The position numbers were made by a program, and so were the translations under genes. DNA of 63,920 nucleotides, filler included, from Welwitschia mirabilis (lineage: Eukaryota), in assembly GCA_051453625.1 (NCBI GenBank). It is 4 parts of one record of this genome, joined end to end, with 100 filler letters (N's around TTAATTAATTAA, not from the genome) between each part and the next. Parts side by side here need not be neighbours in the genome. Positions count along the whole stretch, not along the records: positions 21,133 to 45,638 come from JBOZIK010000001.1; positions 45,739 to 62,397 come from JBOZIK010000001.1; 2 more parts are not named here. One strand, given 5' to 3'. How positions within the stretch are numbered: position 1 is the stretch's first letter; the number at the start of each line of letters is the position of its first letter. Shown here in pieces: positions 1 to 63,920 of the stretch. Below the pieces are notes generated by a model. The model was not told the DNA's origin. It worked only from the letters and a program-made list of their open reading frames with translations, and made no database searches.

Positions 1-1827
1 ATATGTTTTTCCCTCCTAAAAAAAAGCAATGCATTCCAATTGTATAATGTGATAGAAAAATGGAGAGAAATGGGAAAAGTATAAAAACCAGATGTTTAGT
101 GGGCTCCACATGAAGTGAAAATTCAAAGTGGTCAAATGAGAAATCTATTAAACTCATTGAACATGTCAAACTAATCAATTTTTCTTAAAGGACTACTATG
201 ATTCAACCTAGGTTTTTAAGAAGATGAGTGTGAAAGGTAAAAACATGAAAATACCTCATAATATGTAAAAATGATTATAACTCAAAAAATATGTAATGAA
301 AATCAAATCTATGAGTTCTAAAATGAAGCATGCAAAAAATTGAACGATATAGGTGGAAACTATGTACCGAAAGGCTCAAACATGAGAGAAAATAATGAAA
401 AATAGGAGAAAGAGAAACATACCTCATTTTTGCAAATTTGATAAAATGTTGTAAATATAGCAACAAAATCAAGTGGGACAAGCCCTAAGATGTTGGTACT
501 AGCTAGAGGAATCATTATCTCTTAGAAGAATAGATGAAAATGATGAGAAAATAAGTGAAAATGAGGGAAAAATATTTAGGTCAAAGTTTTATCACACTAT
601 TGTCCGGTTGCATCGTCCAGATGATAGCCCTAGGATAACTCTCAGAAAAAATTAGACCGTCGTCTACTAAGTGTCATCTAAATGACTAGGTGGATGATAG
701 AACATAAAAAATATTTTTAGAAATAAAAAGATTGGCCATGAAAGTTAAGCTGAGATATGATCGTTTAAGTGACAGTTCTAAAAAGAAAAGGACTAAAAGA
801 TAGAAAATCACATAGAAAATGAGGAAAAACTAGAAAAACCAAAAGAAAAAAGAATAAATACACATAAAAGAAAAATCTATGGCTAAAGAAAATAGACTAT
901 CTAGGTTGAAACATATAATAAAAACTACATATACTTAGAACAACCTATAAGGGAACTTATAAAGAGTCAAAATAATTTCAAATGCATTTTTAGAAAAACG
1001 TTTAATCATAATCAAATAACAAGAAAACTACTAAATAATTAAGGTCCTATGAAGGAATAAGAAAANNNNNNNNNNNNNNNNNNNNNNNNNNNNNNNNNNN
1101 NNNNNNNNNNNNNNNNNNNNNNNNNNNNNNNNNNNNNNNNNNNNNNNNNNNNNNNNNNNNNNNNNGAAGGAATAAGAAAATTTAAAAATGAATTTAAAAC
1201 CTAAACTCAAAAATTAAAGAAAAATAGAGTGAAAACAAACACAAGAAACAAGGAGAAGATTATTTACCTATCCTAAATACTAACCTAGCAAACTCTCAAG
1301 AAAAACATTATAATATCACTTGAGGAAATATGCATGACAAAATGTGTTAACTTCATAAAGTTTATTTGAAAACACATTATTTATGTAATAGTCAAAGATT
1401 CTAGTGTATAGAACAATTAATGTCAAAATCAAAAGTTACTTAGAAATGAACTCACTAGTTNNNNNNNNNNNNNNNNNNNNNNNNNNNNNNNNNNNNNNNN
1501 NNNNNNNNNNNNNNNNNNNNNNNNNNNNNNNNNNNNNNNNNNNNNNNNNNNNNNNNNNNNCAAGAAACAAGGAGAAGATTATTTACCTATCCTAAATACT
1601 AACCTAACAAACTCTCAAGAAAAACATTATAATATCACTTGAGGAAATATGCATGACAAAATGTATTAACTTCATAAAGTTTATTTGAAAACACATTATT
1701 TATGTAATAGTCAAAGCTTCCAGTGTATAGAACAATGAATGTCAAAATCAAAAGTTACTTAGAAATGAACTCACTTGTTTTCACCTTATAAACTCATCCA
1801 AATCTTTAAAGTGAAATGATTAAGAGG
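1..1827 (-). mobile_element. Fragment of Athila-like Ty3/gypsy post-pol non-coding region (diverged second copy of 3861-~5270)
   Basis: Collinear similarity to 3861-5270, e.g. tttagtgggctccacatgaagtgaaaatt vs tttagtgggtcccacatgaagtgaaaatt, and tttacctatcctaaatactaacctagcaaact vs tttacctatcctaagtactaacctagcaaact. Interrupted by N gaps. Confidence 0.7.
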
Positions 1828-2479
1828 NNNNNNNNNNNNNNNNNNNNNNNNNNNNNNNNNNNNNNNNNNNNNNNNNNNNNNNNNNNNNNNNNNNNNNNNN
1901 NNNNNNNNNNNNNNNNNNNNNNNNNNNGGTTCTTTTAATAATATAATCAAGATAATGCTTTACATTATATAATGAGAAAAAGAAATAAATAAGATGTCTT
2001 CACAGTAAACATTAAATTTAGCATTTATTTTCAACTGCATAAGTAAATAAAAGATATCATTTTCACTATAAGAGTAATAAATGATTGGGCATAAGCATTT
2101 ATACAAAATGGTATTCATATTACAACTCAATAATACAGTATTTTAAGAACATAAGAATTACAACAATTGGAGTTTTAAGTAATTCAATATTTTCCAAACA
2201 TTTCATTAAGCATAAACTTACAAACTTTATTAAAAAAGCAAAAATGTGGACGTGACAATAGTGCAACATAGCCACCCACTTAGCCTTGTTAATCACTAAC
2301 AAAATTAGGTAGTAAACCACATTTGTAAGCCAACTTATTAGACAATAAAATAGCTGGGATACCTGAGGAAATTATCTCAAAAAGATTTGTATAAATATAA
2401 ATTGAAATTTGAATAATCACATAAAACTAAATAGACACCTGCCAAAAGCTCAATAGTTAGTTGTCGAGGTCATCATCTG

Positions 2480-3750
2480 GATGATATAGGATGAAAGGCT
2501 CAGAAAATGTTTTTAAAATCTAGAATAAAATCACTCCCGTTGTCTATGCATGGTGAACTGGGGCTCGGTAATCTACTCAAGAGTAAGGAAAGAAGAGGAA
2601 GAATGCTCAGGATCCATGGAAAAATAGACGTCTAGAGATGCAAATATGGGTATAACTATCTTGTCAACTTGGACATAAACTACCTCATGAACATCTATAG
2701 TCATACTTTACTAAATGGAGAAAACACATTAGTGCATGCCAACTATCTGGTCCTCAGTGTACTGTACTCTCCTCTTAATGGATAGGAACTTCTACTCAAA
2801 TATTTGATAAAGAGTCTGTATCCTCTGATTAATGAAACCTCTAATAGTTTTAGTGCTCTTAGTTAGGAGAGCCTGAATCTACACTAGAGTAGCTCCAACC
2901 ATAGGTCTTTGTACCTGATGTCTCTCTACTTCTCCTGAAACCTATATACCCATGTCCTACAAATAGCAAATAGATGCCTACTTACCCATGGACTTTGATA
3001 TTCCAAACCATCTAAAAATTGCTAAGAGATGGCATAGATAGCCAAGCATCTAAAGGTTTCATACATTTATCATGGACTTGAGTCTCCTCCAAATAAAAGT
3101 TGGTAAGTCCATCTGCTTTCCCTATCAAAAAGATGGCAAAATCTAAAGGTGTGCCACTATGGTATAACTATCATGAAATTATGGATTAATGTTATGAATC
3201 AGTCCTCTATGTAATACTCTATAAGTGGGGATCAGCTGGGTAAGATTTACCCCCCAATCAGTGGTCAAAGTAGCTGGTATATCTAAAATTGCACTGTAGG
3301 CTTGACACTTCTCTATTTCACTAGCTGAATAAATTTGCATACTCTCAAGTCCATTAAGATCTATGATAACTATAATGTGGGATGGAAGAATATCTATCTC
3401 TTGATCTTATATAAAAGCGACATTCTATCCTGAAGCTAACTACAAGTGTCAGGTCACCTCTCCATGTGCATGTTATCATAAAACTTTATTATCTCCAGCA
3501 CGTAATAAGACTCATACACATCTGTGATCTAATGGATCCTTAAGTCTATTAGTCTCTAGTCTACATCAGGCTTTATCTAGCTCATAAAATCATCAAAATA
3601 CCACTCGACATAGATTCTAGTGGTTTGTATACTCAAAGAATGACCATGTTGAGGTGGCAGATGTACAGGCTCTACACACTCAACCTCCTATCCTACAGCC
3701 TCAACCTCAGCCTTAGCCTATCTAGCTCTACATGTATAGGACCTACTTAA
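2480..3750 (-). pseudogene. Athila env-like/ORF2 (plant transposon accessory protein) remnant
   Basis: Minus-strand translation includes VYESYYVLEIIKFYDNM, resembling the YxxLVxEFYxNL motif of Athila accessory ORFs. It lies downstream of pol and is preceded by a T-rich tract ending in AG (possible splice acceptor near 3745). Confidence 0.55.
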
Positions 3751-5999
3751 TCAAAAACACAAAAATCATCATGCGAAAATAGAAATAAAAGTAAAAAATA
3801 TCATGTAGATGCGTAATAATGACTCTTGAAATCAATGAAAAACTAGCAAAAATATTGAAAATATGTCTTATCCCTCTCCCCCCTGAAAAGGTGCAATGCA
3901 CTTCGAATTACATAAACATGAGAGAAAACAAGAGAAAATCGTGAAAAGTGCAAAAAACTATATTTTTAGTGGGTCCCACATGAAGTGAAAATTTGAAGTG
4001 CTCAAATGAAAAATTTAATCTAGAAAAGTCATAGAATATGTTGAACTGATTAATTTTGTCTAAAGAACCACTACGTTTCAACCTACAGTTTGGACAGAAT
4101 AAGTGTGAAAAGTGAAAATCTGAAAATCCCTCATAATACGCAAAAATACTCATAACTCAAAAAATACATAGTAAAATTCAAATCTATAAGTCCCAAAATG
4201 AAAAACACAAAAACCTAAATAATATACATGAAAATTGTGTATTAAAACGATAAAAAACAAGAGAAAAAAATGAAAAATAGGAGGAGAGAGAAACATACCT
4301 CATTTTTGTAAATCTAGTAAAATCTCATAAATTTGGCAATGAAATTGAGTGGAACAAGTTCTAAAATGCTAGTTCTAGTTAGAGAAGTCATTATCTCTTA
4401 AAGGAATGAATAAAAAGTATTTGGGCCATGGCTTTATCACACTGTCGTCCAGTCGCATTATCCAAATGATAGAAAAAAATCAACCTTTATCTATCTAGTG
4501 TTGTCTAGACAACCAGTTAGACGACAAAGCATCAAAAAGATTTTCAGAAAGAAAAAGATTAGCCAAAAATCTTAGGCTTAAATATAATCATTTAAGTAGT
4601 AGTTCTAAAAAGAAAAATATAAAAAGATAGAAAGTCACACAAAAACCCAAGAAAACTAAAGGAAAAAAGAACAAATACACAAGAAAGGAAAAACTATAAC
4701 TAAAGAAAATAGACTATCTATGTTAAAACCTATAAGAAAAACTACATGAATGTACCAAAATAGAAAATGAAAGAATGGAAAACTCAGAACTCCATAAGCT
4801 TCAAGGGAGCTCATAAAAACTCAAAAATAAAAATATGTTTTTTTAAAGTTTTTCAAATGATTTTTGAAAAAATGTTTTAACATAATCAAATAGCAAAGAA
4901 ACTATTAAATGATTAATATCCTATAAAATAATAAGAAAATTCATAGATAACTTTGAAATCCTAAACTCAAAAACCAAAGAAAAATATAGTGAAAATGAAC
5001 ATAAGAAACAAAGTGACGATTGTTTACCTATCCTAAGTACTAACCTAGCAAACTCCCAAAGAAGATATCATAATGTCACTTAAGTAAATATGCATAACGA
5101 AATGTATATACTTTATAAAGTTCACTTGAAAAGGTAGTGGTTATGATGATAGTCAAAGATTTGAGTGCATAGAACAATAAATGTTAAAATCAAAAAGTTA
5201 CTTAGAAATGAATTCATTTGCTCTCATCTCACATTCTCACTGGAATCTTCAAAAGTGAAATGCTCAAGTGGTAATAGTAAGAGCCTAAAAAACAAGCAAT
5301 GCCTCTGATGATACCAAGAATACCACTGATCCCTAACCTCAAAGTTTTATTTATTTTTCCATGATGAGGGGAGTGCAACCACTATTAGAAGAGTAAGAAC
5401 CCATGAAGCATGGTCAATTGACCCCCCAATGAAGTTCCCACAACTACCAATACTACCAAATGTTCCTTTCAGAAAGATTTACCCCAATGTGGTAGAACAT
5501 CATAGTTGCCATGTATTTTTCTTTAAAGCACAAAATATAATAACTCATGGTTATTATTTCTCTCTCTCTCTCTTATATTTCCTTTTTTTTGGAAGAAATT
5601 TTCACATGGCCACATACTCAAAAAAGATGAAGGTAAATAAGTGAGATAACAGACAGAAGAGAATACTCCCAAATAATCTAATATTTTAATACCATTGGAA
5701 AAAATACAAGAAACTAAGGCATCTTCTTTAAATAAAGTCCATAGACATGGTAATGCTTTAAGATTGGATGAATCCAATCTTATCACCTGTAAATGACCAA
5801 GTATGAAACTAATCATGAAACTTCATAAAGTAATACATAAGTCAAGTTTGAAAGATAATCAAGTAATATCATAATATTTAATCAAAGAAGTAGGCTAAGA
5901 AAGAACTTATACAATTATAGGGAGGAAGTTCTTCTCACTAAGGAGAACCTCCAAAACAAGCACTCCTATCATATTCATGATTGTATCTAAGGATCCCTC

Positions 6000-7160
6000 A
6001 TATAATTTTAACTATTACCTATTAACCTTTTAAATCTCTCTAGTTTCTAAATCTAAAATTTCAACTAAGTCATTAAAATGCACTTTCTCTACAAGGTAAA
6101 GACCTAACAATTTAGAGGTTAATGTGTTATTTAAAAGATGAACTCTAGTGTTATATAATAAGATAAGTTGACTAGGTTCAAACTTTTTATGAAAAATCCT
6201 TTTATCATGTTTGAACTTTGCTTGGAATTTATGGATTAATTGACGATGTATGGCACTAGTTATTTTTCATCAAGATGATCTAACTGGGCTAATCTATACT
6301 TAATATTTCCATTAAAATTCACAATATTAAGTTGATGAGATGCACGATAAGAATTGTAATACATATCAACTAGTAAGACACAGACTTTCTTATTTACAAG
6401 TTTGTAAGGTGAAAAATCAAGAGAAGTATGCCAAGTAATATAGTAATCCCAAAGTACATAGTTAAGCTTAGAAGATTAAGACCTTTTTTTTAACAAAGAT
6501 AAGTTTTTAGAGCATTTTATTTATTCCTATGTTGGCATTTTTAGCTTGTCTACTAGTCTAAGGATAATAAGCATAGGCTACTCTATGTTCTATACCAATG
6601 GATAGAAGAATTTTCTTAAAAAGTGCATTAATAAAATGAGTACCCTAATCACTAATGATAACTTTAGTAAAACCAAATCTCTGAAAGATATGAGTTCTAA
6701 GAAAATGATATACATTTCGAGTATCATTCAAAGAAGTAGATATGGCTTCAATCCATCTAGTCACATTATCTACAGCTGCTAAAATGTACTTTTTATCAAA
6801 AGGAAGTGGATGAATAGGGCTTATGAAATTAATATCCCAATAATCAAAAGGCTCATACTTAGGAATACATCTAAGGGGCATTTCCTGTGAACAAACAAGG
6901 CTACTATAACACTGATAATAATCATATCTTCTAACAAAATCAAATGAACCATGAAAAAGAGAAGGTCAATACCAACCAAAATGGAGGATTTTCATAGTAC
7001 TTTCATGTCTACTAAAATGTCCTTCATAAATACCACTGTGACAAAGATGAAAGATCTCAAGTATTTCCCAATTGGACACACATTTTCTCATGATTTAGTT
7101 TTCGCACCTATGGTATAAATGTGGTTTGATCTACTCATAGTTACCTATCCTATAAAAAAA
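6000..7160 (-). pseudogene. Retrotransposon integrase remnant (element A)
   Basis: ORF 6645-6881 reads EPFDYWDINFISP..KYILAAVDNVTRWIEA..IFQRFGFTKVIISD (rve core). Downstream are YYP*TSRQ and KVNR**LK near 6020. Confidence 0.9.
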
Positions 7161-7249
7161 ATATTTTCATTAATTATAGGTCCAATGTTGTGGTGTTTTT
7201 ATGGTTACAAGATAGTTCACAATGTCAACATATCATAGAGGAGGATGAG

Positions 7250-8760
7250 GGAAAAAAAAGTAAAAAGCTACTCATCAAGAAAAGAATTATCAATGATAGT
7301 ATCATCTAGAGGAGAAGGAAGTCAAAACAAATTATTAGTAATGCTTCCATACTTGGTCTATGATGGTTAAGTTAAACTCTTGTATAAAAATGTTCCCTTT
7401 AATCAAATGATCACTATAATCTTTCTTAGTCATGAGGTAACGAATGGCAGCATGGTCAGTGTAAACATTCATATGAAAGCCAAAAAAATAATGTTTAAGA
7501 GAATCAAGGAAAAAAATAATGGCTATTATCTCTTTCTCTATAGTAGTGTAGTTTATTTAAGTTCTAGATAAAGATTTGCTATGGTAAGATATAACTTTAA
7601 ATTTATTTTCATATTTTTAACAAAGAACCCCACCCATGGTAAAGTTACTCACATCACATGTAATCTCAAAATCAAGTATCCAATTAGGTCCCATCACTAT
7701 AGGAGAATAAGATAATTTATGTTTAAGCTATCGAAAGTAAGTTGAAAATATTTATTCAACTCAAATTTGACATCTTTTTCTAGTAACAAGTAAAGGGTTT
7801 TACAAATAGAATCCTAATTATGAATGAACTGATGGTAAAAACCATAATGATCAAAGAAATATTTGACCTTCTGATATTTGTAGTAGAACTAAGATTTTGA
7901 ATAATATTAACTTTAAAAGCATCCATCCAAATCCCTTCCTTAGAGATATGATGACCTAAAATAATGCCGCTCTCTACAAGAAAAAGACTCTTTTCCAACT
8001 CAAGTGAAGGCCACTAGAAATGCATCAATTTAAAACTTTATCTAAATGATCTAAGACCTATTTAAAAGTTTCAGAATAAATAGAGAAGTCATCCATGAAA
8101 ATCTCAATGAAATACTCAAGAATATTAGAAAATATATCCATCATAGCATGCTGAAAAGTACCAAGAGCATTACAAAGTCCAAAAGACATGCGTCTAAAAG
8201 CAAAAGTACCAAAAGTAGAAGTGAAAGTAGTTTTGGCTTAGTTCTTAGTAGTAATGTCAACNNNNNNNNNNNNNNNNNNNNNNNNNNNNNNNNNNNNNNN
8301 NNNNNNNNNNNNNNNNNNNNNNNNNNNNNNNNNNNNNNNNNNNNNNNNNNNNNNNNNNNNNTGAAAGTAGTTTTGGCTTAGTTCTTAGTAGTAATGTAAA
8401 CTTGATTTTAATGCCTATAACCATCAAGAAAACAGTAAAAAGCATAACCCTGAATCCTATCAATAATCTAATTAAGAAAAGACAAAGGACAGTGGTCTTT
8501 TTTTATTACCTCATTTAATTTTCTAAAGTCTATGCACATACGCCATTTCTCACTTGTTTTGGGAACTACAATTAAGGGGCTAATCCACTCACCATCAATA
8601 ATGAAGGAAATAATTTTAGCATCCATAAGTTTTATGATTTTATCTTTTACAATTTATTTAAGGGTTAAATTGAGTCTATATTTGGGTTGCCTCACAGGTT
8701 TAGCATTTTCTTTAAGGTAGATTTTATGTTACATAATAAAAATACATATGACTCTTAAAT
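7250..8760 (-). pseudogene. Reverse transcriptase and RNase H remnant (element A)
   Basis: Minus-strand motifs WRMCIDFRKLN, FLDGY, KTTFTSTFGTFAFRRMSFGLCNALGTFQ, IFMDDFSIY (about 8080-8102), ILGHHISKEGI and FEITCDVS. Confidence 0.92.
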
Positions 8761-9179
8761 CATTATGGGACTAAGCAAACAAATTTATCTTAAATTCTAA
8801 ATAAGAGTTTAAACTCAATTCTTATTACAAGAAAAGGTTTTTGTTGATAATCAATTGTTTGTTCAGGTCACTATTCAGAAAAATATATTTTGGTCCACTG
8901 TTTAAAGGTTTTAGGTTCAGGTTTAAGTTCAGATTTTTAATTTCTAAAAAATTCTCAGCAAAACTAACTATCATCTAGATGTCAGTAGTGGATGATTGCC
9001 CTTCAAACAAGAAATATTAGGTCTACTAAATTCTTGGTCTTCTACACAGTTAACATACTCAGACTCACTACTCTCCATATCAAAAAACTCAATTATCAGA
9101 TGGTTAAACTCAAGTTGATCATTAAGAATATATAGGTAGTCTACTTCTGATTTATCATTAAACAAGGTTGGCTTGTGAA

Positions 9180-9690
9180 GCATGGACCATCTTTCCTTAA
9201 GTGGATATTATTGTAAAAACAAAGTTAGCTTAATTTCCTTTTTTAAACTCAAATTGTTGCCTAAGTCTTTTTTGACAGCATTAAATACTCTTATTGAAAA
9301 TTGTTTATTCCTAAGATGGCACTTCATCAATCCAGTTTTTATATCTATGATATAGTGGGCTATTATAGAGAAAGATCTACCTAGAAGTAAAGGATATCCA
9401 CCATGGTACTCAACTTCTAAAATAACTACATCAATGGGATTGAAACCTTTCTCTATTTGAATGACTATGTCCTTGATCACACCTAATGATTTCTTTATAG
9501 ATGTGTTGGTTAACTTCAAGATAATATGTATAGATTATACTCTTTCTTCTAAACTAAGATATTAACAAATGTGTAAGAAAATAGTATTGACACCAGCTTT
9601 GATATGTATTAAAGATTTCTTTATTCTATGGTTTCCTTCTACAGTAACACTCATGGTTACCACCCCTAGATCTTTAAACTTTGGATATTT
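9180..9690 (-). pseudogene. Aspartic protease remnant (element A)
   Basis: ORF 9208-9519 reads LGVIKDIVIQIE..PIDVVILEV..PLLLGRSF, with a decayed DxGASVN-like site near 9590-9610. Confidence 0.8.
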
Positions 9691-9699
9691 GACACATTA

Positions 9700-11601
9700 A
9701 ATTATTAATAGATTAATCTATGAAGACTTTAATAGGGATGGTTTATTTTTGTTTTCTTCTTATTAAGTCTTTTTATAAATTAGAATACCTTAGGTTGAAA
9801 AATTTTAAAATGGTAAGTTGATGCTTACATTTTACATTAAGGCTTTCAAATAATCATCAAAAATAGGGTTTCTGTTAATACTATCAAGCCATGGAATAGT
9901 ATGTATTTTTTGTGAAGGATTTTTTTTAATTACTTAATGAAGAGGGAAAGGAATGATTTTCTAGGATTTTTATGTCCTCTTCCTCATCATTCTTATCACT
10001 TTGTGATGTGAAAGCCTCATGAGTAGGAGGAGTTGTATCATTTCCACTTCTTGTCGTTACCTTACAATCTTTTCTTACTTCGTTAGAGTTCTATAAAGGT
10101 TGAGTGGCAAGAGGCCCTTGTTATTATTGGTTGGCAAGTATGGTTTTTTGTAAAATGCTCACAAGGTTTTTTATGTTGGTATTTATCTTTTCTTACATTT
10201 TCCTCAACTCCTCAATGAAATTCCTAAGAGGATCACTATGGTTTTGAGAGTTGGATGGGCTTACCAAGTTTTTGAGTTGTTAGATTGAAAGTTTAAGTTC
10301 TCAAATCTATTTCTAAAAGATTGGAAGTTAGGATGGTGTGTTTGAAAATTTTTAGAGTTTAGTTATTCACTCATCCTATGTTAAAAATTATTGTGATTTT
10401 TAACTTATTTTTTGTTATGATTTTGACCGTAGTTTGAAGATTTTTGATTAAATACATAAACTTTCTCATATATTTTCTTCTTGTAGGTAGGAAGTAAGGG
10501 AAAATCTTTTGAGACATCATAGCTATCTTCATACAAATCACAAGTAGGAACTACAACTTCACTCTTCTCAGTTATTACTTTAACATCAAGAATCATTTGG
10601 ATGTATTTTTTTAAGGTGGAGGTAAAATCTGTAATGATACTAGTTGGCTCATTTTCGGCTCTTATTTTATTTTTTTTCATGTTTTATCTCTTTTAGATCT
10701 TTAATGATTTGGTCTATAGTTTAGTTTTTTCTAGGTGAGATTTTAGGCCATGTTAATTTACATCCACCCAATATTCTAATACTTTTCAAGAATCATCTAA
10801 GGTTTGATTCAATAAGTTTCCTTCATAAGAAAAATCTACAAGTTTCTTTATATGACTATTTAACCCATTGTAAAAATAGTCAACTAGCTCTACCTATGAA
10901 AAAGCATCTACAGGGTTCAAATATAAAGCAATAAATAATCTCTTATAGGTAGAGGTAAAATCTTTGTTAGGCATTTATTGGAAGTTGGTGACTTCTTTCT
11001 TATGTTTCCAAATGATAATTTCACTCATGAATCTCTTGATAAAGGCTTCTTGAACTTAACTATAATATTTTAGACTTTGTGGGAAATTGTTCTAAGACAA
11101 AAAGATAACCATGTAGGTTCTATCACTTATACATTTCTTATTGTTTCCAGAAATGAGGATAAGTTGTTTTATACTAGTGATGTGTTGTGAAGTATTTTTA
11201 TCAAATTCTTTACTAAATGTAGGATAAGCATTTAGGTTATGGAGTTCTATATCATCACTGAGAGATAAGTTAAAAGGTTTTTGGATTTCACATTTTTTAT
11301 TTGATATAAGATCTCTACAAGTAACATGGGTATTAGTTTGAAAAGGAGTAATAGTAGGGGTTCCAATGATAAGAATTGGATTTGGTGAAATGGGTTGTTT
11401 AAGCTTTTGGGCTGAGGTAGATATGGTAGCAAAATCAAACTCTGTAGAAATAAAAGTGGAAATTGTAAGAATTTTNNNNNNNNNNNNNNNNNNNNNNNNN
11501 NNNNNNNNNNNNNNNNNNNNNNNNNNNNNNNNNNNNNNNNNNNNNNNNNNNNNNNNNNNNNNNNNNNNNNNNNNNNNNNNNNNNNNACCAGATTTAATCA
11601 T
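9700..11601 (-). pseudogene. gag remnant (element A)
   Basis: ORF 11092-11601 contains YPTFSKEFDKNTSQHI (PTFxGxxxEDPxxH gag motif) and ORF 10405-10680 lies in the same region. Homologous to the gag regions of the other copies. Confidence 0.75.
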
Positions 11602-12061
11602 TCATTCTCAGTCTTAACCTATAAAAGTGCCATCTTTGTTATTGTCTAGATGATATTCTAAATGATAAAAACAGAGAAACCACAAAAAAGGAAAAAGTAA
11701 AAAATAGAAATAAAAAATTGACTCTAATAAAAAACTCAAAATATAGACTATTATCCACCTGTGTCATTTGGATGGCCAAGGGGACGATAAGATAAAACCC
11801 TAAAAATTTTAACAGAAAATTGAAATAAAAAATTTATGACATAGAGGCTATCATCATTGCACATCATCTAGACAATGAAGCAGATGACAAACTATTTATT
11901 GCAGGACAGAAAAAATAGACTTCAATTTGAAAAATAGAAAACTGACTCTACAAGAATGGAAAACCTGCACTATTGTAGATACTATTACACCCCTACTATA
12001 GTAAGCATCTAAATTGAAATACTTACTAAAGTAACAAAAACTCTCAAACTTCTAAACAGCC

Positions 12062-12080
12062 TTCCCTGGAAGTGATGCCA
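12062..12080 (-). other. Primer-binding site, decayed tRNA-Asp type (element A)
   Basis: Minus strand reads TGGCATCACTTCCAGGGAA vs the Athila-type TGGCGCCGTTGCCGGGGA. It lies 3 bp from the LTR terminus tgttgca at 12084. Confidence 0.75.
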
Positions 12081-12199
12081 AGATGTTGCAGTGCATATTN
12101 NNNNNNNNNNNNNNNNNNNNNNNNNNNNNNNNNNNNNNNNNNNNNNNNNNNNNNNNNNNNNNNNNNNNNNNNNNNNNNNNNNNNNNNNNNNNNNNNNNN

Positions 12200-12894
12200 G
12201 AAAAATGCTATATTTACTCTTGTACTTTGCCCCTTGTAGAAAACATTAATGAACTTTTCATGCATCATTCTTTGAGTTTATTAGTACTTAAGTTTAACAC
12301 ATCCATTTTAACATTACTTTCTCGAATTGTGCATATACATTTTTATTTTCTAAACTATCACTATTACGTTTTATGATTTGTTTATGTATATGACATTTAT
12401 TAGTTCTATGATGATGTGTTTAAGTAGAGGGCTTATGAATACATCAGTGAATGTATTAATTAATGTATTTTTGATGTTTATTCCTACATGATAAAATTGA
12501 AGTCAAATTCTATTTTTTCAGTTGCTGATTATCTTAGTTAATTTAGCACACAATATAGTTGATTGCTCACTTTCTTAGGGACTGACAAGCTAATTAGGAG
12601 GCTATGTTATAATAAAAATTTATAGGAATTTGATGATGTATTTAGAGTACTTTTGCAAGACATTTATACAAGTTTGGATGCAATTCTGATAATTATGGAG
12701 AATGGATAAGATGATCGTACAAACACGTAATTCTTAACATATTTGGAGGCATTTTAGACATGTTTTAGTACTTAGTATATTGGAGAAAGATCAATGATGA
12801 AGAAGGCTGATTTCCTTTAGCTGAAGAGCTTTGGAAGGGTATCATTTCTACTATCATCCCCATGACATATGAGACAATATTTTCCCATTATGAT
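12200..12894 (+). mobile_element. 3' end (PPT) and truncated LTR of an opposite-strand Athila-like copy
   Basis: cttagggactgacaagctaattaggaggcta is followed by tgttat at 12605. 12605-12760 is the reverse complement of the LTR end at about 33290-33452. Confidence 0.6.
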
Positions 12895-13986
12895 TGTTGT
12901 AGTACATATTTATGTAATGTTTACATCTTGAGTAGAATCCTATTAATCACAAATAATAATGTAGAAACACAACATATTAATATAGATAGGAGTTGACCAG
13001 AATGTCGTAATCCATCGAAGGCCAAAGTAGGAAATAAGAGAGTTGATTTCAAAAAAGAAACACAGGTAACCTAATCTATAAAAATAACTTGCAATGCATG
13101 AAAATAAAATGAAATACACTTGTGCAAAGATAATCTATGTAAAGGAAATAACAATTCACTTAACGTAAACTAACAAAGCATAACCTTAACAAAGATTGCT
13201 CTCATAATCTATATCACAAGAGAAACTATCATCGGATCTCAAGAAACATAAGCTATGAGGGAAAGGATCATTCACACACTAAAGCATAAAAAGAAAATGT
13301 TTTATATTAGAAATCATACTGCATCTGTATTACAAAGTATTCACACCTCAATAAAAGAAATATCATCCTACACCAAGAAAACATCTCTCTGGAACTATAA
13401 GATGGTTCTCTAGACCTTTGATATTCTGTCACAAGAACTTTATATGCAAATGAAGACTAAGAGTAGTCCAGGGGAAGATCTCTACTTATTGACTAAAGAC
13501 ATAAAATAGTACAAATAGAAAAGCATGGTAAACCATAATGATCGCGCAGAGAGAAATGAAAATAGAAGTGTTGAAATTTTAGTAAATGTTCAGTATGAGC
13601 GTTATAATAATGTCATCTAGTTGATTGTCCATATGATAAAGAAGATGATGCCACCTCATAATCGATTCATATCAGCTGTTAGTTAGATCTCAGTTGGCAT
13701 CCAGTTAGCATAGTCATTTGTACTATCATTTGAATGATTAGATGGACAATGGCCTTCACTAATTCTTTAGTTATTACATTATCCTTGATGTTTACAAGAA
13801 GTTATCATCAGAATATAAAGTATTCATATTTTCTTAGAATACATTTGAATTATCATGGAGATTGCACATTTTAATCCTTTTCATACTAACTCTCTATTGT
13901 TAGGGAAACCAAGCATTTACTTGTCTATTTACCTATAAAACAGCTCAGAATACCCTATCAAATATGTGTAAGTTGATATTACAACA
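12895..13986 (-). repeat. Athila-like LTR (about 1.1 kb)
   Basis: TG..CA termini (tgttgt...acaaca). Similar to 18829-20066, 27941-29054 and the reverse complement of 58527-59788. Confidence 0.75.
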
Positions 13987-15912
13987 ACATATCTATCCTA
14001 AATTTAAACCTAGAGAACCCTCATAAAAGAGATCATAAAATCACCTTATTAACAATGCATGACATAATACAAAAACTTCATAAAGTACCACTCAAATAGG
14101 TAGTGACTATGGTGATGCTAAGTAATTAATATTTTCAAATAAGAAATGTTTTCAAATATTGAATGATAAAATTAAAAGCTACTTAGAAATGGACTCACTT
14201 GCTCACACCCCAACACACACCCAAATTCTTAAAAGTAAAATGATCATGTAGAAACACTATAAGTTGAATGCGTCTTGAAAATAAGAAATGCCTCTGATGA
14301 TACTAAGAACATCACTGATCACATAGCCTTAAGTATTTATTATTAATCCATGATGAGAGGAGTGCAACCACAGTCAGAGAAGTAAAAATCCATGAAGCAT
14401 GGTCAATTGACCTCCCAATAGAGTTCTCATAACTACTAATACTATCAAAGATCCCTCTTGAGAAAATTCACCCTAGTGTAATAGGATGTCATGGTGATCA
14501 TGTATTTGCATAGAAATAATAGATAATGATAATTATTCCTTTTTTAGTACTTCTCAAAATAAATTTCACATAACCACACACTTTCAAAGATGAAGGTAAA
14601 GAACTGAGATGAAAAATAAGAAAGAACATCCCAAACAATTAAAGACTTATACCATTGAGAGAAAACACAAAAAAGTAAAGCATCTTCCTTGAAAATGAAG
14701 TTCATAAATATTTGAATGTCTTAAAATTCAATAAATCCAACATTATCACTTTGAAATGACTAAGTAATAATTACTATTCATGCTAACTTTATAAAGTAAA
14801 ATAATAGTTAATTTTTAAATATGTCTAATTGATAGCATGATATCCACCAAAAGAATTAGCAAAGAAATAATTTACACAATAGTAGAAGAACTTTCAAAAT
14901 AATTGCTTATACCATGTTCAAGGTTTAATGGCTTATGAATGTTTATCCCTTGTCCTTGTTTTTTAATTTTCCTAATGTTCAATTTAGAAACCTCAACTAA
15001 AACATTAAAAATGTACTCTCTCTAAAAACCAAGGACAAAAATCATAATAACATAAAATCCAAGGAAATACCAAAGAAAATTAAAAAAATAAGTTTTATTT
15101 AGATCCTAAAGTCTACTCAATACTTTATTTATAAGAAAGAAAAAGAAAACTTTATTTTCATAATGCTATGATCCTAGGGTGATTTACTTTCTTGGAAAAA
15201 TGAGGATCAAATCAAAAAGAGACCAATTAATAACACATAAAAGGTACATATGCATGATAAGATATCATTTTAACATTACAAAATTGATTTGCAATATTAA
15301 AGATAAAGCATTTAAATAGTTTATGAAAGAATAATCTCTTATCAGATGCATAGTATAAAGAATTTCAATTATAAATTTCATCTAAAGATTGATATTAAGA
15401 ATTAAAAAAATTAATGTTGCTATTAGGAATCAAAAAATTTAGAGAAAGATTCTTAAGATAAACGAATAACATAGGTTTAATATACTTAAGAAGTCTTGTA
15501 AACTTTAGTTTTAAATATGAATTATCAAAAATATAAGTTTTTCTAAAATTTAAAAGTTCAATATATCCCAAGTCATACTCTAAAAATAGTTATCATTAGA
15601 GGCATAAGCTAAAGTGGACTTGGTAGAAAATGAAAGGATGTTTCTTTAAGTGTTTTTAAAAGAATATAATGAAGGAACATGGATAGACTCTTTAGTTTTA
15701 ATTACTATATTAGAAAAGATAAAAAGATAAGTCTACTTTTTATTAAGTTTGGTATAAATTTTATAGGTTCTTTATTATTCCTCCTCTCCTCATTATTCCC
15801 TTTGTTTTATATGTTGAATCGTTTTTATATTTTTTAATCAGTAACTATATCTTTTCTTTTTTTAGTATTTTTATTTTATTTTGTTAAAATTTTGATTTTT
15901 TTTTTTTTACTA

Positions 15913-18430
15913 TCATCCGATACTATGTCTAGATGACTTAAGTGGACAATGATATTTATAAGAGAATTTTTCCATTAAGTTCACATGTTGGACTTGGTTT
16001 CTATTAACAGATTTCACTTCTTCATCCTCATAATTAAAACTATTTATTTTTGTTGGATTATTATGAAAAATTAACTCTTGTAGCATTCTCATTCTCTCTT
16101 GACCTAGGTGATGTTGTACGAATAAAGTTGGTTTACCTCTTTGTTCCAAGTTTTCCTCATCATCCATATCTTTCTCTATAGATTGAAACTCTGATAGTGT
16201 ACTTCTTATTACCAATGTGACATTTCATTAATCTAGTTTGTGTGTCTATGATGTAGTGGACGGCTATACAAAAGGCTCTTCTTAGAAGTAGTGGGTAACT
16301 TCCATCATGTTATAGTTCAATTATAACCACATATATGGGTCTAAGGCTTCTTCTATTTAGATAACTAAGTTTTTAATGATCCCTGTGGGTTTCCTAGTTA
16401 ATGTATTAACTAATTCTAAGGTGATTTGTATAGATTCAATTATTTTTTCTAACCCAAGTCTTTTACATATGTGAAAAGCCATAATGTTTACACTTTATCC
16501 TATGTCAATTAAAGCTTTTCTAATTTTCTTATTCCCTTCTAAAGTAATACTAGTTGTAGCTGTCTCAATCTCTTTAAATTTAGAAGTCTTATTTATGAAT
16601 AAGTTTAAAATAGATTTTGCAAAGAAAACTCTGCTAGGTATAGTATGTTTTTATTTTATTTTAACTAGTCTTTCCACAACTTAGCATACTTAGGATTTTC
16701 TTGCAAGAGTTTTTGAAAGGATAAATTAATATTAACATCTTGCATTAAGGCTATTAAATAATTAGTAAAAGTAGGATTGGTTTTTAATCTATCAAGTGAA
16801 GGATTAGCTTATCTTTTCTTTTGTTATCTGAAATTGAAAGAAAATTATATGTTTCTAAGATTTCTATATCATCCTATTCCTTACCTTTTTCATCATTTTT
16901 GGAAGTTGGAGACTCATAGATAGGTGGTATTGTATCAATTACTTTAAAATCTCTTTTTACTTTATTTGGTTTTAAAAAAGTTTGAGTTGTAAGAGATTCT
17001 TATGCTCTTTGATTACCCTAACATTATTTGCGGGAATACATTAATTAAATTTTCAATGTTTGTGTTATTTTTTCTTAGTCTTTTAATAACTAATTCATTC
17101 TGATTTTATTGAAAATTTGAGGATCTTGAATTATTTGGTTGAGAGCTTAAGTTCTTAAACCTATTCTGAAAAGATTTTCAATTTGATTGTCCACTTATTC
17201 CTTTTTGATATTACATTTGATTTTCAAAGCTTTAAGGCCTTAGTTAAATGCATATATTTCTTTGAACATTTTCTCTTTACATCTTGATAACAAGAGACAT
17301 TATTTTATTGGATGAGAGTTATCTTTGCATATATCATATGTTGATATTACATCCTTTTCAATTGCTATGTTTACATCTAGAATCATTTGAGTGTATTTTC
17401 CTAAAAAATTAGTAAAATCCTTAATCAAATTGGTCGAATTATTTTGTTCTTCCTCCTTATCATTTTTTACTTCTTTTAAGTATTTTATAATTTAACCTAT
17501 AGTTAAATTATCTTTAAAAGTTGATTTAGGCCAAGTTTGACCAATTATAATAAGATCTTTCAATAATGTCTATAAATTATCTAAGTCTAAGTTCATCAAG
17601 TTGCCACCATAAGAAAGATCTACAAGTTGTTTGTTTCCCTATGCAATGCACTTTAAAAAATGATCTATTAATTTTTCTTTAGGCAATTCTTAATAGGATT
17701 TAAATGAGTAGCTATAATAAAACATTCATATGTTGTGGCATAATCCTCATTATGTTGTTGTTAAATGTTTGTAACTTCTTTTCTTATTTTTTACATTATG
17801 CTCTCACTCATGAATCTTTGATTAAAATCTTCTTGTAGTTGACTTTAGGTTTTAGAACTTTTATGAGATATGGTTTTAAGTGAAAGTTTTACTTTGTCTA
17901 TAAGTGTGATAGCAAAGATGATCATGTAAGTTCTATCACTAATTCATTTTTTTCCATTTCTAAAGTGAACATAATTATTCTATGTTGACAAGATGTTGAA
18001 AAGGATCTTTATTATGTTATTCTGAAGATATTGGATATATGTTCAAGTTCTTTAATTCTACATCATCATTAAGAGTTAAGTTAAAATGGTTTTGGATTTT
18101 ACATTTCTATTGGCAATTAAATCCTCAAGTAAAAAGTTTATGTTTTCATTATAATTTATATTAGAAGTTTCTATCATGATTGGAGTGTTAGATGATGCTA
18201 CTTATTTTTGTTCTTGTATTGTATTTAAATTAAATAAAGAAAATGATTTGCTTCTACACTATTGCTTCTTTTAAAAAATCATATTCTAAAATAATGAAAT
18301 ATTTTTTTTAATTCTTGGAATTCTTTGCATACCTTGGGTATGCATACTTGGGTTAAGCTTGAAATCAACTAGACCTTCTCTTATATTTTTCTCAATCAAG
18401 CTTCACTCCCTTAGATACTTCATATGTATG
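15913..18430 (-). pseudogene. gag-protease remnant (element B)
   Basis: Homologous to element A gag (QNHFNLTLNDDVELKNL near 18050-18100) and protease (KALIDIG*SVNIMAFHICKRLGL near 16450-16520). ORF 15913-16215 is the post-protease tail. Confidence 0.7.
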
Positions 18431-18806
18431 TTTAATAATGTGTCTATAATTATCGTCTTTGTCATTTTCTGGACAATATCTTGGATGATTACTTTACAAA
18501 AAACAAAAAATAGAAAATAGAAAAAAATAGAGACAAAACCATAATAAAAACTGACAGTCATTCGCCCATGTCATCTGAATGACAAAGGATATGATATCAA
18601 CCTATTAGGCAATAGAAAACCAATAACAAAATGCTATAAAAAAATTCTTAAAAAAACCCTAACCTTAGACCATGATTCATTTATGTCATCTGTATGATAG
18701 ATAGGATAATGAAATGTTTTTTGTAGAATGAAAAATTAAACAACTATAGAAAGAAAAATTGTGGTATTTACAGTAAAAATATAACACTACTACACTCCTT
18801 GCAGTC

Positions 18807-18825
18807 TTTCCTAGGAATGGTGCTA
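18807..18825 (-). other. Primer-binding site, decayed tRNA-Asp type (element B)
   Basis: Minus strand reads TAGCACCATTCCTAGGAAA, adjacent to the LTR edge at 18829, in the same context as 12062-12080. Confidence 0.6.
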
Positions 18826-18828
18826 AGA

Positions 18829-20066
18829 TGTTGTGGTGCATATTTATGCAATTATTATGTCTTTCATCAAATCCTGTCAATCACAAATACTTGTATAAAT
18901 ACAACATACTAATATAGATAAGAGTTAATTTAAATATTATAATTTGTCAAATGTGCTAAGCTCAAAGCTAGAGAATTCATTTAAGAGATGTACTTTTGTA
19001 TTTTTCTTTTAGATTTAATAATGAAAATAATAATGTAAGAAATTAAACATACTAGCCAATGAAAACTACTCTAAATGTAATATCTATCTAATTCTCAAAT
19101 CTTTATTATCAATATCAGCCTTGTATAATCAAGATTAATCAAGAAAACTATTGCTAACCCTAACTAACCTAAGCTATCAAGTACATTGAATAGAATATGG
19201 AAAACATAAAATGATTAAGCTAGGAAATATAAAATGCAATTTAATACAATCCCTAAACTAATGATTTCAATCTTAACAAAGGTTGCCCTTGATGACCTAT
19301 ATCAATTATGAAACTATTATGAGATCATAATCAACATAAATCATAAAGGAATTGCACATGAATAAAACTATTAAAAGATTTTTATTATTTTCAAACCAGC
19401 ATTCTATTACAAAGCAATATCACCTCAATGAAGAAGACACAATCTAACACCAAGGAAGAATCCTCTCTATAATTAATGAGTGGACTCCTATCGTTTAAGC
19501 TCTTGTCACAAGAATTTCTAGTGTAAAGAAGATGATCAAAGTTGAGGGCAAAAATAGTATTTATTTATAACAATAGAGTCTAAAAATAGCAAATATAATA
19601 AATTTAATAGAAATCCCAAAAATAGATAGGAGGCACATAACACATTGCACAAGTTTGGTGAAGTTTGATACATTAGCTAATTTTAGGTATCATCTTGATT
19701 TTTATTTGAATAATGGTAAAGATGATGTCACATTAAGAGAATTTTCATATTTAGCTTCCATCTTCGGTACAGTCGGCATCCTTATGAGCATACAGTTGGT
19801 ATCATCTATCTTATTATCTAGATAATAGGTAGGAGGATAGTATTTTTAAAGGTTAAGTAATATTAGCCTTGTAGATCACTAACTTTTTCTCAAAATGTGA
19901 AGTATCATAAATCATCCAAAATTCCTTCAAATATGCTATTGATTATGCATTTCTATGATTTTCTCCTTGACTCTCAATATTTATTGTGTTCTAATTAAAC
20001 CTGTCTAAATGTCCTATAAAACTACTTAAAATACCCTATTAAAACATACAATTTGGCATCATAATA
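18829..20066 (-). repeat. 5' LTR of element B
   Basis: Starts tgttgtggtgcatattt next to the PBS and ends atttggcatcataata, matching the other family LTR ends. Confidence 0.7.
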
Positions 20067-20069
20067 GTG

Positions 20070-21032
20070 TGCATCAATAATGATGTTACTTATACAAAGT
20101 CCAATTTATTCATTTTAAGTCCACATCCTTCAAACTCATATAGGACGTTTAATAAGATCTAATATAATTTTTCCATTTTCTCCCCTTTTGAATAGCATCA
20201 AAAGAAGTAGTTACTAAGAGTAAAATCACTAGTGTATCAAGTGTCATCTCCTACATCATTGCTATCATTGTCACTATCCTTAGTGGTAGAGATTTGGATG
20301 GTGCATGAAAAAGATGGTGGGGGTAGAGATGTATGCTACTTTCTTGATGGTTGCTATGATGGCTTATCTTAAACTTAAGAGACCTATTTTATCATATGTA
20401 AGTACATCTATTTTTTATTATTTCACTTGTTAAATATTTTGTATTATCATGTGGATGGGTTAGTACAATAACATCAAACCTTGATAGGCACTAGATAATG
20501 ATGAATCTCCAGAGATAAAATCTCACAAAAAGGATCAGATATTAAATATCAAAATCAATTATTTAAAGATGTCTAGAAAATTAAAGACATCTAAATTGAA
20601 GATATCTTACATGTACTAGAATACAAGTAATAGACTACGACTATTATATTTAAGATGACTGAGCTGAAAATTAAACCAAACATAGATGAAGACCTCTACA
20701 TAATTAAAGACATTTATACTAAGCTAAAATAGGTAACAGAGTTAAAGATACCTTTAACTAAGATCTTACATTTTAGATAACCCATCAAATTGTACATTAC
20801 AAATTAATGATCACAAAGGCCTAAAGATATTATAGAGAAAATTTCATCAAAACTTGAACAAGTTGACTAAAGATGTCCTATAAGATAAAGATGTCTAACT
20901 ATTAGTAGACATCTAAAAAAGTGAAGACATCTCAAATCAAAGTTTACATCATTTAAAACTAAAGTTATGCATCTAATGCCTAGATGTCTCTTATTCATTA
21001 TGTGGTGGTTACAAATTTAAATAGCTATCTTT
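20070..21032. mobile_element. Sirevirus-like (copia) remnants: minus-strand PPT signature plus an LTR-like tract of AGACGTCT-derived palindromes
   Basis: tttctcccctttt-type tract near 20177 reads AAAAGGGGGAGAAA-like on the minus strand. About 12 AGATGTCT/AGACATCT/AGATATCT variants lie between 20565 and 20990. Confidence 0.4.
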
Positions 21033-21132
21033 NNNNNNNNNNNNNNNNNNNNNNNNNNNNNNNNNNNNNNNNNNNNTTAATTAATTAANNNNNNNNNNNN
21101 NNNNNNNNNNNNNNNNNNNNNNNNNNNNNNNN
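21033..21132. other. Artificial scaffold linker N44-TTAATTAATTAA-N44
   Basis: Exactly 44 N, a 12-bp all-frame stop linker (21077-21088), then 44 N. Identical construct at 45639 and 62398. Confidence 0.97.
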
Positions 21133-24100
21133 CTCTCTTGATAATCTATATCACCCAAGAAATTGTCACTAGATCAAGGGAAACATAGACTATAAGGGTA
21201 ATCAGAAAATATAACATACACATAAAATAAGGTTTATATTAAGAAAGAGTAAGAAGCATCTTGGTTACAAAATAGTCGGGTCTAAATGGTAGACGCAGTT
21301 ACACACACTCATAAATGGAATGGATGAAATCGTTAAGGATCATTGTTAGAGTTAGTTATATATTAGTGTCATCCTAACTATCATCTGAATGACATGGGGA
21401 ATGATAGTTCATTACAAAAGATGAATCAGAATGATGACTTAACTATGATTCAGTAGTTCACATCAGCAGTCGTTGTCCTGCTTATCATGAGGATGGCAGA
21501 AGAGATGACGGTCTTCTTTGATCATTTTATTGAAGAGGACTTAGCCTTTTCGTTAATAATCCTTCTTCAAAGATTTGTGCATCAGGAAGTACCTTTAATA
21601 CATTAATTTTAGATAAGAAATGCACATTTCCGAGATTTCCTCTTATATCTCCAAAATCCTCAGAATTGCACTTAAAACTATATAAAAGTCCTATAAAACA
21701 ACTCATAAAATCCCATTAAGTAACCACAAATTGGCAGTGCAACATAACCCCCAACTTAGCCTTTATCAGTCCTTGACAAAAATTAGGCGGAAAAACTATA
21801 ATTGTGAGCTAATTTATTTTTTCAAAAGATAAATTTAGAAGTTATAAAATAGGCTCATAAAACACATTATATAAATAAATGACAAGTAATGCATAATGTG
21901 TATTTAAATTTAAAAATTTTATTTCATGAAAGCACTGAATTAAGTTAAAACTTTTTGAAAATGAGCCATGTAAATGGATCTCTACCCCTCTAAAGAAAAA
22001 GTAATATATCCTATATTAGAAAATAAAGCAAAAAAAGTAAACAGAAGTGAAAAGGCAGATAAAAGAGGACAACTTTATGAAGTATAAAGCTAAGTAATGT
22101 TAGATTTAAAAAATATAGATCTATGAAATATTATGACAAGTAAAGAAAAAGAGTGGATAATAAAAATATTGTCACAAAAAGAATATAAGTAGTGCTTACA
22201 ATACTAAAAATCTAAAGAAAACACTTATCTAAATAAGAATTTATCTTTTATTGAAAACTTAAATAAGGAAAATAGACTAAACAATTATGATAATGACTTT
22301 GAAATAACTAACAAAACCATAAAAGAAAATAAGAAGAATGGGCATAAGATAACAGAAACAAAAGATAGCTTACTGATCTGATAGTCTAACCTAGCAGACT
22401 CCCATGAAAGAAATTATAATATTACTTAATGTCGAAAATGCATGACTTAATGTACAAAAATTCCATTCGATAAGGCAATGATTATGATGATGCTAGAGAA
22501 AAATGCTTTAAACAATGAATTATTAGACTAAAGAATTACTCAAAAAGAAACTATCCTATTGTCATCTTACAACAAACATCTAAATCTTAAGAAATGAAAT
22601 GATCATGTGGAAAGACTAAGAGTTTAAGAAACAAGTGATGCCTATGATGATACCAAGAATACCACTAATCCCATAGCCTTAAAGTTTAAATACAATTTTA
22701 TTATCCATGATGAGGGGAATGCAACCATAGTTAGAGAAGTAAAGACTCATGAAGCATGGCCAATTGACTTCTCATTGGAGTTTTCACAGCTACCATNNNN
22801 NNNNNNNNNNNNNNNNNNNNNNNNNNNNNNNNNNNNNNNNNNNNNNNNNNNNNNNNNNNNNNNNNNNNNNNNNNNNNNNNNNNNNNNNNNNNNNNNNNNN
22901 NNNNNNNNNNNNNNNNNNNNNNNNNNNNNNNNNNNNNNNNNNNNNNNNNNNNNNNNNNNNNNNNNNNNNNNNNNNNNNNNNNNNNNNNNNNNNNNNNNNN
23001 NNNNNNNNNNNNNNNNNNNNNNNNNNNNNNNNNNNNNNNNNNNNNNNNNNNNNNNNNNNNNNNNNNNNNNNNNNNNNNNNNNNNNNNNNNNNNNNNNNNN
23101 NNNNNNNNNNNNNNNNNNNNNNNNNNNNNNNNNNNNNNNNNNNNNNNNNNNNNNNNNNNNNNNNNNNNNNNNNNNNNNNNNNNNNNNNNNNNNNNNNNNN
23201 NNNNNNNNNNNNNNNNNNNNNNNNNNNNNNNNNNNNNNNNNNNNNNNNNNNNNNNNNNNNNNNNNNNNNNNNNNNNNNNNNNNNNNNNNNNNNNNNNNNN
23301 NNNNNNNNNNNNNNNNNNNNNNNNNNNNNNNNNNNNNNNNNNNNNNNNNNNNNNNNNNNNNNNNNNNNNNNNNNNNNNNNNNNNNNNNNNNNNNNNNNNN
23401 NNNNNNNNNNNNNNNNNNNNNNNNNNNNNNNNNNNNNNNNNNNNNNNNNNNNNNNNNNNNNNNNNNNNNNNNNNNNNNNNNNNNNNNNGTATTACATTAT
23501 GGTGACCATGTTTTTGATATATTACAAATATAGAATATAATGGTCTTTATTTCACTCTCTCTTTATTTATTTTTTTTATGATAAACAAAACAACAAATCC
23601 ACATGACCAAACACTCCAAAAAATAAAGGTGAATGTCATAAGACTAAGACAGAAAAGAACACTCTTTAACAATTTAAGATCTTTTCACCATTGAGAAAAA
23701 CATCAAAAAATAAAGCATTTTTCTTCAATTGAAGTTCATGGACATGTGAATGTCCAAGATTGGGTGAATCTAATCTTACCAATGAAATGCCCAAGTCAAA
23801 ATACTAATCATGGAAAAAACATAAATCATGTTTAAAAGATGATCAAGTAATGCCACAATAATCTTCCAAAGGAAGAAGCTAAGAGAAAATTCAAACGGTT
23901 TTCTTACGTAATTCCAAATTTTGCCCATTTACTTCCTGCAATTCTTAAGCAGTCAATTCAGAAATATTAACAGAGTCATAAAAATGTATTTTCTCAAATA
24001 ACAAAAAATAAAAATCAATATTTTATTGACTATTATCCTGCTCATCATCTAGATGATAGAGAGGACGACAGAGGCAAAGAAAAGAAAATTATTAAAAAAC

Positions 24101-24599
24101 ACAAAAAAATATCAAAAAGCTAAAAAACTTAACAAACCTAACTGTCGTCCACCTTGTCATGGAAACAACAGAGAAAATGATAATTTATTATTGTAGAAAA
24201 TAGAAAATAGAAATTACAAACAAAAAGAAAAACTAAAAATAAAAAATGGAAACAGAGACTCTCAAAATAGAAAACTAAAAATAAAATAGCAAAAGAAACA
24301 GATTTTATTCAATTCCTAAATCTAAAGCCCTTTTTTATTGGAAATCAAGGAGGGAAAATTAAGGATCTATTTTAGTCTCACAATTTCTAGAGAAATAAGG
24401 TCCAAATCACAAATTTACCAATTAATAAAACATAATAGATGTGCAATTATTTTCAAGTAAAATCAATTGGATGAAGAAAAGAGTAATGAAGAGCACTCTA
24501 TGATACCACATTAGAGCAAAAATTTTGAAAGTTAAGGGAAAAGAAATGATAAATCTGGTAAAAGATTTTCATAAAATGCAAGAGTTTTAGTTTGAGCAT

Positions 24600-27450
24600 C
24601 ACAAGAAAAATTATATTTAAGTCCATTCATACAAATTCAAATTATGATTTGTAATTTATGGCTTATATGATGGACAATCTTCCTCATAATATTTCTTGAA
24701 AAGTTCAGCTTCTTTACACTTTAAAAGTTACATTTCTTCTTCATTCTTAAGTTGATCATTGCAAAGCACATACTCATTTAATTTTATCTCTCTTTTTTCA
24801 AGTGGGTGATATTATAGGAATAAAGTTTATTTGATATTGCTTTCAATGTTTATTTCATCATCATCTAAATCTTTCTTAGCTATATTAAATACTCTAATTG
24901 AAAATATTCTATTTTCAAAATGACATTTTCTTGTTCCTGCTTTTGTATCGATGATGCAGTGGGCTATTGCACAAAAAGCTCTACTTAAAAGTAAAGGGTA
25001 TCCTCTATTATTATTAACTTCTATAATGATCTCATATATGGGGTAGCAAGCCTCTTCAATTTAAATTGCCAAATCTTTAATGACACCTAACAGCTTCTTA
25101 ACTAAAATATCTACTAATTCTATGATAATCGGAGTAGGCTCTATTCTATCCTTCAAATCAAATCTCTTACAAATGTGAAGTGGCATAATGTTAATACTTG
25201 CTTAAATGTCTATTAAATCTTTTATGATCTTTTTATTTCCTTCTATAGTAACATTCATCATTGCTGCTCCTAAATATTTAAATTTGGGTGATTTTTATAA
25301 TACTATATTTGTGAGGGATTGAGCAAAAAAGACCTTACTAGGATAACTCATTTTTTTCTTCTTATTAGGTCTTTTCATAATTTTAAGTGCCCTCGGTTTT
25401 CTTGTAAAACTTTCCAAAAGGGTAAGTTTATGCTCATGTTTTTCATAAAAGCTTTTAAATGATCATTAAAAGTTGAATTATTGTTAAGCCTATCAAGCTA
25501 AGGGGTGGTTTGTTATGAAAGATTTTTCTTTTTCTTTTTGTCAAGAGAAGGAAAGTTATAATCTTTTAATATCTCTATGTCCTCTTCCTCTTCTTCATCA
25601 TCATTTTTAAATTTATTTTGAGAGGTGGAAGATTCATTTGGAGGAGGGTTTGTTTCTTGTCCACTTATTATCACAATCTTACAATCTTTTCTTAGATCAT
25701 TTGGGTTTAATAAAAGTTGTATTACTAAAGTTTCTTAAGGCCTTTGGTTTGCCAAAATTATTTGTTGAAAGATGTTTACCATGTTTTCTATGTTGGCATT
25801 TGTTTTTCTAAGTTCATTCGTAAGGTTTGTGAATTGATCATTTGGATATTGGAAGTTTATTAGTCCTGGATGAGAGTTTAAATTTTTGAATTGGTTTTTA
25901 AAAGGTTAAGAACTATTTTGAAAATGAATGTTCAACCTTGATTTTGCCTAATTTTGATTTCAGAAGTTTTAAGATGGTTGGTTAAAGTACAAACTTCTTT
26001 TTGAATTTTTTCTTTATATGTTGGCAAAAGAGGATAGTTTTTAATGATAGGATAATTATCCTCACATAAATCATAGGTTTGCACAACATTTCTTTATATT
26101 ACTATTTTGTCATCTAAGATCATTTCTACATATTCTTCAAGGTTGTTCTAAATTCTATTATAGAATCTATAGGATTTGATTCTACCTATTTTTGTTATTT
26201 AATCTCATTTAATTCTTTGATAAGTTGTCCTATAGTTGGATTTTCTTTAGGATTTGACTAAGCTTGACTTACTTCCATAAGCTCTTTTAATTCTGTCTAG
26301 GCATCATTTAATGTAAGGTTCATAAGGTTTCCTCTACAAGAAAAATCTACAAGTTGTTTTGTGTGTGGAATTAACCCACTATAAAAGTAGTCTATTAATT
26401 TTATTGGTGAAAAAGTGTCTACTAGATTAAAATGGTAGGCTATAAAGAAACACTCATATGTAAAGACATAGTCTTCATTTAGTTTTTGTTGAAAATTAAT
26501 TACCTCATTTTTTTTCTTTTTCTTATAGTTTCTTCACTCATAANNNNNNNNNNNNNNNNNNNNNNNNNNNNNNNNNNNNNNNNNNNNNNNNNNNNNNNNN
26601 NNNNNNNNNNNNNNNNNNNNNNNNNNNNNNNNNNNNNNNNNNNNNNNNNNNNNNNNNNNNNTTTAGGATTTGACTAAGCTTGACTTACTTCCATAAGCTC
26701 TTTTAATTTTGTCTAGGCATCATTTAATGTAAGGTTCATAAGGTTTCCTCTACAAGAAAAATCTACAAGTTGTTTCGTGTGTGGAATTAACCCACTATAA
26801 AAGTAGTCTATTAATTTTATTGGTGAAAAAGTGTCTACTAAATTAAAATGGTAGGCTATAAAGAAACACTCATATGTAGAGACATAGTCTTCATTTAGTT
26901 TTTGTTGAAAATTGATTACCTCATTTTTTTCTTTTTCTTATAGTTTCTTCACTCATAAATATCTTTTCAAAGGTTTTCCAAACTTAATCCATGTTTTTAA
27001 GCTTTTGTGGGGTATGGTTTTTAGCCAATTTTTCTCTTTGATTATCATATATGTTCTATTAGTTTTTTTTTTTTTTTTTTGCCCATTTCTTAAGATAAGG
27101 ATTAGTTGTTAAATTTCTGTAATGTNNNNNNNNNNAGATCAAAAGGAGTTGAAATTTCTCATTTCTTGTTGGCTAACAATTCTATAAGGGTAAGGTTTAC
27201 ATTAGGGGTAGAAGATCCTATAACTTATTTTTACTTATAGAAGGTATTTGATATTGTGAATTAGTTCTCTCCTTCTATAGGGTTTTTGTAAAGAAAATCT
27301 GACTTAGTAAAAATAAATTTGGAAGGAGTTTTGAGTGCACCTAGAGATCACTTTTCTAATTCATTTTATATATTTATCAATCCTTCTTTAATGTTTTGTT
27401 CTATCAGTAGCCTTAATCTTTAATATTTCTTCTCTAGATTGACCATATTA
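24600..27450 (-). pseudogene. gag-protease remnant (element C)
   Basis: Protease reads LIDI*ASINIMPLHICKRFDL near 25160-25220 and YPLLLSRAF near 24975-25000. gag reads YFYSGLIPHTKQLVDFSCRGNLMNL (about 26315-26390). Confidence 0.75.
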
Positions 27451-27940
27451 TAACATCCTGCAAATAGCAAATAATAGAAAACAAGATTAAAAATAATAGA
27501 CCATTGTCTTATCTGTTATGGAGATGATAGAAGGGATGACACATACATAAATCAGAAAAATAGAAATAGAACTGAAATCAAAATAGAAAGCAAAAAATAT
27601 AGAAAACAGGAATATCGTCTACCTGGTCATTCAGATATCATAGGAGATGACAGAAACTAATTTATTTCAAAAAAATCACAATCCAAAAATAAAACTGAGA
27701 ACAAAAATCACACATCATTATCCTATCCATCGTGAGAATGACAGAGGGGATAACCGCAAATTTTTATAGAAAACTAAAACTAAAAAAACTGAAACTGAAA
27801 TATTACACATATAAAACCTATGACTCTTAATAAAATACAACCTCGTATAGATAAATAATCAAATAGAGGTTCAATATACTCACCCGTATGATGATAATCC
27901 TTGTACTCCTTAGTAGCCTTCCCTAATAATAGGGCCAAGA

Positions 27941-29054
27941 TGTTGCAATGTGTATTTGTGCAAGTGCTTAAACTTAAAAGGATTCTGTCATTTATAAAAT
28001 AAATAAATATCTTACATAATATAACATACTAGTATGAGTGGGATTAGATCTAAAATATCGTATTCACATTAAAGACTATGAGATGAGACTTAGGTTACTT
28101 TATAAAATGGAATAAGAACCAGAAATAAATAACAATGTAAGGAAATAAAAGAATGTAATGAAGATGAAAAATGCAACTAATCTAGATGAATGCAAAATGA
28201 ACTAGCACTACTTATTTTTAGCCTTAACAAAAGATGCCCTTGATAATCTATATCACCCAAGAAATTATCACCAGATCAAGAAAACATAAAATATAAGGGT
28301 AATTAGAAAATATAACATGCAAACATAAAAATAAAATAAGTTTATATTAAGAAAGAGTAACAAGAATTTTTATTACAAAACAATTAGTTCTCAATGGAGG
28401 ATGCACAACCCTCTACCAAGTACACGTCTTTCTGCAATGCTCAAAATGGATCTCCTGCTCTTCGATCTCCTATCATGAGAATTTTTGGTGTAATGAAGAT
28501 GAAAAGGAGAGTTGTAAGGGTGGAGGGATGGGGGGCTAGGGGATGGAAAGGAAGGGAGAGAGGTTTATTTATAATAAATCATAGTAGAAAAAGAAAACAG
28601 TAGGTGCAGTTAGGTGCACTCATAAATGAAATGGATAAAATGGTCAAGGATTGTTGTCAGAGTCAGTTACATATTAGTGTCATCTTAACTGTCATCTAGA
28701 CAACATGGGGGGTGATAGCTCATTATAAAAGATGAATCAAATTGATGACTTAGTAGTGATTCAGTAGTCCACATCAGTAATATTTATCCTACCTATTGTA
28801 AGGACAACAGAGGGGACAATTATCTTATTTAATCATTTTCTTGAAGAGGACTTATCCTTTTTATTAATAATCCTTCTTCAAAGCTCTGTGCATTTGAAAA
28901 TGCCTTTAATACATTAATTTTGGATAAGAATAATACATTTCTAAGATTTACTCTTTATCTCTAAAATCCTCAGAATTACGCTTAAACTTGTATAAAAGTC
29001 CTGCAAAACAACTCATAAAACCCCATTAAGTAACCATAAATTGGCAACGTAATA
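27941..29054 (-). repeat. 5' LTR of element C
   Basis: Runs tgttgcaatg...ggcaacgtaata and aligns with 21133-21744, which lacks about 200 bp of it. Confidence 0.8.
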
Positions 29055-32000
29055 GTGTTGTTGATGGAAGGTTATATGAATATAAAATTTCTATATCATC
29101 TTCTCATTTATTTTATTATTTTTAAAATTCAGAACCTCATGGGTAGGAGGTATTTTATCCTTTCCACTTCTGATTACTATTTTCAAATCTCCTAACTTCA
29201 TTTGGGTTGGGCAATGATTGAGTGCAAGAGAACCTTGTGGTCTTTGATTGACAAGCATTGTTTGTTGAAGAACATTTACTAAGTTCTTAATATTACTATT
29301 AGTTTTCTCTTGCACCTTTCTCATTTCTTCTATGAATTCTCTAAGTGGATCATTCTGATTTTGTTAAAAACTAGGTTAAAAGTTGGAATTCTTAAATCTA
29401 CTTTCAAATGGTTTTCATTGAGATTGTCCATCCAATATTTATTGAAATTGTGATTGAATTTAAAAATTAGGTGTTCTTTGGTTGAAGGCACAAACTTCCT
29501 CATACATTTTTTCCTTAGAAGTTGGTAACAAATGGCATTATTTTGTTGGATAAGAGTCATCTTCACAAATTTCACAGTTTGAAGTTGAGTTTTTATTTTT
29601 TACTACTTTTGCATTAACTATTATTTATGCATACTTTTCTAAAGTAGTAGTATAATATTTCATCATGTTGGTTGAGTCCTCTCTTTCTATTTCTTTGTCA
29701 TATATAACTTCCTTTAAATCCTTTAAGATTTAACCTATAGTTTGATTTTCTTTAGTGGATTTAGGCCAAGTTTAGCTGATTTCTACAAGATTTCCAACAC
29801 ACTCCATGCTTTTTTTAAGACTAGATTTAACAAGTTGTATTCACAAGAAAAATCTATAAGTTGTTTATTTGGAGCATTCAATCCACTATAAAAATAATCT
29901 ACTAGCTATTCTTTATGAAATTCATCAATAAGGTTGGAATAACTAGTGATTATAAAATGTCCATAGGTTGTTGCATAATCTTTATGAGGATGTTATTGAA
30001 AGTTGGTTACTTATTTTCTTCTTTTCTTCATGGAACTTTCACTCAAAAATCATTTAATAAATACTCTTTGCACTTGACTCCAAGATTTAAGACTTTTATG
30101 TGGAATGGTTTTAGGCTAGACTTTTGCTCTTTCTTAAGTGTGACTAGAAAAATAATCATATAGATATGGTCACTAATATTTTCTTTCCATTTCCTGACAT
30201 AAGTATGTGTTATTTAATGTTGGCCAAATATTGGAAGGGATCTTCCTCTGATTGCCCTGAAAAAGTTGGATATGTACTTAAATTTCTTAATTCTATGTCT
30301 TCTCCATGAGGTAAGTAAAAAGGATTTGGAATTTTACATTTTCTATTAACAATTAAATCTTTGAACATAACATTTGCATTTGAGGAAGAAGTTCGTATTA
30401 TGATTGGAGTATTAAACAAAGTAACTTGTTTTTATTTTTGTAAAGATTTTGATACATTCAACATATTAGAAGAAGAAACAATATGATCTATTTCTATACT
30501 ATAATTTTCTTTTGTAGAATCTAATTTTAAAATAATAGAAGTAGAAAATCTTTTTTTCAATTCTGGAAATTTGCGTACCTAGGGTGTGCATACCTGGATT
30601 TAGCTCGAAGTTGAATAATCCTTCTTTGATATTTTCTTTAATTGGTTTAATTCTCTTTGATATTTTGTCTTCCTACTAGAATTCATCATGTCCCTACATG
30701 CTTAAGAAATAAATAGAAAACTAAAATTAAAAGTAAAGATAATCATCTGGCTAGTCATGGGAATGACAGAGAGGAGGATGATCATAGTAACAAAAATCTA
30801 AAGCTAAGAAAAATTATTGGTAGTAAAGAACTAGATTATCATCTAGACTATCATGGGGATGACAGATAAAATGATAGTTTATTAAAATTTGAAAAAAAGA
30901 AAAATTATGAAATGTAAAAAACATGTAGACTGTCATCTAGAATATTATGGGAATGACTGAGGGGATGACAGTAATGCTACTATCAAACTACAAATAGAAG
31001 AAAAATGGCAAAACCAAAAATAAATTTCAAAATTTTAGAACTATCATGTCCTATGTTATGGGGATAACAAAGAGAACGATAGGGTTTCTAGAAAATTATA
31101 GAAAATAAAATTTTACAAAAATAACCTACTTTAAACTTACATTAAAAATACAACATTAATTCAAATAAATAACTTGAACAAAAAGTTCAAGTTACTTATC
31201 TAGATAATGATCATTCCCTAGCTCCTTATGGCCTTCCCCGACAATGATACCAAAATGTTACAGTTGAATTTTTGAAATCCTAAAGTCCTTTAGATAAACT
31301 TAGAAATTAAATAACTTATAAAAAAACACACTCTAATATAGGTGGAAGTTCATCCAAATGTCATAATCCCAATAAAGGCACTAGGCTTAAAGTTAGAGAG
31401 TTGATTTTCAAAGGTATTTTTATTCTTTTATCTTTTAATAACTAAAAGTAAACATTAAAGTAAATGCAATGCAATGTAAATGGATATAAAATGCAAATGC
31501 AAATGGAATGAGTTTTATTTGATTTTTAATTCTTCTATCACAAGAACTAGCTCTCTATAATTTATATTAATTAAGAAGATTTCTTAACTTATTCCTAACC
31601 AATATGAATTATGAGATATACTAAGTAGAATAAGGAATGCAATGTAAAATGGAAATGGAATAATAATGCAATCTAATACTAACCAAAGTCAATCTTAACA
31701 AGGATTGCCATTATGATCTAGATAAATCATAGAGTTATCACTTTAAACTATAATCAATGTAAACTATAAGGGACATACACAAAATTGAAATGAAAATAGC
31801 AATTGTATTGATTCAAAGAGTAATTAGATTAATTCAATAACTTTATATCTACTTATGATAGAATAATAGCATCTTAATGGAATAGACTCAGCCTAACACC
31901 AAGGAAACTCCTTTCTATAGCTCTGGATAGACCTCTTATCCTTTAATCTTTTGTTACAAGCATATCAATTATAAAAGATGAATTGGAAGTAAGGACAAGA

Positions 32001-33452
32001 GAGATATTTATAGTTTTACATTAGAAGTTATATAAACACAATCCTAAAAGTTAGAGAAGAAACCCTAGTAGTCCAAGTGAGTCGCATGACTCCATTACAA
32101 GATAATTCAGCCCTGCTTATATAAAACAGTTATCATCCTGACTATCATGGGAGTAACACTAGGGATGAAACCCCGTAACAACAAATAATTCTATAATTTT
32201 TGGCTCTACAATTAGTCACGTAATTAGCTCCACTTTTGTTGTCTTCTGTGATGTCATGGAAATGACAATGGGGATGACACCTTCATAGAAAAGTTTACTT
32301 CATTGACTCTAACCTCCATTCCATGTTACTGTTTTAATAGGAAAGAATAGTGTTGTTGTCCCCTCTATTATGAGGATCACAATGGAAACAATACCATTCC
32401 ATAGCTCCTCATGTAAAGAAAATTAGCCTTCTTCATCACTAATCTTCCTTTAACATGCCAAGTACCAGACATGCCTAAAATGTCTCCAATTATGCCAAGA
32501 ATTATGTGTTTCCATGATCATCCTATTCACTATCGATAATTAGCAAAATTATATACAAAACTATATAAATGTCTTGAAAAAGCACTCCANNNNNNNNNNN
32601 NNNNNNNNNNNNNNNNNNNNNNNNNNNNNNNNNNNNNNNNNNNNNNNNNNNNNNNNNNNNNNNNNNNNNNNNNNNNNNNNNNNNNNNNNAACTATAAGGG
32701 ACATACACAAAATTGAAATGAAAATAGCAATTGTATTGATTCAAAGAGTAATTAGATTAATTCAAGAACCTTTATATCCACTTACAATAGAATAATAACA
32801 CTTCAATAGAAGATACTTAGCCTAACACCAAGGAAACTCCTTTCTGTAGCTACTGGATGGATCTCTTGTCCTTCAATCTTTTATCACAAGCATATCTGGT
32901 ACAAAAGATAGAAATAGAAATAAAGAAGAGGAATGGTATTTATAGTTTTACATTAAGGTATTAGAAAATCATCCCTAGAATTTAGAAAAGAAACCTTAGT
33001 ATTACAAGTGAGTCATTTGATCCCATTACAAAGACAATTCTTTCCAACCATAGAAAAACTGTTGTCATCTCTCCTATCGTGGGGACGACATGGGGGATGT
33101 CACCCTATGCCAAAAGATACTTTATCATCTTCATGTTTCATTATCATCCCCACAACTTTTATCCATGTTAGCAGTGCTATCATCTTGCCTATCATTGAGA
33201 TGATAGAGGGGACAACAATCCTCCTTATCTTTAATCTCAAATGTAAATTAGTCTTTTGCATGATGAATTCTTCTTTCAAGTATGCAATGTTAGAATAAGC
33301 CTAAGAAACCTCCAAATATGCTAAAAATCACATGTTTTATTATTCATCCTATTAGATCTCCATAATCATCAGTAGAGCATCCAAACCTATGTAAATGTTC
33401 TCCAAAATCACTCAAAATACACATCAAATTCCTATGAATTAGCATCGCAATA
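29055..33452 (-). mobile_element. 5' part of Athila-like element D (LTR, PBS, gag), cut at the element C boundary
   Basis: PBS 31234-31252 (TGGTATCATTGTCGGGGAA). LTR from 31256 to the gap at 32590, plus a related partial LTR at 32690-33452. gag ORFs at 30210-30419 (YPTFSGQSEEDPFQYL), 29330-29575 and 29091-29324. Confidence 0.8.
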
Positions 33453-36400
33453 GTGATAGAGATTTAAATCAGATTGACATTTGCCATGATAAAAACTTTT
33501 CTTTAATGGTTTTTACTTCCACTCATTCTTCATGTATGTCTTTCTTAGATTATTACCTTAATATATCCAAACCTTATGAGAATGAAATAAAAATTACTCT
33601 AAATCTTTCAAGCTTGAATTATAAGCATGAAAACATAAGTGAATAAGATGAGAAAGATTAGTTTACTAATTGTAATAAAAGATAATAAGATACAAATATT
33701 AATTAATAAAAGAAGAAGAAGGAAATGATAGCTTACTTAAATAATCCTATAAGGAATTACATCAAGAAAATAAAAAGATCTTAAAAGAAAATCTTCTTCT
33801 TAAGTAAACTATTGAGGAGATAGAAGAGAAAATAAATCTACCTCACATTATCTTGATCTAGTAAATAAGAAGGCAGCTGATAGAATTTAGTGATTTAAAA
33901 AAGATGTTAACCATCTTTAAGGGCTCATCAAAGAAAACAAAGAGGGACATAAGTGTATATTAAATAAAATTAGTAAATTAAACTATATTATTTTAAAGTT
34001 TTCCATAGGAAACAACATTATGAAGAAAATGCTCTTAAAGTAAGGATCTTTAGATAAAAGTGGTGTTGGGAACTTACCTTCATTTATTTTTATGCATGAA
34101 TTATCCAACAAGTTGGCTTTATTTTCCAATGGTAATAGCTCTTTTCAAAAAAACATCAAAATAAGATAATGTCCAACCTTACTCTTGGTATTTTTAATAT
34201 GGTAAAAATAATAAAAGACATTTTATATTTAATTTTCGCAATAGATTTGATCATAATAAATTATCCTGTAAATATAGAAATTACTTTTAAATGTTTGGTA
34301 CTATAGAAGGCTTTCATGCTATTCTTAAAAATAGTATTTTAATTGTAGATGAAGTAATGGTAGAGATCATGTCTCCTGGTAATATTTTCTTGTATATATG
34401 ATTTATCATTTTTATACAATTATAATTTTAGCTTATTTTTTAAAACTTCCTTTAGCATATTTTTTGAATGGAATGTTTTTTAAGCACTGGTATAATCTAA
34501 AGAAAGGGAGATATTGGACTTAGACTTATATGATGTTTAAATTTCCTTTTAATTCAAATCTGCTTGATTTTCTAAAAATTTCACTTTGTTAGTAGATATA
34601 ATGTTATACATTTTATGGTATAATGTACCCTTTATTATTAATAATGTTTATGAGTATGCTCTTTTTACTCTTGTACATTATCTTCATAGCTAATATCATG
34701 TAAAAAAGGTAAATGTTTAAACTCATCTGAGTACTTTTGTTTAAGAAATTTACATCTCACATTGGAAAATATATTGTTCTTAATTAGATATTATCAATAT
34801 TTCCTTTTCTCTTAACCATTTTTGTAAATTGTATTCCCTAGCATTGAGCACTTACACATTTTAGATATCTCTAGATTTAATTTTCTAGGATGTCTACTAT
34901 TTCTACTACATTTTTATAGAACATTCACACATTAAGGGGAAGCTATTTTTAAGCTTATAATTGTGGTACTAGTCTATACGATTATTTCTTAATTGTATCA
35001 TATTATGTATGTCAATTTGTATCATAATGTGTTATATAAAAATTGGTATCATATTTTCTTCAATATAGTATTATACACTTATACTAATTATTTATTATAA
35101 TGTATATTTTATTACCACTATTATTGCTTGCACCTCTTATCTAGTCCTTGATGATAAAGGAGGAGAGAAAGATTAAGATATTGAAATTTTCAAGATGATA
35201 AATGTCTTTACATGATATATAAGATATTATGCTCTGTCAGTGATGAGGATAAATAGGTAGGTTTAAAAGGAGCATAAACTTAGGAAGAACATCAAAGAAA
35301 ATTTAGTTATCACTAATGATAAAGAAAAAGATTATTGCATCTTCTAATTCCGAGTTGATGATAAAATAAGTTTTAAATAAATTAATTATAATATTTATAT
35401 TATTTATGTAGTTTTTAAAAAACATTTGGATGCTTAAGCACATAAAGAAGAAGGAGAAAAGAAAGAAAAATCACCTAAACTATTGACTATTTATTAGTTG
35501 GGGGTCAATCACCTATTATAGCTACAAGTGCAAATTTTTAATAAGGGATTTACTGCTTACTATTGAGGGGTCGATTTCCCACTATAGCTAAAAATTGAAG
35601 TTTTAATAGGGGTCAACTACCTTTTATTAGACTTTTGACCACTCACTGGAGCTAAAAATGAAATTTTCAACAGAGGATTAACTATCTATTATTAGGGGTC
35701 AATCACTTAAAGACTTTTATAATAATTTATATTCATGATGAGATTGATTGATTAAAAAATGGTAATAGTAATAATAACAATAAAAACAACCATAGTGGCT
35801 ATATCTAAAAAGATGTAAGTCTAAATATCAAAATAAAAAAATTTAAAAAATATATCATAAAAGTTTTTTCTAGAATAATTAGTAATTCATGAGCAACCCC
35901 TATAGTGTAATGGGCAGTTTGTACAAGGCACGAGAACAAATTTATTAATGTATGATTAATAATTTATCACTAGGAATTTTAACTAGATAAGGGATTAACT
36001 AACATTAAGAAAGAGGTCAATCACCTCACATATAGTTGTAAGTAAAAATATTCCTTAGGAAACACATAACCATTGGAGAAAAGAATTAGATGGCTAACTA
36101 ACTATTTTGAGGGTCTTAATAGTCATATACCTTGGAATCATAATGTATAACTAAAATGCATCCTTTATATAATCCAAAGATGATTATAGTTATTTATGGT
36201 AATTTTATCTCTTATTATTGGGACTAATTATGTAATAAAACATGTTCTATTTTTTTCTATTATTCTTTCTGAACTCTACATTATTCCTTATCGTAATTAA
36301 AGATATTGAGCTTGCTTAAAGGCTAATAACTATTGTAAAATCCTATTATAATATGGAGGATTACCATAAATTCTTGTTGGAGTGTAGTTAGAGGCTATAC

Positions 36401-36653
36401 TAGCAATAAAGAAAAACAAGCTTATTTACATTACATTATGTCTATATCTTTTTATTATTTAGTTAATTTCATGTGCTTAATTGTTGTATTTATTATTAAT
36501 TGTATGAACTATCATCAAAGTTAATTTGGCAGTAATTATTATTTAATTAGATGATAGATAACATTGTGCAGACATAGTATTAGATAATTAGATTACAAAA
36601 ACAAATTTAGTTATTGTATTCAAATCTCACCTTTATAATAGCCAATCTTAACA
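33453..36653 (+). mobile_element. Highly degenerate Sirevirus-like remnant (gag C-terminus plus 3' LTR)
   Basis: Coiled-coil-like YKELHQENK..KFSIGNNIMKKMLLK*GSLDKSGVG (33745-34070) resembles the gag tail at 46120-46200. Also a purine tract near 35155, repeated GGGGTCAATCACC-like motifs (35500-35710) and an end tattcaaatctcacct..aaca. Confidence 0.45.
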
Positions 36654-39600
36654 AGTCTAAGTTAAAAGTCCTTAAAAAGACAATGATGCTAATAGGAGTT
36701 AATGATGACATTGGTTAAGTTACAAATCTTGGGGTCATTTTTATTTTATAGGACCTATGGTAGATTACAAGTTCACTTAGATGATTATTGAACTGATCTA
36801 AATTTGCCAAAAATTATGAAATTTTTAAAATCCTAATTCTAATCCTAATTTTTAGGCAATAAATGGGGAAATGTATTTCATTTTTAGATAATAAAGATCA
36901 AACTATTGGAATTAAAATAAGCCTTGAACATGTTTTGCTTTTAAGTTATCTTCTTTAGGAATGGATTAGTTATTAAGACTAGCATGACATATTAATTCTT
37001 GGCTTGAGTCTTTTATTTATGTGTATTTTTACCTATTGTTGTAATAAAGTGTTGAAATTTCTTGAATCTAGTTTTTTGATTTTAAGTGTGCATGTTTTCC
37101 ATATTTGTAATACTTGATTTAATTCGAAATATATTAAGATTTTCTTTATTTTTGAGTAATTATTCATGTGATTATCTTAGTCCATAGTTTACTAATATTT
37201 GATGTTCTTTGGAATGATTTCCTATTTTTCATGCTTATGAAGTAAGCTATAAGAGTTAAGTTGACTTAAAGTCTTTGCCAACCCTTATATGATAAATGAG
37301 ATTATGTCATCATGCTAGATCTAGAATAAATGCTTGACATGATTTCTCTAAATTAACACAGAAAAAGTCTATTATTATTAACATTCATGCCAATTTTATT
37401 AGGATCATGCTAGATGTTTAAAGTTATGCCTCTTTTCTATCTCAATATATAGATCCACAACATTCTTTTGCAATATTAAATCTATCTATGACAGTTATGA
37501 AAATAGATTCTTACACACTTTACTGTTTTATCTACTGCATATCGGACTATACTACAAATAAACGTTCTAGTTTTATATGGTAAAAGTTAGATTTGGTTAT
37601 ACAAGATTTTTATCCATTGGGTAATCTTGCTTAAACTCATAATATATATAGTGATATAAGCATAGCTAAATTAATCACGAATAGCCTTTTAGCATCATTA
37701 TTAAGAATATATGACATGGTAGTTATAGTAGGGCATGCACAAATACTTCCATTTCTACTCTTTTCATTTATACTTTTTTTCTTTATTTTTAATTATATTG
37801 GTCTTTTTTATTTCCTTTTTCTTTTTATTTACTACAATTTGCATCTAGTGCTCTTTTCTTTTTTCTTTCAATTTTCTTTTCCCCACTTTTCAGTTATTTT
37901 GGTCTACTACTAATGTTTTTTCTTATTTTTTTTCATTGAATGGTAGTAGTCTTTTTTCATTGGAATCCAAATAGACCCTTTTTACATTTTTTCTATAATT
38001 TTTCTTTGATTTAATATAATTTTTTTAATTTACTACAAGTTTTTCAAGAATAAGCTATTAAAATCACTATATCAAGTTTTCCATATGGGACTAATTAAAT
38101 TTGTAGAGGTTTTTGAAAAGAATTTTTTTCTTTTTCTTTTATTTCTTTCCCTTTTCTTATTCCCCCACTTTTTCTTAGGTTTTCTTAAGATGTTGAATAA
38201 AAAACCAAAAAAAATTATTTTGTAGGATTTTCTTTTTCTTGCTACATTTTAATTTTTTTAATTTCCATTTTTGCATTTTTGCATTAAGAAGTCTTAGATT
38301 TATCATTTTCATCATTTTCAACATTGTACTATATTCTAGGGTTTTTATTTTATAGCGTTGCATATCTTTCACCTTATTATGTTTTTGCTTTCACTAATCA
38401 CTTCATCTTTTCGTTCTAGTTAAGTCATAAATCATAATATTTTCCTTACCCTTTCTTATGTTTTCACAAAGCCAATTCCAAAACCATCTCTCACTAATGC
38501 GATTATCCTTTTCTTAAGTTTAAATGTCAAATTTCATCAAATATTATTTTAGACCTTTCTAAAATATTTCTCAGTTTGATGAGTTTTAATTTATGAAGAG
38601 TTTACATGAATTGGTAATAGAGGTCTGATAAAAGATTACGCTAAACCCATCTTAATTCTAACATGAATCTGATTTAGATCATGTAGGAAAACATTTATGA
38701 GAAGCCATTCGTGAGAAAGATATAATCAAAAAAATATGAATTAAAATAAATAGTTCCATTTCCAATCCAACTTTCCTAGAAATAATTCCAAGATTTACTC
38801 ACTTAGGAAAATCCTAAAAGATTACTTTAGCTTCAATGCTTAGGAATCTTCTTTTGTATAGTTTAGCTTTTAAATGCTGAATAAAATTTAAACTTAATTT
38901 CATTTAATTATAATTACACTATCATAATTTAAAGTTTAAGGATTCATATCTACATCTTAATAAATTCGAGTATATTATTTCCAAGATAGTAAAACTTTTA
39001 ATATGATTAAATGCCTTTTTAAAACTATAGCTACTCATATGAGTAATAAGAGAAATCTACCCCTTATGTTTAGTCTTATACTTTCTTCATAATGTCATCT
39101 CTTAAAACTTTAGATGTGATGATTAAAATAGATCCTCCATAAAAACTAGTGCTCCCTAATGAATCATGAATTTTCAATAAAATAAGATATTAATAATCAT
39201 AATTTTACATTACTTTTCAAACTATAATACTAAACTTAGAGTTATTTTTGTACATTTTAAGTGACAAGGGCCTCAAACACTTAATACGCTTAAAGTAATG
39301 CATTATGATTTAGTTTAAGGATATTTATGATGATCATGATTAGAAGGTTAAGATTAAGGGCAAAAATCTAGAGCATGGGGGAGTATTTAACCTATCATCT
39401 TTATAGATGCCTCATAGTATCCTTTCCATCAATATATCTTATCCACTTACTTATTTAATAATTTTAACTCATTATAACATTATATATACAATAACAGATG
39501 GCATCAAAGCATTTTAGAACAATAGTACCTTGAAAACTTGCATTCTGGGAGCTATAACTTGTACGTTTCTAGTCATTTTTAAGTTAAATGTTATGTTTTC

Positions 39601-40344
39601 ATATAAGGTAAATCATAGGAGATATAATTCAGTCATTCTATTTTTTGAAATCTTGGATAGTTATTTTTCAAACTATTTGTGGTAATTCATAACCAATTCT
39701 ATGAGTAAAACAATACTATAATGCCATTTGAAAGATTTCCTAGTTAAGCAGGAATCACATGTGTAAAGATAATGGTTATGAAAACTCCTCAACCTAAAAA
39801 TAATCGAAGTGTAGCTCTAAAAACTTCCTTGAATTTTCAAACTCATCTCATAATGTTAATATATGAAATTTATGCCATTTTGATAGTTTTAAGTTAAATT
39901 AAAGCCTTTCTAAAAAATTAGAATAATATTTTCTATTACTTTTCTCTCTTATTTTTTCATTTTTAAGTTAATATTCTATCAATATTAGTTTGGAATCCTG
40001 ATACACTCTCCATTATCATTTTTTGCTATTATATGAATCCATTTTCAATGTTATATATTCTATTAAATTTCATTTTTCATCACTTTTTCTCTTCTTGTCT
40101 TCCATTTAAAGGGCATTGTAGGAATGGTAAAGTGCATGGAATGGATTGTATAGGAGAAGGATAAGGTATTAGATCTTATAATCATTTAGATTGAATACTA
40201 ATAAAAGGGGCTATGATTTTATCTAAAACTAATAATTATTCTTTTCTTTACGATTCTATGATTTTATGTACTTGTTTTATGAATTCTCATCATGCTTTTC
40301 TTTTAATTTGACTAGACTTCTTAGAGCATGTTATAAAGTTAGTA
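36654..40344. mobile_element. Unresolved very old LTR-element non-coding relics; probable PPT/LTR start at about 39377-39384 (+)
   Basis: No coding motifs recognised. gattaagggcaaaaatctagagcatgggggag resembles a gypsy 3' end. The sequence appears to resume after 56123. Confidence 0.3.
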
Positions 40345-42166
40345 TCATGTAGGATTATCATTAGAAGATTAAAAAATAAATAAAATGTTTTAGCTAGGAG
40401 TTTATTTATTAAGATTTTAGTATGCTAGTATGGAAAATAATATCCAGCAAATGTAATGGACATGTAATCATGTAGTAGCATAGGAAGAGTTTTGGTAAGT
40501 AAAATATGTTAGAAAAAGACAAAGTTGTAAGGAATATGTCATGAGGAAATCCATGTGTAATGAATTCACTATTTTTAGATATTATTTCTAGTGAATTTAT
40601 GTAAGAGTCTAAGATTAAAAGGATTCTTTATTGATAAGGATTACTCTTAAAGCCTTATAAATAAGAATGTATGAAGAGATGAAGGACACACTTGGAGAGT
40701 ATTCTTTAGAGCATGGCTTTGAGAAATCCTTGGTAAAGGACTTGGAGAAGGAAGAAGTAAGAGATATTGAATTTGGAACTTAATAGGAGATTTTATTAAG
40801 GAACTTTAGGAGATAGTTCCTGGTGAATAACATGGCTTACTTTCATTCTCTCTTAAAGGATACTGAGCATAAAAGTAATAGAGCCTTGATAAGGCTTTGA
40901 TAAGGACTATTAAGAAAAGAGCTCAAGGAAGCTTTACTAGCTTGATACTTGTTTTTAAGTGTTGTAATTGTTGTTTCAGTAATAGAAAATAATTTATTCA
41001 TTATATTCAACATTTTGTTTCATAAATATATCTTATGTATTTCTATTTCTATCTAGAAATATAATTTCAAAAATATTATTATGGTTTCATTATGCTTACT
41101 TTGCATCATCTCATATCAAAGCAAGTGTTGGATATTGTGTGGAGTTGGTTGCTATTTTTCATTTTAGAAAGGGTATAGCTAAAGAAGCCAATATTTTCTC
41201 ACCTAGAAAATTACCTTATGAGGATAGAATTAATGATGGAAGACATTCTAAGAATGATGATGGATGAGAACCATATACTCGAGCATAAAAATGAAGCTTT
41301 AGAGAAGAAGCAGAATGAAGAATAGTCTATGGTGGAAGAGACACTAAATAAGGATGCTATTCATGAAGATCAAAATATGAAGTTGGATGTGGACTATGTT
41401 TTCTAGCACATGGAGCCAACTTTAGAGGAGAAGTACAGAGATGAACAAATCATGATGCAAGAGCCATCATAGAAAGATGTTATGTATGAAAATTAGAATA
41501 GTGTAGTAGAAGCAAAAAGCATAAAAGAAATGAAGGTAACTATAATTGCAAATATATAAGAGATACCCTGAGAATAATTTTTCTACAAGCTTGAGAAAGA
41601 TGAAGGAAAAAAAGAATCATCGATGAAAGATTAAAGCCCATGGAAGACTACTCATTAGAGTAAAGACATGCTCTTATTTGACTAGTAGCTAAATTTTTAT
41701 TGGTGGAGAGTATGATATAGAGACATCATTATAAGATGAAAACATAAAGAAAGTATTTTAGCTAGGGGTTTATTTATTAATATTTTAGTGTGCTGGTGTG
41801 GAAAATAATATCCACCATATGTAATGATCTTGCAGGTGTCATGTGCAGTAACATAAAAGGATTCTTGGTTGTTGGAATATGTTAGAAAAAGATATAGTTG
41901 TAAGGAATATGTCATAAATCAATCCATGTATAAGGAATTTTCTATGTTTAGATACTCCTTTTAGTGAATTTCGTAAGATGTTAAGATTAGATGCATTCTT
42001 TTTTAATAAGGACTGATCTTGGAGCCTTGTAAATAAGAGGGTGTGAGGAGATGAAGGGAATTATTAGAGAGCATCCTTTAGAGCATGACTTGGATAAATC
42101 CTTGGTAAAGGACTTAGAGAAGAAAGAGGTAAGAGATCTTGAATTTATAGCTTGGAAGGAACTCTT

Positions 42167-43346
42167 TGTAACACCAAACTTTTCATCACCAAAAAACATT
42201 ACTTTTCAAAATCTATTGAAATTATAACATCCAACTTTTTACAACTGAAAAATGTTACTTTTCTTAATATATTACTATAAATTAAATCACATGTAGCCCA
42301 TCCTCCTTAAGAAATTATAACTTCCCTATAATAATAATAATAGTAATTGTTCTTCATATGGTCCTCTCCTCCATAATGCATTAAATGTTCCTTATTTTCT
42401 TAATTTAAAACTAACCTACTATAATAATGATTAATTCAAAGTAATATGGGATAATGATACTTCTATTAAATCAATAATTATTGTAACAAGTTATAGTAAA
42501 ACTGATAATGAAACTATAGAGAATTTTAATAAGTAAAATCATAATTTATCACATCTGTTATTACAAGATCAAAAAGGTTTAACCAAAAATACACATAATT
42601 TAGTTTGAAAAGAATCCTTAACATCATAATAATTACATAACTTAAATTTCAGGATTCATAAAAAAATAGAAATTTCACTCCAATGTAGATATTTCAACAT
42701 AACCAAGAATAATAATCTCCATTTCTTTATGCCCTTCTTAGCATTCAAGCTTTAGTTTTACCACCTATGTACATAAGAAATATGGAGTGAGAACCATGAA
42801 AATTTCATAACTTCCAGTATGGTCTAGGTAAGGCAAGGTCAAGATTTGAAGAAATCCATGTCTCAAGACAAAGATTTGGAAGTTCCAAGTCTCAAGATAA
42901 GACGATCTTACAGAAATGATATAAAAAATAATCCATTTTTCAATAAATTGTTCATCATATTTATTTCATATTTTCACTCACTTCCTCATTTGGTGATCTA
43001 TGATTTACTCATAATATTTTTCATATATTCTCTTACTTTACTATTTCATATGTTCTCTTAATAATTTTTTTCTATATTAAAATCATGAAAATTGAAATGA
43101 TCACAAAAGAAATTAATATTAATGAAACTACAAATTTAGCCACTAAAGATCATTATTGTTGAGGGTTATAACAAAATAATATTAAGGTTATTACAAAATG
43201 TAAGGACTTAAAAGTACAAAATTTTCCACAATATAGTGTCATCTCAATAACACAATATCTATATTAGTTTGAGGACTCTATAATGACAAAATTATTTTAA
43301 TTTTTTAAAGATAAAGCTTTGGATCTTGACAAATCTAGATGTGACA
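42167..43346 (-). repeat. 3' LTR of the Tekay-type element (1180 bp, internally deleted relative to the 5' LTR)
   Basis: Collinear with 53860-~54740 and ~55520-55801, and adjacent to the PPT. Confidence 0.88.
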
Positions 43347-44975
43347 TTTCTCTACCCCTTAAAAAGTTTCCTTCTTAAAACTTAAACTACAATACATCTT
43401 TTTTATATTTTTTAATTAGCTTCTCTTTCTATCTCTTCCAAATTGTTGTACATACATAGTTGATTTTATCTTCGCTCAATGCCATATAAGTTATTAAATA
43501 GGTTGGAATGTTATTCCTAGGATTCTAATTTATTATCATGATAATATTAATTACCTCTCATGTCTGGAATGATCAAGCCTGTACAAATTTTCCTTCTCTT
43601 CTATATCACTCTCTTTGTTGTCAATTGTATTTTCTACCCTATTGTATTGTAATAGAGGATGGTCCTCTCATGGACACATGACTTCATGGCAAATATATTG
43701 TACGTACTTTTGTTAAAGTTGTCTTACATCACTAATTTAACCTTGTGTTGTAATATCTATCTTACACAACATGCTCTACCTTATATCGATCATATGGGTC
43801 TTTTTTTTTTTTTTAAAGTTTTTGACCTCATGTGGCTTTCCTTTGCTTCTAATTCTTTAGTTGAATGTAACTTCAAATCAGGTCTCAAGGACTTTTTATT
43901 ATGCATTATCACTATTTCACATGCTTCTACAAGCTTATTTTAGTATGATCTATATGAATTTCATGAAAAGATCTTTCATGAGAAACTAGGTAAGTACTAA
44001 ATAATTGCTTTTGGAAATAAATCTAAGAAATAATTGAATATACTTGTGGATAGTTGAAAACCATTAAATCTCAACCAAAATAAGCTTGGACTATAACATC
44101 AAATATTGCATCATAACAATCTGTCACTCCAAATCGTGATACTCACTTCTAAAGATGTTGTTAGAATCTTATATTACCAATTGATGTCAAAATAATGTGA
44201 TCTTTATAGAATGAAACTTGATTTTAAAGATGCAAGAAACTAAAGGATTTATATCCAAAAGATAGTAAGATTTGGACATGTTCTGATTAAAGTAACTTGA
44301 TTTTCTATCCAAGAACTTAAAGTAGGAGTTGACCAAACTTGGAAATACTCATTTTGAGCTATTTTATGAGGGGTCAATTGGATCTTTGAGGGGTTGTTTA
44401 AACCTAGAAATGCATTTTTAAAGATTCTTCATATGTACTATATCATATGGAGTCGACCGGACTCATGGGGGGTTGACCAAACCTGAAGAAAAGGGGTCAA
44501 CCGGATTTTATATGGGGGTAACCGAGCAAAGTAACGTGAATTACTCAGGTTGACTACATGGAAAAGGGGATGACCGAATCAATTAATTTGGGTCACTCGG
44601 ATTGACAGATGTTCCAAAGGGTCAATCGATCAAAGAGAAAGCAGAAATTTTCAAATAATTTTCTAACCTTTATATCATCAAATCTATTCATTTTAAATGT
44701 TAGATTTCTTCCTAACTATATAATGACTATATTTTGGGGAAATCTATTTAAAGAAACAACACTTAAAAACCTAGTGTGCTTAAGATCTAATGGATTTTGA
44801 AAAAAAGGATTGCACTCTTAATTTGAAGAGCTTACCTTTGTACCATCATTCTTCTCTCACTCAGCAGTTACCTTTGTACTAAATCTGAGTAATAAGTCTC
44901 CATTGTTAGTTCTTGTATTTGAGTGACTTAGAGCATAGAGGTTTTGTTCCCTCGCTCACCCTTGTGCATTTGATT

Positions 44976-45210
44976 GAGGTTAAGACTTAGCCTGCAAAAG
45001 TCCATTTTATGAAAGTTGAGACTTAGCCTGCAAAAGTCCATTTTTTGAAGGTTAAGAATTAGGCTGCAAAAAAGTCCATTTTATAGAGGTTAAGCTTAGC
45101 CTATAAAAGTCCATTCTATGAAGGTTAAGACTTAGCCTGCAAAAGTTTATTTGTAAAGGTTGAGACTTAACTTAAAAAAGTCCACTTTGTAAGGTTGAAG
45201 ATTAGCCTTA
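44976..45210 (+). repeat. ~36-bp tandem repeat in the Sirevirus-like LTR (6 units plus a partial; 4 plus a partial at 47932-48092)
   Basis: Unit consensus gaaggttgagacttagcctgcaaaagtccattttat. Confidence 0.9.
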
Positions 45211-45509
45211 GAAACCTGGTGGATATTGAAGCAACAAAGATCTAGAACAGTCTTGGTTATTAACTAACTTTTGAGAGTGGAGTAGGGTGTATCCCAAACC
45301 ACTATAAATCTTGTCTTGTGCATTTCTTTTGTTCTACTTTTTAGTTTATTTTGTTATATGTTTTTCTATCGTAATTTCTTTATTGGGTAGTAATAATTAT
45401 TATCCTATTTAATCGCTCTCTAGGATTCTTGATACTACATTTGGTAATAGAGCTCTAGGTTGAGTCAACACTAAAATTTTAATCAATATTTAAATCAATA
45501 ACTATAGCC

Positions 45510-46420
45510 ATGAGTTTTATTACAAAAGGTTTCTCTATTTCTAGGCCTCCACGGTTTGATGGAACAAACTATGAATATTAGAAGGCTAGAATTAAAATAT
45601 TCTTAGGATCTCTTGATATAGATTATGAGGATATATTGNNNNNNNNNNNNNNNNNNNNNNNNNNNNNNNNNNNNNNNNNNNNTTAATTAATTAANNNNNN
45701 NNNNNNNNNNNNNNNNNNNNNNNNNNNNNNNNNNNNNNACAATAGGAAACTAAAGGATCTAAAGAATCCATCATTAGTAACCACTTGGGATAACCTTGAA
45801 GAAGATGAAGAAGAAAGCTCAAATAAAGAATATTAAGAACATGGAACATTATCTTTCATGGCACTTATGAATTCCACCACTCACTAAGCATGATGATTTG
45901 GACATGGGTGAAGATGAAGAAGAGGAGGATTTTGAAGACACATATCATGAACTATATCAAGAATGTGAAAGGCTTGCTGTAAAAGTCAATGAACTGAACA
46001 ATAGCATTAATGATTTGAGAAGAGAGCATGAAGCCTTAGATCAAAGATATAAAGAGATTCCAGAAGAAAACACAAGTCTCATGAAGAATTTAACCTAGTC
46101 TTCACAAGTCTTGAGTAGATTCACAGAAGGATCAAAGAAACTTGAGAAGATGCTTGGATTGGAATAACTAGCAAATAACAAAAAAGGTATTGGATTTGAA
46201 GGCAATAGTACATCAACTTGATCCAATNNNNNNNNNNNNNNNNNNNNNNNNNNNNNNNNNNNNNNNNNNNNNNNNCATTATTGTTGCAAACTTGGTCATT
46301 CAAAATTTAACTGTCCATATAGAAAAAGTATGTATTTTGCAAATATTAATGCATTATCATTTAAATTTGTTTTCAAACAAGTCTCTACCCCAAATTCAAG
46401 AAAGATCATATGGGTAAAAG
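45510..46420 (+). pseudogene. Sirevirus-type gag remnant
   Basis: MSFITKGFSISRPPRFDGTNYEY*KARIKIFL (copia gag N-terminus), acidic coiled-coil ORF 45898-46098, RFTEGSKKLEKML..KKGIGF, zinc knuckle HYCCKLGHSKFNC and KIIWVK. Spans a linker gap. Confidence 0.82.
45639..45738. other. Artificial scaffold linker N44-TTAATTAATTAA-N44
   Basis: Linker at 45683-45694 with 44 N on each side. Confidence 0.97.
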
Positions 46421-49155
46421 CTAAGAATTTTGAGTTGTTTTGATCCAAGAAAATTTTAAATTTAGTACTAGTTCATTATTTTGATTAATTATCATTTATT
46501 AAAATAGTTTTTCTAAATCATCAATTGTTGTAATATGATGTGCTTCTTGGAACCATCATTTTGATATTTACCTTGTTATCAGATTTGCATCTTAATGATA
46601 ATTTTTTGTGAAGATTTGTCGATAAGTTTTGAATATTTTGATGTTTCACTTTGTAATTAGATCTTGTTATCATGAACATAGCATCATTTGGTATTATTTT
46701 ATAATGAATTGAAAATTATCCTCTTATTTACATACTTGCCTTGAAACTCTATCATGATTATTATTAATTTTTTTACATATATATATGTCATAAAGTTAGG
46801 GGGAGAAAATATGATATTTCTCATCACCTGCCTAAGTTTTATAGCTCTTTTTCTATCTTTTTTTATCCTTTATCATTAATTTCAAAGGGGGATAAACTAT
46901 GTTGTTTTCAAAAATATGCATGAACTAAAAATGATTTGTTTCAAAAATATTTCTTTCTTAAAAGGAATTACACACTTTACTTAATATTGTTTGCATGACT
47001 TTATAAAAGGGGGAGCTTTTATTATGTGCCTTGTTAGAAAAGAGCTTAAATATGAAATATTTGTTTAATCTTAAAATCACTCATTTGTTTGCCATCAATG
47101 TCAAAGGGGGAGATTGTTAGGATTTTATATTTCCAATTGATGTCAAACTAATATGATCTTTGTAGAATGAAATGTGATTTTATAGATGCAATAAACTAAA
47201 AGATCCATATCCAAAAGACAGTAATATTTGAATATGTTCTGATTAAAGTAACTTGCTTTTCTATTCAAGGACTTAGAAAGTAGTCAACTAAGCTTGGAAA
47301 TACTCGTTTTGAACTACTTTGCAAGGAGTCGACTGGATCTTTGAGAGGTCGACCAGACCTGGAAATGAATTTTTCAAGATTTTCCATATGTACTATGTCA
47401 TATGGGGTTAACCAGACTCATGTGGGGTCAACTGAACCTGAAGAAAAGGGGTTGACGGGATTTTAGATGGGGACAACTAGACCAAGTAACATGAGTTACT
47501 TGGGTCAACCAGATGGAAAAAGGGACGACTGGATTAAGTGATGTGAGTCATTTAGATTGATCGGATGTTTCGAAGTGTCGACCGGTTAGAGTGGAAGCAG
47601 AAATTTTCAAACAGTTTTTTAACCGTTATATCACCAAATCTATTAGTTTCAAATGTCAGATTTCTTTCCAATTATCTAATATTTATATTTTGGGGAAATC
47701 TATTTCAAAAGCCAACACTCAAAAACTTGGTGTGCTTAAGATCTAATGGATTTTGAAAAAAAAGGTTGCACTCTTGATCTGAAGAGTTCATCTCTGTACC
47801 ATCATTCTTTTCTCACTCAACACCTACCTTTATACTAAATCTAAGCAATAAGGCTCCATTGTTGGTTCTTACATTTGAGTGACTTAGAGCATAGAGGCTT
47901 CATTTCCTCACTCACCCTTGTGCATCTTATTGAGGTTGAGACTTGGCCTGTAGAAGTTTGTTTTATGAAGGTTGATACTTAGCCTGAAAAAGTCCATTTT
48001 ATGAAGGTTGAGACTTAGCCTACAAAAGTCTGTTTGTGAAGGTTGAGACTTAACCTGAAAAAGTCCACTTTGTAAGGTTGAAGGTCAGCCTTGGAAACCT
48101 AGTGGATAGTGAAGCAACAGAGATCCAGAATAGTTTTGGTTATTGACTGACTTCTGAGAGTGGAGTAGGGTGTATCCCCAACCACTATAAATCTTGTCTT
48201 GTGCATTTCTTTTGTTCTACTTTTGAGTTTGATTTGTTATATGTTTTCTGTCATAATTTCTTTATTGGGTAATAATAATTGTTTAAATTTTTTAGAATCC
48301 TATTCACTCCCCCCTTTGTAGATCCCTTGCAATCTAGACTCCTTTGTTGTGTACTTCTTTCAATACCTCTTAGATACTTTGGCTTGTATAATTTAGTTGG
48401 ATTTCCATTTCAAAGGTTAATATGTACAATATAACACCTTGAATCCTAACAAGTCAAGAATAAAATGTGTGAAATAAGGCCAAAGTTATGCAAGTATAGA
48501 TTAAATAAATATACAATAGCTTTTAGATTAACTAAGAGTGAGTTGAATTGAGCCTTATAAGCTAAAGTATCTTTATACATATTCCATCCAAACAAGACTA
48601 CTAGTTTTAACTATAAACAATAATAGGATTTAAAGACTTGTCATCTAGCTAAGGATTACAATACATAGGTCAATGATAATTATGAAAGAGGACTTGACTA
48701 ATATAAATAACTCATCAAGGAATATAAGAAACTTTTAAGACAGGGAATTATCTAAAGATTTGTTGACAATAGTATATAAGCTACCCAGATAAGCCAAAAA
48801 GTTAACCCATTGATGAAAGTAATACCTCTTCACTTTTATCCACCAACATATCATGATAATATCACTTTCCTTTATCTATAAATCCAAACAACTAAAGTTA
48901 AACTAAATCAATCAAAATGAAGGTAATAGGGGATGAATATTCCTTGAACTATTTCTTTCTCATCTTATAGACAAGCATCCTCGCACAAGATGTCTTGCAA
49001 TCAACACAATTTAAAAATGATTTAATGGATAAAATGATTTTAGAGTTCTTATGCAACATGATTTCTTTAAAAATGAAGGAAAATAACTTTAGGAGAAATA
49101 GATCCCCATGCGATATTTTTCCAAATTGTATCATACTTTTTGCTTAATTTCTTAC

Positions 49156-49905
49156 CTGTTCTGCCCTTGCTTTATGCGCAATCATATGGCTTTTGGAGAA
49201 ATTCAAAAAAAAGTCCGGGCACGGTGGCGATGGAGTATTGCTTAGCAAAGGCAATGAAGATTGGAAATCCATGCTCCTGTGCTCTGCTTTTACTCTGCAA
49301 CCACTACCATTCTCCTTCGTCTTCCTCTGCCTGTTCGTCATCGCGCTTATCTTCCTCATTGTTGTCCTCTGCGTCTGTATCTGCCCGCACATCTGCATTT
49401 GCATCCAAGATCACTTTCGCATCTTCATTCTAAATGGACAATGTAGAAGGACCTTCTTCGTCTTCTTTCACTTCTAAGAACCTCGGTTTCTGCAGAAGCA
49501 TAGGCAAGACATAGAACGATGTAAGTCAATATCCCATATACTCGATATGGATATGAATGGAGAGGGATTCAATTGTTATGATAAAGGTTTAGTGCTTGTA
49601 GGCTATGTTGGAGGTTTGTTCTTTACAAGTTCCAATTCGCTGGTGAACTACGTTTTGAAGTTTTTGTTTATTGATTCTATTTTGAAGCCTTGCTGAAGGG
49701 TTTCTATCAGAAATTTGTCCGTCTCTTTTGTCCTATACTTCATTTCTATGCAATTCTTTAAACTCTTCTCTAGCGCTTCCACAATCTCAACCTTACTGGT
49801 CCAATCTATCCCCTCACAGGACTGGATTAGTTGAGTTTTAAGCTTGTAAGGGAATATGCTTAATAGCACCTTACCAGACTTCTCAAATGGACAAGCATGG
49901 ATCTG
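49156..49905 (-). pseudogene. Unidentified disrupted coding fragment with acidic low-complexity tract
   Basis: ORF 49648-49947 (KETQIHACPFEKSGKVLL..IETLQQGF) is followed by EVKEDEEGPST..DADVRADTDAEDNNEEDKRDDEQAEEDEGE. It ends at a consensus-like donor CAG|GTAAG (49156/49155) and is CpG-rich relative to its surroundings. Confidence 0.4.
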
Positions 49906-51003
49906 TGTTTCTTTCATATAAACATTTCTCCGGTTCAATTCCTCCATCTGTATTGTTATTAAATCGTCCCTATAGACTGGTCATTTCAAACAACAAATTA
50001 AGTGGCCAGATACCTACTCTTTGAATTCACTGGAACATTTGATGACATTGAGGTTCGAAAACAATCTCTTCACTCTCAACATTACAACTCTTTAGGACTT
50101 CGATATGTGAGACAATCATCTAATGGTTGCAATTCCTCAGTTATTGTTCTATTTTCCTACATCTGCATTCTCGGAAATTTGTTTCTTTGTGGAAATCCAC
50201 TACAAAGCTGTAAAAACATCATAAGCAACTCCACAACTCAAAAGGATATTGTGAATTCCAACCCAGCTGTCCAAGTTCTAGATGTCGTGCTATTATTGCG
50301 ATAATTCTGGGAGATTTTGCTGTGTTGCTTCTTGTAACCTGTATATTACTATGCTACTACTGGCATCATTATGAAAAGCAAATGATTAACAAAAAGCCTA
50401 CAAAGGGATTAAATTTCGAAAATGATGCTTATGTTTCAGGTTAGTATACAGTTCAAGCAGGATTTATTGAGAAGGATACTAGACAATTTAAGCTCAAAGA
50501 TCTTCTGCGAGCATCTGCTGAAATGTTGGGAAAAGGCAGTACTGAAATGACATACAAGGCTATTTTAAGAGGATGCTAACGTGGTTGCAGTCAAGAGGCT
50601 AAAAGATGTCCATGGTTTAGGCAGAAGGGACTTTGAGAAGCTATTAGAAAAGCTGCAACACAGAAATGTGGTGAGCTTAAAGGCTTCCTATTGTGTTAGA
50701 GATGAAAACTACTAGTTTATGATTATATGGAGAACTTTAGTCTACATACTCTTCTACATGCCAATAGAGGCCCTAGTAGAACCCCTTTAGTTTGGACAAC
50801 TACAACGAAAATTGCTGTAGGGGTAGTCCGGGGCCTTGCATTTATTCACTATTCCAGTAAATCTCCTAAGTTGGCTTAAGGAAATGTCCGATCTTCCAAT
50901 GTTCTCATTGACAAGAATGGAAATGCATGCATTTCAGATATTGGTCTATTTTCTTTCTTCATGCCTTGTAAAGTCAAACCATAAGAAAATGGCTATCTGA
51001 AGC
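49906..51003 (+). pseudogene. Fragment of an LRR-III receptor-like kinase (At1g68400-like): LRRs, transmembrane segment and N-terminal part of the kinase
   Basis: FLSYKHFSGSIPPSV..YRLVISNNKLSGQIP..GNLFLCGNPLQSC..IILGDFAVLLLVTCILLCYYW..FKLKDLLRASAEMLGKG..VVAVKRLKD..LLVYDYM..LLHANRGPSRTPL..GNVRSSNVLIDKNGNACISDIGL..NGY. Several frameshifts and stops, truncated at both ends. Confidence 0.92.
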
Positions 51004-51519
51004 CTTTCTTCATTTTATGAATTCACTTTGGTTTCTGCAAATTTTATTTATGCTTCCATTATCCTTACTATCAGATCTAAGAGGGTTAGCTCCTATTTGT
51101 GAACGACGTTCCCTATATCCATAATTAGAGTCATTTCAAGTGTCTTGAATTGTAGATTATCATATAGATAGTGATACAGAGCTTCTTAGGAAAAGGACCT
51201 TCCATTAATTAACACAGCAGATTAGCTGCATTGTTTAAACTTTTCAAGACTAAGAAATCACATAGACAATCCCTCAACTTCAAAGGTTGGAATAGCATTA
51301 CTAAAACTTGATAGATGATACCTGGTTATGGCTGTAAGCTGAACACTCCCTGAAACCAGTCCAAAGCATTGGTAAAAGAAAACCAAGGTTTAGTGCAGTA
51401 ATCTGACTCAAAAATTCATGAGTGTTTTGGTAGTAATAGGATAAAACATCAATTGATAATACAAGACTTTAGAAATAAAACCAGAAAAGCAAAAATGAGT
51501 GACCATATAGAAGAGTAAA

Positions 51520-52080
51520 GGGGGTTTATCAATCTTACTCAAATAATGTGCTATTCTCCTGGAGAACATTAGCTTTAGGAATAAGAAAAGGGTCAAAAAT
51601 TGATAATGGTAAATATTTTTAGGAAAATTGTCTACATTTAAGAGGATCTCTTACTTTGCCAAAGCTTCACTTGAATGACAACATTGAGAACTCATTCCTC
51701 ATTGTGATGGCATTTGAAGAATGTTTTCTTCAAGAGAAAACAGTTCCACAATATGTCATCTTCATGAATTCTCTCATTGAGAAGGGAAGTGATGTAGTGC
51801 TTCTGTGCAGGGTAGAAGTAACTCAGAACACACTGCAAGTTACAAAGAGGTGGAAAATCTCTTAAACCATCTTAGGATATACATCATAAGGCATGAAATT
51901 GTGGAGATTGAAGAACAAATGGGCAAGAGGATCCAAAAGCATCATTAGAGCTCTAAAAGAAGGATGACCAAAAAAATTCATCGAGATCTACTTTTCAAAA
52001 CCTTGGGAAGCCTGTATTACATTTGTAACATTCATTATATTGATTTGAATTCTAATGCATATCATCTATGTATAACATTA
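51520..52080 (+). pseudogene. DUF247 (UPF0481) protein C-terminal fragment
   Basis: LTLPKLHLNDNIENSFLIVMAFEEC..YVIFMNSLIEKGSDVVLL..NTLxSYKEVENLLNHL..YFSKPW followed by a hydrophobic tail, which is the characteristic DUF247 ending. Frameshifted. Confidence 0.88.
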
Positions 52081-52816
52081 AAAACAGTTCTTAAGGAAAT
52101 AAATAATGCTTCTCAGTCCAAACTTGTTTCAAAGATCAAGAAAGAAATACTTCGTTTTCACTATACATCCAAAGTAAAAGAAAATCAAATAGACGTATCA
52201 GGGATCATAAACTGAGAAACTCCTTTCTTATGGATTCTGGAAAAGGCAAAGAAAACTCGTCATTACCCTCTGCTACGTTAAAAAGAAGGAAAGTCTCAAT
52301 CGAAATCATTCTTCAAATATTGTATCAAATGAAACTTGTAGACTACCAACTATCTTTAAATAACTAAACGGAGGAAAAAAAAAAAAAAAACGCAAACTCT
52401 TAGAGGATTGCAGGAAACCGTAAGATATGACTTCTCCCAATTCGAGAAAATTCCATATGTATGAAAACCATAGACTCTCAACAACCTCAAAACAACTAAA
52501 TCAAAATTGTGGAGCCTTAAGAGGACTGCTAGAAACTCTTGAGTAAAAGATAGTATCTGCCGATCCAAAGCATTTCAATTTACAATTCTAATTTTATTTC
52601 CACTAAATCATCAAAGATCTACTAATTTGAAGGCCAAAGCTTCAATCCTGTACAAGTCACTATAAGGATCTTCAAGTCTCGATGTCGCTTCTCAGTCCAA
52701 CCAATTATTCAAATTTCCAGAATATCATGACATCCTCTGCAAGATCCGCAAAGAAAACATGCATTACCTTTCTCTTGCGAGTCTGCCAAGTGTTTTCGCT
52801 CTAATCTTCGAACAAG

Positions 52817-52882
52817 CCCTAATTCACGAGGCAAATAACCAAACATAAGACTCTTCTTAACACCATCTGCTGTGACTGCTTT
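52817..52882 (-). pseudogene. Possible HIRAN-domain exon fragment (plant FAN1/RAD5-like)
   Basis: KAVTADGVKKSLMFGYLPRELG in ORF 52709-52921 resembles the HIRAN GYLPRELA motif and is preceded by a pyrimidine tract and AG. Short match only. Confidence 0.35.
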
Positions 52883-53844
52883 TAAAGAAGCAACAGAGAA
52901 ATTATAAAAGAGTTGAAGCAACAGCTACAAGGATGCGTTGAACAATGAAATGCAATTGTAAAAAGATCGACATGGCTCAAATCATTGAATCTAAGATTTT
53001 TGAATTGCCAAAGCAAAACCTCCTACAAATTCTGAATTACAAAATGTCATCGTTAAATACGAAGCATTTTCCCTATTGATGTTCTTGCTCATTAAATACG
53101 TGCCTCGGACGTTGGTTCATAACAAATACTCATGAAAAATTTGTATGATGTACGCTCAGAGGGCACGGTGAAGAAGCCCTAAGACTCTTATCTCAACATT
53201 CTCGTCCTTGGTTCAAAGTCTAATCGCTTTGTTATTGAAACTGTACTGAGTGCACACATTATCTTAGCTTCTGTGAAGCAAAAAAGATCGACATGTACTC
53301 TGTTAAGCATGGATTCCACAGAAATCATGGCTAATTTCATCCATTTCAAGATGTGCAAGGTGTGTTTGACAATATATCTGAATACAATTTGGTCTGTTAT
53401 ACTGCAACGATAGCGGGAACAACATGATTTCTGCAATGATAGCAGGTTATGTTTACAATAGCATGATTTCTGTTAAAACATGAAATGTTTTTAAAGAAAT
53501 GCAGTTAAGTGAAATTATGCCAAATTCAAAGCTTCTTGCAATTATTTTGAGACCCTATTAATGTTTCCAATAGACTGAACAAATCCATAGGTTCTTTGTT
53601 AAAGTTGGACTTTACTGTTGCAGTTTTTCCCTTGGCAATACTATTATCTCTTAAGATAGTTTTTTCTTTTATGTAAATGACTTAACATTATTGTAAGAAG
53701 AGGTTTAGGTCTATTCTAGGAAGTATTTTCACAACTTAGATTGTTACAAAAGCTTCTAGTTATCTTATTCAACTAATAAGACCACTTAGGCTCTGATGTT
53801 GTAACGACTCAGTAGAGACTACGCCTAGCCAAATCACACCCATA

Positions 53845-53856
53845 GCTTTGATACCA
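53845..53856 (-). other. Primer-binding site, tRNA-iMet type (Tekay-type element)
   Basis: Plus-strand gctttgatacca is minus-strand TGGTATCAAAGC (one mismatch to TGGTATCAGAGC), 3 bp from the LTR at 53860. Confidence 0.88.
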
Positions 53857-53859
53857 AAA

Positions 53860-55801
53860 TGTAACACCCAACTTTTCATAATCAAAAAATGTTACTTTTC
53901 AAATTCCATTAAAATTGCAACACCTAACTTTTTATAACAGAAAAACATTACTTTGCTTGAAAAGTTATTATAAATTAAATCACATGTGGCCCATCCTTCT
54001 CAAGAGATTATAACTTCTCTATAATAATGATAATAATAGTAACTCTCCCTAATATGGTCTTCTCCTTTCTTAATTTAAAAGTAACCTACTATAATAATGT
54101 TTAATTCAAAGTAATTATGGGATAATAATACTTCTATTAAATCAATAACTATTCTAACAAGTTATAAGAAAACTGACAATGAAAATATAGAGAATTTTAA
54201 TAAGTAAAATCAGAATTCATTACATCTATTATTATAAGATCAAGAAGGTTTAACCAAAAATACACATAATTCAGTTTGGACAGAATTCTCAATATCACAA
54301 TAATTACATTATTGAAATTTTAGGACTCACAAAAGAACTACAAATTTCACTCTAAGCTAAATATTTCAACATAAACTAGAATAATAATCTCCATTTCTTT
54401 ATGCCCTCTTCGGTATTGAAGCTTCAATTTTACCACCTCTTTACATAAGAAATATGGAATGAGAACCATGCATTATGGTCCAGGTAATGTAAGGTAAAGA
54501 TTTGAAGAAATCCATGTCTCAAGATGAAGATTAGGAAATTCCAAGTATCAAGATAGTTAAGCTAGATCCAATAATATCAATGATGATCTTACAAAAATGA
54601 TATGAGAATTAACTGGTTTTTCAATAAATTGTTCATCATACTCACTACCTCATTCAGTGATCTATGGAGTCCATTGCTTCATTCGGTGATCTGTGGATTT
54701 CTCATATTATTTTTCATATATTCTCTTACTCCACTACTTCGTTTGGTGATCTTTGAAGCCACTACCTCATTCAGCAATTTGTGGTTCAATCAATCAATTC
54801 CACTACCTCATTCTGCGATCTGTGAGTTCTCACATTTTATTACCTTATTCAGCGATCTGTGGAATAAAAGATTACAAGAATCTAAGATATTGAGAGAAAT
54901 ATGAGTAAGGTATATTAACAAAACATAAATCCTCCACAATAATAACTTGGATTTAGATTCATAAAGATGTCGTTAAGAAGAAAATAGTAGAAGCTAAGAT
55001 TTATACCTCGGAATGCATCTATTCGAGTATTGATAACACACACACCTAGCATCTTTATAATATTTGCTAGAAAACAGATACAATAGAAATGCATAAAAGG
55101 ATGCATAAAAGGAAAGGACCAATCAAGAAAGCAAGAATGAAATGAGACCATACCCGTATGTAGTTGTAGTTCTTCAAGACTTTAAGGCTCTTTTTGGATT
55201 CCAAAGCTCCAAGGTTTTTTAGCTTTAAGCTGAAATCATCAAGATCCAATAATGAGTGCTTGCTTGAAGATATGTAAAATACAAGAAGAGGGGAGTCTTA
55301 TTTGTAGTATGAGGATGTCGGGGTTATGAGGATACTCAAGAATACAAAGAGACACCATCATGAGATGGAGGTGGTGAAGGTGGCGGGGGTTTCATAGTGC
55401 CTCATCATTACTTGCTTGACTACTAGGCGCATTTTAATTCATTATGATAAATAAGAATGCTTAATTCTACCACATGAAATTAAAACAATGGAGAATTAAA
55501 ATAAGTCATCAGATAATAATAGTTTTCCATGTAAAAATTAAGAAAAGTGCAATGATCATACAAAGAAAATAATATTAATGCAACCACAAATTTAGCCACT
55601 AGAGATCATTCTTGTTAAGGGTTACAACAAAATAATATAAAGGATATTATAAAATGCAAGGACTTAAAAGCACAAAATTTCCCACAATATAGTGTCATCT
55701 CAATAACACAATATCTATATCAGCTTGAGGATTCTATAATGATAAAATTATTTTAATTTTTTAAGCTAAATCTTTGGACCTTCAAAAAATTGAACGTGAC
55801 A
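53860..55801 (-). repeat. 5' LTR of the Tekay-type element (1942 bp) with internal ccactacctcattcagcgatctgtgga-like repeats (about 54643-54865)
   Basis: TG..CA termini, adjacent PBS, followed by the TSD CTCTT. Confidence 0.88.
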
Positions 55802-58526
55802 CTCTTGTTAAGGAACTTAAGGAGATATCTCTTTATAAAGATCATGGCTTACTTGTATTCTTTCTTGAAAGCTACCAAGCATCAGAGTGATAAAGCCTTA
55901 ATGGGGCTTTAATAGCCACTATTGGGGAAGAAGCTCAAGGAATATTTGTTGATTTAATATCAATTTTTAAGTGTTTTAATTCTTATTTCAATAATAGAAA
56001 CTACTTCATTTATTATATTTAATACTTTTTTCCCTAGATATTTCATCTATATTTCTATTTCTATTTGGAAACATAATCATAAAGTGTTCTTAGGATTTTG
56101 TGTACTAGCTTTACATCATAGCGCTAATTGGATTGTTTTGCATCTAGAACCTATCATAGCATACTATAATTTTGTATTGTTGGTTACTCTTTGTCAAAGC
56201 AATCATATATTTTATTCCTTTTCTCTCTTTTTTCCACCATTCTTCTCATTTCTTCTAATACATTTCTCACAACTTCATCTTTTTCCTTAAGCAAATGATG
56301 CTGAATTTCTATTTACTTATTTTTAATAGAAGTAGTTTAATTTATAAATATGTTATTTATTTATTTATTTCTAAAATTAAAATTGTGTATTTTGTATTGA
56401 TTCTTCTCTTTTCTTCCTCATCTTCTCAAAAGCGAAATAGACTAGTAATTTTCAGTGCTTCCTTTGGTCATAACACTTTTTATAAAACTCTAATGTTTTT
56501 TAAATTTTATTAGTAGCTTCTATACATAATTTAGAAACTTTCATTCTTAATGCATTAGAACCCACATTTAACCTCTAAAACCCCAATTTTGGCCATTTAT
56601 AAGTAAAGTTGCAATCGTATTTAGAAACTTTTTTGATATGTGAAATCTTAATTTTCTTTTTTTTCGCATGGTAAATTTTTCTATCATTATTAATGTATTT
56701 TTAGAATATTAAGATCCTATGTAATAATATTTCTTGAGTAATTTGAAAATAAGTAATCCAAGTTTTCTCAAGTTTTCTAGTTTGCTTAATAGTCATTGTC
56801 AAGATAAAGTTGACTATAGTTGTTACATCTTTTGTCTATGCAATATGTTTATTTTGATTTGAATTGATTCTACTTATTTTTAATGTATACTTTTAGAAAC
56901 TTATTTTAGGACATATTCTATGTATTTTGAAGGCTTTACTAATTTATAAGTCTATTTTTCTGAATTTCTTCTCTCTTTTCTCTGTCTTCTTTATTTTTTT
57001 TCTTTTTTAATGAAAATAGCTTAAAATTGCTAAGTGTTACTTTGATTTTATAAACATTTATATATGATTTTTATCAAATACTTATTGATTTGGAACCTAA
57101 TTTAGATGGTTTATTTCTTTTATAACTTATTCTATGATAAGCTAAGAGTTATCTTTGAAGTCAAATGTATCAAAATTTAGTGAAAATATTATTTGAGTCT
57201 AAATGCTATGTTAGCTTGAAGAATATCATTTTTAAAGTGCTATATTTTGATTCTAAGATATTATAAATTTTGTATATAATTGAATGAGATGTTTGAATTA
57301 CTCATTTATGTCCATATTATATGATTTCAAGTAATGAACTTTGCTAAGAAAATTCTTTTGTATAAAATGACTTTACTAGATTTAACTATCTAAATTCTCT
57401 TACTTGTTCATTTGAGTTATGAATAATCTTTAGAATCATAGTAAATTTTTATAAAAGATTATTTCTTTTTATTTTATTATATCTTTCCTTTCATTTCTTA
57501 TAAAATTATGCTTTTGACACATGTAGTTCTTCATGATAACTTTAAGCCATGTGTTTTAATTACTTGTATGTCACTTAAGAGAAATAGTTAGCTTTATCAT
57601 GTAAAGTAACAACTTAATAAGATAATATTAATATTTTTATATAAAGCCATGTCAAGTGTTTATCAGTTTAATACTCATGTGACTTCATAATATATGCAAT
57701 TTAACCTAGAAGATACATTAATGCTTTAATTTGAACTGTTTATATTTGATTTTATTTCATTGAATTGAATTATTATGTTAAGTAGACATTTATATTTTCA
57801 AAGGTTCAAAATGTAAATTTCTCATTTTAATAATTGAGTTGTTTTCATTGTTCAATTCTAGATAAATTATCTAAATAAAGAAGTCCAAGAATAAAGATTG
57901 AATGTCAAGAGAACTCCAAGAAGCAAAACAAGAAGAAGAATAAAAATAAGTACCTAAAGTCCATTTTCTAACTCATTGTTAAGGCCATTCTTGTTCTTAG
58001 TCTCCTACTATCATTACAAAAAGAAAGGTGAAAATCCCACTAGAAAAGCATCTTATGTACTTTCTTTTTCATCTCCTTCTTCTCCTCCTCTTTATCATCA
58101 TTCCTACTCCACTTTAAGTAACACATTTCTAGAATAAGTTTCTAAAAACTTAAAATAATTAAATAAGAAATCTTTGGAATAAGATGAAAAAGATTTTGAA
58201 GAAGCAAAATTAAATATCCAACAAGTAAGAATAAATTGACAAGAAGTGTAAGAAAGTGATTTCTCATTAAAGATCCATTAGTGGGAACATATTCCACTCT
58301 TCACTTTGTAATTTTTCCTATGAATTTTTAGATGTACTTTGTCTTGTTTTGTGTTTTTCTTATTTTACATGCCCTTCTCTTTGATTCAATGGTTTTTTAA
58401 TTTAGCAAAATTATTCTCTTTTATTGCCATATGCATCTTAAATCTTTTGCACAATTTTATTCTCATATACATTTCAACTTTCATTTCATTAACTTTGGGG
58501 ATAAAGTTAGATTGAGTTGGGAGGAG

Positions 58527-59788
58527 TATTGCATTGCCAAATTATATATATTTGATATAGTATTTTGAGTAGTTTTGTAGGACATTAGATAGGTTTATGC
58601 TGAGTTTCAATGATAATGGAGATCTAAGATAAATATCACAAAAACATGTAATCCTCATTACATTTGATAGTATTTAAAGCAAATTACAATACTTCCTATT
58701 TGAAGTAGCAATCTTATAATCAAAGAGGATAATCCAACCCAAGAAATATCTATATGAAGTTCATCATCCACCTCATCATTTGGACAATCGTACAGATAAT
58801 AAAAGTACTTATGTTAATAAGGAAACTTAATAGATTAATCTAATAGCTAATGTGGATCTTGTATGATGTGGCATCATCTCCTATGATATCCAGACAATCA
58901 ATAAGATGATAACTAAAAATAATGCTTCACCAAACTTCACCAAACTTTTGCCATGTGTATTGCACCTTCTTACATAGTTGTTAGGGTTTTTACCACGTCT
59001 ATTAGTGTTTGCTATTTTTAGAGTCTATTTTGTAATATACTTCTTTCATCCTTAGCTTTAATTTTACCTTTTTTGGTACTAAAAATTCGTATGACATGAG
59101 ATCGAAAAATAGGAGTTCATCCCTTGCTGTTGTAAAGAGACATCTTCCTTGGTATTGGGTTATGTATCCTTCATTGAGGTATTGCTGTTTTGTAACATGA
59201 ATGTTAGTTCGACTTAATCAAAACTCTAGTTTTCTTTTTATATCTTTTGTTATGTACATATCCCTTATGGTTTATATGGCTTTTAATTTTGTAACAGCTT
59301 CATCTGTGATATATATCATAAAGGAAACCTTTATTAAGATTAAGATTATTAGTTTAGGTGCATTGCATTTCATTTTCTAGATTAATTTTGCATTGTTTTC
59401 ATATTCTGTTTGATGCACCCGATAGCTTAGGTTGGTGTTGGTTTGATGATAGCTTTCCTTGATTGATCTAGGTTATACAGGGCCAATCTCCATGATAGGT
59501 TAATTTGGTAATGAGATAAATGTTATATTTAAAATAGAACTTGCATTCCATTTGCATAGTATGCTTATTTGCATTGTTATTTTACATTGTTATTATTCTA
59601 CTTAGAAATTACATGAGTGTTTCATTTTAAAATTAATTCTCTTTATTATCACCTATGTCTTTGATGGAATTACAACATTTGGATTACTCTCATCTATATT
59701 TGTATGTTATGTTGTGTAATATATATATTTTGATGGTTTTTAGGATTTGTTTGAGAATTTAACATTTTCACAAATATGCACCAAAACA
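58527..59788 (+). repeat. Athila-like LTR with a PPT upstream and a PBS downstream
   Basis: PPT gagttgggaggag 58514-58526, LTR tattgcattgccaaatt...caccaaaaca, PBS tagtgcctttactaggaa 59792-59809. Reverse-complement similarity to 18829-20066. Confidence 0.72.
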
Positions 59789-62397
59789 TCTTAGTGCCTT
59801 TACTAGGAAAGGCTACTTGGAATTTAAGGATTATCATTTCTCAGATAAATAGTTTGAATTTCAGTTCAAGTATTTATCTAAAGTAGAATTGTATTCTTAT
59901 AATAGAAATGTAGGTTTTTCTTTTCATATTTTCTAATTTGCATTCCGAAAATAATGCCCTATCATCCCTCTCCTTTTTCTAGGTGATGTGTGATGATGAC
60001 AACCTATGAAACTTAGGGCTTTTCATTTTCTTAAAAACTAAGATTTTCTTATTGTTTTATTTGTCATCTAGATAATTTAACAAATGACTATCAATGTTTA
60101 TTTTGTATTATTTCATGATTCTATTTTTCTATGTTTTTAGTTTTCAGGTTTTTTTGGTCTGCTATCATCTAGGTACAATCATCTAGATGCCCACAACGAC
60201 AATGTTTGCAAAAATAGAACTAATCATATTAGGACATGGTAAACTTAGGTAAAAAGATGAAATATCAGAGAGAGCAACTATTAATCAAAGAAAACATTTG
60301 AGAAAGTTTGATCAACCATGAANNNNNNNNNNNNNNNNNNNNNNNNNNNNNNNNNNNNNNNNNNNNNNNNNNNNNNNNNNNNNNNNNNNNNNNNNNNNNN
60401 NNNNNNNNNNNNNNNNNNNNNNNNNNNNNNNNNNNNNNNNNNNNNNNNNNNNNNNNNNNNTTACAATGTTAAATTATATGAAAAAATAGAAACAAGTTGC
60501 TTCATCTAATCCTCCTATTATGATCGAAACCTCTACTACTCCCATAATTAAAATGATAATTTCACTCTTAAAGAATTAATTACAAATAAAAGGCATGAAA
60601 TCCAAAATCCTTTTGACCTATTTCCTCATGATGACGTTGAGTTAGTGTTATATTAGAAGAAAATAAAAGAATAAAAATGTCTTAATTGATATAAGAGCGA
60701 GGGTTAACATTATGACTTTATACATTTATCAACAACTTTGTTTGAAAAATAAAATTGAGCCTACACATATTATCTTAGAATTGGTGGATACATCAGTGAA
60801 GAAACCTTTAAGAATAATAAAAGATTTGATGATATAAATTAAAAAAGAATTCTATCCAATAGATGTGATTGTGATTGAATTTGAACATAATGGAGGATAT
60901 TCACTACTTCTAGATAAAGCATTTTGTGTAATAGCCTATTGTATTATTGATACAAGAACTAGAATGATGGAATGTTACTTAGGAAATAAAAAGTTTACCA
61001 TTAGAGTTTTTAGTGCTATTAAAAAGGATTTAGGTGATGATTTGAATATTAAAAGAGAAATTAAGCCAATACTATTTTTATAACAATGTCCACTTAAAGA
61101 AAGATGATTAATGCTTCGTGAGCCTACCTTGTTTGATGATCCAATTGAGGTAGAAAAGTTGAAAGTCTTTAATAATGATCAAATCAATTATGAGCATTTA
61201 GGTACTAACTATTTTGATCAAGAGACTGAATAAACTAAAACTATAATCTATAAATAAGTTTAACATTTGAAAACAACTATGATTTCTTATTTTAACTGAG
61301 GTCATCCACCCCAATCATCTAGATGACAGTTTGAGACAATGATTAAATTTGAGTAAAATTTAACAAAAAAGAAAAATCTAAATTTAAATCTGAAATCTTT
61401 ACCTAGTGGACTAAAATATATCTTTTTGTATAATGATGAGAACATAACTTTAATAATAAATGAGGATATTTTCCCTTCATAATAACCAATTTTGACCTCA
61501 CTTTTGAATTATAAGGTTAATGCATTTGCTTGGTCCCATAAAGATTTAACAACCATTCCTACTTCTATTATTTAACATAAAATCTACCTTGATAATAAGG
61601 CAAAACCTATTAGATAACCCTAACGTAGAGCAAATTCAGTCCTTAAACAAGTAGTAAAGGATGAAATTATTAAATTAATAGATGCTAGAATTATTTATGC
61701 CATACTTGCCCTTTAATGGTAGTGCCTAAGAAAGATGGGAAGTGGAGAATGCGTATTGATTTTAGAAAACTAAATAAAGTAATAAAGAGAGACCATTGTC
61801 CTTTAACTTTTCTTGACTAGGTACTTGATAGAATCTAAGGACATGCCTTTTATTACTTTCTTGATGGGTATAGTAGCTACAATCAGGTTTGTATAGCTAG
61901 TAAGGATTAAGCTAAAACTACTTTTACTTCAACTTTTGGAACTTTTACCTTTAGATGCATGCCTTTGGANNNNNNNNNNNNNNNNNNNNNNNNNNNNNNN
62001 NNNNNNNNNNNNNNNNNNNNNNNNNNNNNNNNNNNNNNNNNNNNNNNNNNNNNNNNNNNNNNNNNNNNNTGTTTAATGACCCATTTGAAGTAAAAAAATT
62101 GAAAGCTTTGGATGATGATCTACTTAACTATGAGCATTTAGGAACTGATTGTTTTAATCAAGAGTCTGAAGAAACTGAAACTATACTCTCTAAAGAAGTT
62201 CAATATCTAAAAACAATTAAGATTTCATATTTTAAGGGAGGTCATTCACCCTAATCTTCTAGATGATGGTCTAAGACAATAGTTAACTTTGATAAAAACT
62301 TTATAGAAACTAAAAATCTAAAATTAAATCTAAAATCTTTACATAGTGAACTAAAATATATCTTTCTGTGTGATGATCAGAATAAATCATTTATAAT
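58527..62397 (+). mobile_element. Athila-like element E (LTR, PBS, internally deleted gag, protease, RT start) plus a fragment of a related copy after the gap
   Basis: gag start near 60237, LIDIRARVNIM near 60680, ORF 60865-61083, RT WRMRIDFRKLNKVIKRDHCPL..FLDGYSSYNQ..TFGTFTFRCMPFG (61740-61969). 62071-62397 is a diverged repeat of about 61131-61460. Confidence 0.82.
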
Positions 62398-62497
62398 NNN
62401 NNNNNNNNNNNNNNNNNNNNNNNNNNNNNNNNNNNNNNNNNTTAATTAATTAANNNNNNNNNNNNNNNNNNNNNNNNNNNNNNNNNNNNNNNNNNNN
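62398..62497. other. Artificial scaffold linker N44-TTAATTAATTAA-N44
   Basis: Linker at 62442-62453 with 44 N on each side. Confidence 0.97.
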
Positions 62498-63920
62498 ATT
62501 CATTTGATATTAGTATGATTCCAAGCAAAATCTCCTTTTCTTTTGATTAACATTATTTTAAGTCTTCTCTTTTGAGAATGAGTTAAACAAATGTTTATGA
62601 TTAAAGGTCTATTAAAGGATATCTCAATATTCTCTAATACTTTCTTAAGAGAAGGTTTTTCTATTACTTTAATCACTAGATCTTCTTCTTCATATTTATT
62701 CTCATTTTTTTTATTTAACATTAGATTAACTTACTAAGTTAAAATTACATTAGTTCTTATCTGAGTGTTCGGTAACATTTATTTAATAGCTATTACATTA
62801 AAAATCTTAATTTCTTTTTAATATTTCCAAGACTACTTTTCATTACCCCTCTTCTATAGTAAATAGTAGCATCTANNNNNNNNNNNNNNNNNNNNNNNNN
62901 NNNNNNNNNNNNNNNNNNNNNNNNNNNNNNNNNNNNNNNNNNNNNNNNNNNNNNNNNNNNNNNNNNNNNNNNNNNATTTATTTAATAGCTATTACATTAA
63001 AAATCTTAATTTCTTTTTTAAGATTTCCAAGACTAATTTTCATTACCCCTCTTCTATAGTAAATAGTAGCATCTACAGTAGCCATTCATGGTCTTCAAAG
63101 AATTATTGTGTAGGTATCTGCTTGAGTTTTCATAACCAATGAGTTTATTAAATAAATAAAACCTTGACATTCTATAAGTATATCCTTTAAAACTACTTCT
63201 AGTATAACTACTGAGCCATCTACTAGGTAAAATTTTCCTTGGTGAGGCACTAGTTTTGGTTTTTCTAATTCCTCATAAGTTTGATAGGCCATAACATTAA
63301 TACTTGCTCTAAGATCTACAAGTGCTTTAGCTTTGAATTTCTTGTTTATTTTCACATAAATTATAGGTGTTCTGGGATTACTATATGTTTCATATTGTCT
63401 ATTTTGAATAACTTGTATGAAAGCCCAAGAAAATTGGTCTTTCACTATCACTTTAATTTGTTTTTATTTCTTATTCATATTTTTACTTTTCTATTTTGAG
63501 CACATGCTCTTAATTTTCTTCCAGTACATAAGTACATCCTTTAACAATTTTTAAAGAGGTATTATCATATTTGTATCTTTTGATATTCTGGTTAAGTATT
63601 TTATATCTTTTTCAACTTTTGGATGTTTTATTTATTTACTTCTCATAGGAAAGAGTAAAGAATTTGATGAAGTATCATTTACAATTTTTCTTTCAGTCTT
63701 TTCCTCTCTTTTATCTCTGGAGTTGTTTGAATTCTCATTCTTTTTTGTGATTTATATATCACTTTCTATTTTCTAGATCTAGTAGTTACTGTTTTACATG
63801 TCGCCTCTCTAGGAGTTCGTTTGGATTAAGTAGGAATTTTTCCTTCTTTCTTTTTCATTTTTGATTTTTCTCTTTGGTATTTTGAGTTTCTATTTTTCAA
63901 TTTTCTATAATAATAATATT
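62498..63920 (-). mobile_element. Ty3/gypsy gag-tail, protease and pre-RT spacer fragment of a different family (Athila/Tat clade)
   Basis: ORF 63095-63451 reads KALVDLRASINVM..YLVDGS..VLKDILI, followed by IL*RPWMAT. ORF 62500-62721 ends DFAWNHTNI (pre-RT FAW motif). Confidence 0.75.

Follow-up and report, generated by a model that had tools for sequence, protein, structure and literature searches.

A single LTR retrotransposon, structurally complete, 13.6 kb long and lying on the minus strand, occupies positions 42167-55801 of the window, the 63,920-nucleotide stretch of Welwitschia mirabilis DNA that was analysed, and pieces of two unrelated host genes lie inside it between the primer-binding site (PBS) and the polypurine tract (PPT). 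The reading favoured here, with a probability of roughly 0.55, is that of a non-autonomous element that already had this cargo aboard when it was inserted and that was moved in trans about 6 My ago. The element is now inert, a long-dead fossil.

The preliminary description of this DNA had proposed a 13.6-kb minus-strand element with paired LTRs, a CTCTT target-site duplication (TSD), a PBS and a PPT, and all of these were recovered by direct reading, BLASTN, MAFFT alignment and comparison with an empty site. The boundary features are the following.

40795-40799, no strand: empty site offered by a paralogue of the flanking repeat that has no insertion (~790 bp, about 40318-41110), from a gap-free colinear alignment
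42162-42166, no strand: left TSD CTCTT, read directly
42167-43346, minus strand: 3′ LTR, 1180 bp, without 762 bp found in the 5′ LTR
43347-43360, minus strand: PPT AAGGGGTAGAGAAA, adjoining the 3′ LTR, read directly as the reverse complement of 43347-43360
53845-53856, minus strand: PBS TGGTATCAAAGC, 3 nt (TTT) from the 5′ LTR
53860-55801, minus strand: 5′ LTR, 1942 bp, the counterpart of its positions 54752-55513 being missing from the 3′ LTR
55802-55806, no strand: right TSD CTCTT, read directly

The LTR termini, read directly, are TGTAACACC...GTGACA, of the TG..CA type, and the PBS carries what we take to be a match to the 3′ end of initiator tRNA-Met. Comparison of the two LTRs by BLASTN gave 77.9% identity over 923 columns and 86.5% over 289 columns, and the MAFFT alignment placed differences at 169 of 1129 aligned sites (15.0%; 85% identity). 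An LTR pair, a 5-bp TSD, a PBS and a PPT, the structural marks of an LTR retrotransposon, are thus all present. The insertion event can be read from the flanks: CTCTT stands on both sides, and the flanking sequences (42080-42166 and 55807-55900) are contiguous in the paralogous repeat copy, where they align gap-free to 40700-40900 with a single CTCTT kept.

The coding domains of a retroelement are absent from this structure. No retroelement domain was found by Pfam in any of the 115 ORFs of at least 35 aa, nor at E<=1 in any of the six frames when stops were read through, and tblastn with three gypsy polyproteins detected no gag, protease, RT, RNase H or integrase, the best E value being 0.064 at 51779-51850. 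The sensitivity of the read-through scan was controlled on four decayed elements sharing the LTR-end and PBS motif, three of which gave gag/PR/RT/RH or SH3_Tf2-1 domains. The absence of gag, RT, RNase H and integrase noted earlier is therefore upheld. A faint protease relic that had been suspected beside a nested element was not recovered, there being no RVP match and the best tblastn hit lying elsewhere (51779-51850). An Rfam search of 40000-58000 returned no match.

The superfamily of the element is approached through its ends. The signature formed by the LTR end and the PBS occurs in 113 metagenome stretches, coding gypsy elements included, and the gypsy domain order was found in three of four unrelated elements bearing the identical signature. 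This agreement of short motifs offers only a lead that the LTR family may belong with Ty3/gypsy elements; the PR-RT-RH-INT order of Ty3/gypsy pol is not seen in the window copy, which has no pol domains. Among the 111 metagenome loci compared of the 113 stretches, no member of the family was found, the only matches being four of 32-56 nt, all at the search motif.

Between the PPT and the cargo, the interior of the element consists of three stretches.

43361-44158, minus strand: PPT-proximal internal region with no domain recognisable by Pfam or tblastn
44159-48331, plus strand: nested very-high-copy LTR element, with LTRs at 44159-45440 and 47115-48331
48332-48560, minus strand: high-copy internal stretch, probably family backbone, from read depth in DNA run X1

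The nested element has a PPT (AAAGGGGGAGA), a PBS-like sequence (TGGTAATAGAGC) and 36-bp tandem repeats, and its summed depth in run X1 is 1e3-2e4. No clear TSD was found for it in 44159-48331. The name copia given to it in the preliminary description was not confirmed, as no domain was found there and three N gaps lie inside it, 45639-45738 and 46228-46275 among them. Given that no TSD is recognisable, the border of the nested element could be rearranged. It is across the N gaps at 45639-46275 that the two halves of the 13.6-kb element are joined. Beyond the nested element, depth in X1 falls from 1412 at 48481 to 52 at 48567 and 14 at 48930, and the cargo begins.

48980-53839, no strand: low-copy cargo segment of about 4.8-4.9 kb, richer in GC (35.8% vs 28.9% in the window), from read depth and GC
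49070-49501, minus strand: relic of an acidic ORF, interrupted by two in-frame stops and running along the sense strand of the element
49777-51005, plus strand: LRR-III receptor-like kinase pseudogene piece, antisense to the element, from Pfam, homologs and tblastn
51006-51456, plus strand: spacer between the kinase and DUF247 pieces, also present in cargo relatives, from contigs
51457-52045, plus strand: DUF247 piece, the C-terminal third of the gene, antisense to the element, from Pfam and a relative contig
52046-53839, no strand: low-copy sequence without a family match, reaching to a few bases from the PBS, from Pfam and a relative contig

The kinase piece matched PK_Tyr_Ser-Thr in the read-through frames (E 2e-5, 24.4 bits against a Pfam cutoff of 23.1) and had 1101 homologs at E<=1e-5, named PXC1, At1g68400 or RLK-Pelle-LRR-III. 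It corresponds to residues from about 73 or 100 to 530 of proteins of about 663-680 aa, and comprises LRRs, a TM segment and the kinase as far as the motif GYRAP. The piece is colinear with protein residues 100-530, its tblastn alignment is spread over three frames with at least 12 stops, and it ends at GYRAP, presumably an exon boundary, without the part of the kinase that follows. The DUF247 match was obtained in read-through frames at E 1.5e-12 and covers profile positions 262-400 of 401 at 51641-52045; the likeness of this region to a relative begins at 51457 (X4 record 12). Both pieces are full of stop codons. The antisense orientation that they share is not predicted by simple template switching onto a sense mRNA.

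The proposal that pieces of unrelated genes abut here on both strands thus held in part: the kinase and DUF247 pieces are real by Pfam, and both of these verified pieces lie on the plus strand. A HIRAN-like motif, also proposed, was not confirmed, no Pfam match to it having appeared at E<=1 in the 115 ORFs or the six frames. The same applies to a host origin of the acidic ORF, for which no homolog was found in either search: in the near-length search none of six candidates scored, and the exhaustive search yielded one match, a 2103-aa protein with PKD and Ig domains that was rejected as compositional (BLASTP E 0.39). What remains is host-gene sequence lying between the PBS and the PPT of an element that has neither gag nor pol, which is the definition of a gene-fragment-carrying non-autonomous LTR element.

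The abundance of the cargo was compared with that of the LTRs in public reads from three DNA runs (X1, X4 and X8) at an 80% likeness cutoff, over the part of the element to the right of 46275. In X1, the summed depth of the cargo was 5.6-25 and that of the LTR 300-1440, about 100-fold higher, and the cargo was found in 1-9 other contigs per position vs 21-47, diverged from one another, for the LTR. Because the cargo is low in copy while the LTR is abundant, most members of the LTR family lack it, and the subfamily that bears the cargo is tiny at best. The change in depth at the PBS edge in X1 is abrupt, from 4.9 at 53631 to 81.6 at 53918, which shows that the low-copy segment begins directly inside the PBS. 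Such a position is more readily understood for an internal domain than for a nested insertion that landed there by chance.

The cargo is also present beyond the window locus, as the preliminary description had anticipated. Contigs about 85% identical to the window span the junction of kinase, spacer and DUF247 in all three DNA runs; X1 records 5 and 6 and X8 record 18 span 50074-51966, X1 record 6 spanning 50900-51966. At 51309, in the non-genic spacer, 6, 11 and 8 other contigs were counted in X1, X4 and X8, respectively. Further along, a relative contig (X8 record 22) covers 52642-53017 and 53327-53804 of the sequence without a family match. The relatives are not uniform. X1 record 3, X4 record 9 and X8 record 18 stop matching exactly at 50074, inside the kinase homology of the window, and this end of the match despite continuing kinase homology points to structural differences among the copies. 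For X4 record 12 (3522 bp), the match to the window is confined to 51457-51890. Among the 14 relative pieces listed, 1135 of 7375 aligned letters differ from the window (15.4%), a figure biased by the 80% likeness cutoff and by the use of the longest pieces only. Since this distance is close to the 15.0% between the LTRs, the cargo and its nearest relatives appear to have been diverging for about as long as the LTRs. In one oligo-dT RNA run, of which about a quarter was read, 358 reads matched at a likeness of at least 80%, and merely 8 at 95% or above; the others derive from diverged relatives and fall mostly at 49217-49500, within the acidic ORF relic.

These observations can be assembled into the following history, in which the journey of the cargo with the element, its mobilisation in trans and the way it was first acquired are argued from copy number and structure. 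A high-copy LTR family would have given rise to a non-autonomous member with the ~4.9-kb cargo flanked by the PBS on one side and some 1 kb of surviving 3′ backbone on the other, and autonomous relatives would have supplied the gag and pol proteins in trans. Integration into one copy of the ~790-bp repeat then produced the 5-bp duplication, at a date of ~6 My that is rough, a grass substitution rate having been used. The nested LTR insertion, the 762-bp difference in LTR length and point decay came later. The antisense pieces and the end of the kinase piece at GYRAP hint that a progenitor copy captured them as DNA or unspliced RNA and not as spliced sense mRNA. A more specific version, advanced here tentatively, is that a small gypsy-type non-autonomous subfamily of few copies took up a ~5-kb antisense block (the kinase exon-1 piece, spacer and DUF247) as DNA or unspliced RNA and then retro-mobilised the block intact, which would make it an LTR counterpart of Pack-type transduplication and not a case of mRNA capture.

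The cargo might instead have arrived after insertion. According to this explanation, illegitimate recombination cost an ordinary and possibly autonomous element its gag-pol region, and double-strand-break repair or ectopic conversion filled the break with several kb copied from another locus that already held the mosaic of kinase, spacer and DUF247. The element is indeed old and visibly rearranged, as seen from the 762-bp LTR length difference and the nested insertion without a clear TSD; its surroundings are rich in transposons and contain N gaps; patching at the DNA level is indifferent to antisense orientation; and a relative with the identical junction exists as a possible template. However, the replacement must have deleted all that lies more than a few bases inward of the PBS and yet spared the PBS, the PPT and both LTR edges, and a patch of several kb is unusual. 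Moreover, the divergence between cargo and relatives (15.4%) is not below that between the LTRs (15.0%), so patching must have followed almost at once after insertion. Replacement is regarded as less likely than the favoured reading.

Less probable still is that the cargo is a separate low-copy transposon (a Pack-MULE, a Helitron, a CACTA or another LTR element) nested in the element, with its ends eroded or deleted. The unit, non-genic spacer included, recurs in 1-9 other contigs per position, as expected of a small mobile family, and the match to relatives ends at one shared point, 50074. Cargo ends of the Helitron, MULE or CACTA kind, named beforehand as evidence that would speak against capture by the LTR element, were looked for and not found: no TIRs surround the cargo, the best inverted matches being 17-35 nt long with E 0.007-0.3 and none of them bounding it, and the best matches between the two arms 17-31 nt long with E>=0.3; and no convincing Helitron 3′ hairpin-CTRR end was seen, the stems being merely 6-7 bp with a mismatch. 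A nested transposon also leaves unexplained the loss of gag-pol and the abutment on the PBS. Finally, an assembly artefact, in which two LTR-bearing contigs (the left up to 45638, the right from 46276) were wrongly scaffolded over the N gaps at 45639-46275 and no single 13.6-kb element exists, is very improbable, for although these contigs are joined solely via gaps in a very-high-copy nested repeat, the outer flanks share CTCTT and are contiguous in the paralogous repeat copy, the PBS and PPT lie where they should against the inner ends of the LTRs, the LTRs of the nested element form a diverged pair, and a single gap-free contig (46276-60322) holds the cargo, the PBS, the 5′ LTR and the right flank.

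Several known systems resemble the element. LARD elements and the Dasheng/RIRE2 pair are non-autonomous partners of autonomous LTR families, and their internal domains are conserved across many copies. Like them, the window element has the LTRs, PBS and PPT of a high-copy family around a foreign, non-coding internal domain; it differs in that this internal segment exists in few copies, and the mark of LARDs, a long non-coding interior that is conserved throughout a family of some size, was not found here (cargo in 1-9 contigs, LTR in 21-47, in X1).

Gene-carrying LTR elements without gag and pol are already well documented in many plant genomes. The preliminary description had assumed that gene capture by LTR elements is rarely reported, a premise that is outdated: the available parts of two sources describe thousands of genes or gene fragments inside LTR elements, mostly in elements without gag and pol (PMC13317346, PMC5664825). 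The available text of one of them counts 1398-3898 genes within LTR elements across the plant genomes surveyed, and places about 72% of LTR-borne NLRs in elements without gag and pol (Kim et al. 2017, PMC5664825). The 'LTR-R-driven retroduplication' outlined there resembles the present case in its LTR pair, the lack of gag/pol coding potential, the host genes, protein kinase included, and the need for supply in trans. The criterion used in that text is intron loss, and the window pieces are, in contrast to what it describes, truncated, decayed and antisense, with two unrelated genes side by side. Maize Bs1, as presented in the part of PMC13317346 at hand, is likewise an LTR retroelement with segments of several host genes, none of them full length; its segments together make up one chimeric gene, which undergoes transcription and translation, whereas the window pieces are in antisense orientation and keep no frame, and no trace of gag was detected. 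The captures in rice and sorghum are alike in having host sequence between LTRs (Jiang and Ramachandran 2013, PMC3726574; figures via PMC13317346), and they are, as far as these excerpts go, survey-level calls, whereas the present case dissects one locus and has the empty site as its control.

Host gene fragments also form mosaics inside Pack-MULEs, Pack-CACTA elements and gene-carrying Helitrons (PMC13317346, in the part available). The window element is distinguished from these by its LTRs, PBS and PPT and by a TSD of 5 bp, TIRs and Helitron ends not having been found. Small RNAs against donor genes possibly arise from such mosaics, according to the portion consulted of a preprint (bioRxiv 10.1101/777037); nothing in the present analysis shows an effect on the donor genes. 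The value of the locus lies in a cleanly bounded LTR retrotransposon that carries pieces of two unrelated host genes and for which the window itself supplies the empty site as a control. Should sibling copies prove to share its LTRs, the antisense orientation and the end of the kinase piece would bear on acquisition as DNA or unspliced RNA as against spliced mRNA. Set beside the systems above, the window element adds one old and inert example to a phenomenon that is counted in thousands per genome.

The outer element (42167-55801) has the PBS and PPT layout of a minus-strand LTR retrotransposon, with LTRs that start with TGTAACACC and finish with GTGACA. Its paired LTRs, CTCTT target-site duplication, PBS, PPT and strand, all proposed in the preliminary description, were recovered by repeat scan, self-BLAST and direct reading, and the PBS presumably corresponds to the 3' terminus of initiator tRNA-Met. 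The features are as follows.

40318-41110 (approximately): uninterrupted second copy of a ~790-bp repeat, the empty site (alignment)
42167-43346, minus: left (3') outer LTR (direct-repeat scan and self-BLAST)
43347-43360, minus: PPT, reading AAGGGGTAGAGAAA in reverse complement, just before the left LTR
44159-48331, plus: nested LTR element; LTRs 83% alike, own PPT, PBS-like site and 36-bp tandem repeats
49070-49501, minus: acidic ORF
49777-51005, plus: LRR-III kinase piece, residues ~73/100 to 530 of ~650-680 aa (tblastn, six full-length relatives)
50643-50954, plus: PK_Tyr_Ser-Thr (Pfam), E 2e-5, 24.4 bits (cutoff 23.1)
51641-52045, plus: DUF247 piece, profile positions 262-400 of 401, E 1.5e-12
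53845-53856, minus: PBS TGGTATCAAAGC, after the right LTR with TTT between
53860-55801, minus: right (5') outer LTR (direct-repeat scan and self-BLAST)
Both outer ends: target-site duplication CTCTT (read directly)

The outer flanks are the two halves of the ~790-bp repeat (left 41676-42166, right 55807-56120). With one CTCTT retained, they align without a gap across the junction to the intact copy at 40318-41110, which indicates that the 13.6 kb is a single insertion. The two repeat copies lie ~1370 bp apart. Within the 5' LTR, 762 bp (54752-55513), containing repeats of a ~26-nt motif, have no counterpart in the 3' LTR; read depth over this stretch resembles that of the remainder of the LTR, so the length difference more likely arose by loss from the 3' LTR than by gain in the 5' LTR. 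The nested element has no recognisable target-site duplication and no protein domain in its assembled part, and nothing was found to support its earlier label of copia. Its 36-bp repeat is present in 6.5 copies at 44977-45208 versus 4.2 at 47933-48081, and contigs in the read data are often joined in a way that skips multiples of this unit.

No retroelement coding capacity was detected in the interior. None of its 115 ORFs of at least 35 aa matched gag, PR, RT, RH or INT, no retroelement domain appeared at E<=1 in six frames read through with stops replaced by X, and tblastn with three gypsy polyproteins reached a best E of 0.064. That match lies at 51779-51850, away from the nested element. 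The lack of gag, RT, RNase H and integrase was confirmed; the protease relic suspected beside the nested element was not. The same read-through scan was applied to four stop-ridden elements fetched through a common LTR-end and PBS motif; it detected gag, RVP_2, RVT_1, RNase H or SH3_Tf2-1 in three, and thus works on decayed copies. The domain order in those three is that of Ty3/gypsy, which is a possible lead to the superfamily of the outer element rather than a test of membership, because the controls share with it only that motif. The signature (GGTGTTACA, 3 nt, TGGTATCARAGC) occurs in plant-like Ty3/gypsy elements on metagenome contigs L004, L030 and L067, and in at least 113 stretches of the metagenome contig scan. 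Elsewhere in the window, weak RT-like similarity to gypsy polyproteins at 7920-8587 (minus) and 61710-61916 (plus; tblastn E 9e-7 to 2e-4 over both) marks other decayed retroelements.

In place of coding capacity, the interior holds the cargo, a segment (48980-53839) with a GC content of 35.8% versus 28.9% in its surroundings. Judged by Pfam, protein search and tblastn, the kinase and DUF247 pieces are real host gene pieces, as had been claimed. The former has 1101 homologs at E<=1e-5 (best E 3e-40), named in their sources PXC1, At1g68400-like or RLK-Pelle-LRR-III. Its match runs through three frames with at least 12 in-frame stops and no internal gaps of intron size, and it stops at a GYRAP motif; the N-terminal part is missing, as are the final ~130 residues. 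Both pieces lie on the plus strand, antisense to the element, and not on both strands as first described. The acidic ORF exists, but protein searches detected no homolog that would make it a host gene piece, and a HIRAN-like motif found no support.

Copy number was assessed by aligning Logan contigs from three DNA runs (X1, X4 and X8, from three studies under two organism labels) and one RNA run to 46276-56400 at >=80% likeness. Summed word depth in X1 was 1,256-18,830 over the nested element, 670-845 over 48304-48979, 5.6-25 over the cargo (48980-53711) and 306-1,441 over the 5' LTR bins (53712-55739); single-copy contigs from this locus have depths of 2.4-2.9. Differing contigs per position agree (21-47 over the LTR in X1 versus 1-9 over the cargo). 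The LTR family is thus abundant and its cargo here low copy, and the drop falls at the PBS (81.6 at 53918 versus 4.9 at 53631). The ~790-bp target repeat is itself high copy (~480-530 over the right flank, X1) and may be either a dispersed repeat or the LTR of a further element. Under the second organism label the locus is present at ~99.9%, X4 records 13, 15 and 16 showing 2 differences and 1 gap over 1,568 bases. Contigs ~85% identical to the cargo (X1 records 3, 5 and 6 over 50074-50775, 50705-51477 and 50900-51966; X8 record 18 over 50074-51203) demonstrate that the junction of truncated kinase, spacer (51006-51456) and truncated DUF247 occurs elsewhere and that the cargo is not unique. 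At position 51309 in the non-genic spacer, 6, 11 and 8 other contigs were found in the three DNA runs, and X8 record 22 matches 52642-53017 and 53327-53804, so that 41 bases separate its match from the PBS. Three relatives, from three different runs, stop matching exactly at 50074, though the kinase homology of the window crosses that base; the relative copy or copies have a breakpoint or insertion in common at this point. Together with X4 record 12 (3522 bp), whose match is limited to 51457-51890, these stops argue against treating the relatives simply as identical siblings. From about a quarter of the oligo-dT RNA run, 358 reads aligned, of which only 8 reached 95% likeness; the majority derive from an expressed but diverged relative of the acidic region. 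At 49217-49500, reads of 80-90% likeness accumulate in both mate orientations, their loose ends consistent, which shows that such a transcribed relative exists in the organism.

The outer LTRs differ at 169 of 1129 sites (K2P 0.142 and 0.179 in two blocks, 0.169 pooled), the nested LTRs at 202 of 1203 (K2P 0.197), and the flanking repeat copies by K2P 0.26-0.32. The nested pair has more transitions and fewer transversions than the outer pair, and is therefore not demonstrably older. At 1.3e-8 per site per year, a rate used in PMC5664825 and uncalibrated for this plant, the insertion dates to about 6.5 My ago. The 14 listed pieces of cargo relatives differ from the cargo at 1135 of 7375 letters (15.4%), the same as the LTR-LTR distance, a comparison biased by the 80% likeness cutoff and by the fact that the longest pieces were selected. 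Read literally, it would place the split of the cargo from its nearest relatives at about the time of insertion and not later.

The most economical reading, to which we give a probability of roughly 0.55, is that this copy was already cargo-bearing and devoid of gag and pol at integration, and would have been mobilised by proteins of autonomous relatives. It is favoured because the PBS, PPT, LTR edges and target-site duplication are intact, the foreign segment adjoins the PBS, and relatives have the same internal junctions at sibling-like divergence. The antisense orientation of both pieces and the missing downstream kinase part disfavour template switching on spliced sense mRNA, and suggest that a progenitor copy may have acquired the cargo as DNA or unspliced RNA. 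A less likely rival is that the element inserted with another interior, which deletion and templated repair then replaced. It is improbable that the cargo is a nested transposon from another class whose ends have eroded, since a search around it found no termini of such a class, which also favours carriage at integration. Mis-scaffolding of the outer element is highly improbable. The assembly bridges the two halves across N gaps (45639-45738 and 46228-46275), so the 13.6-kb length is only as reliable as these gaps, and this is why the empty-site evidence matters. The window as a whole comes from a draft assembly with many gaps and covers an AT-rich plant region dense in repeats (20 N runs of 10-692 bases; GC 23-36% per 2-kb bin).

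Overall, the observation in the preliminary description was partly confirmed and its interpretation partly supported. The term 'Pack-LTR' does not occur in the literature searched, and the phenomenon it names is not new. The presence of gene pieces in LTR elements, supposed to be rarely reported, is established in PMC13317346 and PMC5664825. According to the former, three host genes have contributed segments to Bs1, LTR captures account for about 1,235 rice genes and sorghum LTR elements hold 1,343 transduced sequences; in the latter, surveyed plant genomes have 1,398 to 3,898 genes inside LTR elements, including protein kinases, and ~72% of LTR-borne NLRs are in elements without gag or pol. 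Cross-talk through siRNAs fed by captured fragments has already been proposed for maize, according to the abstract of bioRxiv 10.1101/777037. The locus is an old, inert example, with well-defined bounds, of the known LTR elements that carry gene fragments.
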